Origin: a virus
Length of the DNA: 64,000 nt
Virus genome (UHGV): UHGV-2031204
Direction: 5' to 3' (one strand)
Shown: positions 1-64,000 of the stretch, one piece after another
Layout: each line of letters starts with the position of its first letter
Position numbering within the stretch: the first letter of the stretch is position 1
The notes under the pieces: model-generated
Databases searched by the model: none
What the model saw: the letters and a program-made list of their open reading frames with translations, nothing else
Told to the model about the DNA's origin: nothing
Translations under genes and position numbers: made by a program

Positions 1-2
1 CC

Positions 3-1997
3 ATTGAACAACACCAAATAACGGTTATTGTCAGAACCCAGACAAATAATCGCTTCCTGACCACCGATCAATATAGCTTTTAAGGTCACTCCAGGATATT
101 TACTCATCCCAACAGGATGGTATTTCACCGAAGTTTGCTGAGGGTTCACAAACACATTCGACGTATTGATATCAGCATAACCGTAGTAAATCGCCTCTGT
201 ACCAGGTACACCATTAGAAGCATTACGTAACGAATAAACTTTACCTTGTTGGAATCCTACGACACCTTTCTGATAAGACTGATTCTTTGTAAAACCTGAA
301 TAATTACCGAGTGCCGGGATGGGTAAGAAGTTTTTGTTACCGAACTTCGCCCCACCGACAGTCCACGCAGGTAAGATGGTATTCAGTTTATCGGAAACCT
401 TCTTGATCTCTTTTGCGAACAACCACCCTTGACGCGACGTGACAGCTTTGTCGTTCGTGGCATCAATCGCATCCCACAGCTGTAAAATACCATCTACAGT
501 CGCACTACCAATCGGGACATTATCCAAATCGGCGGTAGTGTGCGTGTGCTCCTTCACACTTTTATTTTTCAGCACGTTCGCTAACGCTTTTGTTACCGGT
601 TTAGCGATCGGCATGGTGTTATCCATCTTATCGATACCGAAATCGGTTTTCGTTAAGGTTAACACCATTTTATCGCCCGTCTTAACAAACCCTTTACCGT
701 TAACCGTGTAGTCATCGTCAACGTACAAGTCTAACCGGTCTTTTAATTCGGTCACCGCCTTTTGGGAAATAGCAGTGCCTAGTGCTACGGAGGTTGCGAT
801 ATTCGTAATCGAAAACACCCCATAAACCGACTCGGTTGCTGTGGGAATATTCGCGTTCAACGTTAGCGGGTTAGACTGCTTCGCTGTACCGTATGGTTTT
901 ACGGTGTCTGATGGTTTGAAATAGGCATTTGCTTCAAGTAACGTTACAGACGTCAGGTACATGTTCACCATTTCTGGTGTAACCAAATACACGGAGTTGT
1001 AAACCGGGGCTAATACATCTTGTTCTGTCCCAGAGTGTACCCAAAGCGTATTCAGGCCCGCACTAAATTCAACCGCCAAACCCGATTCGTTGTTGTCCTG
1101 GTCCGCTTTAATCACTAACGGTTGTGGTGAGGTAATTAACCACTTATCACCACGGATACTGATAATGTGCCCGCCTGCGGTTTTAAACGTCAGTTCGTTA
1201 CCATTCGTGCTCCCCCATCGACCGTAAACAGTACCGAGGGCTTCACCCATTAACTGATCGACGTCTGACTGCTCAATGCCCGCCGAACCCATCAGCGTAG
1301 CCAATTCGTCAATCGTCAGTCCAAACGCTTTTGTCGCGTCAACAGCACGTCCTAAGACTGGAAGGGCACCAACGTCAGTGGTCGTATACTGGTGTGCGTT
1401 AGGATTAAGGTGGTGTTGGTATAACCCCTCGTCGAAAACCTTTTTACCGTTCTCGTAAATCAGGTTAGTGACTTCGGTAAACGCTGCATCTAACTCTGTT
1501 GAACGTTGAACGATTTTCTTACGGATGTCGTTTAACGCTTTAACAACCTCATCCCTCAGAATAGCTTCTTCTAAGTTAGCAGGAGGATCGATGGGTTGAA
1601 TAACTGGCGCATACGCCATTAACTCTGACCAGTCCACGTTACGTGGGTCTTTCAGGTCAGTACGAACTAAGAACTTTCCGATTTCAGATTGTGGTACACG
1701 ATACTGGCGTGCTACCCCTAAAATCTCATATTCGATTTCTGTTGCGGTCAGCAACATGAACCCGCCGTAGATCTGATCTTGCTCAGCTTCTGCGAGTTCT
1801 TTAAAGTAATAGCCTAAATAGTAGTCCAACCCCTCAATCAGAGTACGACGTCCGTTAGGCGCGGTATCGTCGGCTACTGTGAGTTTTAATCCGATACGAT
1901 AAAAAGGTCCTTCAGGCGGAATGACCACATTAAATCGGTTAGGGTACGTCGCTGTGCTTAACGTACCGTTAAACTGCGCCGCGTCTTCTCTCGGCAT
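3..1997 (-). CDS. tail fiber-like protein, partial (N-terminal ~665 aa; C-terminus beyond window start)
   Basis: Minus-strand ATG at 1997..1995 with AGGAG RBS (rev-comp of 2006..2010); frame stays open to position 1 by hand translation (absent from ORF track because no stop in window); begins MPREDAAQFNGTLS; contains fiber-type motif ATESVYGVFSITNIATSVALGTAISQKAVT; same strand as two following fiber genes. Confidence 0.55.
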   Translation of the reverse strand, partial: MPREDAAQFNGTLSTATYPNRFNVVIPPEGPFYRIGLKLTVADDTAPNGRRTLIEGLDYYLGYYFKELAEAEQDQIYGGFMLLTATEIEYEILGVARQYRVPQSEIGKFLVRTDLKDPRNVDWSELMAYAPVIQPIDPPANLEEAILRDEVVKALNDIRKKIVQRSTELDAAFTEVTNLIYENGKKVFDEGLYQHHLNPNAHQYTTTDVGALPVLGRAVDATKAFGLTIDELATLMGSAGIEQSDVDQLMGEALGTVYGRWGSTNGNELTFKTAGGHIISIRGDKWLITSPQPLVIKADQDNNESGLAVEFSAGLNTLWVHSGTEQDVLAPVYNSVYLVTPEMVNMYLTSVTLLEANAYFKPSDTVKPYGTAKQSNPLTLNANIPTATESVYGVFSITNIATSVALGTAISQKAVTELKDRLDLYVDDDYTVNGKGFVKTGDKMVLTLTKTDFGIDKMDNTMPIAKPVTKALANVLKNKSVKEHTHTTADLDNVPIGSATVDGILQLWDAIDATNDKAVTSRQGWLFAKEIKKVSDKLNTILPAWTVGGAKFGNKNFLPIPALGNYSGFTKNQSYQKGVVGFQQGKVYSLRNASNGVPGTEAIYYGYADINTSNVFVNPQQTSVKYHPVGMSKYPGVTLKAILIGGQEAIICLGSDNNRYLVLFN

Positions 1998-2091
1998 CGT
2001 AAAGACTCCTACTTTTAAATAAAATGGATACCCCTCCCCATTACAGGGAGGGGTTACCTACGGACACACAACTGCCCGCAGGCAGCCTGTC

Positions 2092-5000
2092 CTAAGTACG
2101 ATCCCCTAACTGCTTCCCGTTAAGTTCTCGTTTCAGTACAGCCAAAATCCACTTCCACGCTTTACTCGTGATGTGGTACGGATTGCGTTTCTCCATTAAG
2201 AACTGACTTTCGCCGCTACGGAGTTCGAAGCTCTGCGCATTGAGTTGGTCTTGACGAACACCGTTCTCGTCAGTGACATCTAACGAACAGGTAAAGTTAA
2301 GCTCGTAGCCTTCAGGATTATTACCCGGTGGTTCTAAGACAATATAAATGTCCTGCCCTACACGTTGGTCCTTTGGCGTAAGGGTAACTGCTTTACCTGT
2401 GTCCGCGTTGGTCGAAAGCGCAAACGGTACGCTATCGATAGCTGATACATACGCGTCCTTCCCAGCATCACCGATAATCACCTTACCCGGCCAGTTACAC
2501 TTCACCGTTCCTGTCACTTTTGCAACACGGTACTGCTGTTTATCAGCACCTTGTGCAAAGCGTAAAATGAGTTTATGCCGATACCGGTTTGCGGCAACTT
2601 TGGATGTACTCCACTCATTGTTCCAGGAGGCATGAAGTTCACCTTTCTTGGCCATCAAAGCACCACGAGACAGCTTACGTGGGAAGAATTGTGCCGGAAG
2701 TTGCCCTTCGTGGGAAATCGCTACACTCCCTTGTCCGGTTGGAAGTGCTATTGTTTCCGTAGGGCAATAATTTAACTCGTACACGTGTGTTGTAGGATCG
2801 ATCAATTTCTGATAGTAATCACCGTCCTTACTGTCCGCTAACCAACCAACGGAAGAATCCGTATACGATTCAAACAGTGAACGTAAATAGTGATACTTAT
2901 CGATATCGATGTTGCCCGTTTTTGGATCGATCAGTGCATGGTTAATAGTGAGGAAACACTTCTCACTCAAACCATTAAACGCCAGCCCCACACCGTCACC
3001 GGTAAAATAGTCTACCAGGTCAAATGGAAGCGTCATTTCTATTTGTCGCAGGTTGATAGTCGTTGAACCAAACTGCGAAAAAGATAGCGCTAAACGAAGT
3101 ACACGAGTATTAACATTATAACGATAACGAATCATCCCACGCGGCGCATGGTTCGCGGAGATCTTATCACCGTTTGCACCCCACCCAATTAAATCGAGTA
3201 TTTCGGCGTTTGCTACTTCACCATTAAACAAAACGTCTTTAGTCGTGACTTCAACTGACGTTTCCCTTCCGGCATCCATCAACATCGAACCGTTATTCAA
3301 CTCGAAGCTCTTGTGCCAAACTTCAGAAGTCGAACCAGCACCTACACCCACCTTACAAGTTTTACTAGTAAGGTTAATACGCACATAACGGCGTCCCACT
3401 GTACCGCCCTGCGAGCTTGCACACAAAATAAGATCAGGTGCCGCAGACAGTGCCTTGGTCCCTCCAATGTCATCAACATCGAAAACGAATGAACCTTCGA
3501 ACGTTGGTGCGTTATTTTCCTTCGGGTTAAATGGCGTAAACCAACAATAAGGCGTCGCGCCCTCGGTTGAGAAAATCAACTCTAAGTCAGATTTAACATT
3601 TAATCCGTGGGAATAAGAAAAAAGACCGCGACTTAAGGTACAGAGCGTTCCACCGCTTCCGCTACCTAACGTTTTTCGATATATTAAAGCGCGGGGTTCT
3701 GGGATAGCACGGTTTAATAACGGCAACCGTGGGTTATCCGTTAACGCCCAGTCTACAGAACTGAGTCCGTGCGCTTTGCGTGTGTCAATATGTTCACTAA
3801 CCTCGGTACTTTTCCCGAAATCAAACGTGGTTTCAAAACTCACGGTTTTATTCGAGTAAGATTCACCGGCAACAATATCAACGTAGCCAATATATCCGCG
3901 CTCAGGGTCAACTGCAATACTCTGAATTGGCTCAGTACGCGAATACAGAGAGCCTGTGAGCATGTTAACGTACAGATAATGACGAATGCCTACGTGTGTT
4001 GTAACGAACTCTTGGAGAAGCTCTACGTGCGTTTCAGGACCACTGAAATAAACGGGGTAGTCACCGTCGTAAATTTCGAATTGCACCGCTGCGGATTTAG
4101 CCGTGTCGCTACACTCAGCTTTAACCGCTACGGTGTAGTTTTCAACGTCTGCTGATGTTTCATACACTGCAACAAGCGGAGACTGGCCTGTGGCTGCCTG
4201 GATACCGTTAATGTAAACTGTAACCGGGCCACCCCCTGCGGCATAAACCCAAAGCTTCGGCTGGCGTGCTCTTACCCGCGTTTTTGCCAACACAGTAACA
4301 ACTGACTGGTCACCCATCTGTGAGGCAGTTTTACCTACCGGAACAGATTGGAAACCCATTAGTGGTGGTTCTTCAATACCTGTCCAGCTAATGCCCTTAC
4401 CAGCACTCACTTTCCCCGTAGGCCAAGTCGTCTCAATTTGGTTGTTCGGTGAGAACCAGTTAAACATCGGTGTAGTTTGCAGGTCAATCGAACCTGTAAC
4501 GGCGCTATCAGCTTTCGCGCCGTTCAGCAAATAGAAATATTTCAAATCTTGAACGGAGATTGCCGTACCCTGGCTATTAAAGCGCCAGTCTGCGCCTTTT
4601 ACCGCAGCGAAATCCGTTACCGACCCTTCTTTCGCGTTTGCAATCGCCGCAGCAACCACATCTAAACGCGCCGAAAGTTCTTTTAAAATGTTCGGCACCA
4701 CTGCACGGTTTTCAACCAAACCGTTCTGGTTAGTTGCGTAACGACCGATACCGTAAACGGATTGCGAGGCTTTATAAATGCCTAGTTCCGACCAATCGTG
4801 GTGGTGGCCTGCATCCGCTAAGCCGCTAAGTGCCGCATTTAACTCGGTAGACAACGGCTTGTCAACGTCTGCGGTGTTATCCGCTTGCCCTAACCCCAGA
4901 TCAGCTTTCGTGATTGTCCTGGAGCCGTCGTTCATCGGCTTACCGTTAATCATGGTCGTTTTAGCCACATACCCCGATAGGTCGGTCGAGTATGGTGCTA

Positions 5001-6294
5001 ACGAAGCCGGAGTTGCAGCAACCCCAGTCGTTTCTGTACCTTTACCTGTTTTAAGTTTAGCGACGCCTTTTTCGGCGGTTGTCGCTTTTGTTGGGTCGAT
5101 AGTCCCCACGATAGGGTCGGCGCGAGAACCTTTACCGGTAAAGCTAATCCCATTACGGCCTTCAATGTACACCTTCGAGTCATCAGGGTCGCCACCGCCA
5201 CCAGAACCCGCATCTGGATCTTGTTGGTATTCCATCAATGTCGTGGTAGTCAGTAACGGGTTACCGTTCAGGGTGAGTTTGTTCATCCCTAAAGCATCGC
5301 CTGTTGACTCGATGCGTAATGTGTTTTTACCGGCACGCCAATTAATGTAACGTCCTGCACCTGTGCCTTCCAGATGTCCTACCGCTAATACCACAGAACC
5401 GTTGGATTTTAACGTAAAACCATCGTTGGCAAAAATGATTTCTGACTCACCGTTTTTCGAACGGAACTGTGCGCGGTTTCCTGACACCGTACAGTTAAAC
5501 ACGCCCCGTACTTCCGAAGAAATCCAGTGAGAGATATACGTGTCGATAACCGACTGCGGTAAACGAAACGCTTTCAGCTCATCCGTCAGTGCTTTCAACT
5601 TTAACCCGTACGCCATAAAGGTGTCGGGGGTTTTCAAGTTAACAGGATGCGCGTTAATCTGCGCGGATGTGGTTTCGTGCGGGTTCTTCGCTGCGATGTG
5701 TGCCGGGTAGTTAAATGCTTCGATTTCTTTACCCAACGCAGTCACTAACGCTTTAACTTCAGCTAATTTGTCTTTAATTAACTGGTTAGCGTCGTCGGTT
5801 TTCAATTCAATATCGTGAACTGCCGACGCTAAATATTTTTTGTTCAGCAAATCCGCCCAGGACGTTGCTGCTGGCGTCGCTGGATATAACGATGGTCTAC
5901 CGTCTAATAACAACCAGTCAGCACTGACTGGGTTATTCAAATATTTCACCAGTTCATCAAGAATATCAACGAACGGGTCGTAGAACGTACCACCGAGCAT
6001 TTGTCCTTCAAAGGTTACGATGCCTTTGATGGATGGGTTGATAAGGTGTACCCCACAATACACGTTGGCTGCTACCGAGTCATCCAGTTCCGTCAGCTGA
6101 TATTGCAGTTCGTAGTCCACCCCACGACTCAGTGGGGTGGTTGAACCTGGTTGTCTGACGACCAAATCTTCAAAGAACGGGCGGTGGTCTAAAATCACCA
6201 CCCGATCGTTGTTGTTCTCTGACCCGATGATACGCTCCTCTAAGAAGTGATTCTCGGCTTTCGTCCCCCGAGGATCGTAAGGATACGCTTTCAT
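2092..6294 (-). CDS. tail fiber protein (~1400 aa)
   Basis: Long ORF in track (2092..6297); likely ATG at 6294 with AAGGAG RBS 9 nt upstream; Gly-rich linkers (SGGGGDPDD), AATPASL fiber motif, beta-rich Thr/Ser/Gly/Asn composition. Confidence 0.7.
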   Translation of the reverse strand: MKAYPYDPRGTKAENHFLEERIIGSENNNDRVVILDHRPFFEDLVVRQPGSTTPLSRGVDYELQYQLTELDDSVAANVYCGVHLINPSIKGIVTFEGQMLGGTFYDPFVDILDELVKYLNNPVSADWLLLDGRPSLYPATPAATSWADLLNKKYLASAVHDIELKTDDANQLIKDKLAEVKALVTALGKEIEAFNYPAHIAAKNPHETTSAQINAHPVNLKTPDTFMAYGLKLKALTDELKAFRLPQSVIDTYISHWISSEVRGVFNCTVSGNRAQFRSKNGESEIIFANDGFTLKSNGSVVLAVGHLEGTGAGRYINWRAGKNTLRIESTGDALGMNKLTLNGNPLLTTTTLMEYQQDPDAGSGGGGDPDDSKVYIEGRNGISFTGKGSRADPIVGTIDPTKATTAEKGVAKLKTGKGTETTGVAATPASLAPYSTDLSGYVAKTTMINGKPMNDGSRTITKADLGLGQADNTADVDKPLSTELNAALSGLADAGHHHDWSELGIYKASQSVYGIGRYATNQNGLVENRAVVPNILKELSARLDVVAAAIANAKEGSVTDFAAVKGADWRFNSQGTAISVQDLKYFYLLNGAKADSAVTGSIDLQTTPMFNWFSPNNQIETTWPTGKVSAGKGISWTGIEEPPLMGFQSVPVGKTASQMGDQSVVTVLAKTRVRARQPKLWVYAAGGGPVTVYINGIQAATGQSPLVAVYETSADVENYTVAVKAECSDTAKSAAVQFEIYDGDYPVYFSGPETHVELLQEFVTTHVGIRHYLYVNMLTGSLYSRTEPIQSIAVDPERGYIGYVDIVAGESYSNKTVSFETTFDFGKSTEVSEHIDTRKAHGLSSVDWALTDNPRLPLLNRAIPEPRALIYRKTLGSGSGGTLCTLSRGLFSYSHGLNVKSDLELIFSTEGATPYCWFTPFNPKENNAPTFEGSFVFDVDDIGGTKALSAAPDLILCASSQGGTVGRRYVRINLTSKTCKVGVGAGSTSEVWHKSFELNNGSMLMDAGRETSVEVTTKDVLFNGEVANAEILDLIGWGANGDKISANHAPRGMIRYRYNVNTRVLRLALSFSQFGSTTINLRQIEMTLPFDLVDYFTGDGVGLAFNGLSEKCFLTINHALIDPKTGNIDIDKYHYLRSLFESYTDSSVGWLADSKDGDYYQKLIDPTTHVYELNYCPTETIALPTGQGSVAISHEGQLPAQFFPRKLSRGALMAKKGELHASWNNEWSTSKVAANRYRHKLILRFAQGADKQQYRVAKVTGTVKCNWPGKVIIGDAGKDAYVSAIDSVPFALSTNADTGKAVTLTPKDQRVGQDIYIVLEPPGNNPEGYELNFTCSLDVTDENGVRQDQLNAQSFELRSGESQFLMEKRNPYHITSKAWKWILAVLKRELNGKQLGDRT

Positions 6295-6307
6295 CAAAAA
6301 AATCTCC

Positions 6308-9300
6308 TTAATCGCGAATGATTACCGCCTGCACTTTATTGTTGGTGTCGATAAACGACATTACGCGCTCCTTGTTAAGATAAGGAGGTATCGGTAACGC
6401 AGCGTAATCCGCCAGGTTGTTATTAAATTCAGTTGCCACTAACGCATTAAGCGTTTCGGGGTCTGAACTGACACCGGTCAAATCCATAACGCGCACACGA
6501 TTTAATGAGGAATAGTTGCTAATATAGTCTAACAACGTACCATAGACTTTATTCGCGGTTGCGCTATCTGCCGTAGAACGGATGTTGGCACGAACCTCAT
6601 CCTCATAAAGTCCCCCTAAACCGTAGTAAATAGGGGTATACGGATCGTTAACGATAGGTGCGATATTGAACCCTGTTAAACGGTCAGTTAGAGGGATTTT
6701 CTGCGTAGCTCCCCCTGCTGCCGTGCAGCTTACGTATTTATCTGTCGCAGATAAAAACACCACGATGGTATACGTAGTGCCCGCTAAGGTCAATGTTGCG
6801 TTAAACGTTATTGCGTTATTTGCAGCACGGGTGTGGGTAAACGTTACGTCAGGTTGTAACGTATTCCACGGCGCAGGCGTAACACGCTTCGTTGGTGTGA
6901 AACCTAACACTACCGATTTCCCGCTACCGAAGTTCAAACCGAACCCTGCGTAACAATATTCACCGTTGCTGTCAGTTAAACGATAACCACGAGTGATAAG
7001 TAACGACAACCGCATAAACTCGCCGTCGGTGTTTTTCCAACAACCTAAAACAGTTTCTAACACCGTGCCAGTTTTTGCGTTGCTTTCTGTTTCCCAACTT
7101 ACCCGCATTCCTGCGTTCTTAAAAGCTGGGAACGTGTTGTGGATAAACCCGTGTAGGTTATCGCTTACTCCTTTCGCGTCAAAAATCCACTTGGATGCAA
7201 GCTGGTCGTATTTCACCCCGTCTAAAGCTTTATACTGCCCCCCGGCAACATAACGCCAATCTGCTTCACCGCGTACTACTGCCTGGAGTCCAGAAGCCCA
7301 GCAAGGCGCGCCTACCGTTAAGTTAGCTAACCCAAGCGCTGCACGTGACGCGGTGCGTTGAATGTGTGCGTTGTCATCGGCCTTATGATCTTTCAGTTCA
7401 CGGAAATCACCCAACCGTGTGACATTACGCATCTCCGTAACGAACACCTCAGAAATGTCGTTAACACCAATCAACCCTACACGCGTCATGGTATCCGTTT
7501 CAGCCTGACTGTAGCTGTCGTGGACAATATACTTCGCTTTGTTGTCAACAATATCAACAAAAATCCCTGCGTAGATTTCTGTATTCAATTTCGGAAAACG
7601 TTCACTGACGTTAATCGTCATCAACGGAACGTCGTATGTTTCACCACCGATAAAATACGTTGAAGCTGGAAGCGTGACCAGAATTTTGTCTTTGACCGTA
7701 AGGTCTATTAAGTCGTTACCAGACTCACCAAAACGTATAATGTCAAGACGTGCCTCCGAGTCAACACCGCTGACAGCGCGCTCCAATTTTTCAATCTGAG
7801 AAGTCTGCGCCATTACCACACTCCCATCGAGTGCTAAAGTCGCATCATCCACATCCAGACCAAATTTAATCAGACCACGTTTCGCGGTGGTTGCGTTTCC
7901 AGTACCAAAAGCGGTAAACGGGTGTTGGTGAACTTTAGGCGAGTATTTATCTAACTCCGCACGTTGTGCTGTAGAAATCGGTAAATCGACATCGGGCGTA
8001 TTCGCAACATTACCTAAACCAAAGGTAATCTTATCGATAGTAACCGAGCTGGTAAGTTGCATGTCGTTAATGTACGATTTAACTGCAACTAACTTACCGG
8101 TGAACTCCGCATCGAGTTTTTCAATCAGTGCTGGCGTTGCTGCAAGGTTTTCAGCGGTACCGAACTCATCGGTCAACTGCCAAGCTGCCAGAGTTGTTGT
8201 ATCGGTCGCGGTAGGAAGAATAAAGGTCGCTACGAACGGCGAGGCTTTTATCCCGCTACCGGTGATCGTAACCGTTGTTGTCGAGTTTGCGTAGAATAAA
8301 CCTGTACCACCTGCGGTATTGCCTGGCAGATACGGGGCTACGGTGGTGGGGTCTAAGAGTTTTTTACCACGCCACAACAATCCTCGGTCATCGGGGTATA
8401 GCACAAGCTGGTTAGTACCTGCTTGGAACGTTACGGGGTTGTTACCCACGTTAACATCAGTTGAACCTTGGCCAATAAACTTAATGGATTTCGGATCAAC
8501 AACAAACTGAGCGCCTAAACGTGTCTCGTCAACAACATCCGGTGCTTTCTTAATGGTAACCGTGTTACCTTTGTTTTGCGAACTAATGGTAACGGCGTCG
8601 GCAACATTATTGATCAGCGATTTAAAGTGGTGCTGATTCTCTAATGCTTCTAACGCAGCGTCCATGTTATTGAAGTTGATCCGACCGCTATACGTTTTAC
8701 TGTTTACGGTAATAACGACGTCAAACACATTCCCTGTACGCTTCAGTTGAAAACGTAGCGTAAAATCCCCATCCGGTATTGCCGGGTTAGGAGCTTGTGA
8801 AATATACCGAACTGCCGGTACCGGACTACCGTAACCGTGCAACGCCAGTTCGATAGTAAGAGTACCGGACCAGACTTCACCGGTAATCTCTACGTACTTA
8901 CCGGAGTTACTACCAGGATTTTCGTAGAAACGTAAACCAACCCTACCGACCGCTTCATTACCAGACGCTGTTTTACGTCCAGTAACAATAAAGTCAATAT
9001 CTTGCAGGTTGGCAGGCACCGCATTAAAGTTAGCACTGAAACCGCTTTTCGCTCCTGTATAACGAAGCGCACCGTGATATCTGTGACCACTACTAACATA
9101 GCTTTCGCTAAAATAAGGACTCACGTATTTCGACATCGAGACCGGATCAACTTCCGTCGTGAACGAAGTAAAACCCGGAAGTGTGGTAATCGTGCCGTTA
9201 ACGTTCTTGCTCGCCGATTCACGAAGCAGTTTTTTCTGTGCGGTTAACGTTGCTTGTGTTGGGTACTTAGCATTAACGTAATCCGTTAACTGCTGTTTCG

Positions 9301-10630
9301 TTTTCCCGTAAGCTAACGCGGCATCCGACGCAATACCATTCAGCTCTAACGCACGGATCGGACCCCACGTATCGGTGTGCGGGTTGTCCTTACGTGTAAC
9401 GTGTTCGTGTGCAGGCGCGTTACGATACAGCTGCTCAACTAACTGATGGTATTTAACTATTAACTGGTAAACATCGTTATCGACGTCAGGTTCTGGTGCG
9501 CCGGGTAAAGAACGAATTTGAATATAATCATTTTCGGCCGCATACCAGTTTAGATTAATGTTCGTTTTAAACTTCAACCATTTAGCAACATCCGTTTTCG
9601 AATACCCTGCCGAGAACTCATCAGGCGGCGTATCGACGTTGAATGTGTAATCCATGGTCTGTTTATTTGTTTTTACTACGATGACGTAAACACCGTTTCC
9701 GGGTTGACGGGTTACACTAAAATCGATATCGTTTTTTAACTCATCGTCAGTTAAACCGTTGATTAACGTATAATCGTAGTTTGTTGAACCGCTACCAATA
9801 GCGACCGTTAAGACCAGTGAGATTTTGCGCTGTTTTAGCTGCAGCCGTAGAATACTTGCACCGCCGTTAGCATAACAGAGCATCCAATCGATCTGTTCGT
9901 TTGGATTCAATTTCGTCATGTCTGGCAGAATAGCAGGAATTCTGTGTTTCACTGACAGGACGTAGTCGTTAAAGGTTGCAGTTTTATAACTCAAGCTATA
10001 ACGATGACGGGTAGTGTTGTAGGTGAAGCCACCTTTATTGTCGTATACGGCATACTGCTCGGAAGTGATAACCTTGCTATTAGCACGGTATTCCAAATCC
10101 AGGGTATTGCGTGCGATGGGGTTAAGCCGACTCACGACTTCCCCTAACGAATCGCCTAATCCAGCAATAGCCTGCATTAATTCCAGTTCACCTTTCCAAT
10201 TCTCCCAATCGAACTGGATATCAACCGGCGGAAAGTAAACGTCCCCGATGACGGTGTCCCACTGACACGCAGACGGGTATTTATCTTTATTGAGTTCGCG
10301 TTCTGCGGTAATCTGTTGTTGGGTAGCCTGACCGCAACCAACGGCGTGGTAATCTACCGTAAAATTCGATTTGTATTTGTCATTAACAATCCAAATCATC
10401 CCGTGAATGAGATAGGCTGTGCGCAACATACCGGTCTCGTACGGGTGTGTAATAATGTAATCGTCGCCTAAGGTCAGTGTTTTGCCGCCGCTCTTGACCA
10501 CCAGGGATGTGGTGAAAAAAGGGGCGTGGGCAGGTACCAACATTCGGTATTTCGTACCAATGACGGCGACCGCTTCACCGGTTATTTTATTCCCCGGTTT
10601 TTTGAAGTGTGGGTCTAAGACGACAGCCAT
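6308..10630 (-). CDS. tail fiber protein (1440 aa)
   Basis: Track ORF; AGGAG RBS 6 nt upstream of ATG (rev-comp of 10637..10641); LAATPALIEKL fiber motif; Thr/Gly/Ser/Asn-rich; stop overlaps RBS of next fiber gene. Confidence 0.7.
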   Translation of the reverse strand: MAVVLDPHFKKPGNKITGEAVAVIGTKYRMLVPAHAPFFTTSLVVKSGGKTLTLGDDYIITHPYETGMLRTAYLIHGMIWIVNDKYKSNFTVDYHAVGCGQATQQQITAERELNKDKYPSACQWDTVIGDVYFPPVDIQFDWENWKGELELMQAIAGLGDSLGEVVSRLNPIARNTLDLEYRANSKVITSEQYAVYDNKGGFTYNTTRHRYSLSYKTATFNDYVLSVKHRIPAILPDMTKLNPNEQIDWMLCYANGGASILRLQLKQRKISLVLTVAIGSGSTNYDYTLINGLTDDELKNDIDFSVTRQPGNGVYVIVVKTNKQTMDYTFNVDTPPDEFSAGYSKTDVAKWLKFKTNINLNWYAAENDYIQIRSLPGAPEPDVDNDVYQLIVKYHQLVEQLYRNAPAHEHVTRKDNPHTDTWGPIRALELNGIASDAALAYGKTKQQLTDYVNAKYPTQATLTAQKKLLRESASKNVNGTITTLPGFTSFTTEVDPVSMSKYVSPYFSESYVSSGHRYHGALRYTGAKSGFSANFNAVPANLQDIDFIVTGRKTASGNEAVGRVGLRFYENPGSNSGKYVEITGEVWSGTLTIELALHGYGSPVPAVRYISQAPNPAIPDGDFTLRFQLKRTGNVFDVVITVNSKTYSGRINFNNMDAALEALENQHHFKSLINNVADAVTISSQNKGNTVTIKKAPDVVDETRLGAQFVVDPKSIKFIGQGSTDVNVGNNPVTFQAGTNQLVLYPDDRGLLWRGKKLLDPTTVAPYLPGNTAGGTGLFYANSTTTVTITGSGIKASPFVATFILPTATDTTTLAAWQLTDEFGTAENLAATPALIEKLDAEFTGKLVAVKSYINDMQLTSSVTIDKITFGLGNVANTPDVDLPISTAQRAELDKYSPKVHQHPFTAFGTGNATTAKRGLIKFGLDVDDATLALDGSVVMAQTSQIEKLERAVSGVDSEARLDIIRFGESGNDLIDLTVKDKILVTLPASTYFIGGETYDVPLMTINVSERFPKLNTEIYAGIFVDIVDNKAKYIVHDSYSQAETDTMTRVGLIGVNDISEVFVTEMRNVTRLGDFRELKDHKADDNAHIQRTASRAALGLANLTVGAPCWASGLQAVVRGEADWRYVAGGQYKALDGVKYDQLASKWIFDAKGVSDNLHGFIHNTFPAFKNAGMRVSWETESNAKTGTVLETVLGCWKNTDGEFMRLSLLITRGYRLTDSNGEYCYAGFGLNFGSGKSVVLGFTPTKRVTPAPWNTLQPDVTFTHTRAANNAITFNATLTLAGTTYTIVVFLSATDKYVSCTAAGGATQKIPLTDRLTGFNIAPIVNDPYTPIYYGLGGLYEDEVRANIRSTADSATANKVYGTLLDYISNYSSLNRVRVMDLTGVSSDPETLNALVATEFNNNLADYAALPIPPYLNKERVMSFIDTNNKVQAVIIRD

Positions 10631-10698
10631 TCTCTACTCCTATAATCCGTGGGCGTCGAAGTTCATACTATGACTTGAATCTATAGAGGAAAAGAGCT

Positions 10699-11961
10699 GT
10701 GACTACTGCTTATCAAGTGCGGCCCGACAGCGCTTTTGGCTTCTCTCGAGAGTCCCGTACCTGGGGAGCCATCGATGTCACGCAACCCTTAAATACGTTG
10801 TGTTCAGACTACCACACCTTTGAGATCGGTTTAAGTGCACTTGGTAAAGACTATACGTTAGTCAGCCAATACCATCTTGCCGAACTACAAAACCGAACAG
10901 ACACTTTACAAGATTGGTTAAATGAAAAAGCCGGAAACGTCATCCCCACTCTAAAAGCCGGATTGCCGAAACTGGAATTCAGTTGGGCGCATTACCAATC
11001 AATTAATGCCGATGTACCTGTCGAAACGTACCTGTGTCCGCCGGGGTACCACCACAGTCAAGATTTCAGCTTAGACGATGCTGATGACGTTGTCGTCGTT
11101 TGTGAGGACAAGTGGAAGGACAAATACCGTAATAGTGTACTGTACAACATTAACGGTCAATGGGTACCGCATCAGACAGATACCGTAGGTGTCCGATTAC
11201 CCGGGGCCGGTAAAATCGTACGGAGAGCCTGTACGCCTGATATCGGCTGTATGGTTTTTGGTCAGTTAGGGAATGTTAAAACTTACCCCATTGCCAACCT
11301 TACCCTAAACAAGCTCGACACTACACGTGACTATTACTCCACGTTAATGATTTCGCTGCCCGAATCTATTACGGGAAAAACGGTGGGTTTCGTCATCGGT
11401 GGACTGTTACGTTGGTTGCCTCCGGGCGGTTATTTCTCCGACCGTGCGATCATGATTTCTTTGCCGAATTTTGATCTTGCTCGGACCGTTCTAGAAACCC
11501 GTCGCTATTACGACTGGGATGCCATCGGTGTGGGGGATTTATCAACGCCTACTAATGTCCAACGCATTCGCAACCCCGAAACATTAAAGGCGCTTTTACT
11601 CCACGAGTCTTCGTTTATCTTTACGGTAGATAACCCGTATTTAGAAGAAGAGGTTGTGGGTGTATCGCATAACGCAGTTTGGGGACGTTGTTATCTCAAG
11701 GACCCTAGCGATCCTGATTCTGAAAAACCATTAGGGTACTTAAATAATCGCTTCGGGAAGACGGTGGGCTATTGGCCTACATGGGAGGAGGGTGAGTGGG
11801 TATTTAACACCACCGAATTCGACAGTCAAAACTACGTCTTTCGTGAAGCCCGGTGGTATAATCAGAAGAAGATTAACGACGCGCAAGCAATCGTCGGTCC
11901 ATTCGGTCCCTGGGAAAAAGTGTATTTAGAAATGCATCGCTTTAGAGCACGAAAAAAATAA
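10699..11961 (+). CDS. hypothetical protein (420 aa)
   Basis: Track ORF, GTG start with AGAGGA RBS; divergent from fiber gene; followed by hairpin terminator. Confidence 0.55.
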   Translation: MTTAYQVRPDSAFGFSRESRTWGAIDVTQPLNTLCSDYHTFEIGLSALGKDYTLVSQYHLAELQNRTDTLQDWLNEKAGNVIPTLKAGLPKLEFSWAHYQSINADVPVETYLCPPGYHHSQDFSLDDADDVVVVCEDKWKDKYRNSVLYNINGQWVPHQTDTVGVRLPGAGKIVRRACTPDIGCMVFGQLGNVKTYPIANLTLNKLDTTRDYYSTLMISLPESITGKTVGFVIGGLLRWLPPGGYFSDRAIMISLPNFDLARTVLETRRYYDWDAIGVGDLSTPTNVQRIRNPETLKALLLHESSFIFTVDNPYLEEEVVGVSHNAVWGRCYLKDPSDPDSEKPLGYLNNRFGKTVGYWPTWEEGEWVFNTTEFDSQNYVFREARWYNQKKINDAQAIVGPFGPWEKVYLEMHRFRARKK

Positions 11962-11967
11962 AGTAAC

Positions 11968-12009
11968 CTCCTACCCTCTAAGAGGGTAGGAGTAGCACGT
12001 TTTTTTTTC
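11968..12009. terminator. bidirectional intrinsic terminator
   Basis: 10-bp stem CTCCTACCCT/AGGGTAGGAG (11968-11992) with T-runs on both sides, between convergent stops at 11961 and 12012. Confidence 0.6.
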
Positions 12010-12011
12010 GC

Positions 12012-12221
12012 TTAGTCTTTTTTGTAGACAATTGCGTTACCGTGCAGTTTGTTGTTGCCGGAAATACCGATAACTTTGAATGCGTCGCCGCCAATTTTTT
12101 CAGCTTCAGCAGCCAGCTTACCCGTTACATGATCAACGGTGTCGCCGAAAGCGCTAACGTTACCGATTTTCTTAAACTCTTCTGGAATATGCTCAGCAGA
12201 AGAGAACTCTTTAATAGACAT
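12012..12221 (-). CDS. small hypothetical protein (69 aa, Gly/Ala/Lys-rich)
   Basis: Track ORF 12012..12239; internal ATG at 12221 has GGAGAG RBS; terminator downstream, GC hairpin upstream. Confidence 0.5.
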   Translation of the reverse strand: MSIKEFSSAEHIPEEFKKIGNVSAFGDTVDHVTGKLAAEAEKIGGDAFKVIGISGNNKLHGNAIVYKKD

Positions 12222-12427
12222 AACAGCTCTCCATTTCAAAAGGAAGGTGGTCTAAGACCGACGTGTGTTACAACCGAAGCATAAGATAGCTCCTCCCCGT
12301 AGGGAGGAGTAGAGTGCGCGAAAAAAGTGGCCTGCTTAACTAAACGATGGGTTTAAGAAAAGTGTTGATAAAAAGCTTTACCAACGTCAGGTCACAATAT
12401 ATAAACACAACGTAAGAAAAAGGGGAA

Positions 12428-13393
12428 TTATTGCGGAGGTGATGTCGGACCATGTTTACCTTGGTGAATGTGAACGCTAAAGGTAATACCGGAAATAATG
12501 GCATCTTTAACCGTAAAGACACCCACGCCTTCACCCGTACCACCGTATTTGAAGTTCTTAGCGACTTCCAGATTACCGGTGAACATCGCTTCCTTCCCTT
12601 CTTGTTTAAAGTTCGGCGTTTTGAACGTTGTCGAACTGCCCGCTTCTGTTAACCAGGTTTGTGTTTTAAACGTAACGGAATTCGCTGCTTCCGTATTGCG
12701 GACTTCACATTTTTCATTAATCGTTTTCGTTTCCAGGTTAATAGAACGCTTTGAATAAATGAACGCATCTTCTTTGTTGATGTTCACTTTTGAAAGCATC
12801 GCATTCTCAAACCCGAGATCATCTTCAACCGAGTTAATGTAATACTTGTTTCCTTTATGGTCAACGCACTGCCACGTACCGTTTGCATTATCAAACTGAA
12901 ACAACCACGCCGCTTTCTCGCCATTCACCATACTCGTTCTTAGCGTGATATGTTTGTCAATCGTCGAAACGTTCAACACATACGCATTGGACAAGTCATC
13001 CGCCATTTGGTTTTCAGGGTCAGCCGACCACGCATAAACCGCATCTTCTAATCGCTTAACGTTAGCGAAGTTCAGATCAATCCAAAAATAAATATCGGTT
13101 TTCCCCAAACGTAACAAGATAACGTAGTCTTCTCGTTTAACGTCAGGGGAATTAATTCGGTTGGAGTTAAACTTCCACCACTTTGCTGTTATCGTGTTAC
13201 CCGTCTTAATGGTTAGGTTATCTGTTGCACCAGACGTTTCATGCGTCTTTTCAGTTGCTGAAGAAACAGATTGTACCACGGTAGGGTTAGCAAAGTTAGT
13301 TTCAATTGGTATCACTTTTACCCGATCTGTACCACGGGGTTTGTCTTCCGCGACGATACCAATTGAGAAAAAATCAACACTGGATTTCTCCAT
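12428..13393 (-). CDS. hypothetical protein (321 aa), possibly virion-associated
   Basis: Track ORF; beta-rich Thr/Asn/Lys composition; no motif recognised. Confidence 0.5.
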   Translation of the reverse strand: MEKSSVDFFSIGIVAEDKPRGTDRVKVIPIETNFANPTVVQSVSSATEKTHETSGATDNLTIKTGNTITAKWWKFNSNRINSPDVKREDYVILLRLGKTDIYFWIDLNFANVKRLEDAVYAWSADPENQMADDLSNAYVLNVSTIDKHITLRTSMVNGEKAAWLFQFDNANGTWQCVDHKGNKYYINSVEDDLGFENAMLSKVNINKEDAFIYSKRSINLETKTINEKCEVRNTEAANSVTFKTQTWLTEAGSSTTFKTPNFKQEGKEAMFTGNLEVAKNFKYGGTGEGVGVFTVKDAIISGITFSVHIHQGKHGPTSPPQ

Positions 13394-13421
13394 CGGGACG
13401 TTCCTTAGATCGGAATTGATT

Positions 13422-13447
13422 TCAGATATATTTTACTTAAGTGAATA
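13422..13447 (+). promoter_or_regulatory. candidate phage promoter motif (copy 1 of CAGATATAT[T/A]TTACTTAAGTGA)
   Basis: Near-identical to motif at 17706-17731; followed by a 9-bp-stem hairpin (13448-13473); sits in a 320-bp ORF-free region upstream of the first plus-block gene. Confidence 0.4.
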
Positions 13448-13580
13448 GGGACTGAAGTACCAGTTCAGTCCCTACGGACACGTTACCCTTTTAGTACCTT
13501 TCGTTAAAGGTTACTAAAAAATTACATTATGTCCCTTTATTCTGCTACTCGGGATACCGGTAGGGGATAGGGGGCATTAT

Positions 13581-13619
13581 GTATACGGATATAAATAGCG
13601 GAGGTATACGGAGTATACC
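13581..13619. promoter_or_regulatory. candidate operator: GTATACGGA direct repeat plus GGTATAC-GGA-GTATACC palindrome
   Basis: Direct repeats at 13581-13589 and 13605-13613; perfect 7-bp inverted repeat at 13603-13619; ~100 bp upstream of 13715. Confidence 0.3.
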
Positions 13620-13714
13620 GACATACTCTTCCCAGAGGAACGTAGTGACTTCCTTATACCTCTTTTACAATCCATAATAATAGCCTTCCCTTCATTGGGA
13701 TTAGCGAGTAAATC

Positions 13715-14449
13715 ATGAAAGAATTATTAGACGATATCTTTACCAATACCAGTTTAGAACTTTCTTCTACGGTGGTTAACGAACTAATAAAACAATCGCA
13801 ACCTGCTAAGTTAGGCGCTGCCAGGGTAGTTAACCCTAAAGATTATCTAGGCTGCGATATCATAGGTGGTACGATCGATGAGTACGCAATTGGTATTTAC
13901 CCCAACTGGGTCTTCTTTGTTCTTAATACCGAAACCGGTGTCATGTTAACCTACACGATGAGTAGTGATGCCGAACACGAAGTTGTAGCGGAACATATTC
14001 GCCACATCGCCAGCACGCCTATCTTTTCCGACGTTACGTTTATTGGGGGAAGCACTATGCTGACGTTATTCTCTTACTTCCCACTGTTTAGACATGGGGT
14101 AGGGTTAATCAAGCATGTAGAAAACCTTCCCGATAACGTAGAGTTATCACTGCTTGGCCCCGGCATCGATCTTTATCCATTAAAAGATAACGGTAAGTTA
14201 TACGGTTTACGTATCTATGTTTCTTGGTTAAAGGGATACCGCGTTATTGAACTGATTGCATCAGACTTAACAAAACAGATCCCAGAAGTAGAAACGATTT
14301 CTAAAGCCACCCACCTGGTTGAGATTAACCCAGACGATCCGTTTTTACAGTACCACAAAGAAATTGCCCTTCGTGGTATCGCGGCCGTAAAAGGGTGGGG
14401 CTGTGCTGAGATTACGAAGGGCTATCTGCTTCTAATTAAAACCGCGTAA
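13715..14449 (+). CDS. hypothetical protein, tandem paralog family member 1 (244 aa)
   Basis: Track ORF; N-terminus MKELLDDIF matches MKVHLDDIF of 16282 ORF; C-terminus KGWG..EI.KGYLLLI resembles GW..V..G.QLLF tail of neighbours. Confidence 0.6.
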   Translation: MKELLDDIFTNTSLELSSTVVNELIKQSQPAKLGAARVVNPKDYLGCDIIGGTIDEYAIGIYPNWVFFVLNTETGVMLTYTMSSDAEHEVVAEHIRHIASTPIFSDVTFIGGSTMLTLFSYFPLFRHGVGLIKHVENLPDNVELSLLGPGIDLYPLKDNGKLYGLRIYVSWLKGYRVIELIASDLTKQIPEVETISKATHLVEINPDDPFLQYHKEIALRGIAAVKGWGCAEITKGYLLLIKTA

Positions 14450-14478
14450 TTAAGAAAACCGAAAAAGGAGAATATACC

Positions 14479-15033
14479 ATGTTTCAAACTGAACTGAAAA
14501 ATGAAATTATCCAAACCCTTGAAAAGGGCGTAGGCGAACATTTCTTTGTCCGTCCTTATACCGTACTGACCAATACCATTATTCAGCCAGGTGCGATGAT
14601 AGTAGGGGTGAGTGTACAAGCTGTGGAGGAAACCCCACTGCGTCGCAACATCACACGTAAAACCCATATCCCGTTTAGAACAGGTTTTACAGATTACTTT
14701 CAGAGCTTACTGAAAGATAGCGTTTGGAAAACAGGTAGCTTCTTCCACGAAGGGAAGACTTCCACGCTGGTTTATAAAGAGAACACCAAGTATCTGGTCG
14801 ATTTTCTCTTAGCGCGTCAGTATGCTTTCTTTCCAACCCCTACTGACTGCACCACAGACAACCCAGGTAAGTTATTAAACCAAAGCGAAGCCGAGGCACT
14901 CTTTACAAGACTTCGGAATGAGCAGTGCGATGTTGACGACTGGGAAACATTGATCGCGGTCGCTAAAGCCCACGGTTGGTATACCGTACGTAAACTCGGT
15001 CAGCAGTTGTTGTTCTTAGCTTACCCTGCTTAA
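14479..15033 (+). CDS. hypothetical protein, tandem paralog family member 2 (184 aa)
   Basis: Track ORF with AAGGAG RBS; C-terminal block YAFFPTPTD...EAEALFTRL...HGWYTVRKLGQQLLFLA shared with 15063 and 16282 ORFs. Confidence 0.65.
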   Translation: MFQTELKNEIIQTLEKGVGEHFFVRPYTVLTNTIIQPGAMIVGVSVQAVEETPLRRNITRKTHIPFRTGFTDYFQSLLKDSVWKTGSFFHEGKTSTLVYKENTKYLVDFLLARQYAFFPTPTDCTTDNPGKLLNQSEAEALFTRLRNEQCDVDDWETLIAVAKAHGWYTVRKLGQQLLFLAYPA

Positions 15034-15062
15034 GTAACGAAAAAACCTAAAGGAGAGTAAAA

Positions 15063-16214
15063 ATGCGAAATATTATTTCTAAACCAGGACATGTCAAAAT
15101 CCTAAAAGAACTGATGGACAGATGCTATAATCGGACTTGGTCACTACCAAGCTTAACCATCGAGTCTTCATTACAACGTGAGTTGTTTGGTTATAACTTG
15201 GGCTGTTGTGTACTTACTGAATACAATGAGATTATCGCGCCTGTCGATGTCTGTACTTACGATGAAGAAATTGAAGGTTACAAGTTCGCGGTTTACACAA
15301 ATTGTGGACTAAATTACCGTAAACTCGTTGTTAGGGAAAAGAGTAGCAGCCGGAAGATTATGTTTAAGGTCTTCCCAAGTGGTAAAGTCAGTAATTTATG
15401 TTTTCAGCTTGAGAAAGTGCCCTTTCACGGTGCGGACATTTTAACTAAACCGGAGCTCGCGTTATTAAGCGGGTTAATTGGCTTTGAAGCAAAAACCATC
15501 AAAGTTGAGCAGGAACTTACACGAAACGATTTCGGGTCAACTTGGTACGAAAGTTTCTTCCGCTACGAAATGTTAAGTGATAAAGCTATCAAACTCACTT
15601 ACCGTTCTACCGACGACATCGTTTACCACATTTTAATTAGCGGCGAACCCCACCAGATTATTGAAGTCGAAGGAGAAAAATCCGTGCGTACCTTAAAAGA
15701 TGAATTAACTGATTTTGTTAACAAAATTGATAACGTGGGTATCAGTGAATTATTATTCCCGATTCAACATCCAGAGTTGCTTGACGAGAAATGTGAAAAC
15801 ATGATTATGGCGGTGCATTTACTTCCTGACCATCTTGCTATCTACCGTACACTTTCTAAGAACCAACTTAAAGTGTGGTGTCTGTTAAAAGGTCTTTTAA
15901 CAGAGGCGGGGTGGTCGTGTAGTGTAGATGTTAACTGTGAAGGAGTTGCGTTCTTCATCACAATAGGCAATCGTAGTTTTTCTGTCGATTTACCTACTCG
16001 CAGCTATTACGATTTCTTCCCGACCGCAGAAGGACGTACTGAAAAAGAACCCGCATTACTGCTCAGTGCTGAGGAGTCCAATGCGTTAATGGCGAAACTG
16101 AAGGCGAAAGACGAGAAGCTGGATGCTTTACATCTACCTATAATCGGGAAAGACTACGGTTGGGCTGACGTGCAAAAATACGGCAGTCAGCTGTTGTTTG
16201 TTGCTGACCTCTAA
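15063..16214 (+). CDS. hypothetical protein, tandem paralog family member 3 (383 aa)
   Basis: Track ORF with AAAGGAGAG RBS; C-terminal YDFFPTAEG...SNALMAKL...YGWADVQKYGSQLLFVA. Confidence 0.65.
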   Translation: MRNIISKPGHVKILKELMDRCYNRTWSLPSLTIESSLQRELFGYNLGCCVLTEYNEIIAPVDVCTYDEEIEGYKFAVYTNCGLNYRKLVVREKSSSRKIMFKVFPSGKVSNLCFQLEKVPFHGADILTKPELALLSGLIGFEAKTIKVEQELTRNDFGSTWYESFFRYEMLSDKAIKLTYRSTDDIVYHILISGEPHQIIEVEGEKSVRTLKDELTDFVNKIDNVGISELLFPIQHPELLDEKCENMIMAVHLLPDHLAIYRTLSKNQLKVWCLLKGLLTEAGWSCSVDVNCEGVAFFITIGNRSFSVDLPTRSYYDFFPTAEGRTEKEPALLLSAEESNALMAKLKAKDEKLDALHLPIIGKDYGWADVQKYGSQLLFVADL

Positions 16215-16240
16215 TAAGTGAAAATACACTTTCTCTAACT

Positions 16241-16267
16241 GCCGCGCTTTAGTCGCGGCTTTTGTTA
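16241..16267 (+). terminator. intrinsic terminator
   Basis: Stem GCCGCG/CGCGGC then TTTTGTT. Confidence 0.5.
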
Positions 16268-16281
16268 AGAAGGAAATAGAA

Positions 16282-17055
16282 ATGAAAGTCCATTTAGACG
16301 ACATCTTTAAAACCGAACCGTATATGATCGAAGGCCCGCTATCATCACTACTATTTGCCGATAGATTAGATCGTACGCTGCAATTACAATCGGTCGAAAC
16401 TGCACCCGTTGACGATGTAGAGCGTTACGAGCGCATCAACTATACGCGTGGTGAGTATCGTCGCTATAAGCCAAATTCACTAAGCATCAAGCTTTGGAAT
16501 GTGAGCACAGGTAAAGTATTAACTTATCGCGCTGTTGGTAGTTATTACATTCAACAAGCCAAAGAGTGGTTAGAAAAAGTTAAAGAACTGAACTTCGATC
16601 TACTGAGCAAAAAACTGCGCGATCATAACGCCAGTTTGCCGATACGTAATTATTTCTCCACGATTGAAAATAGTCGTTGTTTCGTTTCACGTGAAACCAC
16701 GATATTACCTGGGGATGATGTTCAGACAACACTAAAAGATGTGGTTGTGAAGAAAATCTTTCATGAATCTGAACACGTTGGATTTCGTATCTATTTAACG
16801 CATAAGAGACCATTTACCGTGATTCACGTTGTTACCGCACCCGAAGGCTCAGCGATTATTCGTGAACTTCCTGATGCTCGAGACCGTTGCCCTAATGAGC
16901 CGCTTTATTTAATGTCAGGAACAAAATCAACCGCGTTGATGTCCCGTTACAGCATGTTAGATGTTGTTGACGCTGCTATGAAACTAGGTTGGAAAGAAGT
17001 GCAGCAACATGGTAAACAATTGCTGTTTATTGCCGATGTAAAACTTAATCAATAG
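16282..17055 (+). CDS. hypothetical protein, tandem paralog family member 4 (257 aa)
   Basis: Track ORF; C-terminal STALMSRY...KLGWKEVQQHGKQLLFIA; N-terminal MKVHLDDIF. Confidence 0.65.
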   Translation: MKVHLDDIFKTEPYMIEGPLSSLLFADRLDRTLQLQSVETAPVDDVERYERINYTRGEYRRYKPNSLSIKLWNVSTGKVLTYRAVGSYYIQQAKEWLEKVKELNFDLLSKKLRDHNASLPIRNYFSTIENSRCFVSRETTILPGDDVQTTLKDVVVKKIFHESEHVGFRIYLTHKRPFTVIHVVTAPEGSAIIRELPDARDRCPNEPLYLMSGTKSTALMSRYSMLDVVDAAMKLGWKEVQQHGKQLLFIADVKLNQ

Positions 17056-17067
17056 TGAGGTGGTACC

Positions 17068-17646
17068 GTGTACCGATTAATAGAAATGCGAAAAGACGTT
17101 TGGTTGGAAAACCTCGTCGATGGGGAGCTTGAGGGAATAGAGCTTTCCTTACCAGAAAGAGCGGACACGGTATTGGTCTTTCTGATAAAACAGGCAGCGA
17201 AGGAACCGGTAGGAATCTTCAGCGTGGACTATAAAGACCCACGAGGGATTCATTTACGGAACATTTGCAGTGGTTTAGAAAGCTTACCGGCTAATCCGTT
17301 CTTAAACTACGCAAAACGTAAACTCCAGCCAGGGCAACATCTCTGGGTAGTTCTAGCGCCTGATACACGCATTATACGTGACGACCAGACTGCGTTTGTC
17401 CAAGCAACGAAAGTCAGTTTGTACAATCCTAATGCGGATCGTACCGATATGCCGTTTACAATCACCTTAGAAGACGATGGAACGCAAGAGGGTATTGAGG
17501 CAATTACGGAATTAGTAAACTCTTATCCGGTAGCATCTATTGAGTTAGAAAACCCAAACCGATTACCGTTGGGTGATTTACTCGAATGGATTGAGCTGAA
17601 TACCGAGTTCCTCATTAACTCCCGGCAGTACCGGTTCGATGTATAA
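17068..17646 (+). CDS. hypothetical protein (192 aa)
   Basis: Track ORF, GTG start with GAGGTGG RBS; followed by strong terminator. Confidence 0.55.
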   Translation: MYRLIEMRKDVWLENLVDGELEGIELSLPERADTVLVFLIKQAAKEPVGIFSVDYKDPRGIHLRNICSGLESLPANPFLNYAKRKLQPGQHLWVVLAPDTRIIRDDQTAFVQATKVSLYNPNADRTDMPFTITLEDDGTQEGIEAITELVNSYPVASIELENPNRLPLGDLLEWIELNTEFLINSRQYRFDV

Positions 17647-17650
17647 CATC

Positions 17651-17683
17651 GGTGGGGGTAAACCCCCACCTTTTATTTTTTTG
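17651..17683 (+). terminator. intrinsic terminator
   Basis: Stem GGTGGGGG/CCCCCACC followed by TTTTATTTTTTTG. Confidence 0.7.
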
Positions 17684-17705
17684 TTCGTTAATATTAAAAA
17701 TAATT

Positions 17706-17731
17706 TCAGATATATATTACTTAAGTGAGAG
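17706..17731 (+). promoter_or_regulatory. candidate phage promoter motif (copy 2; contains TATATTAC)
   Basis: CAGATATATATTACTTAAGTGAGAG matches 13422-13447; directly after a terminator and ~45 bp upstream of 17777; overlaps hairpin TTAAGTGAG...CTCACTTAA. Confidence 0.45.
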
Positions 17732-17776
17732 TACAAAAGCACTCACTTAACGAAAACCATTTTAGGAGAACTAAAG

Positions 17777-18148
17777 ATGAAAAACGAATTATTCAAAGAC
17801 CCGTTTGTTGTATTAATGATCGTTACTCGCGCTGCCACTAACCCAGAAAACCTGAAACGTTTACTTACTAACGAAGCATACCTTATCGAACAGCGTGACG
17901 CGCAGTTAGCCAAACCACACGCTGAAGGCCAGGCGAAAGACCTTATCTCTATTTTCCGTAACGAAGAATGGCGTAAAAACAACGAGCTGTCCGACAACCT
18001 GACGGTTGCAATTGCAAAACTCTTGACACTGTTCAATCTTGACAAAGACATTAACCAAAGCCTTTCTACAGAAGAGCGTCTGGAAATGATAAGAGGTATC
18101 GGAGATAGTTATACACAGATTAAAGCATTACCCAACACAGTTATTTAA
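17777..18148 (+). CDS. hypothetical protein (123 aa)
   Basis: Track ORF with AGGAGAA RBS. Confidence 0.55.
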   Translation: MKNELFKDPFVVLMIVTRAATNPENLKRLLTNEAYLIEQRDAQLAKPHAEGQAKDLISIFRNEEWRKNNELSDNLTVAIAKLLTLFNLDKDINQSLSTEERLEMIRGIGDSYTQIKALPNTVI

Positions 18149-18194
18149 TTTCATAATTTGTGGGAACTTCCCCATAACCCGAAGGAGCATTTCA

Positions 18195-18656
18195 ATGAAA
18201 ACCTTTATCACTTTCTTAATAACTATTTTAACTTTCGGCCTCAATACTGCACACGCCGCTATCAACAGCTGGGAACAAATACAAAACCCTGGCCAGGCAG
18301 TTTACGAAATTGAAGACACCGCCGGAAACGGACTGTCTATCAACTGTGACACTGAAACTGCGAATCGCAAATTTTACGGTCGCATGGTTTGGTATTACGG
18401 GGAACCCGTAGGTGCAACTAACGCTGAAGATAACACGATGGATATTGTCGTAAACGGCAAGACCTATAACATCCCTACCGTGGACGGTAGTGACAAAGCA
18501 GAACACGCTTGGGTTGCTTTCGTTAATGCTATCGGTAATGCCAAAACTTTCAGTGTGAGTATCAATGGTAACGATGCCGCTAACTTTACCGTAGAAGGCG
18601 AACGTCTGTCTGAAACTTTCTTCCAGAACTGTGGACACACCCGTCCTAACAAATAA
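18195..18656 (+). CDS. small secreted protein 1 (153 aa, predicted signal peptide)
   Basis: AAGGAG RBS; N-terminus MKTFITFLITILTFGLNTAHA is a classic Sec signal with AxA site; mature part has 2 Cys. Confidence 0.6.
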   Translation: MKTFITFLITILTFGLNTAHAAINSWEQIQNPGQAVYEIEDTAGNGLSINCDTETANRKFYGRMVWYYGEPVGATNAEDNTMDIVVNGKTYNIPTVDGSDKAEHAWVAFVNAIGNAKTFSVSINGNDAANFTVEGERLSETFFQNCGHTRPNK

Positions 18657-18684
18657 GTATTAATCTTTTTTAGAGTGCGTGAAA

Positions 18685-19071
18685 ATGAATATCAGAACTA
18701 TACTTTATACTATCATTATTTTCTGTGCGGTCGGAATTACTGGCACTTATGCTTTCGGTGATTCAGATGTCCGTTATTACGAACCGGCTCCTGACTCACC
18801 GATTATCAACCCGGATGAGACGCCTACGTTAATGCGCAGTTTCGGTAAACTGCAAGTTTATCGTTTAGTGCGTGGTGAAACCTGTACGGGTTTACTCATT
18901 GCTGACACCCGTGCACAAGTCTACCAACGTCTAACCGATATCGCCTGCGAACAACCAAAAGTAATGTCAGTTAGTATCCATCCGCTATCAGTTGGTAACT
19001 ATACCGCTGTGGACTTCTTTCACAACGCCGAATTAATCGGACGCGTTACCTTAAATCGTCCTGCCGAATAA
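18685..19071 (+). CDS. small secreted protein 2 (~128 aa, predicted signal peptide)
   Basis: Track ORF from GTG 18679; ATG at 18685; hydrophobic N-terminus IRTILYTIIIFCAVGITGTYA; Cys in mature part. Confidence 0.5.
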   Translation: MNIRTILYTIIIFCAVGITGTYAFGDSDVRYYEPAPDSPIINPDETPTLMRSFGKLQVYRLVRGETCTGLLIADTRAQVYQRLTDIACEQPKVMSVSIHPLSVGNYTAVDFFHNAELIGRVTLNRPAE

Positions 19072-19089
19072 TCTAAAGGAGTAGTTACA

Positions 19090-19575
19090 ATGAAACGTTT
19101 ACATACACTGATGTTCTTTCTGGTTTTCTTGTTTATCGGTGCCACGCCAACTGTAGATGCGGCCTCCGTAGACGAATTGCTTACCTGCGATGGAAACGCT
19201 TGGGAAGGTCAGCCAAATGCGTGCCCAAACATCAACGACTTGTACGATACCGATAAGTCGTTTAAAGCCGTTGTTGATAAAACACTAGACCCCGTAGGGC
19301 TGGATGGTATGTTCGGCTCTAAAGGTTACATGGATGGCCCTGGCGGTAACATGTATCCGGTAAACATCAACAACAAAATCTGGATTGAAAGCGGCGGTTG
19401 TAAAGCTAACGCTTGTGGTTGGGAATACATCGTAACGCTATACAACCCACACACTAAGAAACTCGTCGGCTATTACTACAACATCGACCCCGGTTACCTG
19501 ATTTGGTTCGGTGATATCGGTGTTGCCGAATTCGCTTACCTGGTTAAGAAATACGTAGAACAATCTAAATACTAA
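19090..19575 (+). CDS. small secreted protein 3 (161 aa, Cys-rich, predicted signal peptide)
   Basis: AAGGAG RBS; MKRLHTLMFFLVFLFIGATPTVDA signal; several Cys in mature part. Confidence 0.6.
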   Translation: MKRLHTLMFFLVFLFIGATPTVDAASVDELLTCDGNAWEGQPNACPNINDLYDTDKSFKAVVDKTLDPVGLDGMFGSKGYMDGPGGNMYPVNINNKIWIESGGCKANACGWEYIVTLYNPHTKKLVGYYYNIDPGYLIWFGDIGVAEFAYLVKKYVEQSKY

Positions 19576-19586
19576 GGACTTTTATC

Positions 19587-19997
19587 ATGAAAACTATCAT
19601 TAATACTCTTCTCATTGCAATGGCTGTTCTGTTCTCTGTCAACGCTACAGCAAAAACAATACAGTTGCCAGACAATATTAAGTACGTCAATAGCACCGAT
19701 GATTTCTATTGTACGGAAATTGACGGCTTGTACTGTCAGGCAAAGAGCCTGTTTAAATACAAAGGTAGCAGATACGTATTCATCGTTGAGCAAGGTGGTG
19801 CCTGGTGCTACGACAGCCCAATGTCCGTACTCAACCTCGAAACGTGGAAGGCTCAGCGTCTCGAATACAACGACAAACGTCTGTGCTCTGGTAATAACAA
19901 ACCATTCTTCGAAGTCGTAGATGGTGTGCCAATGGTAGGGATATTAGACACTTCGGAAAAACCTATCGTTGTAGCTATGGATAAACTTAAAATTTAA
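19587..19997 (+). CDS. small secreted protein 4 (136 aa, predicted signal peptide)
   Basis: MKTIINTLLIAMAVLFSVNATA signal; Cys pairs in mature part. Confidence 0.55.
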   Translation: MKTIINTLLIAMAVLFSVNATAKTIQLPDNIKYVNSTDDFYCTEIDGLYCQAKSLFKYKGSRYVFIVEQGGAWCYDSPMSVLNLETWKAQRLEYNDKRLCSGNNKPFFEVVDGVPMVGILDTSEKPIVVAMDKLKI

Positions 19998-20007
19998 GGA
20001 GTAACTC

Positions 20008-20397
20008 ATGCGTCTCGTCTGCGTTTTAGCATTCTTCTTCTCCCTGAGTGTAGCAGCATCTACCCAAGTTAACGATTTACTGCTAACCCCAAACAACAAT
20101 ACCGATTATCAGTACAATCCTCCGGGGTTTGAAGTTTGCGAAGTCGGTGAAACAATCTGCCAAGAAGTCGGCGCAGACGGGCGCTATATTCTGGTAAAAG
20201 CTGACGGTGGCACAATGTGTCCCGCAGGTTATTACTTTCTGCTCGATTCCGTCGCAAGAGAGGTTCTTCCTATCACCACGAAAACGTGCGACCCTACCGT
20301 TGTCTTAACTCTCGCTAAAAGTAAATCTCGCGACCGTTATCTGATCGTTATCGAAGAACGGGGCAAGATGGCGGGTGCTATTGAATTAGATCATTGA
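20008..20397 (+). CDS. small secreted protein 5 (129 aa, predicted signal peptide)
   Basis: AAGGAG RBS; MRLVCVLAFFFSLSVAAS signal; 5 Cys in mature part. Confidence 0.55.
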   Translation: MRLVCVLAFFFSLSVAASTQVNDLLLTPNNNTDYQYNPPGFEVCEVGETICQEVGADGRYILVKADGGTMCPAGYYFLLDSVAREVLPITTKTCDPTVVLTLAKSKSRDRYLIVIEERGKMAGAIELDH

Positions 20398-20407
20398 GTG
20401 TAGTCTT

Positions 20408-20436
20408 GACCCCGGTACGTCCGGGGTCCTTTTTAC
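20408..20436 (+). terminator. intrinsic terminator
   Basis: Stem GACCCCGG/CCGGGGTC followed by CTTTTTAC. Confidence 0.6.
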
Positions 20437-20463
20437 GACATGTTTACCTAAAGGAGTATTAAA

Positions 20464-20940
20464 ATGCAATTATCTAACGTTTACCAAGCTGCGCAATTTC
20501 ATCATGACCTGTCGGCTAAACCTGAACAAATTCGCCACAACTTAACGGTGGCCTGGAAACTGCTACGTATCGCCGAAGCCTCGCGCCTTAACGATCAGTC
20601 GACGATTATCGAAACGGTGCGCACACTACATCCAGTCGACCTGGAAACAATCTGGACCTTTGATTTAACCCGAATTTATCACCGTCGTTTTAATGCGGCA
20701 GTTGATGCAATCCGTCCTTACTTTCACCACCTGCGAACAACACGCGAAAATGATACCGCACTTGAGTGGGTGTTGGTACAAAGCGTATGGAGCGACTACA
20801 TTTATCTCCTTTCTTTAGAGACGGGTGAATGTATCGTTGCTAACGAAGTTTTTTCAAGTAACGCAGAAATGTATCGTTCCTACGCGACGATTAAAGGTGA
20901 AACACAACCTATTTTATCACTCACGCACTTAGGGCTGTAA
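20464..20940 (+). CDS. hypothetical protein (158 aa)
   Basis: Track ORF with AAAGGAG RBS; terminator after stop. Confidence 0.55.
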   Translation: MQLSNVYQAAQFHHDLSAKPEQIRHNLTVAWKLLRIAEASRLNDQSTIIETVRTLHPVDLETIWTFDLTRIYHRRFNAAVDAIRPYFHHLRTTRENDTALEWVLVQSVWSDYIYLLSLETGECIVANEVFSSNAEMYRSYATIKGETQPILSLTHLGL

Positions 20941-20948
20941 TTAGCCCG

Positions 20949-20977
20949 GCCCCGTTTACTCGGGGCTTCTTTTTTTG
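20949..20977 (+). terminator. intrinsic terminator
   Basis: Stem GCCCCG/CGGGGC followed by TTCTTTTTTTG. Confidence 0.6.
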
Positions 20978-20996
20978 ATCTAAAAGGAAAGACCAG

Positions 20997-21605
20997 ATGA
21001 ACGAAATTACATTAGTTCGTTTTCTTGAAGCGATGCAAAATGCAGAGCGCTTTTCGCACGCGCCTTTATTCATTGACTTAATGGAAGAAGAAGTAGAGGG
21101 CTTCCTGGCATACCCTCGCTTACGGGAGTATTTTAAACGTAAAACACCGACTGCTTACGAAAAGTTGGTTTACGCGCTTGAGAACAGTACAACATTGTTA
21201 ACGTCGCCTTTTAAGGCGTTGGAGGCTTTAGACCCGGCTGGTACCACAAGTATCCCACAACGTGTTGTGTTCTACTATATCGACCACGATCGAATTAAAG
21301 CCGATGTTGTTAACTGGATCTCTGAAAACGCAGTTCCTGAAACACGCACTTTTAATCTCTGTCCTGTAGAAGAAGGATGGAAGGTCGGTAGCCACTATTC
21401 TTACCCGTACCAATCCATTAAATCGCCGTTTTTATACCCGGTTTATCTGGATGATGTTACACCTGGAAATTGTATCCCGGTAACAAATCTGATCTGTACA
21501 TTGACGATGGAAGTCTTAGCCACAAAGGCGGGACAGGTTTGGGTAGAAAACACGAAGAACGTCGATTATTGGACTTCAATGGGTTATCACCTGTACACCA
21601 AATAA
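20997..21605 (+). CDS. hypothetical protein (202 aa)
   Basis: Track ORF with AAAGGAAAG RBS; terminator after stop. Confidence 0.55.
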   Translation: MNEITLVRFLEAMQNAERFSHAPLFIDLMEEEVEGFLAYPRLREYFKRKTPTAYEKLVYALENSTTLLTSPFKALEALDPAGTTSIPQRVVFYYIDHDRIKADVVNWISENAVPETRTFNLCPVEEGWKVGSHYSYPYQSIKSPFLYPVYLDDVTPGNCIPVTNLICTLTMEVLATKAGQVWVENTKNVDYWTSMGYHLYTK

Positions 21606-21610
21606 CGTTT

Positions 21611-21653
21611 GGGAGAACCTTCGGGTTCTCCCTTTCTTTATTTTTTTCTTTTT
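21611..21653 (+). terminator. intrinsic terminator
   Basis: Stem GGGAGAACC/GGTTCTCCC followed by long T-tract. Confidence 0.7.
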
Positions 21654-21683
21654 ACACCACACTCCGTCTTTATGGAGGTGGGT

Positions 21684-24188
21684 ATGCTAAAAGTTGAACG
21701 CATTATACTCAAAGGTTTTACGGGGATGGGATTACATGAAATTGAAACTTTCGATTTCACTATCCAGTCTCCAACAACAATTATCCTAGGTGGGAACGGT
21801 TGCGGGAAAACCAGTCTACTGTCTGTATTCTTACCCTTAGCACCGGCTAAAACTGAATTCAGAGACGGCGGTTCTTACACGAACTACTGTTTAGTTGGCG
21901 ATCAACGCTATCGTTTCAAAGTTGCCCGTAAAGGCAACTCTTTGGTTTGCGATATTGAGAACCTGACCACGGGGACAAAGATCGTCGAACAAGGCAATGC
22001 GAAAGTCTACAACTCCCGTGTTGAAGAAATCACGGGTATTACGAAAGAGATTAAAGAATTATTAAATGGTGAGGTGTTGTTAACTGATGCGGGAACCGAA
22101 CTACGTCGCAAGTGGTTTTACCGTTTAAGTACCTCTGACCTCACTTACGCGTTAGGGTTTTATCAACGTTTACGTAAAAACCTTACTGCCTTAAATGGGG
22201 GGATTGAAATCACCAGCCGTAAGATCGCCGAATTACGGACGCGTGTTATTGAGAACGAGGAAGAACGTCAGCAATTAGCGACGAGATTAAAAGGTTTGGA
22301 ATCGGATTTACGTGAACTGAACCGAGAAATCGAACAGTTGCCAGGATTAAATCGCGGCGTCACCATCGAAACAATCCAAGCGTCATTAAACAGCTTGGGT
22401 CCAACCATCGACGCAATATTACAACATCGTGGTGGTCTGCCTACTGATGAACAGATACAGGTCGCACGACAAAACGAGGCGACCGCCCGCGAAGCCGTCG
22501 TGTCTACTGAAACAGAGGTATCGATGTTGAATAAAGACTTGTCGCTATTGATGGATGAGTCGACACGACAAGACTACCTGATGCGGAATCACGAAGGTCT
22601 CAAGAATACACTGGCACGTTTACGTGAGTTACTTACCAAATGGGACACCGAGCATCTCTTTCCGGGTTTATTTAACGACAACGTCAATTTAGACCAACTT
22701 CGTGCGGCTACCGATGCGCGTGTCTGGGGGCAACGGTTAGGAACAACACTGGACGCAATTCATTCAACCGAAAAACTCAATGTTTTGGAAGAACGGCTTC
22801 TGGTGATGGATCAAAAAACCGCAGGGTTGCGGGATAGACTCCAGCGAGTGGAGAACGTTTTACAGAATTTAAATCACGAACGTAATCACTACTTAGAAAC
22901 AGCGGAAGTGGATTGCCCGCAGTGTCGGTTTAAGTTCCGTCCTGGTGTTACGCGTTCTTTACCTGAACTTGAGTCTTCGATTCGCGGACAACAACAGCAG
23001 CGCACGGAACTGCAAACGCAGTTAGAGACCTTATTACGCGATCGTGTTGAATTAGAATCTGATGTAACTTATATGCGGCAGGTTCGTGAGATTGTACTGA
23101 CGTATTCAAAGGACCCGGTATTGAGCATGTTCTTTAAGCGTTTGCAAGAACGTAACGTTTTCACAGAATCACGCGAGCAGTTCGGGAGTCTATGCGCAGC
23201 GTTTGACAGCGAGTTGTACTCTGCTATTGAGTACCATGAAACCCGTCAACGGTTAGTGAAGGCGGAAAAAGAATGGCAGGATGCCGTGGCGGCCGTTGGT
23301 AACGTCGATGGTGCTTTACAACAAAAAATCGCTTTCCAACAGTCACGATTAGGTAAAGCCACAGAGATGCTCTCAATGCGTCGTAGAGAGCACGAACTGG
23401 CTAACACGACACTTACCTATCTGGTGAATGTTAAACGTGCTGTAGATGATTTCAGTGCGTTATTCGAACGGTTAGAGAGTGATGTTAAGGTTACGTTGAC
23501 AAATACAGTCGTCGAGGAACTCTTACGTACACGAGAAGGGAAGCTGGATGCTTTTACAACCGCACGCGAACGTTATCGTCAAATGGAAAATGAATTGAAC
23601 CAGCTCAACAGTTTGGAACGCGAACTTGCTGACTTACAAGCCCAGCAGTTCAATAACAAACTGATGATTCAAGCCTTCTCGCCAGAAAAGGGTGTACTTA
23701 GAAAGTATTTTTACAACGCTATCGTTAGAATCACAGAGTTAATGACGCGTTATATCGAACAGGTCTGGACGTACCCCATGCGTGTTATGCCTTGTGATCT
23801 CACTGACGGCGATTTGGATTATACTTTTCCTGTCCAGCTAAAAACGCATCCTGAGCCTGTTCCTGACGTGCGTAAAGGGTCAAAGGCGCAGCGTGCGATA
23901 TTTAATCTGATGTTCAGACTGACTGCGTACAAAGCGCTGAAGTTGCATCAGTTTCCGTTGCTTTTGGACGAGCCTTCGGAGGGTATGGATGAGGAGCACC
24001 GTAACAACCTGGTCGGCTTTATTAAAACGTTAGCAAACTCAGGAGATTTTTCACAACTGTTGGTAGTCTCCCACGAAGCTGAGGTTCATTCTAAACTTAA
24101 TGAAGCATCGTACTGTGTCATCGAACCGGAAGGGGTGACATTACCTGCGGTGTATAACGAAGGAGTAAAAATTGTTTATGCAAACTGA
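21684..24188 (+). CDS. Rad50/SbcC-like ATPase (~834 aa from ATG 21684)
   Basis: N-terminal Walker A GGNGCGKTS; long coiled-coil-type middle; central CPQC zinc-hook-like motif; C-terminal Walker B LLLDEP and H-loop VVSHEA; track ORF starts at 21609 but GGAGGTGG RBS precedes ATG 21684. Confidence 0.7.
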   Translation: MLKVERIILKGFTGMGLHEIETFDFTIQSPTTIILGGNGCGKTSLLSVFLPLAPAKTEFRDGGSYTNYCLVGDQRYRFKVARKGNSLVCDIENLTTGTKIVEQGNAKVYNSRVEEITGITKEIKELLNGEVLLTDAGTELRRKWFYRLSTSDLTYALGFYQRLRKNLTALNGGIEITSRKIAELRTRVIENEEERQQLATRLKGLESDLRELNREIEQLPGLNRGVTIETIQASLNSLGPTIDAILQHRGGLPTDEQIQVARQNEATAREAVVSTETEVSMLNKDLSLLMDESTRQDYLMRNHEGLKNTLARLRELLTKWDTEHLFPGLFNDNVNLDQLRAATDARVWGQRLGTTLDAIHSTEKLNVLEERLLVMDQKTAGLRDRLQRVENVLQNLNHERNHYLETAEVDCPQCRFKFRPGVTRSLPELESSIRGQQQQRTELQTQLETLLRDRVELESDVTYMRQVREIVLTYSKDPVLSMFFKRLQERNVFTESREQFGSLCAAFDSELYSAIEYHETRQRLVKAEKEWQDAVAAVGNVDGALQQKIAFQQSRLGKATEMLSMRRREHELANTTLTYLVNVKRAVDDFSALFERLESDVKVTLTNTVVEELLRTREGKLDAFTTARERYRQMENELNQLNSLERELADLQAQQFNNKLMIQAFSPEKGVLRKYFYNAIVRITELMTRYIEQVWTYPMRVMPCDLTDGDLDYTFPVQLKTHPEPVPDVRKGSKAQRAIFNLMFRLTAYKALKLHQFPLLLDEPSEGMDEEHRNNLVGFIKTLANSGDFSQLLVVSHEAEVHSKLNEASYCVIEPEGVTLPAVYNEGVKIVYAN

Positions 24189-24357
24189 TTGGTTCCGTCG
24201 TTTTATGGACGCGGCGGGGTTTGGTTTCATGTCCATTCTAGCGGTTCTTTATGTCATGTTTTGCGTGGTGATGATTTTATGGGTAGTTTCATCTTATCTG
24301 ATTAAACTATCGTGGGGTTCAATTTGGCGTCAACGCGAATGCGAATGGCGGAATTAG
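24178..24357 (+). CDS. small membrane protein (~60 aa)
   Basis: Track ORF 24172..24357 overlapping SbcC stop; strongly hydrophobic core FGFMSILAVLYVMFCVVMILWVVSSYLI. Confidence 0.4.
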   Translation: MQTDWFRRFMDAAGFGFMSILAVLYVMFCVVMILWVVSSYLIKLSWGSIWRQRECEWRN

Positions 24358-24523
24358 GAGAGGGAATATGGTTGTAGGGGTTCTGTTAACACTTGGCTCG
24401 TTGTGGTTAATTGGTAAAGGTTTAAACTGGCTGATTAAACGTCACCGTTGGGCATTCGAAGATTAACCACCCAAATAATCCAGAAGATACCCTCCGGTGT
24501 GAGGGTATTGATAGGAGCAGAAA

Positions 24524-24652
24524 ATGACCACGATAAACGCTACGAATGTAGCGATATCCGCACTATACGACGCGGAACTTTCATGGGGTGGGTTAATAAT
24601 CACCACAGCCATATTAGCCGCTGCGGCTTTCGTCATCGCGCGTTGGTTTTAA
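24524..24652 (+). CDS. small membrane peptide (42 aa)
   Basis: Not in track (<60 aa); AGGAG RBS 6 nt upstream of ATG; hand translation MTTINATNVAISALYDAELSWGGLIITTAILAAAAFVIARWF has one TM helix; the 84-aa track ORF 24448..24702 is in another frame. Confidence 0.35.
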   Translation: MTTINATNVAISALYDAELSWGGLIITTAILAAAAFVIARWF

Positions 24653-24677
24653 TTTTACTTTTTTGCGTCTCTAAGGT

Positions 24678-25127
24678 TTGCAAATGGAAATTTATTTGTT
24701 GAACGCATCTTCTAAAGTCGGCGAACGACAAGCTGCCGATTTACTCAAACTGCACTACCGTTACTTAGACCACCAGGCCACGTTACTGAAAATCAAAATG
24801 TCGGTGCCGAAGTTAAATGCGCGACAGCTGATCGAAGGTAACTGCATAGTTCTGGTGTATCAGGATGATGTCGCGGTAGGATACTGTAGTTATCGGAATC
24901 GTAACGGTTCACTTAAGATACGTTCGGTATACGTGCTCCCAGACTATCGTCAACGGGGTGTAATGAAAGAGATTTTCAAAGCAATTGCAGCTGATGAGGT
25001 TTTCGGCGAGATTGTTACTGGCATGTATGCGAAATGTAAAGAAGCAAAAGAGTATTTCATCCGACGCGGCTATCAAGCGGTTTACTCACGCGATCGTGAG
25101 TGGGTCGATTTTAGCAAAACATTCTAA
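24678..25127 (+). CDS. GNAT-family N-acetyltransferase (149 aa), putative
   Basis: Size and motif VYVLPDYRQRGVMKEIF fit the GNAT acetyl-CoA-binding motif A region. Confidence 0.5.
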   Translation: MQMEIYLLNASSKVGERQAADLLKLHYRYLDHQATLLKIKMSVPKLNARQLIEGNCIVLVYQDDVAVGYCSYRNRNGSLKIRSVYVLPDYRQRGVMKEIFKAIAADEVFGEIVTGMYAKCKEAKEYFIRRGYQAVYSRDREWVDFSKTF

Positions 25128-25193
25128 AAACAATAAAGCTCTCTTGGCGTACCTCACTATGAGTGTGAGAAATTTACGTCAGGAGAGCTAATT

Positions 25194-25439
25194 ATGTTAA
25201 AATCGTACGGAGTGGGTGGTTTGGATACGAGTATTTGTTGGAAGGAATACGAACGTGCGAAAGCGTTCTTACAGCATCCCAATGTAGGGACAATAGGTAA
25301 GGTCTGTTTCGGCAAACCTTCACTGACGGCTTGTATCCAAGGGGCTTTAGGGACGTTGCCACCCGAATCACATTTCGAGCCTGAGGAGAATATGAATGTT
25401 CACAGAGAACCCATCAATTTACGGTATACCGTTGAATGA
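25194..25439 (+). CDS. hypothetical protein (81 aa)
   Basis: Track ORF with AGGAGAG RBS; overlaps next ORF by 44 nt. Confidence 0.4.
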   Translation: MLKSYGVGGLDTSICWKEYERAKAFLQHPNVGTIGKVCFGKPSLTACIQGALGTLPPESHFEPEENMNVHREPINLRYTVE

Positions 25440-25764
25440 AATTGATATTCTACAAATTTGTTATCAGTGTGGTGACTTCGGTAAGACGCAGGTAACGCCG
25501 TTAGTTAAGCTTTTAGGTTACTTGCCTGAAATCGAGTTGCCTTTTGTTAAACCTAGCTTAGTTCGTCGTGCATCGTGTCGTGAAGCTTATTTGCTCTGGA
25601 AACACAATATTGCGGTAGAGAAGGTCTGGGATCGTATGAACGATCATCAGTTCCGTGAGCAGGTCGTACATACGCTTAACTTGGCACTGACTATGCAGCG
25701 CCTGGGCTTACAACACGAAGGTTTAGAAGCGGCGGTCAAGCAATGGATTACGAAAAATCGATAA
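25396..25764 (+). CDS. hypothetical protein (122 aa)
   Basis: Track ORF; GAGGAG RBS 7 nt upstream of ATG. Confidence 0.5.
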   Translation: MFTENPSIYGIPLNEIDILQICYQCGDFGKTQVTPLVKLLGYLPEIELPFVKPSLVRRASCREAYLLWKHNIAVEKVWDRMNDHQFREQVVHTLNLALTMQRLGLQHEGLEAAVKQWITKNR

Positions 25765-25788
25765 TGGGTAAAACATATATCGCTATAC

Positions 25789-26349
25789 TTGTCGAGCTAT
25801 CAATCGGCGGTACACGTTTTAATGCTACACATCAGCTCCGGGCGTTTCGTTATGTTAACGGTACGTAAAGAATCTGAAATTGGTAACGATCTTTTTAATG
25901 CACCCGAAGACTATAAAGTCGTTACCATTAACTGCGTAGGAGCGATGGGTCGCGGTATTGCACTCGCGTGTCGTGAACGCTACCCCAACCTTTACCAGGA
26001 TTATCGTAAGCGGTGTCGTGAAGACGAAATTAAGATTGGTAGCGTTTACGTTTACTCTGACGAAAAGTGTATCTTGCTCCCCACGAAAACCCATTGGCGC
26101 TTAAAGTCCCAGGTTTCTTATGTTACTGCGGGCATTACCGCACTAGCAGACTGTGCTGAGGATCTAGATACCAGCGTTGCTATCCCTCCACTGGGAATGG
26201 CAAATGGGTGGTTAGATTCCTGGGAAAGACAAGAAATCTTTTTGTGGCTTTACAAAAAACTTGAACCGAGGAGACAACACTACACGTTATACTTACCCGA
26301 TAGTTTGTACCGAGAAGCAGAGTCATTAATTCCAAACTCTTTTAAATAG
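25789..26349 (+). CDS. macrodomain protein, TARG1/DarG-like (start uncertain: TTG 25789, ATG 25822 or ATG 25852)
   Basis: NCVGAMGRGIALACRERY matches the C..MGAGIA motif of TARG1/DarG-type macrodomains; SVAIPPLGMANGWLDSWERQEIF matches the second conserved block (IGCGLDRLQWENV). Confidence 0.55.
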   Translation: MSSYQSAVHVLMLHISSGRFVMLTVRKESEIGNDLFNAPEDYKVVTINCVGAMGRGIALACRERYPNLYQDYRKRCREDEIKIGSVYVYSDEKCILLPTKTHWRLKSQVSYVTAGITALADCAEDLDTSVAIPPLGMANGWLDSWERQEIFLWLYKKLEPRRQHYTLYLPDSLYREAESLIPNSFK

Positions 26350-26357
26350 ATATTATC
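26348..26357 (+). promoter_or_regulatory. AGATATTATC promoter-like motif (copy 1)
   Basis: Overlaps TAG stop of upstream gene; identical 10-mer at 35838 and 44957; contains -10-like TATTAT. Confidence 0.35.
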
Positions 26358-26422
26358 ATTAGGGCACACAACAAAGGAGTATTAGCTGTCCGCGCCGTCA
26401 TTTCGTCTTACGGAATACGGAA

Positions 26423-27148
26423 ATGTATAAATCCAACTGGAGAAACAAAATGTTTCGTATCTTCTTTCTTTTACTGGTAACACTTTTCGCGTTTAACGCA
26501 CAGGCGTCAACGTCAACGCCACATTCTAAACATCAGCGTGAGTTTACACAAATCCAACATCGGTTCGAAAAAGTCAGTCCGTTAATTGTGGAAATCTCAC
26601 GAAAGCAAGGCGTTGATCCTAAGCTGATGATTACGCTGATTTATCGTGAATCGCGTTTTGATCCCAAGGCTTACAACAAAAGCTCACGAGCACACAGCCT
26701 GGTACAGATGCTTCCAAGTACCAAGCGTAATCTGCTAAGGCTTTATGGAAAAGAATTAGGTCTTAGTCAGAACGCCGATTTGTATAATCCGCGTAATGCT
26801 GTTTTGCTGGCTGCCGCGTATGTTAAACATCTTGAAAAGGGGTTAACCAAACGACTCAAACGCAAGCCCACCATGGCTGAAGTTGCGTTAGCTTACCACT
26901 GGGGTGAAAGTGGCGCTCACACGCGAATCAAAAGCAAATCTCGAGCAGCACAACGAGAAATGGCAGGCTTTATGAAAGACGCCTCGTTCTATAGCGCGAA
27001 AATCGATGTGCCTGTTGTTGTGGGCTCGGCCCCACGTCAGCTTGCGTTTGCGAAGAAAACACCACGTCAGATTCAATTGGCGGAAGTTAGTAAAATTTGG
27101 GATACGATAAACACGAGTTTTCCAATCAATAGAGGAGTTACCCTTTGA
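26423..27148 (+). CDS. secreted lytic transglycosylase, GH23/SLT domain (start 26423 or 26450)
   Basis: Signal peptide MFRIFFLLLVTLFAFNAQA; SLT motifs YRESRFDP, SLVQMLPST, AAAYVKHL. Confidence 0.7.
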   Translation: MYKSNWRNKMFRIFFLLLVTLFAFNAQASTSTPHSKHQREFTQIQHRFEKVSPLIVEISRKQGVDPKLMITLIYRESRFDPKAYNKSSRAHSLVQMLPSTKRNLLRLYGKELGLSQNADLYNPRNAVLLAAAYVKHLEKGLTKRLKRKPTMAEVALAYHWGESGAHTRIKSKSRAAQREMAGFMKDASFYSAKIDVPVVVGSAPRQLAFAKKTPRQIQLAEVSKIWDTINTSFPINRGVTL

Positions 27149-27654
27149 GCATCGTAGTAACCGATTGGTATAAAGGCATTACAAAAGCCGCACAATTGAC
27201 CGCGAAAGACGTTTACAGTATCGTCCGAAGCAGCATCGAAGACGAGATTAAGTCGGATGAAGAATTCGCAGAGAAACACGAATTTTACGATGCTTTACCC
27301 ACAGCATTCGGTGATGACGAAGAAGAAGGTTTAGAGTTTGACTGGAACGTCAACCTTGCCTTGTTGTGGATTTGTGGTTTACGACCAACGGTAAAAGAAA
27401 CCGAAGAAGGGAAAGTCTTGCTTTGGAATTTTACCGGACAGTATAATCGTAGTTTAGTCTTTAAACAGGCGTATATGGACGCTACTGTAGAACTTCAAAA
27501 TCTACTGCTTGGTGAAAACACATACTGCCAGCGTAGTTTTTTAACGATTCTGGAAAAACTTGTGACGACGCACAAAGTCTGGCGTAAAGAAGACGCCCCA
27601 GAACACATGTTCATTTTAGAGTACGCTGTCATTCCAAATCAGCCGTTCTTCTAA
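27145..27654 (+). CDS. hypothetical protein (169 aa)
   Basis: Track ORF, TTG start with AGAGGAG RBS 7 nt upstream; terminator after stop. Confidence 0.5.
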   Translation: MSIVVTDWYKGITKAAQLTAKDVYSIVRSSIEDEIKSDEEFAEKHEFYDALPTAFGDDEEEGLEFDWNVNLALLWICGLRPTVKETEEGKVLLWNFTGQYNRSLVFKQAYMDATVELQNLLLGENTYCQRSFLTILEKLVTTHKVWRKEDAPEHMFILEYAVIPNQPFF

Positions 27655-27660
27655 CCTCTA

Positions 27661-27700
27661 CCCCTTACCCTATACGGAGTAAGGGGTACTTTTATTTTCA
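27661..27700 (+). terminator. intrinsic terminator
   Basis: Stem CCCCTTAC/GTAAGGGG followed by TACTTTTATTTT. Confidence 0.6.
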
Positions 27701-27720
27701 TTCCCTAAAGGAGCAGAGTT

Positions 27721-28200
27721 ATGATAAAATTCATTTGGCGTTATCCAACGCGTTTTTGGTTTGTGGTACTTGAACTGTGTATGGTTCTTGTAGCAGTTAC
27801 TTTTGTCGATGCACCTGCCTCACAGTTGACCATTTTCTGTCTATTCGTGACTGTTCCTGTATGGGTTATTGCGAAGGCTATTAAGTTCCTCATGGTGAGT
27901 TGGGCGAATTATACGTGTCCGTATAAGCCCAGACAAATCATGAACTGGCTAATGTATATTGAAGAACGTTTACCGGCGCAACGTAAATTACTGGGCTGGT
28001 CGTCAATGTTGGATATTGCGCTAGAAACCAATGCAAAGTTCCCCGGTGCGAAAAATCCGTATTTGTTGATGGCGGTAATTGTTGCACAACAAAAACTGGT
28101 AGGCGATCGTTGGTTGCCAGAAGAAGCGAAAGCGTATATCCGTAAACATCCAAAAGCTTTTTACTCGGTAGGGCAATGGCGTAACTTGCCATTATTTTAA
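27721..28200 (+). CDS. membrane protein (159 aa, two N-terminal TM helices)
   Basis: AAAGGAG RBS; hydrophobic segments FWFVVLELCMVLVAVTF and LTIFCLFVTVPVWVIAKAI. Confidence 0.55.
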   Translation: MIKFIWRYPTRFWFVVLELCMVLVAVTFVDAPASQLTIFCLFVTVPVWVIAKAIKFLMVSWANYTCPYKPRQIMNWLMYIEERLPAQRKLLGWSSMLDIALETNAKFPGAKNPYLLMAVIVAQQKLVGDRWLPEEAKAYIRKHPKAFYSVGQWRNLPLF

Positions 28201-28253
28201 CTTTTTACATAACCCTTAGTTGATTTGAACAAACCTAAAAGAGGACTATTAAA

Positions 28254-29189
28254 ATGACTTTTCCATCTGAAGTAATTCACGAACTGGCTAACACGCTACG
28301 TCGTTACCATAGCAGCAAGACGATGCAAACCAATGTGGGCGCGACCGCCGACTTTTTACGTGGTTATTTCCTAGGCAGAAATCCAACGTCGATTACACAG
28401 GAAACGGTTTTCTCTATCGAACGTACCTCCTTAATCCTTCCAATTGATAATTTCACTGCGTTTCAAGAAAGGAATACGTTCAACTTCTCTATGGGAATGC
28501 TGTATTCGACCATCGCCATTAATCCCATCATGAGAGATGACCCATCTTTCGTGCCTTACCAACATACAACGGATCACGGTAATTGGTTCGTTGTGGTAGA
28601 ACAAGGTGCGAATCAGTATGATGTTGTTGCGGCTCGTGACGAAGCTTTCTTTGATTTAGGACAGATTTATCGCCGTCAAGAAATTGCGTTTGACCTACGT
28701 CAAGGTAATATCGGATTAAGTGGGTCTGCTGTCTATTTCATCCTGAGCAGTTGGTCACATGTAGGTTTTGTGTTGATGAAAAAAGGACCGTTGTTCAACT
28801 CACCGTTGGTAAAATACCATAACCCTGAGGAAGGAGATCATGACGAAAAAGAAACGGTACCTGGCACAGAAGTCGCCGTTTGTGAAAACTACGATGATCT
28901 GAAATCTGTGCTCGTTAAACGTGATGTTTTCGAATCGTTAAACCTGGATTTCCCTGGTGACGAAAAAGAAATATCCGTAGCTGACCTGGTAGAAGCATTG
29001 TGTCAGAAAGACCAAGCTAATGAGATCAGTGACGAAGAAGCGGAACTCTTCCAAGTTCAACAACTCGTCAGCAAGGTTATCGGCGGCCAGGAAATCGTTG
29101 ACACCCTTATGGCTTTACCACCGAAGAAACGTACTCAAAAGTACATTCGTGAACTGGTTCTTAAAAACCTGGGTCAAGTCAAAAAGTAA
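28254..29189 (+). CDS. hypothetical protein (311 aa, acidic C-terminal region)
   Basis: Track ORF with AGAGGA RBS; terminator after stop. Confidence 0.55.
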   Translation: MTFPSEVIHELANTLRRYHSSKTMQTNVGATADFLRGYFLGRNPTSITQETVFSIERTSLILPIDNFTAFQERNTFNFSMGMLYSTIAINPIMRDDPSFVPYQHTTDHGNWFVVVEQGANQYDVVAARDEAFFDLGQIYRRQEIAFDLRQGNIGLSGSAVYFILSSWSHVGFVLMKKGPLFNSPLVKYHNPEEGDHDEKETVPGTEVAVCENYDDLKSVLVKRDVFESLNLDFPGDEKEISVADLVEALCQKDQANEISDEEAELFQVQQLVSKVIGGQEIVDTLMALPPKKRTQKYIRELVLKNLGQVKK

Positions 29190-29197
29190 TTTAAGTC

Positions 29198-29233
29198 CCC
29201 TACTCCTCCGGGAGTAGGGTTAATTCTTTCTCC
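29198..29233 (+). terminator. intrinsic terminator (CCCTACTCC family)
   Basis: Stem CCCTACTCC/GGAGTAGGG, loop TCCG, then T-rich run. Confidence 0.55.
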
Positions 29234-29250
29234 ATCTTAGGAATATTAAA

Positions 29251-29799
29251 ATGTTTCCATCGTCTGAATATTTAACTCATCTGGCTTACGGTATTCGCCG
29301 TGGTTCTGTTTTCCGCTCACGTTTAAAGGATATAAATTTCCTGGCTAATTTCTTATATAACCATTTTGGAGATGGCAATAGCGTTTACAAAAAGATCACC
29401 ACAACACAACTTTATTCCCTTATAGCAGCGTCTGAAATTGTACCTACAGATATTTGCCGATTCAAACGGTATTGCGAGGAAATTACGATCATTTTTCTTG
29501 ATCATTCTACGATTACCGTTGAAATCGTCGATCGCGTTGATATTAATAGTGAAGTATCAGGTTGGAAGATTCTGTTCGATTGTGGCAATCGTTACGCGGT
29601 ACTCGGTTCCTCTGATGAACGTGACTTCCCATTCGACAAACCCTACTACTACCTTAGCGAGGATGATTTCCCGGATAAAGAATCCAATATCTATTTAAAC
29701 GGGGATACCGTTTACTTCATTTTTCGTACTTGGAACGATGTTGCTGCTATGATTGCTCAAGGCGTCATCGATTACCGTAAACTAGAAGTCGACATTTAA
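29251..29799 (+). CDS. hypothetical protein (182 aa)
   Basis: Track ORF with AGGAATATTAAA-ATG initiation region. Confidence 0.55.
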   Translation: MFPSSEYLTHLAYGIRRGSVFRSRLKDINFLANFLYNHFGDGNSVYKKITTTQLYSLIAASEIVPTDICRFKRYCEEITIIFLDHSTITVEIVDRVDINSEVSGWKILFDCGNRYAVLGSSDERDFPFDKPYYYLSEDDFPDKESNIYLNGDTVYFIFRTWNDVAAMIAQGVIDYRKLEVDI

Positions 29800-29810
29800 A
29801 ATAAAAGCTA

Positions 29811-29845
29811 CCCTACTCCTTCGGGAGTAGGGTAATCTTTTTTAG
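29811..29845. terminator. bidirectional intrinsic terminator (CCCTACTCC family)
   Basis: Same stem as 29198 with loop TTCG; T-rich both sides; between convergent stops 29799 and 29842. Confidence 0.6.
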
Positions 29846-30465
29846 TTAACTAACCCGTTAGCTTTAAGAATCTCTAACATTTGGTTGTTTAACTCTTTTA
29901 ATTTTTTGTTTTCTTCTGTCAACGCAGCAACTTTCTCACCCAACGGAATAGACTCACGAATTTTATTTTTTCGTGCCGCTTCCATCTGCAAGTGTTGTTC
30001 CTCCGTTACCTTCCCCTCATACTCGAGTGTTGTAATCTCAACTTTCGGCTCAATCCCCAGTGTATGCGTGAGAATATCTGAAACGTCTTTTGTTATAGAC
30101 GACACTTTCACGTAATCTGGTACCAGTGCCAAATCTACCACTAACACATTTCGTTGATACGTGATACCGGATAAACCCGGGTACGATTCCAGGTAGGTGT
30201 CGGGTATGTATACAACCTGACCATCGCGTGATTTAAATGTCAGTATCGACGCACTAACATTCGCATCTGCTAAATATTCTTCACGTCCTAGCCCTACTGG
30301 CTGGTAATACGAGTTATAAACATCGATATTCTGACGTACTAAATCTGGGAAGGTGCGCGATGCCTCTACCGTATAAATGACGGTCTCGGCTAAAGTAAAA
30401 GGCGTTTTTACTCTAAACAGACCCGTGGTGTTGACTGGTACCTGAAGTGGTAAACGCGTAGCCAT
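29842..30465 (-). CDS. hypothetical protein (207 aa, coiled-coil C-terminus)
   Basis: Track ORF; part of a two-gene inverted island. Confidence 0.55.
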   Translation of the reverse strand: MATRLPLQVPVNTTGLFRVKTPFTLAETVIYTVEASRTFPDLVRQNIDVYNSYYQPVGLGREEYLADANVSASILTFKSRDGQVVYIPDTYLESYPGLSGITYQRNVLVVDLALVPDYVKVSSITKDVSDILTHTLGIEPKVEITTLEYEGKVTEEQHLQMEAARKNKIRESIPLGEKVAALTEENKKLKELNNQMLEILKANGLVN

Positions 30466-30468
30466 TCA

Positions 30469-31842
30469 TTACTCCTCGTCTAACTCGGTGTACCATTTCG
30501 CTTTCCGAGACAGGATTCGATATTCTACGTTGTCGTATTCGAACACCCAGAAGTAGTTGTCAGGGTCAGCCTCGTCGACCAGTTTTACAACATCTAAACT
30601 GGTTTGATACGGGTGGTATTCTTCCGCAGCAATAAGTGCCTGGAAGAATAACGCCAACCATTCGGTTGTTGATTTCGACATACGCGCAATATCAGGGTTA
30701 GTCGTCGCAATTAACGCATAATCCGGGATAGTTTCGTGTAAGGTCGCTTTCCGTGTATCGTTTTCCGGCCCACTGATTACAACACAGTTTAATGATTTAT
30801 AAACTGTTGGTAAGTCAGTTACGTCTGTTGTAGGTTTACTGATCGTTTTAGTATTTCTTTCTGCTACCGTCTGGTCTGCCCATTCTCCAAACCGACTGAT
30901 AGCTTTGACCCAGAAATCATATGGAAGGATGGGGGAATAAAGCGCCGCCACATCTTCCTCATTGGGTATCCCACGAATTTTCCATCCAGGGACAATTGTA
31001 AATTTCGTGGTAGTGAAAATTTCGGGAAATACTTTTACCCCGATAGGGACAGTAAAGCTAGAATTAGCGAGAATGTGTTCTCGCAACGCTTGCTTTATTT
31101 TCGTTGGGTTTTTTCCCGCACGTCCGTAGATAATAACCGACATTGGGACAACTAGGGTAGACTCGTAGTTTTCTTGATCGTGCCAAGTATAGTAGTTGGT
31201 TTGGATAGCGGTATAAGGAAACCCTGCCATTAACTCATTGATTTTCTTATGGTGTTCGGTAAGGTTAAACCCTTCCATCGCCTTTTCAACGACTGACTTG
31301 GTCGACAAAAATGTGTCGATTGGTGAAATCGGCATCTGTACTTCGATTTCGTACCCTGTGTAATCTTGATCGAAGTCTTCATCCGAGAACCAAACAATGA
31401 TCTGATTATCTACATCAGTGTCATCTTGTACTTGATCTGCCGTTACTTCATATTTCCAGCTCACCCAACGTGGGAACCAGTTACTGTTCGTCTGGATCAT
31501 CGCACCGGACTGAACGCCAGAAATGGTTGATTGGAATTGGCCTAGTAATAGGCGCTGGAATTCAAGTTCGTCATTTCTCAGATTACCCAAGATGGCTTGC
31601 TGGTAAATCCATTGAGAAACGGTTAGAATATGATCAGAAAATTCGGCTGGTACAACAACCGTCTGTTTTTCTCGTTTAGACGTAAAAGTCACCAATTGAA
31701 CTTGCAAATTGGTTTTAGTAAACGTCTGTTTACTCTTCGCGTACGAGAGTGTCAAATCCGACAGCTCGCCCACCGGAGCGGTGACGCCGTCCTGATTGTC
31801 AAACAGTGCCGGTATCTGAATAAAACCTTGTAAGTCTAACAT
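30469..31842 (-). CDS. hypothetical protein (457 aa)
   Basis: Track ORF; tightly followed by 29842..30465 on same strand. Confidence 0.6.
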   Translation of the reverse strand: MLDLQGFIQIPALFDNQDGVTAPVGELSDLTLSYAKSKQTFTKTNLQVQLVTFTSKREKQTVVVPAEFSDHILTVSQWIYQQAILGNLRNDELEFQRLLLGQFQSTISGVQSGAMIQTNSNWFPRWVSWKYEVTADQVQDDTDVDNQIIVWFSDEDFDQDYTGYEIEVQMPISPIDTFLSTKSVVEKAMEGFNLTEHHKKINELMAGFPYTAIQTNYYTWHDQENYESTLVVPMSVIIYGRAGKNPTKIKQALREHILANSSFTVPIGVKVFPEIFTTTKFTIVPGWKIRGIPNEEDVAALYSPILPYDFWVKAISRFGEWADQTVAERNTKTISKPTTDVTDLPTVYKSLNCVVISGPENDTRKATLHETIPDYALIATTNPDIARMSKSTTEWLALFFQALIAAEEYHPYQTSLDVVKLVDEADPDNYFWVFEYDNVEYRILSRKAKWYTELDEE

Positions 31843-31867
31843 AATTAAAAATACTCCGAGGTGAGCA

Positions 31868-32371
31868 ATGGGTTCATTTTTTAAAGTGCTTCCGTTCTTC
31901 CTTCAGATGTTAATGGAAGCATTTAAACCAGGAGAAGGAGAAAACGTATCAAGAGCAAGCAAGATAATGACTTTAATCATCACGATCTTGTTGTCGTATT
32001 CTGGCTTTGTCTCCTACGCCTATGTACAACAGTTTCACGCGCTCGTTGCGGTGCAGTCTCATGACACGTATATGTCGCAGTCTTACCAAGAGATGAAACA
32101 AGATCGAGATAAACTAAAAGAAGATAATGGGAAGTTATACGACAGACTCTTCGTTTGCCTCGGCCAGAAACCGCCATATGAAAGCACGTTTAATTCATCG
32201 AAAGTGAGCGGTACAACGAAGGATCTGTCCTCGACAAAACCAGAAACTCCTGTTAATCCAGCTTCAACACCAGAACAACGTAAAGAGGCTTCGGCGAGAC
32301 CTGTTGGTAATTTAAACGCGAACAGTTTTCGACAGGAGATCATAAAGACGCTATCGTCTTCTAAGGAGTGA
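31868..32371 (+). CDS. membrane protein with coiled-coil and Pro-rich tail (167 aa); i-spanin-like architecture
   Basis: TM helix IMTLIITILLSYSGFVSYAYV, then charged coiled-coil segment and Pro/Ser/Thr-rich C-terminus. Confidence 0.45.
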   Translation: MGSFFKVLPFFLQMLMEAFKPGEGENVSRASKIMTLIITILLSYSGFVSYAYVQQFHALVAVQSHDTYMSQSYQEMKQDRDKLKEDNGKLYDRLFVCLGQKPPYESTFNSSKVSGTTKDLSSTKPETPVNPASTPEQRKEASARPVGNLNANSFRQEIIKTLSSSKE

Positions 32372-32830
32372 TTGATGAAAATGCTATTATTCATCATGGT
32401 AGTGTTCGTGGGGTTGGTGAGTAATAGCTACGGTGACGAAGTTAAACGTCCAGCTTATAGACCACTGGAACTTCCTCCTGAACCGCCAATAATGGTGAAT
32501 TGGAAAATTGACAAAAATGCAATGCGTGAGTATGTTGCAGATGTCAACACCTATGCTTATTACGTTTATGTCTACACTCGAAATTTAAACCAGCAAGCCG
32601 TTAAACGTGGCTGGAGTCCACCGATGTTGGCTCCGCTTTGTGAACGCTATGAGTTACCGAAATTACACGTTGTGCCTGAGCGCATGTCTCTTGATGAGGG
32701 TTCTTTAACAGCCCAAGAGATTAGCCGTGATTTATCGCGTAAACTCAATAATTTGTTATGGAATTACCGTTCCGACCGTCAGGCACTGCTCGATTCGTAT
32801 AACCAATACTTGACATCGTGTTTGTACTGA
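32372..32830 (+). CDS. secreted protein (152 aa, predicted signal peptide)
   Basis: MMKMLLFIMVVFVGLVSNSYG signal; start overlaps upstream stop (TGATG). Confidence 0.55.
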   Translation: MMKMLLFIMVVFVGLVSNSYGDEVKRPAYRPLELPPEPPIMVNWKIDKNAMREYVADVNTYAYYVYVYTRNLNQQAVKRGWSPPMLAPLCERYELPKLHVVPERMSLDEGSLTAQEISRDLSRKLNNLLWNYRSDRQALLDSYNQYLTSCLY

Positions 32831-32834
32831 CACT

Positions 32835-32877
32835 CCCTCCTGTACCCTTCGAGGTACAGGAGGGCCTTTCTTTTTAA
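32835..32877 (+). terminator. intrinsic terminator
   Basis: 12-bp stem CCCTCCTGTACC/GGTACAGGAGGG followed by CCTTTCTTTTT. Confidence 0.7.
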
Positions 32878-32919
32878 CGTTTACGACTATTTTAATGTAG
32901 ACTAACAGGAGAATTCAAC

Positions 32920-33654
32920 ATGACCTACCCAAAAATTATCACCCCGTACACACCGACGTTGGTTATTGGTGCCGATGCAGAAACCAAATCGTTACGCCCC
33001 GATGCTTATCTGTTGAGTGCAGGTTTAGTGGCTTTTGACGTTCCTACATTGAAAATGGTTGGTTCCTCATACATCCGTATCGACCCTAACGATCCTAAAG
33101 CAAAAGCTATTTTCCACGAAGACCCACAAACCGTTGGTTGGTGGGAAGGTAAAGGCGAGCCTGAATACGCACCATCTCGTGAAGCGTATGAAGAAGCCTG
33201 GGGTGGAACAACAGCATTGCCTGATGCTCTGTGGGCGATGCAAAAATGGCTCGGGGAGATTACCGCAAAACATGAGTTTGTTATTACCATGCGTGGTCCT
33301 GACTTCGATGCGCCGATTTTCATGAACGCTTTCGCACAGTGCGATATTCCGCCCGGGAAGTTCCGTAAATTTAGTGCGTTGGATAGCGATCGTACCGCAG
33401 AGCGTTTAGCCTTTGCGTTTGGTTTCGAACCTGACTTAACTGTAGAGCAAATTTACTGGACGCGCGGTAAGCCCGCGTTTGAGCACCACGCTATGTGGGA
33501 TGCAGCAAAAGAAGCCTACACTACGGCACGTATCTATCATCTCGCTTTGGTCACTCGCCAATACGGGTTTGAACGCGCCAAAGCCTGTCACGAAGAACTG
33601 AAAACTGGCGAGTATGTTGCGCCGCAGATTCGTGATCAATTAACCAGGGATTAA
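32920..33654 (+). CDS. DEDDh-type 3'-5' exonuclease (DnaQ-like), 244 aa
   Basis: Exo I motif VIGADAET near N-terminus; Exo III-type HHAMWDA near C-terminus. Confidence 0.55.
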   Translation: MTYPKIITPYTPTLVIGADAETKSLRPDAYLLSAGLVAFDVPTLKMVGSSYIRIDPNDPKAKAIFHEDPQTVGWWEGKGEPEYAPSREAYEEAWGGTTALPDALWAMQKWLGEITAKHEFVITMRGPDFDAPIFMNAFAQCDIPPGKFRKFSALDSDRTAERLAFAFGFEPDLTVEQIYWTRGKPAFEHHAMWDAAKEAYTTARIYHLALVTRQYGFERAKACHEELKTGEYVAPQIRDQLTRD

Positions 33655-33656
33655 GA

Positions 33657-35177
33657 ATGAAGAACGTTGATGTTGCAGTAATTTACACGGATGGTAGCCA
33701 TTTGACCTCCCCGCTCGGTACAGGAGCGGGGATTCATGGATACTTATTTAATCGTGAAACGATTGAGGATGGTCGGGTTTACCGCCATCCTTCTATTCCT
33801 GAGGGGATTACGACGTCAGGATACCGCCAGATAAACAAGGATGAAAAACTTCCACCTTTACCAGAAACCGTGGAATTTATCGACGGTGTTGTTCCTGTAC
33901 CAAAAATGTCACACTCTGATGTTGCAGAACTCGTGGCTTTCCTGACCGTCTTCGAACACGCCCCCTTCGTTGCTAAAAACTATGTTATCTATATCGACGC
34001 ATCTTACGTTGTCAACACGTATAACGATTGGATTGATGGTTGGGCAGCACGCGGCTGGCGTCGTGCGGACGGTACACCCATTGCGAATTTGGAATTAATC
34101 CAACGGATGTGGGAGGTTAAACAGCGGTTAAAGAAAGAAGGGAAAGGTGTTCGTGTCCTTAAAATTAAAGGTCACTCTGGACGTTATGGAAACGAGCGTG
34201 CTGACGAGTTAGCACGGAAAGGTTCAAGTATTTCGGCTCGAGGTGAGGGGCTAGACTATACACCGTATTGGTCAAAAGACGAGATGCCTGAGGAAGATCA
34301 GCAACCAGAAGTTGTTGGTGAAGGTCTCAATTTGTCCGCTTTTCCCGATATCTGTGTTACGAAGTTCTGTTACCCGATGGTGAACGAACCCCACCCCACC
34401 GTTACGGTTAACGGTAATAAACTTTATTACATGTTCGGTGGGAACCATGCAAAACAGAAGGACGATATTGTCTTCGTTGGTAAGTACATTCCAGACGCAC
34501 AATTCTGCGTAATGTTTACCAAAGAACCATGGGATAACGTATACGAGTTGGTAAATACCCACTCTGCGAAAGCGTGGGAAGGGGTGCCCCGTTTACGTCA
34601 ATTTGATCCCATCGCCGTTGTTTTTAACTTATTCGTAAAGCGTAAAAAGTTCGCAGAAGCCGCAGCTAATGGCATTCCTATCGATCGGATGCATTTTAGC
34701 GAAGACAAAAACCTGTGGATGTTTGAAGATCTTTCGATTACACGAATTCTTCGTCCTGCACTATTGTCTTATCGATGCATTACGATTCGTGATGAGCTTG
34801 CGGGTTGGTTACGCGATGCCATGGAGGGGAAAAACTCAGTAGTGATGAACGACATTACTGACATGCTTTACGATGAGAAAGGTAAGCCGAAGAAAGATTT
34901 TTATCGTAACGTAGATAAAGGTTTTGACGTAACCATCCAGATCCCTGGTAGCAAAAACAAGGTTAAAACTATCCTTACTCGAGGTATCGACATACCGACG
35001 CGTACGGAAATCAACCGTATGAAAGAACCAGAAGGGCGATTCTACGTGGCGGTACGGCGTCCAGAACGGCAGTATATCGAATATGCGTTGGTTTATATCG
35101 GGGAAAAATATCATGGGTTGTGGTGCGGCTATTATTCAAACAAACGAATACTGACGGATAAGGAGCTTGAATGCTGA
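33657..35177 (+). CDS. RNase HI-domain protein with ~300-aa C-terminal extension (506 aa)
   Basis: RNase HI catalytic motifs VAVIYTDGS, VIYIDASYV, KIKGHSGRYGNERADELA; ~50-aa insertion within the domain; unassigned C-terminal region. Confidence 0.65.
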   Translation: MKNVDVAVIYTDGSHLTSPLGTGAGIHGYLFNRETIEDGRVYRHPSIPEGITTSGYRQINKDEKLPPLPETVEFIDGVVPVPKMSHSDVAELVAFLTVFEHAPFVAKNYVIYIDASYVVNTYNDWIDGWAARGWRRADGTPIANLELIQRMWEVKQRLKKEGKGVRVLKIKGHSGRYGNERADELARKGSSISARGEGLDYTPYWSKDEMPEEDQQPEVVGEGLNLSAFPDICVTKFCYPMVNEPHPTVTVNGNKLYYMFGGNHAKQKDDIVFVGKYIPDAQFCVMFTKEPWDNVYELVNTHSAKAWEGVPRLRQFDPIAVVFNLFVKRKKFAEAAANGIPIDRMHFSEDKNLWMFEDLSITRILRPALLSYRCITIRDELAGWLRDAMEGKNSVVMNDITDMLYDEKGKPKKDFYRNVDKGFDVTIQIPGSKNKVKTILTRGIDIPTRTEINRMKEPEGRFYVAVRRPERQYIEYALVYIGEKYHGLWCGYYSNKRILTDKELEC

Positions 35178-35839
35178 TCGTTTATAGTGAGGTCTTGTCA
35201 AAAGCCCCTCGGTTTTTACAAACTCACTTTATGTATAACGCACGACACTATTGGGGCTTTAAAGCCCCTTACTCCGAAGATTGGGAAGTTGTGGAAAAGT
35301 TAGCATTTGTGTTTTCTCTTTCGTTGTTGTGGGAGATCATTGCACTATACAACGCAGGTTGTGATATCCCGGAGAACGGCTTTTTCCAACAACACCTATT
35401 CCAAAAATTCACAGCATCGGTAGAAAATCATGAAGTACGCAAGGAGTGTCTCGGCTACGCAGAGCATTCTGAAGAGTTGAAAAAGATTTCCAAATTAGTT
35501 ATCACGCGGGCATGGGCTGAATTCGAAACTTACCCCGAAAAAATAATTTGGTTTAATCGTGAACAGTTTATTAAAGAGGCAGCCAGTCAACATCCCGTTC
35601 GATTAATCGTGTTAAAGCCATCCGATCTTGCCTTACGCCACATCTATTCCTCTCCAGAGGAAATCGTTTTTTCCTCTGGAACAACAGATTACGGTATTTT
35701 TAAACAAGGCGATTCTTGGATTCTTCCACACGATTTAGACGGGTATTTGCTCAGCAGCGATCAAATACATTCGGGTTATGACTCACAGGTGAAGGAGTTT
35801 ACACTCGATCCTTTTTTCGCTAAAAATATTCTTAGATAG
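35171..35839 (+). CDS. hypothetical protein (222 aa)
   Basis: Track ORF; start overlaps upstream stop. Confidence 0.5.
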   Translation: MLIVYSEVLSKAPRFLQTHFMYNARHYWGFKAPYSEDWEVVEKLAFVFSLSLLWEIIALYNAGCDIPENGFFQQHLFQKFTASVENHEVRKECLGYAEHSEELKKISKLVITRAWAEFETYPEKIIWFNREQFIKEAASQHPVRLIVLKPSDLALRHIYSSPEEIVFSSGTTDYGIFKQGDSWILPHDLDGYLLSSDQIHSGYDSQVKEFTLDPFFAKNILR

Positions 35840-35847
35840 ATATTATC
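35838..35847 (+). promoter_or_regulatory. AGATATTATC promoter-like motif (copy 2)
   Basis: Overlaps TAG stop of 35171..35839; 38 bp upstream of 35876. Confidence 0.35.
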
Positions 35848-35875
35848 CAGGTGTAACACCATTGGAGTTATTAAA

Positions 35876-36619
35876 ATGCTAAAAGTTTATGTCCCTCAAT
35901 TACAACGTATCAATCCCTCGTTGTTCGAGGGAATCTTTTATAAAATTTGGCCACAATACTTCAATGAACATTTGAAGGACCAGAAGTGGTCAACCGTACA
36001 AGGAGAATTCTTTTATACCGCACAGACGGCCTGCACAATCGTCTTTACTCGTCTCATCTCCGAAGTTATCGAGGCTGTCAATACCAACCGAAACTTTGAC
36101 CTTCGCGGCGTAGTCGAAATAGATCTCTCAGGGATCTTCGATAACTACGATTGTGATGACGCCGTATTCGAGCATTTCTCTTCTGAAGATGTCTGGGAAG
36201 CCGTTTATCAATGGCTAGAATACTACATGAATTTTCTATTCTCTCCAGAGATGTTAGAAAGTTTCAATAAAGCACTCTACCCCATTTATAACGACTTACT
36301 CAACGTTAAACAAACAAAGAACCTCGTTGGTTTCTGGTTTTCGATTTACGACGCCGAATGTACGTTGTGGGAAAAAGAAATGATTGCTTACGGGATAGAA
36401 CGGGGAGACTATGTTGAGCTTCATTGTGGTTTCTGGCCATTCAGTGACTACGAGAACGCACGGCTTGGTATCTCACGATTGTGGTCGTTTTACCTCTGTG
36501 AAGCTACGGGCGTTATTTACCTTGAAGACAGCGGAGCACAAATCCCTAATGGTGCTGTTGTAACTTACTGCCAGATTCGAGAAGATCGGGGTCGGGCAAT
36601 TTATCAGGAATATGCATAA
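35876..36619 (+). CDS. hypothetical protein (247 aa)
   Basis: Track ORF with GGAGTTATTAAA-ATG initiation region. Confidence 0.55.
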   Translation: MLKVYVPQLQRINPSLFEGIFYKIWPQYFNEHLKDQKWSTVQGEFFYTAQTACTIVFTRLISEVIEAVNTNRNFDLRGVVEIDLSGIFDNYDCDDAVFEHFSSEDVWEAVYQWLEYYMNFLFSPEMLESFNKALYPIYNDLLNVKQTKNLVGFWFSIYDAECTLWEKEMIAYGIERGDYVELHCGFWPFSDYENARLGISRLWSFYLCEATGVIYLEDSGAQIPNGAVVTYCQIREDRGRAIYQEYA

Positions 36620-37161
36620 TGAAAATACTTATCGATTTCTCACTCAGCGAGTCACGGGGTAAATTAAACAAACTGTTAAGTGAGATGCGTAGCCGCGTTG
36701 CGTTTGAACTGCACGACGCGATAGCAGTACATGAGAATAAGATTTCTGAAGAACACAGTGGGGCCGAAATTACTATCCTGGATTCAGAAGCGATGGTGAA
36801 TAATCTCATTGAACAGTTAGAACGAAAAATCCATTCAGCCATGACATACCCACATTTAGTGCGGGTAACTGATCCTGATACGGATATTCACCTGATTCTT
36901 GAGAAAGCCTTTCTACATGCCGCGCATTACTTACAGAATAATGCTCCAGATACCCTCGACGAAGTGTACGTCGCCATATTGCAGCGACAATCTTCAACGA
37001 CGGATATAATAGACACAACGTGTTGGAGCGATATTCTTACCAACGAAACAATGTCCCGTATCCGGGATATTTTCCTTGAGACACTCGGGTTAGTTGAGAA
37101 AATCTGCCATGCTGAGCTCATCTACCTGTCATCAAAATACGGTCAACCTAAAGGAGTATAA
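36619..37161 (+). CDS. hypothetical protein (180 aa)
   Basis: Track ORF; TAATG overlap with upstream stop. Confidence 0.5.
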   Translation: MKILIDFSLSESRGKLNKLLSEMRSRVAFELHDAIAVHENKISEEHSGAEITILDSEAMVNNLIEQLERKIHSAMTYPHLVRVTDPDTDIHLILEKAFLHAAHYLQNNAPDTLDEVYVAILQRQSSTTDIIDTTCWSDILTNETMSRIRDIFLETLGLVEKICHAELIYLSSKYGQPKGV

Positions 37162-37163
37162 TC

Positions 37164-37688
37164 GTGGATATTTTAATTCAGCTTCGTAAGAAAACAACCA
37201 TTGCCACACCGATAGCGTTAGAGGAGAAAATCTCCGGCGCAGTTGCACGCAAGCTCTGTGGTGCTCACGGCTTTAGCGACCATCAGGAGCGGGTCGTTAC
37301 TGTCGCCACATTACACAACTTACGACACACAGTTCATTACTGTTTAGTTGACAACGTCACCATCACTCTTGATGATAACGTAAATGTCGACCAACTGCGA
37401 CGCGAAATTGTCCACAAGATCGAGGCTTACAATAGACGTTTCGATCGGGCATGTACGCGTTTAACTGATGACGAGGTACTACGAAAACGTTTGAAGCTTG
37501 AAATTGAGTATGCAGCGCAACGTTACGGGATTGGCGGTACCGAACCGTGTCTGACTGAACAAGAAATCACGTTAGCAATCGAGGTTTATACCACTCTCTG
37601 CTGCGTCATCCTAAAAGAGACCAACCACGAAATTACAAAAGCGTTGTTAAACACCGCAGACAAACTCTCCCCAATTTTAGGACAGTAA
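37164..37688 (+). CDS. hypothetical protein (174 aa)
   Basis: Track ORF, GTG start with AAGGAG RBS. Confidence 0.5.
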   Translation: MDILIQLRKKTTIATPIALEEKISGAVARKLCGAHGFSDHQERVVTVATLHNLRHTVHYCLVDNVTITLDDNVNVDQLRREIVHKIEAYNRRFDRACTRLTDDEVLRKRLKLEIEYAAQRYGIGGTEPCLTEQEITLAIEVYTTLCCVILKETNHEITKALLNTADKLSPILGQ

Positions 37689-37689
37689 A

Positions 37690-38178
37690 ATGAACTTAAA
37701 TCATAACTTCGATATTCGTGACACCGATTTCGTACATGAATTTCTCAATAACGGAACGCGTGTAAGAAAAGAAATTGAAGAAAAGTTGACTCCGTTAGTT
37801 GTAGACACTCCCTGGATGGCGGACTACGCCGCGTCCTACTTTTCTTCTCAGAGCTTATTTGGATACATATTTATCATACTTGACTTCTTCGATCCATCAA
37901 GCAAGCGCATAACAGAAACAGGCGTGCGGCAACGCCTACGCCATGGTCGCAACGAGTTCTTAAAGAAAGTTTCTGATGCGTACCACATGGGACGATTCCC
38001 TACCCCGCTAGTCCCTTATACAGAACCGGAATGGGAAAAATTTTATACCCGGATTTGGGTTGAAGACTCTCTCTTGAACGAAATCGTAGAAATCATCAAG
38101 CGTAACGAAAACCAACTTGCTCTGCAACTATGGGAGTGGCTAAAAGCTAACTATCCCGATTACGTCAAAATAGATTAA
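37690..38178 (+). CDS. hypothetical protein (162 aa)
   Basis: Track ORF; terminator after stop. Confidence 0.5.
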   Translation: MNLNHNFDIRDTDFVHEFLNNGTRVRKEIEEKLTPLVVDTPWMADYAASYFSSQSLFGYIFIILDFFDPSSKRITETGVRQRLRHGRNEFLKKVSDAYHMGRFPTPLVPYTEPEWEKFYTRIWVEDSLLNEIVEIIKRNENQLALQLWEWLKANYPDYVKID

Positions 38179-38183
38179 TAGAC

Positions 38184-38216
38184 ACCCTAGCTTCGGCTAG
38201 GGTTACTTTATTTTTA
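38184..38216 (+). terminator. intrinsic terminator
   Basis: Stem ACCCTAGC/GCTAGGGT, loop TTCG, then TACTTTATTTTT. Confidence 0.6.
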
Positions 38217-38237
38217 ACCATTTTAGGAGAATAAACC

Positions 38238-39164
38238 ATGTATTTGTACAAAAGTAAAAAAGTAAAAGGTATTAAAGACTGCCTTAGACAAATGGGGTCT
38301 CAGCATCTTGAAAATGTCATGGAAGAAAACCGAATAAAGGAAAATCCTGTCTCGAAATGGATAAAAAAGAATCGTAAGCATTTAACTAATGCCTTTATAC
38401 CCTACGACGCTGAGTTAGGTCTTAAAGATCCCCGTTCCCTTCACGCTCAAACATTGGCAATTGGATGGCTATACGGTGGTGCTTCCTTAATATCCGATCG
38501 AGCACTTAGAGAACTTGTTTTCGAGACTGAGATGCCCAGTAAATTCCCTGAAGAATGGTTAGACTTTATACCAACTTGGACTGTAGCAATCGATGTAGGT
38601 AAAGAAGATGAGACTTTCTTTCTCGGTTATCGAAAAAATGGGAATAGAAGGTTTATTATAATTGCTACAAATACTGATTACGGGTTAACAGAAGGTGTTA
38701 CCACGATCGCCACCTGCTCGTTAGAGATATGTAGTGTTGGAAACGGGCTTGTTGAAATCGATTATACAACTGGCGTACGGACCGAACAAGAGAAGACGTT
38801 ATGGCTATCATTGGCCAAAACCGCCATATCGTTGATATTTCTCTGTACGCTAATCCCGCCCAATCTCAGAGGGTCTTTCAATGACATTAAGTTCAAAGAA
38901 ATCAAAAAGAATGGTAGCATAAGTCACGAAATCAAACCTCGTGAACGTGACGTTAAAATAGACATCACGCCAGGACAAGTGAAATATCTAAAGGGATTTA
39001 ACACCGACTTGAAAACCATGGAAGGTATCAAACACGCCAAGGCTGCACATATCCGTCGCGCACACTGGCGCAGATATTGGGTCGGTCCAAGAGATGGGGA
39101 AAGGAAGAGAAAACTTTACTGGATTCCGCCTACATTTGTCCGTGGCTACGTACCCCACAATTAA
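38238..39164 (+). CDS. hypothetical protein, R/W-tail paralog A (308 aa)
   Basis: AGGAGAA RBS; C-terminus AAHIRRAHWRRYWVGPRDGERKRKLYWIPPTFVRGY parallels next ORF. Confidence 0.6.
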   Translation: MYLYKSKKVKGIKDCLRQMGSQHLENVMEENRIKENPVSKWIKKNRKHLTNAFIPYDAELGLKDPRSLHAQTLAIGWLYGGASLISDRALRELVFETEMPSKFPEEWLDFIPTWTVAIDVGKEDETFFLGYRKNGNRRFIIIATNTDYGLTEGVTTIATCSLEICSVGNGLVEIDYTTGVRTEQEKTLWLSLAKTAISLIFLCTLIPPNLRGSFNDIKFKEIKKNGSISHEIKPRERDVKIDITPGQVKYLKGFNTDLKTMEGIKHAKAAHIRRAHWRRYWVGPRDGERKRKLYWIPPTFVRGYVPHN

Positions 39165-39189
39165 GCTAAAAGTGTTTAGGAGTATTAAA

Positions 39190-40089
39190 ATGACAACGAA
39201 TAATAGACTTTACGGGAAAGCGCTAAGACGCATGAGCGAACAAATAGAAAAGGCGTACCAAACAATTCACGGATTAGATCAGTGCCGTTTTATTCGGTTC
39301 ATTAACGAGCATAAACGTCAAATACCCGTAACGTTTATGCCAGTTAAAGATCCGACCTATCGTGAGTATGGCGTTACCGAACAGATTCCCAGACTGATTA
39401 AGCAGTCCCTGGGACTAGGATGGCAATACGCTGCTGTTGAAATCATCTCGGATGAAGAACTGATGGCACTCTTAGCAAAAACTGAGAGACTAAAAAATAT
39501 CCCGTACTTCTGGATAGAAACCATCCCTTCATTTACTTTCTCGGTTACCGTAAATCTCGACGAATGCCCAATCACGTTATTTATCGGAAGACGTCTTTAC
39601 GAAGGTGAAGAAGTTCTCTTTGTGATGTCATGCGAAGAACATGACGAGACGGTATACATGGAGTTTGAGATTTACACGATCGATAAAAGTAATGATGATT
39701 TCGTGGAGTTAAAGCCGCTCCTTACTTCGGTTAAGGAGAATCAACGACTACTCGACGCGGTCTACATCGGGCTATATCTTTCGTCACGAATTAAACGAAC
39801 TGAGCGCGAGAAGAAAGAATTTCGCGGAAGGTCCATTCGTTATGTTCCTGATACAGAGATTCGCCCACGTAGTGAAGCGGTCGTTTTAGACGTAAGTCCG
39901 GTACAATGGGAAGATATAGAACAACAACGCAAGGAAGGACACGAGGTTTGTTTGGCGATTTATTGCTCAGCACATATCCGTCGTGCTCATTGGAAGCGTG
40001 TATGGTGTGGTAAAATGTCAGAAATGCGTTGGCGCGAATGGCGATGGATAGCGCCGAGTTACATCTCTGGATTTTATCGTGGAAAATAA
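39190..40089 (+). CDS. hypothetical protein, R/W-tail paralog B (~299 aa)
   Basis: Track ORF 39094..40089; AGGAG RBS precedes in-frame ATG 39190; C-terminus SAHIRRAHWKRVWCGKMSEMRWREWRWIAPSYISGFY. Confidence 0.6.
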   Translation: MTTNNRLYGKALRRMSEQIEKAYQTIHGLDQCRFIRFINEHKRQIPVTFMPVKDPTYREYGVTEQIPRLIKQSLGLGWQYAAVEIISDEELMALLAKTERLKNIPYFWIETIPSFTFSVTVNLDECPITLFIGRRLYEGEEVLFVMSCEEHDETVYMEFEIYTIDKSNDDFVELKPLLTSVKENQRLLDAVYIGLYLSSRIKRTEREKKEFRGRSIRYVPDTEIRPRSEAVVLDVSPVQWEDIEQQRKEGHEVCLAIYCSAHIRRAHWKRVWCGKMSEMRWREWRWIAPSYISGFYRGK

Positions 40090-40096
40090 ATAGTTT

Positions 40097-40122
40097 ACCC
40101 CTAGACCGTGTGGTCTAGGGGT
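40097..40122. terminator. bidirectional intrinsic terminator
   Basis: Stem ACCCCTAGACC/GGTCTAGGGGT; long T-tract downstream on + strand; between convergent stops 40089 and 40135. Confidence 0.6.
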
Positions 40123-40134
40123 AACTTTACTTTT

Positions 40135-40890
40135 TTATTTTTTGTTTGCCTTAAGCGCTTTTAAGCGTTCGGCAGTAACGTTCAGGCATTCGATTAACTC
40201 GTTGACCTGTTTCATGAACAAACCGAACAGCTCCACCCAATCAGAAGCAAAATCCAACATCATCGTCAGTTCTTTTGCTACATTCGGATGAATGTTTTGT
40301 TCGGACAAGATTTCTGACGTAGTACGAATAGACTCGATTGACTTGTCGATGTTCGTCCGTAGACGTTTTGTGATTTCAACGTTCAGTGCCTTAGCACGAT
40401 TGAACGCAACATCAATTTCAGACGCACTGTGATACGTCTTCTCAATTGGACGCTGGTCAATAACGTTGTTGGTGTACGATTTCGCTAATAAGTTAACCAG
40501 GTCTTTCGGGTTAACATTACGTAACGGTAAATTAACATTTTTGTAACGGAAACCAATCGGTAATGACAGTACCCCCACATCATGTGTAAGGGCCGAAAGT
40601 TGTTTATCGACCGGCAGCAGAATACCCGTATAGATGTTTTGCAGTGAACTCCATACAGATTCTAAGCGGTTCAAGTGATCCATCACGTAGGTATTAAACC
40701 CAGGTGGAACGATAACCAACATTCCCGCAAAGTGTAGGAATTTTTCTTGTTGCATCCACTTGGAAACGTCCGACATCTCGTCATAAGTGGTTAATGCAAT
40801 CTCTTGTTGAGGGCCACTGAACCCTTTCGGTAAGATTGCAGACGCTTTAGCGGCGAAGCTAGATAACGCTGCAAGTGGATTTACATTCAT
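40135..40890 (-). CDS. hypothetical protein (251 aa)
   Basis: Track ORF; single inverted gene in plus block. Confidence 0.55.
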   Translation of the reverse strand: MNVNPLAALSSFAAKASAILPKGFSGPQQEIALTTYDEMSDVSKWMQQEKFLHFAGMLVIVPPGFNTYVMDHLNRLESVWSSLQNIYTGILLPVDKQLSALTHDVGVLSLPIGFRYKNVNLPLRNVNPKDLVNLLAKSYTNNVIDQRPIEKTYHSASEIDVAFNRAKALNVEITKRLRTNIDKSIESIRTTSEILSEQNIHPNVAKELTMMLDFASDWVELFGLFMKQVNELIECLNVTAERLKALKANKK

Positions 40891-40988
40891 TCTAAAACCT
40901 CGGATTATAAGTCAGGGTTACATAGTAAAGTCTTTTTACAGTTCACCCAAACCTTATGACCGAGACAATTCCATAAAGGTAAAGCTCG

Positions 40989-41288
40989 ATGAAAATCAAA
41001 TTACTGACTCGAAACACCACACCGCGTTTAGAACCGGAAATTTATCTGACCCCAGTTAAAAAAGGTCAGAACGGTAAACCTATTCAAGTTGGAAAAGTCT
41101 TGAGCGTAACGTCGTGCCCGAGCGGTAAACGTGTTATGGAACTGGAAATTGACGAGCGTAACAAACGCCGTTTCGAGTCTATTGAAAACCCTTATCCTGA
41201 AAATGCGGAAGAAGTTACTGAGTGGGTAGAGACCTACTTTGAATTCTGGCACAACCGCCGTCTCCTTCTTCCGACCAAGAATCGTTAA
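40989..41288 (+). CDS. hypothetical protein (99 aa)
   Basis: Track ORF. Confidence 0.45.
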   Translation: MKIKLLTRNTTPRLEPEIYLTPVKKGQNGKPIQVGKVLSVTSCPSGKRVMELEIDERNKRRFESIENPYPENAEEVTEWVETYFEFWHNRRLLLPTKNR

Positions 41289-41303
41289 TTATCGGAGCGC
41301 TAA

Positions 41304-42800
41304 ATGGCAGGCCCAACTAAGCAAGTTATCGGTGAAGTAATTCGTCCACGTTTTAACGTTTACACCATCATGGATCATGCCTTAGGTAACTACGAAAAAG
41401 GTGAAGATGGTTTGTACTACCTTAACGGTGGTTTTGCCCACATCATGGGTTTCGCAGGTCGCGGTAACACTTTTAAATCCACCTTGTTAGATTTCTGTAT
41501 TTTCCAAATCCTGCAACGTTATAAAGCAGAGTGGGGTTCTAAGTACGATACAGAAGTGTCAGCCGCCCTCGATCGTTTAGAAACTGGGTACATCTCTGCC
41601 ATGAACGCCAACGGTATCGACGACGGAACGTCCGTACTGGAGCTTATCCACGAAGGTCGTTATAACCTGGTCGGTTCTGACGTAATGCCTGGGGAACAGT
41701 ATTACAGCGATTATATTCGTGATGAAGTTGAAAAACGCTTCAAGCAGTATATGTCTGGTAAAACCCGCGTAACGCCGTTCCCCGATCCGGTTCGTCGTAA
41801 GTTAAAAGAAATCCTGGACCCCTGGCTTTATTCTATCGACTCCCTGTCAGAGTGGCATTCCAGTTCGCTGGAAGACAAACACGCAAAAACTGATATTGGG
41901 GATTCTGATCAGAACATCCTGAATGCCCACGATGCCCTGCAAAAGTCGAACATGATGAGCCGCTGGCCGTCTGCGTTTGCACGCGGTGGTTTTTACATGG
42001 GCTTCGTGGCACAGATGGCCGATGACTCTGGGAAAGCGATGGCAGGTGGCCGTCAGGCACAAAAAGCAAATGCGAAAATTCTTGACGATGCCAACGACGA
42101 TTTAAAATTCGCAGGTATTCCTCGCCGTCAGCTTAGCTTTTTAACAAACTCTTTTATCGTCGCGACGAAATCAGGGGAACTGAAGAAAGACCAGAGCTAT
42201 AACGCGCAGACCGGTGTTAACGAAGAACTTTATCCGACGTCACGCTCTAAGGCGATGAATGCTTCGGTAAACGACTTGAAGATTATCACCTTTACTCAGT
42301 ATCGTGCGAAGGGCGGTCACACTGGTGTGAAATTCCAGATGATCTTCTCTCAGGAAATGGGTCTGTTATATCACCTGAGCCTGTGGCACTATTTAAGCGA
42401 CACACTGAAGAAGTCAGACTTTGGTTTCACGTCAAGCGGTAGCGGCGGCTCCATCAAAGAACTGGACATTCTACCTGGTGTGAAATTCCAACGCACGACA
42501 ATCCGTGATATGATTTCTGATAACGCGCGCTTACGTCGCGCTTTAGAAATCACGGCGGCAATCGCGTATATGCAAAACAACTACCATCGTCTTGAAATGA
42601 AGTATCATCTCAGCATGGGTGAGATTTACAAAATGATTGACGAGAAGTGGGACTGGAATGAAATTCTGGACAACACGGTAGAATACTGGATGTTTAAAGA
42701 CCAGGAAACCAAAGGTGGTAAACGTACATTGACTGCACGTACTATTCTGGGTATGGCTGTCGATGGGCTAGAACCGAAGTTCCTGACGAAAAAGAAATAA
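41304..42800 (+). CDS. RecA-fold ATPase, UvsX/RecA-like (498 aa), tentative
   Basis: P-loop-like FAGRGNTFKST resembles UvsX Walker A (AGPSKSFKSN); downstream LYSIDSLSEW resembles RecA/UvsX Walker B (VFIDSLG); larger than canonical UvsX. Confidence 0.4.
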   Translation: MAGPTKQVIGEVIRPRFNVYTIMDHALGNYEKGEDGLYYLNGGFAHIMGFAGRGNTFKSTLLDFCIFQILQRYKAEWGSKYDTEVSAALDRLETGYISAMNANGIDDGTSVLELIHEGRYNLVGSDVMPGEQYYSDYIRDEVEKRFKQYMSGKTRVTPFPDPVRRKLKEILDPWLYSIDSLSEWHSSSLEDKHAKTDIGDSDQNILNAHDALQKSNMMSRWPSAFARGGFYMGFVAQMADDSGKAMAGGRQAQKANAKILDDANDDLKFAGIPRRQLSFLTNSFIVATKSGELKKDQSYNAQTGVNEELYPTSRSKAMNASVNDLKIITFTQYRAKGGHTGVKFQMIFSQEMGLLYHLSLWHYLSDTLKKSDFGFTSSGSGGSIKELDILPGVKFQRTTIRDMISDNARLRRALEITAAIAYMQNNYHRLEMKYHLSMGEIYKMIDEKWDWNEILDNTVEYWMFKDQETKGGKRTLTARTILGMAVDGLEPKFLTKKK

Positions 42801-42844
42801 ATAGGCTCGGGTAGGGTAATCCCTACCCGACCTAAGGAGTCATC

Positions 42845-43144
42845 ATGCGTTATCAAACGGAGATTGTGGAACGCTTAAGTGAAGGATTGGCAAGTGTTAA
42901 TTTAGAAACAGCGGCCGAATTTCGTGAAGCCTTCACTCTTCCGTTTCCCGATCTGGAATCCTTTTGTTTAAAGGTCGCTGAGTATTACTCGAATCTATTA
43001 GTACGTTACGGGTATGCGCCAGTACGTTCCGAACTTCCTGAAAACACGGAAGCTATCAGCTACTGGATTGACCTGCTTGAAGCAGAAACGTTATCCAATT
43101 TACGTAAGGCGGTAGACAATGAAACTCGAACCAGCACGGCGTAA
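42845..43144 (+). CDS. hypothetical protein (99 aa)
   Basis: Track ORF with AAGGAG RBS. Confidence 0.5.
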   Translation: MRYQTEIVERLSEGLASVNLETAAEFREAFTLPFPDLESFCLKVAEYYSNLLVRYGYAPVRSELPENTEAISYWIDLLEAETLSNLRKAVDNETRTSTA

Positions 43145-43787
43145 AAAGGCGGAAGCCTACGCCTTACAAATCTTAAAGTTGGTAGACCCTTCTGGCATTA
43201 ATGCCGAAGCCGCGAAGAAAGCCTTCGCACGAATGACCGACGAACAGTTTAACCGACTTCGTGACGGTTTACCTATTTACAACCCGGTGGGAAGTAAAGT
43301 CGAAATTGACCACCTGCGCAATATCGAGGTGTGCAAAATCCTCGGGGTAAACCTGGAGCAACGACTGTGGCTAACAGAACCAAAAACGGGCGTTTATCAT
43401 CGTACCCGTTACCCTCACTTAGTCTTACGCTTGCCTGTCCGTCGTCAGACACAGATGCAAGAAAAGAAAATGGCGGTTGCGAAAAACGACAAAGTCCGCG
43501 ATAAACTCTCCGGCCAAGTCGTCGGCCCTTCCAAAGCATCCGGGGTATCCTTCCCAGAAGCATACATCATGTATTCCGATGGTCACGACTGGACGCTGAA
43601 AGAGTTCCTGTGGGCGCGTGGTGGTAACGACGCACTACAACGTGCTTTCTATCAGTCGTTACGCCAAACCGGTAAAGGTCGTATTGATTTGCCTGGAGCG
43701 GAGCGAACGAGTTCTAAAGCAACGCGTACGTGGTCAGCGTACCTAAAAGCGATGCATATCGGTAACAACATAGGCCATCCGTCATGA
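43119..43787 (+). CDS. hypothetical protein (222 aa)
   Basis: Track ORF; overlaps upstream gene by 26 nt. Confidence 0.5.
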   Translation: MKLEPARRKKAEAYALQILKLVDPSGINAEAAKKAFARMTDEQFNRLRDGLPIYNPVGSKVEIDHLRNIEVCKILGVNLEQRLWLTEPKTGVYHRTRYPHLVLRLPVRRQTQMQEKKMAVAKNDKVRDKLSGQVVGPSKASGVSFPEAYIMYSDGHDWTLKEFLWARGGNDALQRAFYQSLRQTGKGRIDLPGAERTSSKATRTWSAYLKAMHIGNNIGHPS

Positions 43788-44506
43788 GATTATCTCGACG
43801 TTTCTTAATCGATATTGATACGTTATTTGATACGCGTTTAGGTTGGGTAAAAGCCATTAAGCCTGAAAGCTTAGCCTTGCTAGACTACGATGTTTATCGC
43901 CGTCGCTACACAGAAGCTTGGGCTGGCGTACTCGGATTTGAAAAATGGGATGAAGAGTGGCGGAAGCGGGATAAGCGCGCGTTGATTAATGCGCAGCCTA
44001 CTGAATTATTGGCAACAATGAAAAACGAATTCGAGTGTATGCTGCTTGAAATCGAAATGCATTCGCCAATTGAAAAACCCACACTGACCATCAATACGTG
44101 GCCTTATACGGATTTAACGGGCGAAGAACTTCAAGCCTTTTTGAATCTGTTTCGGATGTACTACAATAACGTACAAGTTGAATTAGTGTCTTGGTCGTTA
44201 GAAGATCTCACACCGGGGAGATTGTCATTGGCGTGGGATTGCTGGATAATGTACGATTGGTTCGAGTGGATTAAGCTTAACGCCACACACTTGAAAAAAC
44301 CGATTCCGAGCTTTACCATCACACACCCTGCCATGCTCACACCAGAATTGACCGGGAAGTTGGTTGAACAAATCAAACAAGACGGGGTTAACCCGTTTAA
44401 GGAACATATCCGGTTTATGGCGGAGTGGGTCGGTGTCGACCCACGAGATGCCGCTTTATTTAGTCTTGCTCGCCCTGCTCAGGACGTGCAAACGCCGCCG
44501 TCATAA
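43784..44506 (+). CDS. hypothetical protein (240 aa)
   Basis: Track ORF; ATGA overlap with upstream stop. Confidence 0.5.
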   Translation: MRLSRRFLIDIDTLFDTRLGWVKAIKPESLALLDYDVYRRRYTEAWAGVLGFEKWDEEWRKRDKRALINAQPTELLATMKNEFECMLLEIEMHSPIEKPTLTINTWPYTDLTGEELQAFLNLFRMYYNNVQVELVSWSLEDLTPGRLSLAWDCWIMYDWFEWIKLNATHLKKPIPSFTITHPAMLTPELTGKLVEQIKQDGVNPFKEHIRFMAEWVGVDPRDAALFSLARPAQDVQTPPS

Positions 44507-44924
44507 TGGACCTAACATCGATTTGTTCACCTACTGGTGCCAGCTCCCCTTCTGTTACCTCAACATTGGGAATAGCAGGAACGGGGGGCTGGTAGCCCTG
44601 GGTTTCGTCGATTTCCTCATCATGACGCCGTATTTTGATATTGCCACGTTGCATGAGGATGCTATTAAGTGCATTCGCCAAATCTTGGTTAGCTTCGCTG
44701 TTTTTCTGTGCAGCGGCGACGCGACGTTTGGAAATGATTTGTTTATCAACGTCGTTAAGCAAAGACCCTAACCGGTCTACCGTTTTCAAGTCTTTGTGTG
44801 CTTGTGGATCGTCTAAGATGAGATTCACAATCCGTACACGGGCTTGTTGCGTTTGGCGGAGAAGCGATTCTTCGTCGTCCACATCTCCATCAAACGCCTG
44901 ATATTTCACTTCTTCGTCAGCCAT
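44460..44924 (-). CDS. hypothetical acidic protein (154 aa)
   Basis: Track ORF; GAGGT RBS 7 nt upstream of ATG on minus strand; 3' end overlaps convergent plus gene by 47 nt. Confidence 0.45.
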   Translation of the reverse strand: MADEEVKYQAFDGDVDDEESLLRQTQQARVRIVNLILDDPQAHKDLKTVDRLGSLLNDVDKQIISKRRVAAAQKNSEANQDLANALNSILMQRGNIKIRRHDEEIDETQGYQPPVPAIPNVEVTEGELAPVGEQIDVRSIMTAAFARPEQGEQD

Positions 44925-44956
44925 TCTTACTACCTCAATTTCAAAAAGAAGTCAGA

Positions 44957-44966
44957 CAGATATTAT
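44957..44966 (+). promoter_or_regulatory. AGATATTATC promoter-like motif (copy 3)
   Basis: In divergent intergenic region, 39 bp upstream of 44996. Confidence 0.35.
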
Positions 44967-44995
44967 CTACGTGAGACATTCTTTAGGAGTGAATT

Positions 44996-45544
44996 ATGTT
45001 AACAGGAATAATAACTCGTTTTAAACAACGGTTAGAGAATAATCGTTTAAAAGCCCTCAGAGAGTCTCTGAAGCAGGAGTTCCATAAGAACACCCACAAC
45101 CCCTATGTCAGAGTCTTTACCGGCTTACAATTGCTTACGTTGCCTTTAAACATAAACGAAGAACCTTTTCGTCCCAGCCTTCGCGGTTTCCTCGAATTGC
45201 GTATTAATAACATTGATCTCGTTTATCAACGTTTGGCATTTCTCATTAATGAATACCAACGAGCAATTAACAGGAGTTCAATCGAATGGCTGCCATTACC
45301 TGACGCTTTAAATAAACGAAACGACTTGGCGGAATACCGATGGCTAGACACTTATTTTGGGACGTCCAGTCCTGAGGTTGCCGCTTATAAGCTGGGTAAA
45401 TTACTCGCGCTAATTCAACCCTATGAATCGGCGTTCCTTAAACCGGAGTCCGACGAAGACAAAGCGCTGGTAAATCAAACTGCGCATTTATTCCGGGAGT
45501 TGGAAACGTTGATTGAACACTACCTTTTAGAACGTCCTATTTAA
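44996..45544 (+). CDS. hypothetical protein (182 aa)
   Basis: Track ORF with AGGAGTG RBS. Confidence 0.55.
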   Translation: MLTGIITRFKQRLENNRLKALRESLKQEFHKNTHNPYVRVFTGLQLLTLPLNINEEPFRPSLRGFLELRINNIDLVYQRLAFLINEYQRAINRSSIEWLPLPDALNKRNDLAEYRWLDTYFGTSSPEVAAYKLGKLLALIQPYESAFLKPESDEDKALVNQTAHLFRELETLIEHYLLERPI

Positions 45545-45574
45545 TAAACCAGTAACCCCTTGTAACAAGGTGAT

Positions 45575-46420
45575 GTGATGGATAGCAAAAAAGTAAGTGT
45601 GGTCGTGGACGCTGAAGACGAACGTGCAGGCGGACCACTTCAAACGCTTTATTGGAATTATAAAGAATTGATCGGATGGAAGCCTTCGGATTACAAACTC
45701 GCCGTCGCCAAACATATTCTGTCTCCAGAATTTAAAACACGTTCAAAAGCAACGATGGACGATCGAATACAACGTATCTCCACGAAGCTGAGTTCAGGTA
45801 ACATCCCCGCACTACCTGTCGATCTTACCTGGCGAGGTTTTACAGAAGGGTTGGTGATTACCGGAGTGGAAACACTGCGGATTTGTGTGACCACTTACCG
45901 AGGACACTTCAAAACAAAAACCGTATCTGAAATTACCACACGCGTGCGTGAAGATCTCGCTCGGGATTTGTTCGAAGATAACGACGAACGACCTAAAGAG
46001 TCTGCAACTGCGCAATTGAACCGTTATTTCCAGAACTGTGGTGAGACCGCAAAGATGATGGTGCATCCGTTATCTCGGCTAACTTGGACTATCTTCGCAA
46101 ACATGAAAATGAATGCGGATTGGTGGTATCGTCTTTCCACAAACTTCGTTAACGATCCTGCTAACTGTGAGCAGACACCGTCGAAACGAAATGATTTGCG
46201 GCACAACATGCAGCACAATCTAAGGTTAAAAAAGAAGTTTTCCTGGAAATGGTTTATGAGGGTACTCAAGGCAATTGATGTTCGTAGTTTCGAAATCCTT
46301 CTGACCTTAAGGCGTCAGAAAGACAATAAAATCTACGAAGTTCAGGTCACGGTAAACCTTGACGAATACCAAATTGGAGACCAGAATGAAAATCGACCAA
46401 ATAACCAGTCAGATAAATAA
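45575..46420 (+). CDS. hypothetical protein (281 aa)
   Basis: Track ORF. Confidence 0.5.
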   Translation: MMDSKKVSVVVDAEDERAGGPLQTLYWNYKELIGWKPSDYKLAVAKHILSPEFKTRSKATMDDRIQRISTKLSSGNIPALPVDLTWRGFTEGLVITGVETLRICVTTYRGHFKTKTVSEITTRVREDLARDLFEDNDERPKESATAQLNRYFQNCGETAKMMVHPLSRLTWTIFANMKMNADWWYRLSTNFVNDPANCEQTPSKRNDLRHNMQHNLRLKKKFSWKWFMRVLKAIDVRSFEILLTLRRQKDNKIYEVQVTVNLDEYQIGDQNENRPNNQSDK

Positions 46421-47660
46421 AGGTCAGTCAGCAATCGATAATTCCGTTAATACGGCAAAGAACGCCGCAAACCGCGTACAATCGACGGTGGAGAATGCGG
46501 AGCGTGGCATTAAAAACACGGTCGATAGCGTCAACCGATTATCAGAACGTGCTGGTGAAACATTCAACAAACTGATTAGCGGCGGCAACGAACTGACCAG
46601 CAAAATTGGTAACCTTTTTGGCGGTAGCGATACCGCCAGTGTTGGAGGTAGTAAGACTGCTGGGAGTTCGGCCTCCGGTGTATCTCCGGGACAAAAGGTT
46701 CCCGGTTTTGCATCTAATACCAAAGAAACGCTTCCTGTCCTCGACCCGCAAAAGCGTGACGTTTCTGAACCCTTTAAGAAAAAGGACGAAGATGGTCTAA
46801 AGGCGTTAGACTACCTAAGTCCAGGCGGAATGGGGAAGCTGTTAGGTAAAGGGTGGGACAGCATCGGCAGCTTAACCGACTCTGTTTTATCAGGTATCGG
46901 CACTGACTTTAACTCGGTGAAAAAACGTCTCGAAGGGACGATGAACATTGCTGGGCAACTGGCTAAACTCCCCTCGGAAGTTAGCCAAGAAGTCAACGGG
47001 TTTATGTCTGAAGTCAACAGTATGCGTTATCAGATCACCTCGATCGTTGATGACGTACAACATACTTTCGACAGCTACAAAGACTTAGACGACTTCTTAG
47101 CCATCGATAACCTGATTAACAGCTTTAAAGGCAGCGACAGTTTCTCCACGTTAGACATTAATACCTCTTCAGCGCTGATTTATGGCCTATCTACCAAACT
47201 GAACAGTTATGGTTTACCGGCTAAAATTGAGCCGATGCTTCAAGCGATTACCGACACACAAGCAAAAGAGGTACTGTACGGCGAGTTGATGATTCAGGCG
47301 GCAGCGACAGGTAATCTGGATTCAACAGAATACTATCTGGATAAACTGCAACCGGGACAAGGGACCCAGATCGCAGCCACCGTTATCCAAAATCTCATGG
47401 CTAACCTACGGGTTGAACCTGGTGTCAGTTTCAAAACGTATGGTACTCGTCTATTAACGCTATTTAAAGGATTAGATGCAAAGTGGGACAAAGCGAAGAA
47501 TATCACGCCGGAAATGACTGAACTTAAACTTTACACCTATGCAGGCGTAAATGCGATTCAGGCGCTACTGACCACCGAGAAACGTAATTACGTGATTGCT
47601 GCAGGCAGTGTAAGTTACCAGTCTACCGATAAAATCGTGGAAGACTATTTTGCAATTTAA
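46386..47660 (+). CDS. hypothetical protein (~424 aa, Ser/Thr/Gly/Asn-rich)
   Basis: Track ORF 46359..47660; GGAGA RBS precedes in-frame ATG 46386. Confidence 0.5.
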   Translation: MKIDQITSQINKGQSAIDNSVNTAKNAANRVQSTVENAERGIKNTVDSVNRLSERAGETFNKLISGGNELTSKIGNLFGGSDTASVGGSKTAGSSASGVSPGQKVPGFASNTKETLPVLDPQKRDVSEPFKKKDEDGLKALDYLSPGGMGKLLGKGWDSIGSLTDSVLSGIGTDFNSVKKRLEGTMNIAGQLAKLPSEVSQEVNGFMSEVNSMRYQITSIVDDVQHTFDSYKDLDDFLAIDNLINSFKGSDSFSTLDINTSSALIYGLSTKLNSYGLPAKIEPMLQAITDTQAKEVLYGELMIQAAATGNLDSTEYYLDKLQPGQGTQIAATVIQNLMANLRVEPGVSFKTYGTRLLTLFKGLDAKWDKAKNITPEMTELKLYTYAGVNAIQALLTTEKRNYVIAAGSVSYQSTDKIVEDYFAI

Positions 47661-48492
47661 GAGGCCGGTTATGTCCGAACCACAATTACTGCGTTCCGTA
47701 TTAAAGAAGATCAAAAGTCAGGGCGAAGACAATCACGCTCTGGCATTAACGCTGGGTTATCAACCTGGGCGAAATAATCCTAATGGATACGTTAACGCGT
47801 CAAACATCGTGCTTACTCCTGATGAGCGCTTTGTTTATGTCCTATACCTTCGTCGTTTAGGCTACGTTTGTGCGTTACCCGAAAAACTCCCTTTTACCGA
47901 TGGTATCAACCATCTTAACCTTTACTCTAACGGTCGTACTACCGTAGGGAAAATGATCAGTAACTTCTACGCACAACCTAACGGTGCGAAATTCGACACA
48001 ATTCACGGTCAGTTTTTAACGCTAGAAGGCTACTATCATTATTTAAGGATCGTAGACTATCTGTTCTACAAAGGCTACGGAATAAACGCTTTGGGTCGTT
48101 TGGAAACTGAATATCCTGACATCCGTTTATTACGCACCCTGACTGGGGCTGAATGTATACAACGCGGTCGGCGATTAAAGGCGAGTATTTACGGGGGCAC
48201 GGATTATCGGCCTGGCGAGTTTAGCGATTACGCGAACGGTGCATTTCAAAACGCATTACTGCGTAAACTCCGACTCTTGAAGTTTGACGGAAGCTGCTTA
48301 GGTAATGTGTTATCGTACTGTCATTCGATGGGATTACCGTTCTTGCATTACTACGTTATGAACGGCCGGGTTATTACACCACCCCATTCGGAATGGCTTC
48401 CTAATCTGGTGGTTTCTATTGTAGAAAACATCGACTTTAACGACACAACGTTCGACATTACGAGCGTCAGTGAAAGTATGGGATTAATCTAA
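47650..48492 (+). CDS. hypothetical protein (280 aa)
   Basis: Track ORF; overlaps upstream stop. Confidence 0.5.
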   Translation: MQFKRPVMSEPQLLRSVLKKIKSQGEDNHALALTLGYQPGRNNPNGYVNASNIVLTPDERFVYVLYLRRLGYVCALPEKLPFTDGINHLNLYSNGRTTVGKMISNFYAQPNGAKFDTIHGQFLTLEGYYHYLRIVDYLFYKGYGINALGRLETEYPDIRLLRTLTGAECIQRGRRLKASIYGGTDYRPGEFSDYANGAFQNALLRKLRLLKFDGSCLGNVLSYCHSMGLPFLHYYVMNGRVITPPHSEWLPNLVVSIVENIDFNDTTFDITSVSESMGLI

Positions 48493-49151
48493 TGGGATTA
48501 TTCGATACCCTTGCGCAATTGGAAAAAGCGCAGGAAGAAGAGGTTATTCGCGTTGTGGGCGAATCCATTAAACGCGAAGTGGAAAAGGAATATTGCGTCT
48601 GGGTTAAACCTACGGAAGCGGGATGGGATTGGCTCCACGCACAGTCCGCTAAGATGTTCATGGACATTCTCATGCCGATAGAAGGCGGGCGTCGTCGTAT
48701 CCGTATTAAAGAAGACGGTACAGCACAGCTAACGCTTAAGCGTAAATTCCTGGATGGAAAAGTTGAAGAGAATTCGGATATCGGTATTAGTTCTGCACTC
48801 TCTTTTTACAAGGACGGTTATTTGGCACACCTGGTGAAACGTATTCACTTAGAACCGGGTGAATTAGCCGATAAAGGTGCTAAGCATTGGGATATTGATA
48901 TTTTCAGTATCACCACCGGACACCCCGCAATTGAAGTTTCGGGTGACTTTAACGATCTCCTCACTGAAATGCGTAGCAGTACCAGCGTCGGTGACTGGGT
49001 GAAAGTTGAACTGGAAGTCGAACGTTACGAGATTGCGGATGTTCTGTCTGTGATTCCGTTTGAGTTTGACGGCCATATTCCGGCTACGCCAAAAGATCCT
49101 GAAGACCAAGAATATCTTCGTGATTACTGGGATTCAGTTACCCGTATGTAA
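48492..49151 (+). CDS. hypothetical protein (219 aa)
   Basis: Track ORF; TAATG overlap; terminator after stop. Confidence 0.5.
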   Translation: MGLFDTLAQLEKAQEEEVIRVVGESIKREVEKEYCVWVKPTEAGWDWLHAQSAKMFMDILMPIEGGRRRIRIKEDGTAQLTLKRKFLDGKVEENSDIGISSALSFYKDGYLAHLVKRIHLEPGELADKGAKHWDIDIFSITTGHPAIEVSGDFNDLLTEMRSSTSVGDWVKVELEVERYEIADVLSVIPFEFDGHIPATPKDPEDQEYLRDYWDSVTRM

Positions 49152-49155
49152 CACC

Positions 49156-49196
49156 TACCCTACTCCTGACTAGGAGTAGGGTATTTTCATTTTTTA
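49156..49196 (+). terminator. intrinsic terminator (CCCTACTCC family)
   Basis: 12-bp stem TACCCTACTCCT/AGGAGTAGGGTA then TTTTCATTTTTT. Confidence 0.7.
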
Positions 49197-49214
49197 CCCT
49201 AAAGGAGAATTACC

Positions 49215-49583
49215 ATGCAAGCTCAGTTTTTTAGTACACCCAAAGGTTTCGGTTTTAAATTCCCTGAATTTGTTTTACCAAAACAAGTTATTGAGGTACC
49301 CTTCCCCCGTTATGTGCAATTAGGACTGCGCACTGTACTTGCCAACTTTTCGGGAAAGACTGTGGAATTTCGTGTGTGGGAAGGTTCGGGAAGTCCTGGC
49401 GGTGTTATGTTTGTTGATTACAATTGGATTAAAAGAACAGGTTTTCCGCTTGTACGAACAGTTGAGGCTGCTCGTGGATTACCCTTCCACGCTCTACTGG
49501 AAGATATAACGTTACCTGTAACTGGCGATTATTCTTCTCCTGCGGATGACGAATACCAAATTCATCTTGTTTTGTTGAAATGA
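49215..49583 (+). CDS. hypothetical protein (122 aa)
   Basis: Track ORF with AAGGAG RBS. Confidence 0.5.
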   Translation: MQAQFFSTPKGFGFKFPEFVLPKQVIEVPFPRYVQLGLRTVLANFSGKTVEFRVWEGSGSPGGVMFVDYNWIKRTGFPLVRTVEAARGLPFHALLEDITLPVTGDYSSPADDEYQIHLVLLK

Positions 49584-49643
49584 TTTTTACAGTTGGGAAC
49601 AGACTTATGTCTCCCAAGACTGCGTTTAAGTGGAGAAACAATT

Positions 49644-50108
49644 ATGCGTGGATATATTCTCGATCTTGCAATTTCTGTAGAAGAACTTGTGGAAAAACTC
49701 GGCGGTACCGGTCATGGGCTTCATGGGAAGACCAAAAGCATAGCTCATCTTCTCGAACCAAAATACGAACGGAAACTCCACATGATTGCTTCCGTTCGCA
49801 ACAAAGCCGCTCACAGGAGAGTTCTTCCCGATCGCATAGACGTCTATGAACAAGCTGTGGAAGAAACGAGGCTCTATTTAGAAGAACTGATTGGGGAAGA
49901 AGAACGGAAACGTCGTTGTGAAGAGGAAATAAATCCCAGCTGTCTGGAACGCGAAGCGATGTGGAGAGAACGGGCAGAAGAGGCCAAACGACGTAACGAA
50001 AAGAAAAGATGGGACGATATGAGTGTAATAGAAAAGATAGGTTGGGGTGCCGGGATTGCAATCGTGGGAGCTGCGGTTGCGTACCTTAAAATAAAGTCTC
50101 GTGACTAA
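49644..50108 (+). CDS. HEPN-like (Rx4H) protein with C-terminal TM helix (~154 aa)
   Basis: Track ORF from TTG 49593; GGAG RBS precedes in-frame ATG 49644; motif SVRNKAAH fits HEPN Rx4-6H; C-terminal hydrophobic IGWGAGIAIVGAAVAYL. Confidence 0.4.
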   Translation: MRGYILDLAISVEELVEKLGGTGHGLHGKTKSIAHLLEPKYERKLHMIASVRNKAAHRRVLPDRIDVYEQAVEETRLYLEELIGEEERKRRCEEEINPSCLEREAMWRERAEEAKRRNEKKRWDDMSVIEKIGWGAGIAIVGAAVAYLKIKSRD

Positions 50109-50122
50109 ATCGGGTATCGGAA

Positions 50123-50668
50123 ATGAAACAAATACAGTTAACTGATCACGTTAATGCGTTTAAACACTTTCTGGATAACGCGGGTATAAAACCTGGCGAA
50201 CAGACAGACGCATGGACTGCACGTGTTTATGGAAGTATTGGCAAAGTCTGTGAATCCACAACAACACACGATGGGTTGTTTGTTGCTAAAGCAGTAGGTA
50301 TTGCCTTGTGGGATCTTGCTGCCTTGGTTTACGTGATGAATAACGGGGATTTACGCCCCCTTGAAAAATCGTTACACAGACTACTAGCCATTAAGAAATG
50401 GAAAAACGAACATCCTGAAACAATCGCGGTGACGTTGATGCCAGAAGCGGTACTTGCCATCAAAGCGGTACGCAGTTGTACCGCACGCGCACAAATGGAG
50501 CGTCGACTACACCTCACGACGCTCTTTTATCAGTTGGCTAGAATTGTAAAGATGAACGGCCTAATCTTCGACCGGGTTCTACAAAACGGACGTATAAGTT
50601 GGACAGAAGAACTAAGCAGTTCTCCGTTCTATACAAAACTAAAGCTTAAAGACATTTTGAAGGATTAA
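50123..50668 (+). CDS. hypothetical protein (181 aa)
   Basis: Track ORF. Confidence 0.5.
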   Translation: MKQIQLTDHVNAFKHFLDNAGIKPGEQTDAWTARVYGSIGKVCESTTTHDGLFVAKAVGIALWDLAALVYVMNNGDLRPLEKSLHRLLAIKKWKNEHPETIAVTLMPEAVLAIKAVRSCTARAQMERRLHLTTLFYQLARIVKMNGLIFDRVLQNGRISWTEELSSSPFYTKLKLKDILKD

Positions 50669-50669
50669 C

Positions 50670-50978
50670 ATGGAAAACTATTCGGGTTGGGCAATTTCGC
50701 AGTGCATTGGTTATTCTTTACGTTCTTTAGTGCGTACACTTTATAACAAAAACTCAGGCGAAGCTATTACACCACAGTTACTGGGCAAATTGGAAGTCGA
50801 AGTTAACCACAAATTAAAGCAGTTACTCGACAGCCACGTAAGAACAATGCGTTGGGAGTTCTTGCTACGTGGTAAGAAGCCAACAATTACCGTTGTAGCA
50901 GAAGGCAGTGAAATCGTACTGCAATCCAACGCAGACCTATTTGAAATTTTAACTGAACTCGAAAGGGACAAAATCTGA
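50670..50978 (+). CDS. hypothetical protein (102 aa)
   Basis: Track ORF; tightly coupled to neighbours. Confidence 0.45.
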   Translation: MENYSGWAISQCIGYSLRSLVRTLYNKNSGEAITPQLLGKLEVEVNHKLKQLLDSHVRTMRWEFLLRGKKPTITVVAEGSEIVLQSNADLFEILTELERDKI

Positions 50979-51298
50979 TGGTTACGAACGACAATATCAA
51001 GAAAAAGATTGACGAAATTATAAGCGTCAGTTTAGATAGAATCGAATTAATTCCCGAAACTAAGGAGATCAAATATTACGTTCCTGCGGACGAACTATTT
51101 CCAGGTCTTCTTAGAATCTCACCAAAAAAGGTTGAAGAGGCTAAACGGCAATTCGAAGTTCGTGGCCTTAAGGTTGACATTGTTAACAAAAAACATTTCC
51201 ATGTAACGTATAGCCAGGAAAACATTATATTTAGTCCTGAACAAGCGCAACGTAATTTAGATATTTTAACGAAACGAATGGGGAATAATAACAAATGA
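50978..51298 (+). CDS. hypothetical protein (106 aa)
   Basis: Track ORF; overlaps thyA start. Confidence 0.45.
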
Positions 51299-52329
51299 AA
51301 CAGTATTTAGCGTTAATGCAAGACATTCTGGATAACGGTGTTGTCAAGAAAGACCGCACAGGTGTAGGGACACTATCTGTATTTGGTCGTCAACTACGTT
51401 TTGATCTGAAAGAAGGTTTCCCATTAGTTACTACGAAGAAGGTTCACCTGAAAAGTATCATTCATGAACTGTTGTGGTTCTTAAACGGTGACACTAACGT
51501 GAAGTACCTGCAAGAGAACGGGGTAAAAATCTGGAACGAATGGAGTGATGAAGAGGGGAACTTAGGGCCAGTTTATGGTAAACAATGGCGCGAATGGCGC
51601 GACTGTAAAGTTGTGGAGTGTCATGACGTAAGACGTACACAACAACTAATGCAACGGGGTTACAAGTATATTGGGAATATGAAGGAAGATGGTACGACGT
51701 ATTTGGTTTATGAAAAACCACATGACCAGATCAGCAAAGTTATCCAACAACTTCGTGAAGACCCTGACTCCCGCCGTATTATCGTTAGCGCCTGGAATGT
51801 AGGTGACCTGGACGATATGGCACTTAATCCATGCCACAACTATTTCCAATTCTACACAACAGAAATGACGTTGCTTGAACGACTGGATTGGTACGAAGCA
51901 AATGAACCGGAAAAATTTGCGAACGCGCCACTTATTAATCACGAAGATATTGATGATGAAGAACGACTTCATGAAACTTTAGATCGTGAAGGTATCCCTC
52001 GTCGTAAGCTTTCATGTTTTTACATGATGCGCAGCAACGATGTCGCATTAGGAAAACCGTTCAACATCGCGTCATACGCTCTGTTAACTCATATAGTTGC
52101 CCAACAAGTGAATATGGTTCCCGATGAGTTAGTTTATAGTGGGGTCGATGTGCATTTATATCTGAACCACATCGATCAAATAAAACTCCAGTTGACTCGT
52201 GAGCCGTACCCGTTACCTAAATTGGTTATTAAACGTAAACCCGAATCTATCTTCGACTACAAATACGAGGACTTTGAAGTAGTCGGTTACCAATCACACC
52301 CACACATCGCCATGCCTGTCGCGGTGTAA
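51295..52329 (+). CDS. thyA: thymidylate synthase (ThyA-type, 344 aa, with two insertions)
   Basis: Collinear with E. coli ThyA (as I recall it): [65 protein letters not shown], catalytic [28 protein letters not shown]; ~32-aa and ~46-aa extra segments. Confidence 0.9.
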
Positions 52330-52358
52330 ACTACCACTTAACTAAAAGGAATGATGAA

Positions 52359-52805
52359 ATGTCTAAAACTCATGTTAACTATAACATCGTAGTAGAAGAA
52401 TTATCAAAAGGTTTAACTGATCTGGATTCTAAAGATAATCCGTTTACCGATCGTTATGGAGCCAAAGCTTTATCTGAGTTCCGTACTATCCGCTACGGTA
52501 CAGGCAGACAGACAGGACTTACAGACTTTGCTGTCGAGTTAGCTAAGAACCATAAAGGGAAGGTATTATTCGTTAATCCAAAAGGGTTCTTAGAAGACGA
52601 TGTGCTGTTCCGTTTGGGTCTCGAAGACTTGCCGGAGAATATCACGCAAATCATCGGTTACCAAATGGGTACAGAAAAAGAAAAATACAGCCTTGTTATT
52701 GTAGATAACGCTGGGGTTTTCTTTAGCATTTTCCGTTACATGAAGTTCTTTCGCTTACTGGCAAACTCAGTAACTAAAGACGTTGTAATCCATTTAATGG
52801 GTTAA
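52359..52805 (+). CDS. hypothetical protein (148 aa)
   Basis: Track ORF with AAGGAAT RBS. Confidence 0.5.
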   Translation: MSKTHVNYNIVVEELSKGLTDLDSKDNPFTDRYGAKALSEFRTIRYGTGRQTGLTDFAVELAKNHKGKVLFVNPKGFLEDDVLFRLGLEDLPENITQIIGYQMGTEKEKYSLVIVDNAGVFFSIFRYMKFFRLLANSVTKDVVIHLMG

Positions 52806-52808
52806 TTA

Positions 52809-52976
52809 ATGATGTGGGAATTCTTTATGACGAATGATGTCATTAAAGTTACTATAAAGTATATCAATCTGAATAAGAGAATCCGTTGCAAAGTAAATCG
52901 TAAAGCTATCGCTAGTCGCTGGCGTAAAGGACCACACAAGGGTCGTAAACGCTTTCTGGCTTTTGGGGATGTCTGA
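52809..52976 (+). CDS. small basic protein (55 aa), tentative
   Basis: Not in track (<60 aa); hand translation MMWEFFMTNDVIKVTIKYINLNKRIRCKVNRKAIASRWRKGPHKGRKRFLAFGDV; stop overlaps next start (TGATG). Confidence 0.3.
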   Translation: MMWEFFMTNDVIKVTIKYINLNKRIRCKVNRKAIASRWRKGPHKGRKRFLAFGDV

Positions 52977-53338
52977 TGAAAAAACCACGATTTCACAGCC
53001 TGAGATTCTTTACAGGTGCTCTATATTTTGTTGGCTACAACCGTGTACGTAAGGGTCCTGGTAAATCGAAGATGCGCATCGTGCGATATAAAGAAACGCC
53101 ACCAGGTCTAGCACCGATGGCGAAACTTCTGTCGCCGTTCGCTAACCTTAAAATCAAAACTGTTAACCCCTTTGTAAGAAATTTGGGAACTAAAATGTCT
53201 GAAGAAGTTAAAGTAGAAACCGTTAAAGAAACTGATGAATTTGCAATCCCTGGGTTAGACCCGGAAGCTACCGTAGAGAAGGGTGCTGACCCAACTACGG
53301 AAGACGATAACTGCTCAGGCGGGGCTTGCAAAATTTAA
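52976..53338 (+). CDS. hypothetical protein (120 aa)
   Basis: Track ORF; terminator after stop. Confidence 0.45.
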   Translation: MKKPRFHSLRFFTGALYFVGYNRVRKGPGKSKMRIVRYKETPPGLAPMAKLLSPFANLKIKTVNPFVRNLGTKMSEEVKVETVKETDEFAIPGLDPEATVEKGADPTTEDDNCSGGACKI

Positions 53339-53346
53339 CAGTTCCT

Positions 53347-53388
53347 GGGGTGCTTATGTAGCACCCCTAATCCTTATTCTTTTTGTTT
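53347..53388 (+). terminator. intrinsic terminator
   Basis: Stem GGGGTGC/GCACCCC then T-rich run. Confidence 0.55.
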
Positions 53389-53407
53389 AATCTAATGGAG
53401 TTTTAAA

Positions 53408-54238
53408 ATGGGCGAACGTTTTGACATCAACACTATTTACAACATCGTAGTTAATCCTGGTCAGCACCTGGAAGAAGTTAACGCACAACTGCGCGCTCTG
53501 AATGAGAATGCAGTACAGTTCGATGCTATTTACACAATTGGTGTAAACCCTGGCACCAACCGTATTCGTGTAGAAGGTAAACGTCACACCGGTAATCAAG
53601 AACTGGACATCGAAACAATTGTAGCGCCTATTAAGCTTACCGATGCTGTTTACAACGGCACGGTAATGCATACAGAATCTGTTCCGGTCTACTCTATTGA
53701 AAACTGTGTAGAACGTGTTAAAGGTTGGTCTAAAGAACGTGGTATTCTCGACAACGGTAAACTGGAAACTCAAATCACAAAGTTCTATGAAGAATTTGGT
53801 GAGATTGCAACAGGTATCAGCAAAAACAAACCTGAACTGATCATGGACGGCATCGGCGATGCGTTGGTGGTTCTGGTAAACATCCTGGAACTGGATAAGG
53901 ACAGAGTGACTGGCGGAATGACAACCGCTGAAGTCATCGAACGCGGTTTACAATTGCAGGTAGATGATGTCGCTGACGTTGAAGAACGTTTAAACGATAC
54001 CAAATATCCACACCAGTTGTATTTAGAGGCTACCGAAATCTTCGCTACTGCGTTCTTACGTACTGAACTGGGTACTGTTACGTTAGGTTGGGCTTTACAT
54101 CGTCTTGCGCGACTCGCTCTCTATTATCGTCTTAACATTCGTCATTGTTTCTCTTTGGCCTGGCACGAAATCAAAGACCGTAAAGGTTATCTGAACGCCG
54201 ACGGTATCTTTGTAAAAGAAGCAGACCTGGCGAAATAA
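53408..54238 (+). CDS. MazG-like nucleotide pyrophosphohydrolase domain protein (276 aa)
   Basis: C-terminal half has the all-alpha NTP-PPase pattern EEFGEIATGI...ELIMDGIGDALVVLVNILELDKD; N-terminal ~100 aa has a duplicated IY.I.VNPG motif. Confidence 0.5.
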   Translation: MGERFDINTIYNIVVNPGQHLEEVNAQLRALNENAVQFDAIYTIGVNPGTNRIRVEGKRHTGNQELDIETIVAPIKLTDAVYNGTVMHTESVPVYSIENCVERVKGWSKERGILDNGKLETQITKFYEEFGEIATGISKNKPELIMDGIGDALVVLVNILELDKDRVTGGMTTAEVIERGLQLQVDDVADVEERLNDTKYPHQLYLEATEIFATAFLRTELGTVTLGWALHRLARLALYYRLNIRHCFSLAWHEIKDRKGYLNADGIFVKEADLAK

Positions 54239-54246
54239 ATAAAAGT

Positions 54247-54290
54247 ACCTACCTCCTTTCGGAGGTAGGTTAACTTTCTTATTTTTTTTC
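54247..54290. terminator. bidirectional intrinsic terminator
   Basis: Stem ACCTACCTCC/GGAGGTAGGT, loop TTTC, then ~25-nt T-rich tract; between convergent stops 54238 and 54296. Confidence 0.7.
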
Positions 54291-54295
54291 TTTTT

Positions 54296-54859
54296 TTAAG
54301 CGCCTGGAACAATCCCAGAAGAGATATACGTCAAACCGTCAAGTTCAGTGACTTTAATCAACTTCGAAATATCCTTACCGTCGGACGGCAGCTCTGTTAA
54401 GTACACCTCCAGCCGTCCTGTCCACGCCAAAGATGTCCCATTCATGGTAATGATGGTTTTATCTTTGCTGTCTGGTGCAGCTGTTGGGTTCTCAACTTCG
54501 TCGTCAGTAATCTGTAAATTGTACTTATTGCGGAAAAGCTGTAGTACCTCAGATACCGTAGCCGCATTAACACCCGCAACAGAAACTACAAAGTCACCTA
54601 AGAGGTGCTCTAAATCCAAACGACGATAAATAACGTCAATTTTACCAAACGTTTTCTGTTCAATAATTCCCTGGACGCTAAGTTGGGTATTTAATCGCGT
54701 AAATTGAGTTTCTGGTGTTTCTACCGCAGGAATATGTGACGGTGTACCAAAATTCAACTTATCGATTGTAATACCTTTCTCTACCAAACCAGGATTCTTT
54801 TTTACTAATAACTCATAAACCAGTTGTTTTCCTGATTTACCTAATAGCGTATTAGCCAT
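54296..54859 (-). CDS. hypothetical protein (187 aa), possibly virion-associated
   Basis: Track ORF; first gene of minus-strand right-hand block. Confidence 0.5.
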   Translation of the reverse strand: MANTLLGKSGKQLVYELLVKKNPGLVEKGITIDKLNFGTPSHIPAVETPETQFTRLNTQLSVQGIIEQKTFGKIDVIYRRLDLEHLLGDFVVSVAGVNAATVSEVLQLFRNKYNLQITDDEVENPTAAPDSKDKTIITMNGTSLAWTGRLEVYLTELPSDGKDISKLIKVTELDGLTYISSGIVPGA

Positions 54860-54875
54860 TATTTCCTCTCAAACA

Positions 54876-57047
54876 TTAACGTGCTTGCGGCAAGAAGATG
54901 TTCGCGATCTGGCGTGCTGGGATAACATCCAGTGCAGAGTTAATAAAACTACCCTGTGACCACGCGGATGCCCAGTTTTGTGCCCAGATGCTCGCATTAA
55001 TCTTGGCACGCGCAATGCCGTTAGTACGCTCGTACAACGTAGCACCACCTAAACACGCCATAAATTCACTAAATTTATTATCGTCATCCCACACACCTGT
55101 GTCGGTAACAATGGGCATGTACATAACGCGAGTCAAATCACGAATAGTAACAGAGATATCGCAAGACAGCGGAACGGAATCACCTGGCCGCCAACCTAAA
55201 CCACCCACACCGAATTGCAATGACATTGACGTCACCATCGCATTACGGAAAGAAAAGCGTCCTTGTGAGTAACACTCTAAATAGAACGGGTGAGTAAAAG
55301 ATTGTTTACCTGTAGCCAGCGGACAAACCGCAGCGATCCAGAATGACAGTGGAACGAGCAAGTCTTGGAAGATATCCAAATCGTTGCCAGACCAACAGCG
55401 TAACGGTATCGTTAACGTAATGTCATCACCCGACGCATCCGAACTGTCCCACACTTCTGGAAAGTCAATTACCGAAGAATTGTACAACGACATGATCCCT
55501 GTCAAATGTAAGGTGTCGGCAACGCCACGCATCGCGGACTTAATCCCGGAAACTAAAGCATCTACAGCGCTGAAACCCGTTTGACCACCGGATAAGTTGA
55601 CTTCTAACGAACGTGCTTTCGCGGTTAACGAGTTAACGGTACCAGAAATCTCTGGCTCTTTAGTAGAGTTAGAGAACGAACGAGAAACCGTGTCTTTAGC
55701 ATCGATACGCCACGATACCCATTGTGAACCATTACGGATTTCAGAAAGCGCATTTTCCTTAATACCGTCGATATAGTTTTTACCCATTTCGACGAAATCT
55801 TTAAAGAAACTACCTACATTTTCTTTAGAACCCGCATCTGCCCATTCTTGTATCTTAGCTATATCAGGGACATCCTCACCACCGATTTCGCTTTCAGCTT
55901 TTTCCGCAGCAGCCATGTTTGCTGCCATTGATTCTCGAAGTTTCTTTGTGTTCGCATCAATTTCATCTGCGGTACCGCCAGCGGTTAGTGTGCCAGTGAT
56001 CCCTTCAACCAACTTAGACTCTTGATCGTTAATATTTTCAAAAGGCGCTTTATAAGCGTTGTCTTTTTGAGCAACCGTTTCTAAGTCATGCAACGAAACT
56101 TCGAAACTACCCGCATCATTAATAACGCGTTTGGAGTACATCCCTTCGTTATAAAACGCACGTAGTTTTCTTGCAAATGCTTCTTCATCTCCACCGCTTT
56201 CAACACGCATTTGCTCTATGGCTTTGGTCTGATAATCCGCTAACGTTTGATAGCGGTTTATCATTCGATAAACGTCAAACTCCCCGTTATCTTTCCAGAT
56301 AGTAGGCAACGAAGCATACCAGTCTTGTTTATCATTGCTGTATGAATTTGTGCCATCGTCGGTATTTTCTTGTAGTTTGAAATTACCGAGCACGCCTGTG
56401 GGAACCAAACGACGATAAATAAGTTGCGTATTCAAGATGTTCTGTACAGCACGCAAATACAAATGCATCGTTGGCTTGACGTAATAGTAACGCGATGTTT
56501 GTTTGTTCAACACCGCTTTTAGAATTCGTGGTGTAATAAGAATAACCGCAAAGGCAACGGTACCTACAGTGGCCCATATTGCTGCTGCACCTAAATACGA
56601 AACCATCGTTCTCATCATACCTGGATAGTCACCAGTACGAGCCAAGTACGCTAGGTTGGAGTCGTACATGTTCGCAAAGAATGCGGCCATACCCAGATAT
56701 TTCGGTTTACCGAACCGACAGTGAACATAAAACGAATTCTGATTAATACTTTCGTAGAAATAAGTACCGAGTTTATACGAACCTGTTTCTCGGTTATTAG
56801 AGAATGTTTTGGTTTCGGCTCTCGGGTTGTCGGGTTGTGCAAATGCGCCAGTCGATGGCGGATCTGCAAACCATGTAAATTGGGGTGGTGTGTTAATCGC
56901 TTTACTGCCACCTAACGTGGTGTCCTCGAACGATAACATACCGTTGGAGTAGCGTCGCAAGGCCAGGAAACGTTCATCTCGGCCATCCAACACGCCGTTA
57001 AAGAGGCTTTTGACCCAGCTTGAGTCGTTAGCTGTTCTAGCGTCCAC
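54876..57047 (-). CDS. hypothetical protein (723 aa) with one hydrophobic segment, possibly internal virion protein
   Basis: Track ORF; GTG start with AGAGG RBS 7 nt upstream; TM-like AAAIWATVGTVAFAVILI. Confidence 0.55.
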   Translation of the reverse strand: MDARTANDSSWVKSLFNGVLDGRDERFLALRRYSNGMLSFEDTTLGGSKAINTPPQFTWFADPPSTGAFAQPDNPRAETKTFSNNRETGSYKLGTYFYESINQNSFYVHCRFGKPKYLGMAAFFANMYDSNLAYLARTGDYPGMMRTMVSYLGAAAIWATVGTVAFAVILITPRILKAVLNKQTSRYYYVKPTMHLYLRAVQNILNTQLIYRRLVPTGVLGNFKLQENTDDGTNSYSNDKQDWYASLPTIWKDNGEFDVYRMINRYQTLADYQTKAIEQMRVESGGDEEAFARKLRAFYNEGMYSKRVINDAGSFEVSLHDLETVAQKDNAYKAPFENINDQESKLVEGITGTLTAGGTADEIDANTKKLRESMAANMAAAEKAESEIGGEDVPDIAKIQEWADAGSKENVGSFFKDFVEMGKNYIDGIKENALSEIRNGSQWVSWRIDAKDTVSRSFSNSTKEPEISGTVNSLTAKARSLEVNLSGGQTGFSAVDALVSGIKSAMRGVADTLHLTGIMSLYNSSVIDFPEVWDSSDASGDDITLTIPLRCWSGNDLDIFQDLLVPLSFWIAAVCPLATGKQSFTHPFYLECYSQGRFSFRNAMVTSMSLQFGVGGLGWRPGDSVPLSCDISVTIRDLTRVMYMPIVTDTGVWDDDNKFSEFMACLGGATLYERTNGIARAKINASIWAQNWASAWSQGSFINSALDVIPARQIANIFLPQAR

Positions 57048-57054
57048 TTTATAC

Positions 57055-57087
57055 CTCTAAAAAAGTAGGGGGTAGGTAACTACCCCC
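57055..57087 (-). terminator. intrinsic terminator on minus strand
   Basis: Stem GGGGGTAG/CTACCCCC (57068-57087); minus-strand read gives hairpin then TACTTTTTTAGAG. Confidence 0.5.
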
Positions 57088-57095
57088 GATTACTG

Positions 57096-60000
57096 TTACG
57101 CCCGTTTACGACCAACGTCGAGTTGGCGGGCAGGTTGTTCAACCGCGATGTTACGTGATGCTGATCCCGGAGCAGAAGCTGCCGAGGTCGCTGGGGATGG
57201 CTGCATAGCCTGTGGTCTCTGACGAAGAATTGTTACAATCTCTCTCAGATAGCCCGCAGACTCTTTTGCAACCGCCAGCTGCTGTACGCTGATCGGATCA
57301 CCACTGTTCACTGTTGGTGTAGTCTGTGCATCAGACGTTACCGTTGGTGCAGGACGTGCGGATTTCTCCATTTGCTGTCTAGCACCTTCTTTTACTTTGG
57401 CAACTTCCTCTTCGCCCAGACCGTCAGCACGCGCATTTTGACCCACCGTTTCAACAACGACAGACGCATCACTTGGCGTGACGTCACCGCCAGGGCTCGG
57501 CACAGCCGGACCACCACCCGTTGCAGCTTTAATATCTTCAGCGCCCATCGCACCTTTGTCTGCTAAAGCGGAGTCACGATTCGCCTCGTTCGCGGCTGGC
57601 AGGTTATCTGCCGGACCAGCAATAGACGGATCGTTAGCTGCGCCAGCAGCAATTGCAGGAGACGATGGAACTGGTGATAACCCTTTCGTCATGTTTTTCG
57701 CAGACGCAGGATTTGCTGCAATCTCGTTGGTTCCAACCGCACCCATACGGCGGTTCAGTTCCTCGACAACCTCACCGATCGTACGCATCCTAACGCGTTT
57801 CTTCCCGTTCATGATATAGAAAACACCTTCATTACCGTTAAGAACGGCAGGTGTGATGTACTTCACTTTGTCGGGCGACCCGTTAGGATTGGTTTTCCAG
57901 GCTTTAAGGAACTCAGCACCACCACCTGGACCTAAGAAGTGGTACAGGTACGCTACTGCCGGAGGTGGGGCAATTCCACCCAGATCCTTTTGTGCGGTCT
58001 TGATGTTGTCTCTAATGAAGTTAACACCTAAGATTGCGTTAGCCCACGGGTCGAACTGGTCGGTTTGTGGAATACCGTATCTTCGGGCGTACTGCTTCAT
58101 AACCCCATTCCAAGTGCCATTGGTAAATTGGAACAGGCCAGCGGCAGACATCTTATTACTTCTCGGTCTACCAGAGGATGCGCCAGGATAGTTGCCATAC
58201 TGTAAGCCAGATTCTGCTTGTGCCATTGCAATCGCAACAGATGGTGGAACACCCACCATGTTTGCCGCGTCAATAATCAATGACTTGATGGCTTCAGTAT
58301 TTGACTGCATCGGTTTACCGAGCATTTCCCTTGGGTATTTAGTCACTAAGGATTTGTAATCGCCGTCTTGTAACTCACCGAGGGTGATACCAGATTGTCC
58401 AGTGGAATACTTCGCATAGTTCCCTATACCCATATCGCCAACAACTTGTGATAAGTCACCTGGCGTTCCGTAGGACTGACCACCTTTCGGTAAGTATCCG
58501 TCGTTTGAAGCTTCGCCGTAGCTGTTAATTCCCTTATAACGCTCTTTGCTATCTTCATTCGTCTGATGGACACTGGAGTTTGTCGCTGGTGATTTCCATG
58601 TCATACGCTTAGGCGTGCTCGGTGTTTCTTTGAGCATGTTCCTTACAGCCAGATCGGGTTCTTTAGACAACTCTTTCAACGTTGCTAATTCTTCCCTCAC
58701 TGAACCTGCATCGGTATTCGCATCGCCTCCTAACGGGTTAAATGCGATTTCCCACACAGACTGACGGATACCCCCTTTCATGTTGTAAGCACCACGCATC
58801 ATCAGTGCCAGCTCATAGAGGAAACCCCCTGTGAGTTTCAAATCCAACGGATCGGCATGAGGTACGTAGCGTTTTACACCATAAACGTAGGTCATGAATA
58901 CAGGTAAGAAACGATTATAGAACCAGTTCTTGTAACGCTCCTCTTTTGGACCGCCAATTGCATCAGGCGCAATCGCAGAAATTGCTTTCTTCCAATCGCC
59001 CTTATAAATGCAATTTTTGATATCCGTGTCTTTCAACACTTCTTTCTCAAGCAATCTAAAGAGGGTACGTGTTGTCTCATTGACAGATTTCACACCGTAA
59101 GATTTCCAACGGACGGATTCCATCGCGTCCAAATCTTTCTTCTCAGGTAATGCTCTCCAGTCAACTTGAATTTGAACCTGTTCAGTACCGTCTTCCCAAC
59201 CCTCAGCTTTAGCAACAGTTTCGTTACGCTCGGTATCGTTCTTCGCGAGTACCTGCGAAGATTCTGCCACAGAAGCAACCTTATGCCCTTCAGGCACAGC
59301 ACCGGCTCCAGTTGTTTCCTTACGCTTATCATCACGACGCATGTTGATCGAACGGAAAACGCGATCTTGCGCCTCAACAACTTCTTCGCCTGACAAAAAT
59401 TCTGCCGGTGTGAAGGTCACGAAATCCCACGCTTTAGAGAACCAACCTTGGTTAACTTTACGGGGATCTGTCAGCGATTTAAAAGCAGGTGCATCTTTTG
59501 TCATCTTCATTTTGTTAAAGATGGTCAGCATGTCTGCTTTTGATACCTTCGACGGATTACCAACATCAGCTAACGCGATATCGTTATCCATTGAACGTAG
59601 CGCTGTAATCCAACGTAAATAGATCGGCACAAAACGTTGTAGCATAAACGCGGTAAACGCCAGCATTTCGCCTTTGTCTTCTACGTTAGTACCAAACCCT
59701 TCGGCCAGTTTCTTCACGTCGTCACCGGACAAACCACGCAACTGTGCTTGACCATTCTCTGTATAAGAGATGTACGGTTTCAAGTTGTCTTCTAAATAAC
59801 GCGCTTTTGCGCCGTCGTCGGAAGACCATTCATCATGATCTCTAAATCCGTACTGCGCCAATCGCATGTTATCCAGATACTGGGCATTTTCACGGGTTGC
59901 AGTTTTATACGCAAACCAAGACAGCGCAGCGCCTGCAGCGACCAAGCCAATAATCGGCCAGCCAACCGCAGTTACCACTGCAGAAGCCGCTGTTGCAACA

Positions 60001-63000
60001 GCACTCACCGCAGGGACAGCCAAACGGGTCACAGCAAACTTACCAACGTTCCACAACGCTTTGCCTGCAAACCCAACCGGCTTAAAGATTCCCCATTTTG
60101 CGACTTTACCTAAGATTGAACCCACTGTGCCTAAAATACTCACAATTGGTCCTACCAACGGCAGTCCTTTAAGGAAATCCATTACCCCACGTTTACCGCC
60201 TTTCTTCTCAGCCTCTTTCTTAGCCTTTTCCTCTTCCTTAGAACGACGACGGCGTCGGAAGAACTGGAAGTAATCGCGTTTTTCATCACTGGCAGGCGGT
60301 TTATTGCGTTGGCCGAACTTACTGAACATGGTTCTTAACAAACCATCCGAAGCACCTGCTTTTTCTGCAGAATCACGCATGGTATTAAACCACGACATTT
60401 CCTGAAGATTAACCATTCGGTTCAGGCGTTCCAATAAAGCTGACCCAACGCTACGGGCTTTCTGCTTCCCTTTATTAATCACACGTCCAGCGCTATCCGT
60501 TACGGTGTCTAAGTCTTCTTTTGCCGCATCGACAATACGTGTTTTAGACACCTTACCTCTTGCGTAGATGTGCTGACGATAAAACTCAGCAACGTCGTCA
60601 TCGCGTCCTGCTAAACGACTCTCCATTCGATAACGTGTTCCAATATCGTAACGCGGATCACGGAAGGTATCGACCATATCGCTTGCACGGCCACGGAAAC
60701 GGTCAAACCAACCTCGTGCTGCACCTCCCCAACGAGAAAGATGACCACCTACCGCACTGCGGTAACGGGATATCCTGTCACGCATCCGACCACGCCAATC
60801 CCGGAACCCTTGAAAATGTTCACGGAACCCTTCGCGTATGTCCTTAGCACGCTGGAATAATCCTTTAACTGAACTGGCCCCCGTATTCCGCTCCATCTGT
60901 TCTGTCCAGGTGTCATCTTCAGCTTCACCTGGCAATCTCCGGTTAAGGAGTTTGTAGATACGGATTAAGATGTGGTTAGTTTTACGGCCGTTCGACCATG
61001 AAAACACACTAAACCCACCGCCAGAACCCCCTTCCTTACGGTTCTGCCACCAACGTGTCAACGGGTTATCAGAAGCCAACTCTTTGAGTTTCTCAAACCC
61101 GCGTTTTGCATTGTTCCACAGACGAGCTGGCATTCCCGTTACACGGGAAATCATGCTCTGTAAACGGGTTTTCTCTGCGCCCTCTGGAACCTCATTTAGC
61201 CACTCACGTGCTTTCTCGAACAGGGAAGCCGCTTTAGGTGAAATGAAACCCAGAAGTTTCTTCGGTAAGGTCACAGCTTTATTTACTGCCGTTCCTGCTT
61301 TCCCAGAAATATACTGGAATAGCGCTTGAACTTTACCGCCTTTGTAGAAGCGTAGTTTACCTGCGGCAGCCAAATCAGCAGCCGCTAAGATTAAATTACC
61401 CGCTTCGTCGACAATATCACGTCCCAGTTTAATATCGTCGAGAGTTTTAAGTTGAACCAGCTTCTCAGTTTTCGGGTCAGCCTGGTAATATTCCCCAGCT
61501 TCTAAACGGCTTCCTTGTAATACGACGTTGCCGCGTTCATCGTAAATATCACGAACGCCTAAAACGCCTTTACCGAAAGCTACGGCAGAATTCCAACCCG
61601 TCGATAAAGTACCTGTTACTAACCCTTTCAGTCGGCTAAATACACCAGGACCTTCAGAGGAACCGCCTGAGAATTTCCCACGAATAAAACCACCTAATGC
61701 TTGTAGGCGATCTTTCCCGCGCAGGAACAGATTCTTACCAAACCGCCCTACGCCTGAACCGGTATCCCAAAGCACCCCGGCCCAGCGACGTAACAAACCT
61801 GTCTCACCCAGTACAATACGTTTGCGTTTACGACGACGTTTACGACCCGAGTCACTCGAGCTTTCAGATTCGTCACCGCCATCGCGACTACCGCCTAAAC
61901 TGGCTAGGAGAATGCCTTCCTCATCCATGTTCTTAACGTGTTTGAGGATGTCTTGCACTGTACTAGATTCTGGCTGTTTGCGTACGGCATCAATCAAACG
62001 GTCGAATTGCTGCTCCAGCCCAGCGTTCGTATCTGGACGACTGCTTAAAAGTTCAACAAAGTTAGTGGATTTCTCTCCATAAAGTACCGCAGCGAGTTGA
62101 CGTGCGCTTAAACCACGACCGCGACCACCTTTTCCACCACCACGTACGTTGGACAGTTCTTTGTCTTCAAAGCTCGGCTCTGCACCTGCACCCATTCGAC
62201 GCAAGTAATCGCCCAACGCAGAACCGTTTTGCAACTTACGCTGAATCTCTTGCTCACGGGTTAACGAACGTCCAGAACGGGTCTTACCCATCGACAGGTC
62301 GTTAAATAGCGTATAGGGATCGTTAATGTCCTTATCGACTTCGAAGATATCGTTCTTCGCATCGTATTTAAAAATGCCGGAATCACGAAGTGCGTTCTCG
62401 CCGTAAATCACAGACGCAGCATCAACCGTGTCCTGACGTGCACGAATCGTTGACTGGATAGCGGCGATTTTGTTTGAAATCGCGTTGCTCAGTTCATGGT
62501 GCCCACCAACCAGTTCCGCAGAACGGGCTTCTAAAACACCCTGAATCGCTTCCACAGCGTTTGCGTTCATGTAGCGATACATGTGCATCGGGTCTTTCAA
62601 TAAAGACCCTACATCGAACGCTTTCCCTTCTGAGGCACGAGATTCGATGTAGTCCGCTAATGCTTGACGTGTTTTCCGATCGAGCGTTTTATCTTTATCG
62701 ATAAAGTCAACAGTATCGTTGATGTAAGTCTGTAAACGTTTACGCTGGTCGTCATTAGCAACGGCCTTACGTACACGGTTGCCAATAACTTTACGATCCA
62801 CCATACCGCGCGTGGTCAGGTCATAAACCTGATCGTGGTGTTCACCATATCCACGACGAATAGATTTGTTAATCTCGGACAGTAACGTCGGAATAACTTC
62901 GGTGATGCTAAGGTAAGCTTTACGATCGAATTTCGCTGCGGCAGAAAGAGATTCCGCAGAACGATCGTCTAATGCTAACGTTTCGCGACGTAGCGGGTTA

Positions 63001-63953
63001 ACTAGCCCCAAATCGTGCATTAGTCGAAACAGATCAGCTAACGGGCCGCTTGTTTCTCCTGCTATTGCCGAGTTAGAAATAGACGACAAATTACCAAAAC
63101 CATACTTCGCCAACTGTAGGCGTTTCATGACTTCTGGATTTTTCTCTAACTCGCCACGAGTCCAGTTTTGAAGACGTTCGATCTGTGGCTGTAAGAGACG
63201 TTTTGCTAACCAACCACCTGCAAAACTTGCCGCTTTATTACGCGAGTTTGTGTTACGACGGTCAGGAGACAACGATGAGCTGTCCGACATGCCAAAGTCA
63301 TCTTCCTGAGCCATCCCTAGAACTTGTTCTAGAATCCCACGGCCATCGCTAAAGACGTTCGAGATTTTCTTCTTCGCATTTTCGCGAATCTGGTCAATGA
63401 AATTATCCGCGTAGTGTAAGGGGTTCATCCACTCCGCAGCTTTACGTTTTACATTAGCCCAACGAATTTCAGAAAACTCTTCCTTCGCGTAGTCTGGCAG
63501 CGCTGTGTTCTTAACGATGGCTTCTAATGCTGGTGTATTGCGTGCAAACTCGTCTTGTTTGAGTTTCGCAATATCTTGCAAAGCAAACAGCGTTCGATAC
63601 TGCAGCTCTAACTGCTTACGCTGAACATTTAACAACACGCCACGACTTAAGCTAGTCGTTAAGTTGACGTCTTTTGCAATACCGATTACTGTCTGGAACA
63701 GTGCGTCGGACTTCATGTCCTTAATCGTGTCACGCAAGCGGTCTTCAACCATCCCTTCTTGCGTTTCGCGTTGCTGGTCCGCTGTTTGCGGTGCGCCTGA
63801 GAACACGCTGTCCAGCTCACGATCCATCATCGCTTGTTTAGGATCGTAATTCCCATAGTCGATTTGATCGTTACGTGCCCACTTGTCGATTTTCCGTGTT
63901 ACGGATTCCGGTAAATACCGTTTCAGTGTTGGACCTAACTGTCTCGCTTGCAT
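57096..63953 (-). CDS. giant virion-associated protein (>=2285 aa) with central TM cluster and C-terminal GH23 lytic transglycosylase domain; N-terminus may lie beyond window end
   Basis: Track ORF; frame stays open upstream of ATG 63953 to position 64000 and that ATG lacks a clear RBS; GH23 motifs AQAESG, GLFQFTNGTWN, AYLYHF near C-terminus; hydrophobic run ~aa 1180-1260 (LPLVGPIVSILGTVGSILG...AVPAVSAVATAASAVVTAVGWPIIGLVAAGAALSWFAY); Arg/Gly-rich repeats. Confidence 0.7.
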   Translation of the reverse strand: MQARQLGPTLKRYLPESVTRKIDKWARNDQIDYGNYDPKQAMMDRELDSVFSGAPQTADQQRETQEGMVEDRLRDTIKDMKSDALFQTVIGIAKDVNLTTSLSRGVLLNVQRKQLELQYRTLFALQDIAKLKQDEFARNTPALEAIVKNTALPDYAKEEFSEIRWANVKRKAAEWMNPLHYADNFIDQIRENAKKKISNVFSDGRGILEQVLGMAQEDDFGMSDSSSLSPDRRNTNSRNKAASFAGGWLAKRLLQPQIERLQNWTRGELEKNPEVMKRLQLAKYGFGNLSSISNSAIAGETSGPLADLFRLMHDLGLVNPLRRETLALDDRSAESLSAAAKFDRKAYLSITEVIPTLLSEINKSIRRGYGEHHDQVYDLTTRGMVDRKVIGNRVRKAVANDDQRKRLQTYINDTVDFIDKDKTLDRKTRQALADYIESRASEGKAFDVGSLLKDPMHMYRYMNANAVEAIQGVLEARSAELVGGHHELSNAISNKIAAIQSTIRARQDTVDAASVIYGENALRDSGIFKYDAKNDIFEVDKDINDPYTLFNDLSMGKTRSGRSLTREQEIQRKLQNGSALGDYLRRMGAGAEPSFEDKELSNVRGGGKGGRGRGLSARQLAAVLYGEKSTNFVELLSSRPDTNAGLEQQFDRLIDAVRKQPESSTVQDILKHVKNMDEEGILLASLGGSRDGGDESESSSDSGRKRRRKRKRIVLGETGLLRRWAGVLWDTGSGVGRFGKNLFLRGKDRLQALGGFIRGKFSGGSSEGPGVFSRLKGLVTGTLSTGWNSAVAFGKGVLGVRDIYDERGNVVLQGSRLEAGEYYQADPKTEKLVQLKTLDDIKLGRDIVDEAGNLILAAADLAAAGKLRFYKGGKVQALFQYISGKAGTAVNKAVTLPKKLLGFISPKAASLFEKAREWLNEVPEGAEKTRLQSMISRVTGMPARLWNNAKRGFEKLKELASDNPLTRWWQNRKEGGSGGGFSVFSWSNGRKTNHILIRIYKLLNRRLPGEAEDDTWTEQMERNTGASSVKGLFQRAKDIREGFREHFQGFRDWRGRMRDRISRYRSAVGGHLSRWGGAARGWFDRFRGRASDMVDTFRDPRYDIGTRYRMESRLAGRDDDVAEFYRQHIYARGKVSKTRIVDAAKEDLDTVTDSAGRVINKGKQKARSVGSALLERLNRMVNLQEMSWFNTMRDSAEKAGASDGLLRTMFSKFGQRNKPPASDEKRDYFQFFRRRRRSKEEEKAKKEAEKKGGKRGVMDFLKGLPLVGPIVSILGTVGSILGKVAKWGIFKPVGFAGKALWNVGKFAVTRLAVPAVSAVATAASAVVTAVGWPIIGLVAAGAALSWFAYKTATRENAQYLDNMRLAQYGFRDHDEWSSDDGAKARYLEDNLKPYISYTENGQAQLRGLSGDDVKKLAEGFGTNVEDKGEMLAFTAFMLQRFVPIYLRWITALRSMDNDIALADVGNPSKVSKADMLTIFNKMKMTKDAPAFKSLTDPRKVNQGWFSKAWDFVTFTPAEFLSGEEVVEAQDRVFRSINMRRDDKRKETTGAGAVPEGHKVASVAESSQVLAKNDTERNETVAKAEGWEDGTEQVQIQVDWRALPEKKDLDAMESVRWKSYGVKSVNETTRTLFRLLEKEVLKDTDIKNCIYKGDWKKAISAIAPDAIGGPKEERYKNWFYNRFLPVFMTYVYGVKRYVPHADPLDLKLTGGFLYELALMMRGAYNMKGGIRQSVWEIAFNPLGGDANTDAGSVREELATLKELSKEPDLAVRNMLKETPSTPKRMTWKSPATNSSVHQTNEDSKERYKGINSYGEASNDGYLPKGGQSYGTPGDLSQVVGDMGIGNYAKYSTGQSGITLGELQDGDYKSLVTKYPREMLGKPMQSNTEAIKSLIIDAANMVGVPPSVAIAMAQAESGLQYGNYPGASSGRPRSNKMSAAGLFQFTNGTWNGVMKQYARRYGIPQTDQFDPWANAILGVNFIRDNIKTAQKDLGGIAPPPAVAYLYHFLGPGGGAEFLKAWKTNPNGSPDKVKYITPAVLNGNEGVFYIMNGKKRVRMRTIGEVVEELNRRMGAVGTNEIAANPASAKNMTKGLSPVPSSPAIAAGAANDPSIAGPADNLPAANEANRDSALADKGAMGAEDIKAATGGGPAVPSPGGDVTPSDASVVVETVGQNARADGLGEEEVAKVKEGARQQMEKSARPAPTVTSDAQTTPTVNSGDPISVQQLAVAKESAGYLREIVTILRQRPQAMQPSPATSAASAPGSASRNIAVEQPARQLDVGRKRA

Positions 63954-64000
63954 CTTAACGACGCGAGACGTCTTTTCAATCTCGTCTTTCGTATGGGCCA

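Follow-up and report, generated by a model that had tools for sequence, protein, structure and literature searches.

The 22-base motif CAGATATAT[T/A]TTACTTAAGTGA, which occurs twice on the + strand of the window (the 64,000-nucleotide stretch of virus genome UHGV-2031204 analyzed here), is very probably the strong-class early promoter of an SPN3US/Erskinevirus-like, phiKZ-related jumbo phage, and is probably read by the virion RNA polymerase (vRNAP). Early promoters of this sort are an already known kind of signal, and the less familiar part is the hairpin at the 5′ end of their RNAs. This hairpin is real and selected: it is enriched, its 5′ edge clusters at +1, and its stem shows compensatory changes.

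Motif copies and predicted transcription starts

Exact matching confirmed the two near-identical copies reported in the preliminary description, at 13423–13444 (CAGATATATTTTACTTAAGTGA, copy 1) and 17707–17728 (CAGATATATATTACTTAAGTGA, copy 2). No chance match arose in 100 shuffles, and these two sites were the sole matches in the window at up to 3 mismatches. The identical stretch of the copies amounts to 25 nt when the shared TTT prefix is included (13420–13444 and 17704–17728). Copy 1, which has orthologs in 12 relatives, scored 51.1 bits with a weight matrix against a shuffle maximum of 18.4, and copy 2 scored 56.2 bits. Features of the window are collected in Table 1.

Table 1. Coordinates of the promoter, RNA and gene features discussed in the text.
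Feature	Coordinates	Strand	Details
Putative early promoter, copy 1, TTTCAGATATATTTTACTTAAGTGA	13420–13444	+	Exact match; predicted start G13443
Copy-1 hairpin	13446–13474	+	11-bp perfect stem, 7-nt loop; arms 13446–13456/13464–13474; begins at +4
Second, imperfect hairpin in copy-1 leader	13489–13519	+	Site of a small ORF in relatives, absent from the window
Conserved single-copy non-coding element	13531–13660	+	GGGG(A/G)-TA-GGGGG ... CGGAGG-hairpin-CCGACATACT ...
Copy-1 unit genes	13715–17646	+	13715–14449, 14479–15033, 15063–16214, 16282–17055, 17068–17646
Strong intrinsic terminator, GGTGGGGGTAAACCCCCACC + T-run	17651–17680	+	Closes copy-1 unit; stem 17651–17670
Putative early promoter, copy 2, with A/T-rich upstream part (…TTAATATTAAAAATAATTTCAGATATATATTACTTAAGTGA)	17681–17728	+	Exact match; predicted start G17727
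Copy-2 inverted repeat, TTAAGTGAG/CTCACTTAA	17721–17750	+	9 bp, 17721–17729/17742–17750; overlaps motif 3′ end
Copy-2 unit genes	17777–20397	+	Ends at terminator 20408–20428
Weaker variant promoter, TAGATAGATATTATCCAGGTGT	35833–35854	+	26.6 bits, intergenic; predicted start 35853
vRNAP betaC homolog	43119–43787	+	83% identity to SPN3US gp218 (original numbering, 222 aa)
Weaker variant promoter, CAGACAGATATTATCTACGTGA	44953–44974	+	26.5 bits, intergenic; predicted start 44973

The motif agrees at nearly every base with the early consensus published for relatives of phiKZ. Early consensus sequences are available for N1M2 (TBYAWWWWWTTTCARRYAKATATTATYWAAGTGWA), 201phi2-1 (...TTTRARR_BTATATTACDWHDGTG), phiKZ (TATATTAC) and OBP (PMC7058600), and an AT-rich motif centered near -10 precedes early operons in every RNAP-encoding jumbo phage, confirmed wherever transcripts have been profiled (PMC7598289). 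The AT-rich core, approximately 10 nt long in promoters of this type, is ATATATATTAC in copy 2 and, with one substitution, ATATATTTTAC in copy 1. The phiKZ sequence had previously been read in the motif as such; we found it in copy 2, while copy 1 reads TATTTTAC. Early promoters of the phiKZ type also have conserved T-rich and A/T-rich elements around -20 and -30. In the window, TTTCAG is present at -23 to -18 in both copies, and an A-rich segment at -25 to -35 is present in copy 2 and absent from copy 1, because the start of a baseplate gene occupies that position. Conserved motif positions reach +2 and include CAGAT and TTAAGTGA.

Transcription starts were predicted from AR9, in which dRNA-seq and primer extension located chloramphenicol-independent early promoters of the form AAATATATATTAT-(6N)-G (PMC5312081), with the G of this arrangement taken here as the start. 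The same spacing of core, six bases and G occurs in 7 phiKZ promoters and, at the level of sequence, in both copies of the motif (TTAC-TTAAGT-G), with the G as the predicted start. We infer start positions, early timing and polymerase dependence of the motif's transcripts by analogy with phiKZ, 201phi2-1 and AR9, and likewise the early status of the genes downstream.

Two weaker variant copies in the window had been overlooked in the preliminary description. Their predicted starts, 35853 and 44973, each lie 23 nt 5′ of an ORF (35876–36619 and 44996–45544, respectively), and the latter has a syntenic SPN3US site with its start at 191621.

Genomic distribution of the motif

The window derives from an SPN3US/Erskinevirus-like jumbo phage, with proteins approximately 50–80% identical to those of Salmonella phage SPN3US and a gene order syntenic with SPN3US gp097 to gp027. 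The scan for positional enrichment that had been proposed for a complete genome placed motif copies strictly between genes and in the orientation of the gene downstream, in a complete relative as well as in the window. In SPN3US, all 19 weight-matrix matches were on the + strand and intergenic, where non-coding sequence makes up 6.4% of the genome, and they lay 26–233 nt 5′ of co-oriented genes. All four matches in the window were likewise intergenic and co-oriented (intergenic sequence, 4.6%). The genes behind the SPN3US matches include some that we mapped to non-virion RNA polymerase (nvRNAP) subunits (starts at 28988, ahead of the gene at 29014, and at 15633 and 15726), and none of the 19 lies directly 5′ of a gene for vRNAP, a virion protein.

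These positions also bear on whether the motif could be a middle or late promoter of the nvRNAP, which we consider improbable. Such a reading could draw on the unexpected promoter types of some gene classes in 201phi2-1 and on the late (baseplate) operon that adjoins copy 1. However, published middle and late motifs differ from ours, having TACT or an A-rich element near -22, or TATG at the start site, and the near base-for-base match to the early consensus speaks against this assignment. Moreover, the genes behind the motif are small accessory genes, and the SPN3US set includes nvRNAP genes, which are needed before nvRNAP exists.

The exact 22-mer turned up in 25 stretches from viral contigs of 35–246 kb, most of them >200 kb, and had no match among 185,579 genomes of bacteria and archaea. 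Such absence argues against a host sigma70-type promoter used in the early style of T4, with an AT-rich -10 and an UP-like element, a reading that we regard as extremely improbable even though -10-like hexamers (TATATT) occur in the motif and copy 2 has an A/T-rich upstream stretch. As had been noted previously, the motif does not fit sigma70: a search for sites of this type, with -35 and -10 hexamers 16–18 nt apart, gave none at copy 1 or copy 2 and no enrichment over the 12–30 kb region (24 found, 29.8 expected). The conserved CAGAT and TTAAGTGA have no role in sigma70 recognition, and relatives develop independently of the host RNAP (PMC13282480), which further counts against host transcription.

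The phage also carries a candidate reader of the motif. The product of 43119–43787 falls in the "RNA polymerase beta subunit" family of PHROG (E 6e-93) and is homologous to SPN3US gp218, a virion vRNAP subunit identified by mass spectrometry (PMC5105663). Through this betaC homolog the phage can be assigned a virion-packaged multisubunit RNAP, the remaining subunits of which lie outside the window, and we propose that the homolog is part of the polymerase that reads the motif. Taken together, the consensus fit, the betaC gene, the intergenic positions and the absence from bacteria support the earlier suggestion of a phiKZ-like early promoter read by a virion-packaged RNAP.

A hairpin at the predicted 5′ end

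A stem-loop follows copy 1 (13446–13474) and overlaps copy 2 (17721–17750), in line with the preliminary description. For the copy-1 stem, 98% of cells were paired across 10 distinct relatives, three pairs showed compensatory double changes, and pairing collapsed upon sliding the register. An RNA that begins at G17727 would retain a weak 5-bp stem with one mismatch (17727–17744; -3.0 kcal/mol, z -0.1) from the copy-2 inverted repeat.

Of 77 promoter instances, 35 carried a stem of 6 bp or more that was anchored at +1 to +4, as did 28 of the 47 with a NAGAT context; shuffles gave a rate of 6.8%, random windows 8.5% and arm-swapped controls 17%. The instances counted are not phylogenetically independent, so that binomial p-values are overstated. 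In rounded terms, 45–60% of distinct promoters had a stem at +1 to +4, compared with 7–17% of controls. When the best hairpin was chosen without anchoring, 25 of 40 cases had its 5′ edge within +1 to +4, 16 of them exactly at +1. Raw folding energies over +1 to +36 in SPN3US did not differ from controls (mean -5.5 vs. -5.4 to -6.2 kcal/mol), and the case for the hairpin therefore rests on geometry and covariation and not on stability. The stems are almost wholly Watson-Crick (3 G·U vs. 3 A·C), so that action at the RNA level and at the DNA level cannot be separated. The promoters of phiKZ showed no comparable hairpin (1 of 7), from which we concluded that it is no general requirement of vRNAP promoters.

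Secondary structure at the 5′ end stabilizes mRNA because both RppH and RNase E depend on the 5′ end being single-stranded (PMC3997798). By analogy, the most likely role of the hairpin would be 5′-end protection of early mRNA, hiding the triphosphate from RppH and RNase E. It is possible, if rather unlikely, that the hairpin of the early promoter instead acts during transcription, in promoter escape, as a pause or attenuator, or as a tag for RNA handling or export. The stem, at +1 to approximately +20, has the length at which nascent RNA exits the polymerase, and a T-run (often TTT) follows many stems; in addition, early transcription in this family takes place inside a membrane vesicle, with mRNA exit listed as an open question (PMC13282480), which fits a handling or export tag. 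Against this, stems this short and AU-rich would make poor terminators, the T-run is largely the complement of the 5′ GAGA, and phiKZ, which shares the infection strategy, lacks the hairpin.

Our searches of the accessible literature returned no published description of a vRNAP promoter with an obligatory 5′ hairpin module. We tentatively suggest that the early signal of this clade is such a composite, namely a vRNAP promoter with an obligatory +1 hairpin that drifts in sequence and retains its pairing and its anchoring, both travelling with gene cassettes, and that, separately, the element at 13531–13660 could represent a novel structured RNA or a signal in ssDNA. In the composite module, the hairpin would have a function in early gene expression, by which the RNAs that the injected polymerase makes are protected, handled or exported.

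Transcription units and gene-cassette exchange

Both copies stand at the heads of gene clusters, as first described. Copy 1 lies in a divergent gap between the baseplate gene on the - strand (start 13393) and genes on the + strand, the first two of which (13715–14449 and 14479–15033) have no SPN3US homolog. Copy 2 lies 50 nt before the ATG at 17777 and, consistent with the earlier observation that it directly follows a strong terminator, 37 nt past that terminator. The promoter stretch of copy 2 was the sole DNA-level match to known phages (phiEaH2 and Stratton) in the 12–19 kb region.

Compared with four relatives, the copy-2 unit has an inserted first gene (17777–18148), and homology to these relatives stops exactly at ...GTGAGAGT, the 3′ end of the motif. 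In this one event examined, the left junction is at the promoter end, and no motif lies at the right junction. The closest SPN3US homolog of the inserted gene also lies directly behind a motif copy. Judging from where homology ends, the promoter apparently marks at least one of the junctions at which gene cassettes are exchanged among related phages.

An insertion that starts exactly at the motif, a homolog likewise placed behind a motif copy, Watson-Crick stems compatible with DNA-level pairing, and a copy-2 inverted repeat that spans the predicted start site could all be accommodated if the repeat were a recombination or mobility signal at the edge of a mobile cassette, or a protein operator, with the hairpin as a cruciform or part of the site. 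We nonetheless judge this very improbable. Strict orientation and a fixed distance to the start codon (Shine-Dalgarno sequence at +37 to +43, start codon at +48 to +57) are what would be expected of a promoter, as is identity with experimentally validated promoters of relatives, and a DNA site would offer no evident reason for the hairpin's 5′ edge to cluster at +1. Short shared homology is known to bring about cassette exchange at promoters as a by-product, as in the promoter early stem-loops (PeSLs) of T4, and such exchange is compatible with a promoter.

A conserved element in the copy-1 leader

Downstream of the copy-1 hairpins, the element at 13531–13660 had three variable internal sites in 13 relatives, with flanks 76–85% identical. 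Diverged syntenic homologs with covarying stems were found in SPN3US, phiEaH2 and others, and the + strand folded with a z of -2.3, compared with -0.5 for the - strand. No Rfam covariance model matched 13400–13720, including at a threshold as loose as E 5, and neither a tRNA nor a tmRNA was found in the copy-1 leader.

Proposed mechanism and significance

In the early-promoter model that we favor, the injected multisubunit vRNAP would bind the AT-rich core ATATAT(A/T)TTAC near -10 along with two upstream parts, TTTCAG and the A/T-rich segment, and would start at the G six bases past the core (G13443 and G17727) with no need for host RNAP. Transcription would proceed through the small accessory genes up to the next intrinsic terminator. 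The RNA would open with a short stem-loop at +1 to +4, likely stabilizing early mRNAs, and the copy-1 transcript would pass the conserved structured element ahead of its first gene.

The labelled sites offer a ready map of putative early transcription units in an uncharacterized jumbo phage, and units expressed first by an injected polymerase are the set likeliest to hold host-takeover and anti-defense genes. The clade-wide consensus and the predicted starts are directly testable, and may be of use as compact promoter parts that do not depend on the host. The hairpin, kept in position and variable in sequence, is a lead on the stabilization or handling of early mRNA in nucleus-forming phages, and the element at 13531–13660, beside the baseplate gene and conserved across several genera, is a candidate new non-coding element.

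Comparison with known systems

The motif shares with the early promoters of phiKZ, 201phi2-1, OBP and N1M2 its AT-rich core, TTTCA(R)(R), an A/T-rich upstream part and a downstream AAGTG, and, as with phiKZ-related promoters, it is multi-copy, intergenic and heads operons of small genes, in a phage whose genome encodes split beta/beta′ virion RNAP subunits. The window clade differs from them in its fixed CAGATATATWTTACYTARGTGA version, beside which a second, weaker class (AGATAGATATTATCT..GTG) coexists, and in the +1 hairpin that accompanies the strong class, to which nothing comparable was seen in phiKZ. In AR9 the core is the same, as are the six bases between it and a G; however, AR9 has uracil-containing DNA and belongs to another host and clade, and its consensus lacks the conserved flanks, CAGAT upstream and TTAAGTGA downstream.

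Copy 2 also resembles T4-type PeSLs, in which a terminator stem-loop is followed by an early promoter and an insertion or replacement junction lies at the promoter. T4-type PeSL promoters are, in contrast, read by the host sigma70 RNAP, and in the window just the left junction coincides with the motif (one event).

In coliphage N4, the polymerase is a single-subunit enzyme, and what it recognizes is itself a DNA hairpin, placed in the promoter upstream of the start. The likeness to N4 lies in a virion-delivered polymerase and a hairpin tied to early promoters. We considered an N4-type hairpin promoter and rejected it, since the window hairpin is 3′ of the predicted start and the polymerase is multisubunit, with a linear AT-rich recognition motif.

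Finally, the hairpin resembles the 5′ stabilizer stem-loops of bacterial and phage mRNAs such as ompA and papA in that its stem begins 0–3 nt from the predicted 5′ end, a geometry that would block RppH and RNase E. It differs from stabilizers of this type in that the stems of the window clade are short, AU-rich and unusually coupled to one promoter class.

Two copies of a promoter-like motif in the window

As the preliminary description had proposed, two near-identical motif copies head + strand genes in the window. The 22-mer CAGATATAT[T/A]TTACTTAAGTGA was found twice on the + strand (copies 1 and 2; see the table), with no other match in the window at up to three mismatches (chance expectation 0), and the identity between the copies reaches 25 nt once a common TTT prefix is counted. 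The second copy indeed follows a strong terminator, and a stem-loop follows or overlaps each copy: a perfect 11-bp stem lies downstream of copy 1 (13446-13456/13464-13474), and the 3′ end of copy 2 forms one arm of a 9-bp inverted repeat (17721-17729/17742-17750). The sequence TATATTAC, said to be part of the motif, is present in copy 2 but not in copy 1. The poor fit to sigma70 promoters held up, since a sigma70-type site was called at neither copy; such sites were not enriched between 12 and 30 kb (24 vs 29.8 expected), and terminator-like sites were (33 vs 17.7 expected).

Coordinates of promoter copies, the associated terminator and element homologs (TSS, predicted transcription start; L-numbers, loci from related phage contigs)
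Feature	Position	Strand	Predicted TSS	Setting
Copy 1	13423-13444	+	13443	Divergent gap between baseplate-assembly gene (- strand, start 13393) and + strand genes
Copy 2	17707-17728	+	17727	Between strong intrinsic terminator and ATG 17777, 50 nt downstream; parts ATATATTAC, CAGAT, +1 G
Intrinsic terminator before copy 2	17651-17670 (stem)			Followed by T-run
Variant site	35833-35854	+	35853	AGATAGATATTATC..GTG class; 23 nt before ORF start 35876
Variant site	44953-44974	+	44973	AGATAGATATTATC..GTG class; 23 nt before ORF start 44996
Element homologs in L132, L133, L134, L136, L137, L139				~70-160 nt upstream of baseplate gene start (opposite strand)
Element homolog in L027	12187-12267			

The exact 22-mer also occurred in 25 stretches of IMG/VR viral contigs (35-246 kb, most >200 kb), as a rule with several copies in each genome, and had no match in bacteria and archaea (185,579 species, one genome each). 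When 12-19 kb of the window was compared at the DNA level with deposited phages, the copy-2 promoter region was the only matching part; its matches were intergenic DNA of the Erwinia phages phiEaH2 and Stratton, which share the layout seen at copy 2 (terminator, A/T-rich stretch, TTTCAGATATATATTACTTAgGTGAGAG, gene). We also observed a recurring terminator, CCCTACTCC-(tetraloop)-GGAGTAGGG followed by T-runs (window 29198-29219 and 29809-29834; L001 2975-2999), which is common to the window, phiEaH2 and SPN3US-like contigs, precedes many of the promoter copies in the loci compared, and recalls a conserved terminator motif reported for phiKZ.

Fit to phiKZ-type early promoters

Early promoters have been predicted for N1M2 (TBYAWWWWWTTTCARRYAKATATTATYWAAGTGWA), OBP (BSHAWWWWWTTTYARRYAKATATTATYWWADTG), 201phi2-1 (TTAWTAVAA_HYWTTTRARR_BTATATTACDWHDGTG) and phiKZ (TATATTAC) (PMC7058600). 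According to a review, a motif of this kind, an AT-rich block of ~10 nt centred near -10, stands upstream of presumed early operons in every RNAP-encoding jumbo phage, and it is the early promoter wherever transcripts have been profiled (PMC7598289); a transcriptome of SPN3US or of an Erskinevirus was not found in the literature searched. The mapped early consensus of AR9 is AAATATATATTAT-(6N)-G (PMC5312081), in which we took the G to be the transcription start because the sequences that yielded the motif had been aligned over -50 to +1. In the window the sequence is ATATATATTAC-TTAAGT-G-A, and the same spacing, TATATTAC-(N6)-G, was seen in the seven phiKZ promoters inspected. From this core-(6N)-G fit, we predicted transcription starts at G13443 and G17727.

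Relationship to SPN3US and genome-wide distribution of the motif

Large virion proteins of the phage share ~50% identity with their counterparts in Salmonella phage SPN3US and Erwinia Erskineviruses, and synteny between the window and SPN3US extends from RefSeq gp097 to gp027. SPN3US RefSeq tags run in reverse, the original number being 266 minus the tag number, a conversion that we verified on gp218 (222 aa), gp241 (1401 aa) and gp42 (431 aa). The window ORF at 43119-43787 (222 aa) matches the PHROG family ‘RNA polymerase beta subunit’ and shares 83% identity with an SPN3US protein (189763-190431) that by position and length is original gp218, the virion RNA polymerase (vRNAP) subunit betaC; gp218 has been found in SPN3US virions by mass spectrometry (PMC5105663). 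Ten flanking proteins gave no Pfam match, and the genes behind the promoters matched only PHROGs of ‘unknown function’.

The preliminary description had suggested scanning the complete genome for the motif, and we scanned that of the relative SPN3US (264 annotated CDS; 6.4% non-coding) with a 41-nt weight matrix built from 31 distinct instances. This gave 19 matches at ≥14.4 bits; for shuffled genomes the maximum was 18.4 and the mean 2.8. All 19 were on the + strand and intergenic, 26-233 nt before the next + strand start. In the window, the matrix identified exactly four sites, again all on the + strand, within the 4.6% that is non-coding, and each upstream of a + strand ORF.

The sites fell into two classes: a strong class, that of copies 1 and 2 (CAGATATATATTACYTAGGTGA), and a weaker variant class ((C)AGATAGATATTATCT..GTG), to which about half of the sites in SPN3US belong, among them those that precede nvRNAP genes (nvRNAP, non-virion RNA polymerase). 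The TSS at 28988 precedes gene 29014, which we mapped to an nvRNAP subunit, and those at 15633 and 15726 precede a cluster with gene 17704, likewise mapped to an nvRNAP subunit; none of the 19 sites lay directly upstream of a vRNAP gene, vRNAP subunits being virion proteins. This pattern agrees with the scheme for phiKZ, where it is the injected enzyme that transcribes the second polymerase's genes (PMC13282480). Strong-class units are regular, with a hairpin extending from the TSS to ~+20, a Shine-Dalgarno sequence at +37 to +43 and a start codon at +48 to +57; copy 2 shows this typical layout, with its start codon at +51. The two variant sites in the window were without a clear 5′ hairpin. 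An (A/T)CGAC(C/T)(A/T) box between hairpin and Shine-Dalgarno sequence was also considered and was dropped, as it occurred in only 9 of 46 leaders.

Consensus fit, spacing, copy distribution, orientation, genomic context and the polymerase gene thus support the earlier suggestion of early promoters of a phiKZ-like phage. As judged from sequence, we conclude that the motif, its spacing, its copy distribution, its orientation and its context are those of phiKZ-type early promoters.

A hairpin at the predicted RNA 5′ end

Across loci, a short hairpin whose sequence varies by locus directly follows the motif GTGA. The folding energy of SPN3US promoters from +1 to +36 was not below that of upstream-of-gene, intergenic or random windows, and we therefore relied on geometry and covariation rather than on energy as evidence for the hairpin. 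An anchored stem, defined as ≥6 bp of unbroken pairing that begins at +1 to +4 and closes a loop of ≤10 nt, was present in 35 of 77 distinct instances, compared with 6.8% of shuffles and 8.5% of random windows, although the instances are related and p-values are overstated. When each 5′ arm was joined to the downstream part of another promoter, the frequency was 17%. Among instances with the full NAGAT context, 28 of 47 had the anchored stem, and most others had it interrupted by a single mismatch or bulge. When the search between -15 and +50 was left unanchored, the best hairpin had its 5′ edge at +1 in 16 of the 40 cases and within +1 to +4 in 25.

The arms covaried across paralogous promoters (GAGAGTTAA/TTAACTCTT, GAGATTGC/GTAATCTT, GAGCATTGA/TCAATGCTT, GAGCGTTA/TAACGCTT and GATAGA/TCTATC). 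In ten distinct orthologs of the copy-1 hairpin, 98% of cells were paired and three pairs showed compensatory double changes, while the loop varied freely and pairing was lost on sliding the register. The copy-2 RNA stem in the window is weak. Together, these data show that selection maintains a stem at the predicted RNA 5′ end. Pairing is near-pure Watson-Crick (G·U vs A·C, 3 vs 3) and does not separate RNA from DNA pairing. In the first 50 kb of phiKZ, only one of seven promoters had an anchored stem, so we do not claim the hairpin as general.

We propose that injected vRNAP would initiate at the G without using the host enzyme, and that the 5′-terminal stem would shield the triphosphate end from RppH and RNase E, both of which require single-stranded 5′ ends, a requirement accepted as the cause of stabilization by 5′ structure (PMC3997798). 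Alternatively, the stem may act co-transcriptionally, or it may serve the handling of RNA made inside the early-infection vesicle; mRNA passage across this vesicle is listed as an open question for the phiKZ-type phage family (PMC13282480).

A gene insertion at copy 2

In four relatives (L003, L008, L016, L017), the copy-2 ortholog directly drives a gene for a signal-peptide protein, a homolog of window 18195-18656. The window carries an insertion at 17733-18182, absent from all four, that consists of an extra leader and the gene 17777-18148. Homology with these relatives ends exactly after ...GTGAGAGT, making the promoter 3′ end the left junction. The best SPN3US match of the inserted gene (223349-223747) is the first gene behind a strong promoter (TSS 223296). 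A homolog in L025 was likewise seen first behind a strong promoter copy. The insertion resembles the composite terminator/promoter cassettes with promoter-early stem-loops (PeSL) that mediate gene shuffling in T4-type phages (PMC4122927), a comparison that concerns one junction of one event.

A conserved element beside the baseplate gene

The copy-1 leader, at 272 nt, folds far better than its shuffles (z -5.1). Within it, 13531-13660 (+ strand; a non-coding stretch, the element) is near-invariant across 13 related sequences with flanks 76-85% identical, and it is kept whether an upstream small ORF is present or absent and where the downstream gene has strongly diverged (two sequences). Exact-word searches recovered the element in close relatives only; using nhmmer and loci fetched through the neighboring baseplate protein, we identified diverged homologs at the same position in phiEaH2, SPN3US (NC_027402.1 161480-161558) and four further contigs, and the element can be recognized in several genera. 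The sequences checked in full (SPN3US, window) had one copy each. An early promoter precedes the element only in the window's clade; in L137, a terminator-like hairpin of its own comes after the element, with a separate early promoter beyond it.

The fixed motifs of the element are GGGGG-TA-GGGGG, CGGAGG and CCGAC(N)TCCTTT (the third also given as CCGACNTCCTTT), and they flank covarying stems (GGTATAC/GTATACC, GGTATCC/GGATACC, GGTGAC/GTCACC, GGAG/CTCC and GTCT/AGAC). RNAalifold retained a central hairpin with compensatory changes at two pairs in four of nine sequences, and the + strand folded better than the - strand (z -2.3 vs -0.5). Neither Rfam at a lax threshold nor ARAGORN gave a match in the leaders. 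Our leading guess is that the element is a structured RNA; it could instead be a signal at the DNA level.

Several further features were observed nearby. Between the copy-1 hairpin and the element (13484-13511), most relatives (e.g., L007, L010) carry the small ORF, of ~40-45 codons; it is absent from the window, L121, L126 and probably L128, which have an imperfect hairpin instead (window 13489-13519). In L132-L137 and SPN3US (161420-161450), a conserved (G/C)TCATATTAC(T)CTTTTTTACG (window + sense) adjoins the Shine-Dalgarno sequence of the baseplate gene and occurs in clades without an early promoter at that spot; its - strand reading, GTAATATGA, includes TATG, the reported core of late promoters in phiKZ. 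On the other side of the baseplate gene (12428-13393, -), a 466-nt gap (11962-12427) separates it from the convergent gene 10699-11961 (+) and holds only short ORFs and a terminator-like hairpin (12290-12309, - strand); in SPN3US, a small DUF1471 gene occupies the corresponding position.

Comparison with known systems

Every RNAP-encoding jumbo phage already has described or predicted promoters of this type, and the near-identical consensus sequences of N1M2 and OBP are in print. What may go beyond this picture is the clade-specific, covarying +1 hairpin, the repertoire of two promoter classes, the gene insertion anchored at a promoter and the conserved element beside the baseplate gene.

Follow-up and report, generated by a model that had tools for sequence, protein, structure and literature searches.

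An operon of five small exported-type proteins

The window analyzed here is the whole 64,000-nucleotide stretch of the UHGV virus genome UHGV-2031204, and the phage is an SPN3US/Asesino-like, RNAP-encoding jumbo phage, SPN3US being a Salmonella phage. Five adjacent open reading frames on the plus strand at positions 18195-20397, here named O1 to O5, each carry a Sec-type signal peptide at the level of sequence. A sequence-only reading of the same DNA had described five consecutive genes of 129-161 aa, and all five were recovered in place by an ORF check. They are separated by gaps of 10-22 nt. An AGGAG-type ribosome-binding site lies before each of O1, O3, O4, and O5, as that reading had claimed for the whole run, but the site of O2 is weak.

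On the left, a strong intrinsic terminator on the plus strand (17651..17670; an 8-bp stem, 7 GC, followed by TTTTATTTTT) ends the upstream unit and forms the boundary of the operon. It is followed at 17704..17727, on the same strand, by an element resembling the early promoters of phiKZ-type jumbo phages (TTTCAGATATATATTACTTAAGTG). This element has 0 mismatches to a 24-nt early-promoter consensus that was built from the N1M2/OBP/201phi2-1/phiKZ promoter table (PMC7058600), where the chance expectation was 0.00, and it is conserved a short distance ahead of the block in SPN3US, Asesino, SNU29, STsAS, Huxley, and L011-L013. phiKZ-type motifs of such sequence are early promoters used by the virion RNAP (PMC7598289). 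We infer from the motif that the promoter is of the early class and that O1-O5 would be expressed early. A scan for sigma-70 promoters gave sites no more numerous than in shuffled sequences, with 0 on the plus strand. The first gene of the unit (17777..18148, plus strand, 123 aa) has no signal peptide and belongs to phrog_27024, of unknown function; it is found in L059 and missing from L061. The operon ends at a second strong intrinsic terminator on the plus strand (20408..20428; GACCCCGG-tacgt-CCGGGGTC, then CTTTTT). Positions 17704-20428 are thus one transcription unit, with an early-type promoter, genes at 17777-20397, and a terminator at 20408-20428.

The region had no megablast match among GenBank phages, and relatives were found at the protein level only. 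O1-O5 gave nothing above threshold in Pfam and NCBIfam, and every one of their PHROG matches was annotated as "unknown function".

Export signals, cysteines, and the virion

The N-termini of O1-O5 consist of a K/R-containing n-region, an uncharged h-region of 13-16 residues, and a small-x-small site, with predicted cleavage (in order) at AHA|A, TYA|F, VDA|A, ATA|K, and VAA|S. Signal peptides were judged by our own n-h-c heuristic and by conservation. The layout was kept in 22/22 orthologues examined although the signal sequences diverge, so the Sec signal peptide proposed for each gene holds for all five on these two grounds. Inspection of the five sequences revealed neither a lipobox nor a twin-arginine motif, and no hydrophobic segment beyond the first. 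By the same heuristic, 8 of the 73 genes in the window have a signal-peptide-like start and 5 of these 8 form the run; the chance of a run of five is about 2.6e-4, a figure to be read with the paralogy of O4 and O5 in mind, which makes them not independent.

The mature parts of O1-O5 are acidic (pI 4.6-5.4), measure 12-15 kDa, and contain 2, 2, 4, 4, and 4 cysteines, respectively. The range of 2-5 cysteines given earlier is therefore right up to four, the count of five having included one cysteine of a signal peptide. Cysteine counts were even in 22/22 orthologues examined, and cysteine makes up 2.67% of the mature O1-O5 as compared with 1.22% of 24 other proteins of the window. These sequences are consistent with export, and the proteins would be exported and cleaved in the infected cell.

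It is very unlikely that O1-O5 are instead something other than soluble periplasmic proteins, either signal-anchored in the inner membrane or low-abundance virion or assembly factors, their clustering reflecting tandem duplication. The cleavage sites do come from a heuristic rather than a trained tool, and virion mass spectrometry can miss small proteins. Since O4, O5, and family B (introduced below) are paralogous, part of the run is due to duplication. Against this, O1, O2, and O3 belong to unrelated families with only the export signal in common. The h-regions of all five, at 13-16 residues shorter than a typical membrane anchor would need, come with good -3/-1 sites and are kept in 22 orthologues, and the conserved even cysteine counts fit an oxidizing compartment. 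As for the virion, mass spectrometry of purified SPN3US virions detected 86 proteins (Suppl. Table 1 of PMC5694885), some as small as 7 kDa, but none of the orthologues gp180-183. O1-O5 are not virion parts, in agreement with the earlier placement of the run in a non-structural region and with the outcome of the virion check that the sequence-only reading had proposed.

Protein families, turnover, and exchange with E. coli islands

O1 (18195..18656, plus strand, 153 aa) has a mature part of 132 aa with 2 conserved cysteines and a pI of 4.6. Its homologues at 75-97% identity bear a precomputed Pfam match to PF27224:YfjT, and in BLASTP O1 matches the founding member, E. coli K-12 YfjT, with an E value of 2e-15 at 25% identity. 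On these two lines of sequence evidence, O1 belongs to the YfjT family of the E. coli prophage CP4-57. The family alignment shows an invariant cysteine pair, invariant W5/Y16, and conservation of several aromatic residues. No match to O1 was found in GenBank phages, and the literature searched describes no function for YfjT. Against PDB profiles, the O1 family matched only antibody light chains, over their short ITISCTG strand (E >= 0.004), which we regard as a motif coincidence and, at most, as a hint of an Ig-like sandwich. CP4-type islands, of which CP4-57 has the genes yfjT (PF27224) and yfjS (PF20494), resemble the phage block in having adjacent small exported proteins, and direct homologues of O3 and O4 are present in some of them.

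O2 (18679..19071, plus strand), the "family A" protein (phrog_9424) with 2 conserved cysteines, is the orthologue of SPN3US gp180 and Asesino gp201. It measures 130 aa from a GTG codon; gene calls on near-identical contigs start at the ATG at 18685 and give 128 aa, and this ATG is the probable true start. Family A has no relative in Pfam, NCBIfam, or PDB and is unrelated at the profile level to families B/C/D and to Ivy. A PHROG cross-match of O2 to phrog_5248 (E 0.002) was set aside as probably an effect of the signal peptide.

O4 (19587..19997, plus strand, 136 aa; "family C", phrog_8968, E 3e-33) and O5 (20008..20397, plus strand, 129 aa; "family D", phrog_5248, E 5e-31) are the orthologues of SPN3US gp182 and gp183, and both fall in the SPN3US-group secreted 4-Cys family (phrog_8968 / phrog_5248 / SPN3US gp181-183), of which only 30 clusters exist among 1.84 billion proteins. 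Compared by HHalign on the mature parts, families C and D match with a probability of 85% (E 6e-6), B and D with 92%, and B and C with 97%, and the four cysteines of O4 and O5 align in the pattern F-x-C ... C ... C-P ... C. By sequence profile, O4 and O5 are thus distant paralogues. The statement that the five proteins are not detectably similar to each other stands for pairwise comparison (O4 against O5 in BLASTP, E 0.009) and fails for these two families, whose homology at the profile level is seen without the signal peptides. The AF2 model of O4, a predicted secreted protein, is all beta (pLDDT 70), and a fold search with it retrieved only generic beta-propeller fragments, nothing informative. 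No match was found for families B/C/D among PDB sequence profiles. A link to YfjS was rejected, as the HHalign probability of the B/C/D alignment against K-12 YfjS fell from 83% to 5% (E 0.0076) on mature parts. PF20494, the YfjS/YafY lipoprotein domain, was matched by 0/23 members of the B/C/D families, and O4 and O5 have no lipobox.

Synteny of the secreted core A-B-C-D extends to SPN3US (gp180-183), Asesino, and other relatives. Having several secreted proteins in a row, which the sequence-only reading had called unusual, is therefore a conserved trait of the whole SPN3US/Asesino/Machina group and not peculiar to this genome. Our search of the literature found nothing on SPN3US gp180-183. 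O3 is confined to the present lineage, and SPN3US and Asesino have a family-B protein in its slot; the conserved core A, B, C, D is consequently left without a functional lead. CP4-like islands of E. coli also harbor O3 and O4 homologues together as one unit, at 72% nucleotide identity, where the O4 homologue is 79% identical and the module has a phage-like GC content of 41-43% as compared with 54-56% in the flanks. A dynamin-like GTPase, YjcZ, and patatin lie upstream of the island homologues, and an antirestriction gene lies downstream. Duplication, replacement, and exchange with CP4-type islands of E. coli shape the evolution of the cassette. Its turnover and mosaicism read as the signature of an arms race, with the O3-O4 module apparently captured by the islands.

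O3 as a remote Ivy homologue and the proposed role of the operon

O3 (19090..19575, plus strand, 161 aa) has an n-h-c signal peptide by the heuristic, with a VDA|A site conserved in relatives, and 4 cysteines. By HHalign, the O3 family (13 sequences) matches a set of 19 diverse Ivy sequences with a probability of 97.1% and an E value of 5.1e-11 over 90 columns, whereas controls with families A-D in the same comparison remained below 1%; with a weaker, 2-sequence Ivy profile the E value was 1.8e-4. O3 itself has no match in Pfam at E<=10, but 9 of the 13 family members match Ivy (PF08816; best E 0.0077). The score of O3 against NCBIfam NF007443 (18.6 bits, E 0.0013) lies below the curated cut-off of 180. 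The AF2 model of O3 is alpha/beta and has the Ivy fold, an antiparallel sheet with flanking helices; like the O4 model it is of moderate quality (pLDDT 65 and 70, respectively), with a low-confidence loop. These profile and model comparisons identify O3 as a remote homologue of Ivy, the inhibitor of vertebrate lysozyme. In searches with O3 or its family, a match to a mannanase among PDB profiles was due to chance, and viral structures (BFVD) gave no match to the model at E <= 0.001.

Ivy is known as E. coli YkfE and P. aeruginosa Ivyp1/2 (PF08816; PDB 1GPQ, 1XS0, 1UUZ). It is a chromosomal gene of the Rcs regulon, while the O3 type is found in a jumbo phage and in CP4-like islands. Sequence identity between the two is only about 17%, and O3 has an extra N-terminal cysteine pair. 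The His of the CKPHDC loop, which is invariant in Ivy, reportedly enters the lysozyme active site (Abergel and colleagues in 2007). In O3, this loop is replaced by the disulphide loop C104-KANA-C109, whose Cys, Lys, and Cys and the following Gly align with Ivy while Pro, His, and Asp are replaced. Relatives have CKAHAC, CKSNAC, CKANTC, or CKSDAC, the His being kept in some of the E. coli island homologues (CKAHAC). Given this difference from CKPHDC, the target is probably not vertebrate lysozyme but, more likely, a peptidoglycan hydrolase of bacterial or phage origin. Both Ivy and MliC inhibit lysozyme as periplasmic proteins, placing a loop in its active site (PMC7677548). PliC/MliC, PliI, and PliG, small beta-rich periplasmic proteins with a signal peptide or lipoprotein anchor and the same placement of a loop, are of the same general type. 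Ivy-type proteins and MliC also act on lytic transglycosylases in vitro, and restraint of endogenous lytic transglycosylases has been proposed as their physiological role (PMC10139938). The earlier suggestion of envelope-directed functions thus gains a concrete footing in the remote homology of O3 to a periplasmic inhibitor of lysozyme and lytic transglycosylases, and the early-type promoter fits functions in exclusion or takeover.

The working analogy is T4 Spackle (gp61.3), an early, phage-encoded, periplasmic inhibitor of a peptidoglycan hydrolase. Spackle has a cleaved periplasmic localization signal and a disulphide, and it inhibits the gp5 tail lysozyme in the periplasm of the infected cell, which results in superinfection exclusion (PMC7677548). 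It has no sequence or fold relation to O1-O5: Spackle forms a helical bundle of 75 residues and binds next to the cleft, whereas O3 is Ivy-like alpha/beta, suggesting loop insertion, and O4/O5 would be all beta. No PHROG or Pfam match to Spackle was found among O1-O5, and the models of O3 (alpha/beta) and O4 (all beta) are not helical bundles.

By this analogy we tentatively favor, at somewhat less than even confidence, a reading of O1-O5 as an early accessory cassette, subject to gene turnover and directed at the periplasm, that neutralizes periplasmic cell-wall-cutting enzymes. Soon after infection, five small acidic proteins would be exported by the Sec pathway to the periplasm of the host, form 1-2 disulphides each, and act as binding or inhibitor proteins against enzymes and structures of the cell envelope; they probably bind peptidoglycan hydrolases, for superinfection exclusion or lysis control. 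In the Ivy mode, a disulphide-stapled beta-hairpin loop of O3 would enter the active-site cleft of a muramidase or lytic transglycosylase and so block a bacterial or phage peptidoglycan hydrolase. Were this the tail lysozyme of a superinfecting phage, as with Spackle, neither superinfection nor lysis from without would follow. The YfjT-like O1, the family A protein O2, and the 4-Cys paralogues O4/O5 may contribute other specificities directed at the envelope. Inhibition as such, its target, and an exclusion phenotype are all predictions of this reading.

An enzyme that a periplasmic inhibitor may target or partner with is encoded in the window itself, outside the operon. The gene at 26423..27148 (plus strand) encodes a lytic transglycosylase with a signal peptide (NCBIfam EmtA/MltC, E 8e-9; phrog_4067 transglycosylase, E 1e-47), whose product from M10 has the N-terminus MFRIFFLLLVTLFAFNAQA|S and whose orthologues are annotated "putative endolysin". 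Lysins of the lytic-transglycosylase type are used by this phage group. An endolysin with a Sec-type signal peptide would, unless restrained, reach the wall as an active enzyme before lysis, and lytic transglycosylases are inhibited in vitro by Ivy-type proteins (PMC10139938). O3 could hence restrain the Sec-exported endolysin until lysis, or O1-O5 could act on the holin in the manner of the T4 RI antiholin, which senses superinfection. T4 rI likewise encodes an early-expressed periplasmic protein. We consider such a role in lysis timing unlikely: SPN3US, Asesino, and Huxley are without O3 yet retain the same endolysin with its signal peptide, O1-O5 form a unit of their own of the early type that lies 6 kb away from the endolysin gene, no such endolysin is listed in the examined loci of the E. 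coli islands with O3/O4 homologues, and searches of Pfam, PHROG, and NCBIfam gave no likeness to RI, RIII, or spanins.

The proposed restraint of endogenous lytic transglycosylases by Ivy/MliC (PMC10139938) would also fit a cassette that stabilizes or remodels the envelope of the host while the long cycle of the jumbo phage runs, by inhibiting host autolysins or periplasmic stress and defense factors or by masking receptors as do T5 Llp and Cor, and not by acting on the enzymes of incoming phages. In their mature form O1-O5 are all small and acidic, for four of them no partner is known, and the island homologues adjoin anti-phage-type cargo. This alternative also seems rather doubtful, since Llp and Cor have a lipobox or an outer-membrane signal, which is seen in 0/5 of O1-O5, and nothing links O1-O5 to any receptor or defense protein.

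Returning to the inhibitor cassette, its boldest form, which we regard as improbable, is a "periplasmic armoury" of fast-evolving early inhibitors, each directed at a different wall hydrolase or entry device of competing phages. O3 would be the first case of an Ivy-type inhibitor that has switched to a lytic transglycosylase of a phage or bacterium, and E. coli CP4-type islands would have taken O3-O4 from such a phage as a periplasmic anti-phage defense. If true, this would define a class of defense that acts before DNA entry and derives from superinfection-exclusion genes of phages.

Attention to jumbo phages has so far gone to the phage nucleus and injected proteins, and to our knowledge very little is known of the activities of phiKZ/SPN3US-type phages outside the cytoplasm. 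The present locus is a defined, conserved, and apparently early operon devoted to the periplasm, and O3 provides a testable biochemical hypothesis, that of an Ivy-type inhibitor with a redesigned loop. If O3 inhibits a lytic transglycosylase of phage or host, the Ivy family would reach from defense against animal lysozymes to phage-phage or phage-host conflict, and the Spackle strategy would have a second, structurally unrelated case. The homologues in E. coli CP4-type islands, including the long-uncharacterized YfjT, would then be candidates for anti-phage functions at the level of the envelope. The finding may also bear on therapy with jumbo phages, through exclusion between the members of a cocktail.

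Gene block, predicted export signals and source phage

The genes O1-O5 follow one another on the + strand as the sequence-only reading had placed them: O1 at 18195-18656 (153 aa), O2 at 18679-19071 (130 aa), O3 at 19090-19575 (161 aa), O4 at 19587-19997 (136 aa) and O5 at 20008-20397 (129 aa), with 10-22 nt between neighbours. Good ribosome binding sites had been claimed for all five; an AGGAG-type site does precede four of them, but the site before O2 is weak. The O2 start is probably the ATG at 18685, the choice of the gene callers on near-identical contigs. Signal peptides were predicted in all five proteins with a simple heuristic of our own, each with a basic n-region, 13-16 uncharged residues forming the h-region, and a small-x-small site. 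No lipobox, twin-arginine motif or additional hydrophobic segment was found in O1-O5. By simple heuristic, 8 of the 73 genes in the window are signal-peptide-like, five of these forming the O1-O5 run, and the chance probability of such a five-gene run is ~2.6e-4.

The mature proteins are acidic (pI 4.6-5.4) and contain 2, 2, 4, 4 and 4 cysteines from O1 to O5, within the two to five announced, although none has five. The number of cysteines is even in 22/22 extracted orthologues of the block, and their frequency in mature O1-O5 is about twice that of 24 other window proteins (2.67% versus 1.22%). The sequence features argue strongly that O1-O5 are exported.

The neighbouring SbcC/SMC-like protein (21609-24188) shares 69% identity with that of the Erwinia phage Asesino and 57% with that of the Salmonella phage SPN3US, and the large upstream ORFs on the minus strand correspond to SPN3US-type virion proteins. 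Because of these matches, the source of the window is assigned to an uncultivated or undeposited jumbo phage of the SPN3US/Asesino group, phiKZ-related and encoding its own RNAP. No nucleotide-level relatives were found among GenBank phages; near-identical contigs of 145-224 kb are present in public assemblies and IMG/VR. The mechanical SbcC/SMC-like ORF (+) begins at a TTG within the upstream terminator; since gene callers give 834-836 aa in relatives, the true start is probably an ATG near 21672-21684. Its end is overlapped by a gene for a 61-aa membrane-type peptide with a hydrophobic N-terminus (24172-24357, +). Elsewhere in the window, the adjacent + strand genes at 15063-16214 (383 aa) and 16282-17055 (257 aa) look like paralogues, since they have the C-terminal motif ...GW.(D/E)VQ..G.QLLF(V/I)AD in common. 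The gene at 32372-32830 (+, 152 aa, phrog_8165, 2 Cys) encodes a hydrophobic N-terminus, which reads LMKMLLFIMVVFVGLVSNSYG before DE if translated from the listed start codon, a TTG; an internal Met lies two codons further on.

Putative early promoter and cassette turnover

The block lies between two strong intrinsic terminators, upstream at 17651-17670 and downstream at 20408-20428. Between them, an early-promoter-like element, TTTCAGATATATATTACTTAAGTG (17704-17727, +), matches without mismatch a 24-nt consensus assembled from the N1M2, OBP, 201phi2-1 and phiKZ promoter table (PMC7058600); by chance, 0.00 such matches would be expected in the window. In SPN3US, Asesino, pEa_SNUABM_29, STsAS, Huxley and three metagenomic relatives, the element directly precedes the orthologous block, with 0-3 mismatches. 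In all profiled RNAP-encoding jumbo phages, AT-rich motifs found bioinformatically are early promoters, and they are recognized by the injected virion RNAP (PMC7598289). Because the consensus-matching element is kept in relatives, and in view of that review, we infer a putative early operon made of a gene for a 123-aa cytoplasmic protein (17777-18148) followed by O1-O5. Copies of the phiKZ-type early promoter consensus TTTCARRYAKATATTAYYWAAGTG occur on the + strand at 13420-13443 (1 mismatch), 17704-17727 (0) and 44950-44973 (3), where chance would predict none, and the three appear to mark early-unit starts in the window.

The cassette is syntenic in the group, with four secreted families in the order A-B-C-D in SPN3US (gp180-183), Asesino (gp201-204) and pEa_SNUABM_29, and A-C-D in Huxley. 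In STsAS, A-B-C are annotated and an unannotated D-family ORF lies in the gap. The window lineage (contigs L059 and L061) has a YfjT-like O1, A (O2), an Ivy-like O3 in the B slot, C (O4) and D (O5). A related contig, L011, carries this type of cassette with a second YfjT-like gene; another, L012, has two YfjT-like genes, A, one 150-aa gene in the place of O3 and O4, and D. In all these phages and contigs the cassette is followed by two conserved hypothetical genes and SbcC, and all members of the cassette have a signal peptide. The 150-aa gene (6427-6879 of a 223-kb contig, Salmonella assembly GCA_008966875.1) has an O3-type signal peptide (MKRLHALMF...) joined to a mature domain that is unlike O3 and carries an F-P-C...C motif like that of families B and C, as if recombination had occurred at the signal-peptide boundary or close to it. 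Identity along the block is mosaic among close relatives. The region had been called non-structural, and the orthologues bear this out: none of SPN3US gp180-183 is among the 86 proteins that mass spectrometry identified in purified virions, although a protein as small as 7 kDa was picked up (PMC5694885, Suppl. Table 1).

Homologues of O1-O5 and the E. coli islands

With signal peptides removed, profile comparison linked family B to C (96.6%, E 6e-10), B to D (92%, E 5e-7) and C to D (85%, E 6e-6), with four cysteines aligned across the three. The five proteins had been described as lacking mutual similarity; O4 and O5 indeed match only marginally in a pairwise BLASTP (E 0.009), so that their kinship is not visible by eye, but their families are homologous by profile. 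The B/C/D superfamily is very small, since 1.84 billion proteins yield only 30 clusters of it at 50% identity; inspected members are all ~130-165 residues long and have both the signal peptide and the Cys pattern. For O4, the AF2 model (pLDDT 70) is all-beta, its fold matches being generic propeller fragments only. A suspected kinship of O4/O5 with the YfjS/YafY lipoproteins was lost once signal peptides were removed. O2 (family A) has two conserved cysteines, and relatives outside these phages were not detected.

Homologues of O1 carry Pfam PF27224 (YfjT), and O1 matches YfjT of the E. coli K-12 CP4-57 prophage (E 2e-15), both cysteines of the pair being kept; by sequence, O1 is a member of the YfjT family, for which no functional study was found in the literature. 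In the O1/YfjT alignment, profile positions 40-74 include a conserved strand, (L/I)(S/T)I(N/S)C(D/T/S)(T/G), with many weak PDB matches to the first Cys strand of antibody lambda light-chain V-domains (E 0.004-0.9). The resemblance may be due to chance or may point to an Ig-like sandwich.

The O3 motif GGCKANACGW resembles the loop CKPHDCG of Ivy, the periplasmic inhibitor of vertebrate lysozyme. In Pfam, 9 of 13 O3-family members match Ivy, below threshold, the only other hit being one stray match to another family; in NCBIfam, O3 matches only the 'Ivy family C-type lysozyme inhibitor' (E 0.0013). Against a profile of 19 Ivy sequences from diverse Proteobacteria genomes, the O3 family aligned over 90 columns (97.1% probability, E 5e-11) with the disulphide loops superposed; the control families A-D scored <1%. 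On these results, O3 is classed by sequence as a genuine but remote relative of Ivy. It retains Cys-Lys...Cys-Gly, whereas Pro-His-Asp is replaced by Ala-Asn-Ala, and its relatives show AHA, SNA, ANT or SDA there. Since O3 falls below curated thresholds and does not have the canonical loop, it is taken as a divergent Ivy-like variant and not as an Ivy orthologue. Neither O1 nor O3 had a tblastn match among GenBank phages. Canonical E. coli Ivy had a single one, a gene annotated as hypothetical in Escherichia phage PHB10 (MK524177.1, 14594-14932; 40% identity, 88% coverage).

Many E. coli chromosomes carry homologues of O3 (59-66% identity) within integrative islands of the CP4 type, flanked directly upstream by dynamin-like GTPase/YjcZ/patatin and downstream by DUF932-antirestriction-RadC-CbtA/CbeA (loci L003-L007, L015 and L016). 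Some island annotations add ~65 residues at the N-terminus of the homologue, for a total of 223-227 aa. In some islands an O4 homologue (79% identity) follows at equally short spacing, the pair being colinear with window positions 19090-19997 (920 bp aligned at 72.4% nucleotide identity). GC content is 41-47% in the island copies, versus 54-57% in their flanks and 44.9% in the phage window, and outside the islands the O4 family is a jumbo-phage family; this suggests that O3-O4 genes moved from a phage of the SPN3US/Asesino type into the islands. The O1 family, too, has a member in CP4-57, namely YfjT.

Proposed role in the periplasm

Ivy and other bacterial lysozyme inhibitors are periplasmic, with a beta-hairpin loop entering the active site (PMC7677548); Ivy and MliC act also on lytic transglycosylases, weakly in E. 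coli (PMC10139938, citing Clarke et al.). In phage T4, superinfection exclusion is caused by Spackle, an early, periplasmic, disulphide-bonded protein that inhibits the tail lysozyme gp5 (PMC7677548). Early in the infection, the operon would send several binders into the periplasm; the altered loop of O3 would block a muramidase or lytic transglycosylase, in the manner of Ivy, and families A-D may, by analogy, be periplasmic inhibitors or binders. Most likely, the purpose would be to neutralize wall-cutting enzymes brought in by superinfecting phages, or else to keep lysis from without from occurring.

A close rival is that the block restrains the phage's own endolysin. In this group that enzyme is a lytic transglycosylase carrying a signal peptide of the Sec type (26423-27148), and a Gram-negative phage whose endolysin is exported by Sec would have to hold it in check; however, SPN3US and Asesino keep the endolysin and do not have O3. 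The gene (+) encodes a 241-aa EmtA/MltC-like protein with a catalytic YRES motif, and its true start is likely M10 at 26450; the signal peptide is hydrophobic and of the Sec type (MFRIFFLLLVTLFAFNAQA before S). 'Putative endolysin' is the annotation that its orthologues bear in Asesino, SPN3US-like and other jumbo phages. Control of host autolysins or masking of receptors by O1-O5 is also possible.

No paper describing the O1-O5 genes was found in the literature. The operon would follow the same logic as T4 Spackle/Imm (early, periplasm-directed), to which O1-O5 are unrelated; as periplasmic exclusion or inhibitor proteins encoded by a phage, they would not be categorically new. What is unexpected is the Ivy-like member and the connection to E. 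coli islands, in a cassette conserved across a jumbo-phage group. The O1-O5 operon offers a concrete, testable entry to jumbo-phage biology at the envelope.

Follow-up and report, generated by a model that had tools for sequence, protein, structure and literature searches.

A Rad50/SbcC-type ATPase of a phiKZ-like chimallivirus and its predicted SbcD partner, encoded far away in the genome

Does a Rad50/SbcC-like ATPase whose gene has no Mre11/SbcD nuclease gene beside it still form half of a nuclease complex, or does it serve another role? The question is raised by an 834-aa protein encoded in the stretch analyzed here, 64,000 nucleotides of the virus genome UHGV-2031204 (hereafter the window). 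The window belongs to a ~225-kb chimallivirus related to the Erwinia phages Asesino and phiEaH2 and to Salmonella phage SPN3US, and the gene order around the ATPase is conserved in Asesino and SPN3US. A megablast search with the locus found no match in the phage collection, in PLSDB plasmids, or in complete E. coli genomes, and the phage was therefore identified at the protein level. We conclude that the 834-aa protein is very probably the SbcC subunit of an SbcCD (Mre11-Rad50) complex that this phiKZ-like, nucleus-forming jumbo phage encodes for itself; SPN3US gp186 and phiKZ gp165 are its orthologues. The gene and its neighbors are as follows.

20997-21605, + strand: conserved 202-aa protein (PHROG 9964) immediately 5' of SbcC; not Mre11/SbcD
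21674-21678, + strand: Shine-Dalgarno sequence GGAGG, 5 nt 5' of the SbcC start codon, read from the sequence
21684-24188, + strand: SbcC/Rad50-type ABC ATPase, 834 aa (phrog_77; Rad50 profile and fold matches)
24172-24357, + strand: 61-aa single-pass membrane micro-protein, 59 aa if counted from the ATG at 24178 (phrog_16515, E 2.6e-4)
24368-24466, + strand: 32-aa hydrophobic ORF beginning MVVGVLLTLGSLWLIGKGLNWLIK, absent from the ORFs listed in an earlier note on this DNA
24524-24652, + strand: 42-aa single-pass membrane ORF ending in ARWF (hydropathy 2.1-2.45), with AGGAG 6 nt upstream

The 834-aa protein matches the PHROG profile phrog_77 at E 1.7e-91, its MLKVERI start is common to the SbcC homologues in our alignment, and Rad50 proteins are the best PDB matches of the family profile. 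In the AF2 model (pLDDT 80), the chain runs from head through coil, hook, and coil back to head, comprising an N-terminal head lobe (aa 1 to ~150), an ascending coil (~154-405), the zinc hook, a descending coil (~426-694), and a C-terminal head lobe (~700-834), with the coil helices lying antiparallel between the two lobes. The top Foldseek match of this model is C. thermophilum Rad50 of the MRN complex (7zr1_C, E 1e-16). Scores against Pfam SMC_N (34.4 bits, cut-off 40 bits) and the NCBIfam Rad50 model PRK01156 (41.5 bits, cut-off 847 bits) miss the curated cellular thresholds. This sets SbcC apart as a distant branch specific to phages; it is not an equivalog of cellular Rad50. A Pfam PIN_12 match at aa 589-682 (E 0.025) lies inside the coiled coil and was taken as spurious.

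The ATPase and hook motifs are listed below, with invariance scored across 18 SbcC homologues down to 30% identity.

21789-21812, + strand: Walker A/P-loop GGNGCGKT, aa 36-43 (G36, N38, G39, G41, and K42 invariant)
22914-22925, + strand: zinc hook CPQC at the coiled-coil apex, aa 411-414 (C411, C414, F418, P420, and G421 invariant)
23877-23891, + strand: signature (C-loop) variant GSKAQ, aa 732-736 (G732, S733, A735, and Q736 invariant)
23958-23993, + strand: Walker B LLLDE, aa 759-763, and D-loop region PSEGMDE, to aa 770 (D762, E763, D769, and E770 invariant)
24069-24074, + strand: H-loop SH, aa 796-797 (S796 and H797 invariant)

The model places CPQC between helices 365-405 and 426-474, and alignment and model both show a short turn of ~20 residues with the CxxC at the apex, without the globular hinge of SMC and MukB proteins. 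In the family profile, the Walker B/D-loop region aligns to that of P. furiosus Rad50, as do the residues after GSKAQ to its post-signature stretch. The earlier note had credited the ATPase with Walker A, a coiled coil, a CPQC hook, and Walker B/H-loop, all of which the motif alignment, the AF2 model, and the Rad50 profile confirm. It had also called the signature motif degenerate. The canonical form in Rad50 is LSGGE/Q, as in P. furiosus, and T4 Rad50 carries the canonical motif. GSKAQ keeps the serine and the glutamine, with K-A in place of the diglycine, and G-S-x-A/S-Q is the invariant form across the clade (GSDSQ in phiKZ). The description thus stands as far as the missing diglycine goes, but the motif has not decayed, since it is invariant in the clade and retains Ser and Gln. 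The GSxxQ signature is a conserved family trait and probably no sign of an inactive ATPase.

Where, then, is the nuclease? No SbcD/Mre11 was found in the 64-kb window by tblastn with SPN3US SbcD or by profile search, and none lies immediately outside the ORFs inspected for the earlier note. The IMG/VR contig IMGVR_UViG_3300045988_113438, which is 94.9% identical to the window at the nucleotide level, has its SbcC gene at ~150.9-153.4 kb and its SbcD gene at ~19.1-20.3 kb, so that ~131 kb separate them in one direction and ~86 kb in the other; this 95%-identical relative is the one contig on which both genes were seen together. The window itself is 100% identical over 22.5 kb to the 225,020-bp ENA contig ERZ27262435:k119_40093. 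The SbcD family has the phosphoesterase motifs DxH, GDLxD, GTPSHD, MHG, and GHDH in alignment, and among solved structures the family profile finds T. maritima Mre11 (3qg5, E 1.7e-9) as well as E. coli SbcD (6s6v). Pfam Metallophos does not detect the clade's SbcD in a single-sequence scan; the protein is too divergent for such a search, so scanning the genome for a "calcineurin-like phosphoesterase" would give a false negative. Two further candidates for this genome's SbcD, P0033 and P0014, belong to other chimallivirus lineages, and the right cluster is P0004/P0154. A tblastn search with SbcC matched 290 phage records, all of them phiKZ-like jumbo phages; SPN3US SbcD also matched 290, with nearly the same distribution of organism names. 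Members of both 90% clusters, E1L24_22495 and E1L24_21185, occur in one Salmonella Braenderup assembly. The predicted SbcD partner is thus very probably encoded elsewhere in the same genome. Of the two explanations first offered for the solitary ATPase gene, a partner encoded elsewhere is the one that holds, and there is no need to invoke a diverged SMC-like ATPase with a different role.

This layout is already known. The two genes are separated in SPN3US, Stratton, and phiKZ as well, and a 2016 study assigned SPN3US gp27 as SbcD and gp186 as SbcC and described the genes as "drastically separated" in SPN3US, phiKZ, and relatives (PMC5105663). SPN3US gp186 and Asesino gp207 are orthologues of the window's protein over their full length (58% and 70% identity, respectively; 834-836 aa) with the same motifs, and both phages likewise have an upstream gene (202/208 aa), an overlapping downstream membrane ORF, and a distant SbcD; they differ from the window in sequence divergence only, with genomes of 240-246 kb compared with ~225 kb for the window's phage. 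The SbcC-like gp165 of phiKZ belongs to the same family and shares the architecture, with a CPSC hook and the GSDSQ signature, and lies ~113 kb from the SbcD-like gp65. What we find is a trait already documented for phiKZ-like phages, the scattering of functionally paired genes such as sbcC and sbcD over the genome, and it adds little beyond annotation. It also means that in such genomes a missing neighbor need not be taken for a missing partner.

We infer the binding of SbcC to SbcD, the DNA substrates, and any role of the flanking small proteins. SbcC would dimerize at two sites, the CPQC zinc hook and the ABC heads, the latter engaging each other in an ATP-driven manner. The base of its coiled coil would be the binding site for the C-terminal region of SbcD, a nuclease supplied from a gene ~86-131 kb away adjoining divergent DNA polymerase and RNA polymerase genes. 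Acting on DNA ends and hairpins, the complex may open and resect them and so feed recombination-dependent replication and repair. A UvsX-like recombinase is encoded at 41304-42800, 17 kb downstream of SbcC, and might act together with SbcCD in these processes. By analogy with the literature on its orthologues, SbcC is probably essential: SPN3US gp186 is essential and the essentiality of gp27 has been inferred (PMC5105663), phiKZ165 belongs to the core genes and gives a phenotype on knock-down (PMC12571901), and phiKZ orf165 tolerates no transposon insertions (PMC12676376).

The phage pair resembles E. coli SbcCD and the archaeal and eukaryotic Mre11-Rad50 complexes in its bipartite ABC head, antiparallel coil, CxxC hook, and Mre11 motifs in the partner, and differs in the GSKAQ signature and in scores far below the curated Rad50/SbcD cut-offs. 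In E. coli, sbcD and sbcC form one operon (PMC5105663), unlike in the window's phage. The gp46/gp47 (Rad50/Mre11) pair of T4 has the same proposed role, the processing of ends for recombination-dependent replication, and its SbcC subunit is likewise essential; its genes are clustered, unlike those of the chimalliviruses, with two small ORFs between them, and T4 gp46 is smaller (63.6 kDa versus ~96 kDa here), has a linker ~300 residues shorter, and shows no similarity at the BLASTP level (PMC5105663).

Could the ATPase instead work without a nuclease? A stand-alone SMC-like protein acting in compaction, segregation, or packaging in the phage nucleus, with the distant SbcD independent of it, would be in keeping with a family in which sbcC and sbcD are never adjacent (PMC5105663; tblastn), with the non-canonical signature, and with strong Foldseek matches of the model to Smc5/6, condensin, and MukB. 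We consider this very unlikely: the apex carries a Rad50-type CxxC hook and not an SMC hinge, Rad50 is the best match by sequence profile as well as by fold, the SbcC and SbcD searches, at 290 phage records each, give almost the same distribution by organism name, and SPN3US gp186 has been shown to be essential, as is inferred for gp27 (PMC5105663). More improbable still, to the point that we give it hardly any credence, is a Lamassu-type (LmuB-like) or other defense or anti-defense SMC ATPase carried by the phage. LmuB is, like SbcC, a Rad50-like SMC ATPase of similar size, the PADLOC LmuB model matches over the full length (E 1.9e-18), and Foldseek also returns matches to Lamassu LmuACB and Wadjet JetC. 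Similarity to LmuB is nevertheless expected because LmuB is itself a Rad50 relative, and the PADLOC match falls short of the PHROG SbcC match by ~70 orders of magnitude. The phage gene has no LmuA- or LmuC-like neighbor, and a Lamassu or Wadjet system was rejected on the ground that the flanking genes have no PADLOC matches. Its orthologues, moreover, mark it as a core, essential gene of replication type throughout the family and not as host defense (PMC5105663, PMC12571901, PMC12676376).

The preferred reading, an SbcC working with a distant SbcD, leaves the neighbors to be accounted for. The 202-aa protein encoded upstream had been described as lacking Mre11 phosphoesterase motifs, and this was borne out: Pfam, profile, and fold searches found neither a calcineurin-like fold nor phosphoesterase motifs I-V in 20997-21605, and the same searches reject the idea that it is a diverged Mre11. 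A tblastn match of SPN3US SbcD residues 252-303 to 21123-21278 (E 0.86) was not reproduced by profile search and was taken as chance. No known fold resembles the protein, which is weak negative evidence, as its model is moderate (pLDDT 71) owing to a homologue search that gave only four proteins. Downstream, small membrane ORFs do follow SbcC, as the earlier note had said of "tiny hydrophobic peptides", but there are three of them and not the two it had counted (about 60 and 42 aa). The 61-aa protein has a best 19-residue hydropathy of 2.8. Its ORF starts inside SbcC, sharing the final 17 nt of that gene, and the two may thus be translationally coupled. An equivalent stands at the same place in all the relatives examined (10/10; SbcC identity 52-99%).

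Whether the 202-aa protein or the 61-aa membrane peptide might replace or supplement SbcD, as a clade-specific adaptor or membrane tether, deserves consideration, and we judge it unlikely. Synteny of both genes with SbcC extends from the window's phage to SPN3US, and the start of the membrane peptide overlaps the SbcC stop codon in each of the three phages checked. In phiKZ, though, neither the 202-aa gene nor the downstream membrane peptides, including an equivalent of the 61-aa ORF, are found beside gp165; its neighbors there, both on the opposite strand, are gp164, a structural protein, and the hydrophilic gp165.1. The 202-aa protein resembles no known fold, and it is difficult to see where an integral membrane partner would fit, as chimallivirus DNA metabolism takes place inside a protein-shelled nucleus. 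The idea of tethering comes from a comparison with gp47.1 of T4, for which a transmembrane domain is predicted within its 46 aa; the SPN3US equivalent of the 61-aa ORF is gp187, a small transmembrane ORF after SbcC (PMC5105663).

In the SPN3US/Erskinevirus-type branch, SbcC is always preceded by the fold-orphan 202-aa protein and appears to be translationally coupled to the membrane micro-protein. A related suggestion, which we offer as an improbable one, is that one or both are clade-specific accessory subunits. If so, they might localize or regulate SbcCD, for example where the ends of injected DNA would first be exposed, be it the inner membrane or the early-infection vesicle. We know of no Mre11-Rad50 complex in which such proteins have a membrane-linked accessory role. 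The 32-aa ORF has homologues of the form LGSLWLIGK..W.I.. in relatives L019-L021, L023, and L025, and the 42-aa ORF has homologues in L018-L020 and SPN3US (43 aa, beginning MTVVNSVNAA). Elsewhere in the window, a DEDD exonuclease and an RNase H are encoded at 32920-35177.

The ATPase is of the Rad50 type, with its catalytic residues intact and a zinc hook present. Walker A, CPQC, GSKAQ, Walker B and the H-loop, all listed in an earlier note on this DNA, were each found in the ORF.

Features of the SbcC locus (nucleotides of the window; residues of the 834-aa ATPase)
21684-24188, + strand: SbcC/Rad50-type ATPase, 834 aa, from the ORF reading, with GGAGG 5 nt upstream of the start
Residues 36-43: Walker A, GGNGCGKT
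Residues 411-414: CPQC
Residues 732-736: signature variant, GSKAQ
Residues 759-763: Walker B, LLLDE
Residues 796-797: H-loop, SH
24172-24357, + strand: hydrophobic ORF, 61 aa, its start overlapping the last 17 nt of the ATPase gene
24368-24466, + strand: hydrophobic ORF, 32 aa
24524-24652, + strand: hydrophobic ORF, 42 aa

In an alignment of 18 SbcC homologues with identities down to 30%, the P-loop, the hook residues C411/C414 with F418/P420/G421, the signature residues G732/S733/A735/Q736, and D762/E763, D769/E770 and S796/H797 are invariant. The protein matches PHROG 77 ("SbcC-like subunit of palindrome specific endonuclease", E 1.7e-91), and the best solved relatives of the family profile are Rad50 ATPases (3qku at E 5e-7; M. 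jannaschii Rad50, 3aux). An AlphaFold2 model (pLDDT 80) runs from a head lobe through an ascending coil of ~250 residues to a short turn carrying CPQC, then down a coil of ~270 residues to a second head lobe. In Foldseek the model comes closest to Rad50 of the C. thermophilum Mre11-Rad50-Nbs1 complex (E 1e-16), with Smc5/6, condensin, MukB, Lamassu and Wadjet ATPases ranking lower. With a CxxC apex and no hinge domain, the protein belongs with Rad50/SbcC and not with SMC proteins proper. It falls below the cut-offs of Pfam SMC_N (34 vs 40 bits) and NCBIfam Rad50 (41 vs 847 bits) and, missing these curated cellular models, therefore represents a distant phage branch.

The signature motif had been described as apparently degenerate, a view that the family does not bear out. 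GSKAQ is followed by RAIFNLMFRLT, which in the profile alignment matches what comes after the signature motif of P. furiosus Rad50, where the motif and its continuation read LSGGE-RIALGLAFRLA. Compared with the canonical motif, the serine and the acidic/amide position are retained and the diglycine is substituted. The form G-S-[KTA]-A-Q is invariant across the SbcC alignment, and phiKZ gp165 has GSDSQ; GSKAQ is a conserved, clade-wide variant and not a product of decay.

The upstream gene (20997-21605, 202 aa), in which the earlier note saw no Mre11 phosphoesterase motifs, is not an Mre11, and a Pfam search with it was empty. Within the window, neither the SPN3US SbcD (tblastn, best E 0.86) nor the SbcD family HMM (all six frames, filters off, best E 2.2) found a relative of SbcD. 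An SbcD-like protein is annotated in SPN3US at 21,020-22,168, ~147 kb from SbcC, and a separate, intact Mre11-type nuclease is encoded elsewhere in the genomes of close relatives. IMG/VR contig 3300045988_113438 (220,786 bp), 94.9% identical to the window in nucleotide sequence over 8.5 kb, carries SbcC (99% amino acid identity) within 147,922-156,423 and, on the same strand, SbcD (99% identity to P0154, the SbcD of this lineage) within 16,128-23,273, a spacing of ~131 kb, or ~86 kb if measured in the other direction. The arrangement recurs on a second contig, whose SbcC is 87% identical, one Salmonella Braenderup assembly has a member in the 90% cluster of each protein (E1L24_22495 and E1L24_21185), and the phiKZ pair, gp65 and gp165, lies ~113 kb apart. 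The first of the two alternatives in the earlier note, a partner encoded elsewhere, is thus correct.

The SbcD family shows five Mre11 motifs (I, D-V-H; II, G-D-L-F-D; III, G-T-P-S-H-D; IV, M-H-G; V, G-H-D-H). Along almost the full chain, the profile of the family matches T. maritima Mre11 (3qg5, E 1.7e-9), and it also hits E. coli SbcD (6s6v) and P. furiosus Mre11. A single sequence (P0154; locus L028:3001-4146) has no Pfam match at E <= 0.01 and scores 18.7 bits against NCBIfam sbcd, with a cut-off of 77.65. Mre11/SbcD is recovered for this clade's SbcD only by the family profile, and domain-based genome scans would overlook it.

By analogy with Mre11-Rad50/SbcCD and T4 gp46/47, SbcC would dimerise through its hook and ATP-engaged heads, SbcD would bind the base of the coils, and the complex would process DNA ends and hairpins, supporting recombination-dependent replication together with the UvsX-like recombinase (41304-42800). 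A rival reading, an SMC-like role independent of the nuclease, is unlikely given the zinc hook and the matching distributions of the two proteins: the SPN3US SbcD matches 290 phage records whose organism names are distributed nearly as in the 290 SbcC records. A PADLOC match to LmuB (E 1.9e-18) points to a Lamassu-like defence ATPase, but it reflects shared Rad50 ancestry, and the neighbours include neither LmuA nor LmuC.

The tiny hydrophobic peptides noted downstream are present, although three were found rather than two. All 10 relatives examined (SbcC identity 52-99%) have a single-pass ORF of 49-66 aa whose start lies at the SbcC stop codon or shortly before it, and most also have a ~32-46-aa ORF containing LGSLWLIGK and a ~34-49-aa ORF ending in WF. 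An LY..FC core is common to the 61-aa ORF, Asesino gp208 and SPN3US gp187; phiKZ has no equivalent small membrane ORF adjoining gp165. These ORFs are real, conserved micro-genes. Because of the apparent translational coupling, a functional tie to SbcC is possible. There seems only a slim chance that the flanking small proteins are accessory subunits.

Every element of this finding is already described for orthologues. In SPN3US, gp186 is the SbcC subunit, essential by amber mutants, gp27 is the SbcD subunit, the two genes lie far apart there as in phiKZ and relatives, and gp187 (63 aa), directly downstream of gp186, has a predicted transmembrane domain and was likened to T4 gp47.1 (Thomas et al. 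2016, PMC5105663). In phiKZ, gene 165 is listed in the core genome as an "SbcC-like nuclease", and its knock-down by antisense gave a phenotype (PMC12571901); orf165 tolerated no transposon insertions (PMC12676376).

All 290 phage records matched by the ATPase in tblastn are phiKZ-like jumbo phages, the closest being Erwinia phages Asesino, Stratton and phiEaH2 (70-71% identity), then Salmonella phage SPN3US (58%); gene order flanking SbcC is identical in Asesino and SPN3US. Other window genes, encoding large virion structural proteins, a giant tail-fibre/transglycosylase protein, RNase H, a UvsX-like recombinase and thymidylate synthase, are typical of such phages. Megablast found no match in the August 2025 phage collection, PLSDB plasmids or complete E. 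coli RefSeq genomes; 22.5 kb is 100% identical to a metagenome contig (ENA ERZ27262435:k119_40093, 225,020 bp), and NCBI nr contains the exact ATPase, labelled as a "Caudoviricetes sp." MAG protein. The 90% clusters hold 285 members for SbcC, many on ~220-226-kb contigs of Salmonella, E. coli and Shigella assemblies, and 248 for SbcD. Near-genome-length contigs (220-228 kb) of this ~225-kb chimallivirus lineage occur in many isolate assemblies of these genera and in metagenomes (loci L004, L009, L014, L034, L042); this is apparently a common jumbo phage of enterobacteria, and isolates may carry it along.

Two to three genes upstream of SbcD (~2-3.7 kb), a 535-aa gene is called in some strains as 499 (or 474) aa plus 83 aa (calls compared at loci L010, L013, L015, L017, L034, L038 and L041). 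Loci with the split call differ by ~350 nt further upstream; possible causes are an indel, a frameshift and a small mobile insertion.

The SbcC block is closely preceded by a group of small genes. Four tandem ORFs of 129-161 aa (18195-18656, 19090-19575, 19587-19997, 20008-20397) each open with a signal-peptide-like hydrophobic N-terminus (e.g., MKTFITFLITILTFGLNTAHA, MKRLHTLMFFLVFLFIGATPTVDA), and in a fifth, interspersed ORF (18679-19071, 130 aa) the hydrophobic segment lies a few residues from the N-terminus. The first ORF has a precomputed Pfam match to YfjT (PF27224), and the cluster (18195-20397) looks like a set of small secreted or periplasmic proteins. Downstream, a DEDD Rv2179c-like 3'-5' exonuclease and an RNase H-domain protein (32920-33654 and 33657-35177) and the UvsX-like recombinase (phrog_97, E 1.5e-55; no Pfam match) thus place recombination and repair functions 9-17 kb beyond SbcC, although SbcD is not among them. 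The small-peptide cluster is followed by a GNAT acetyltransferase (24678-25127), a macro-domain protein (ADP-ribose binding or hydrolase; 25789-26349) and an SLT transglycosylase (26423-27148), in an order shared with SPN3US and Asesino.
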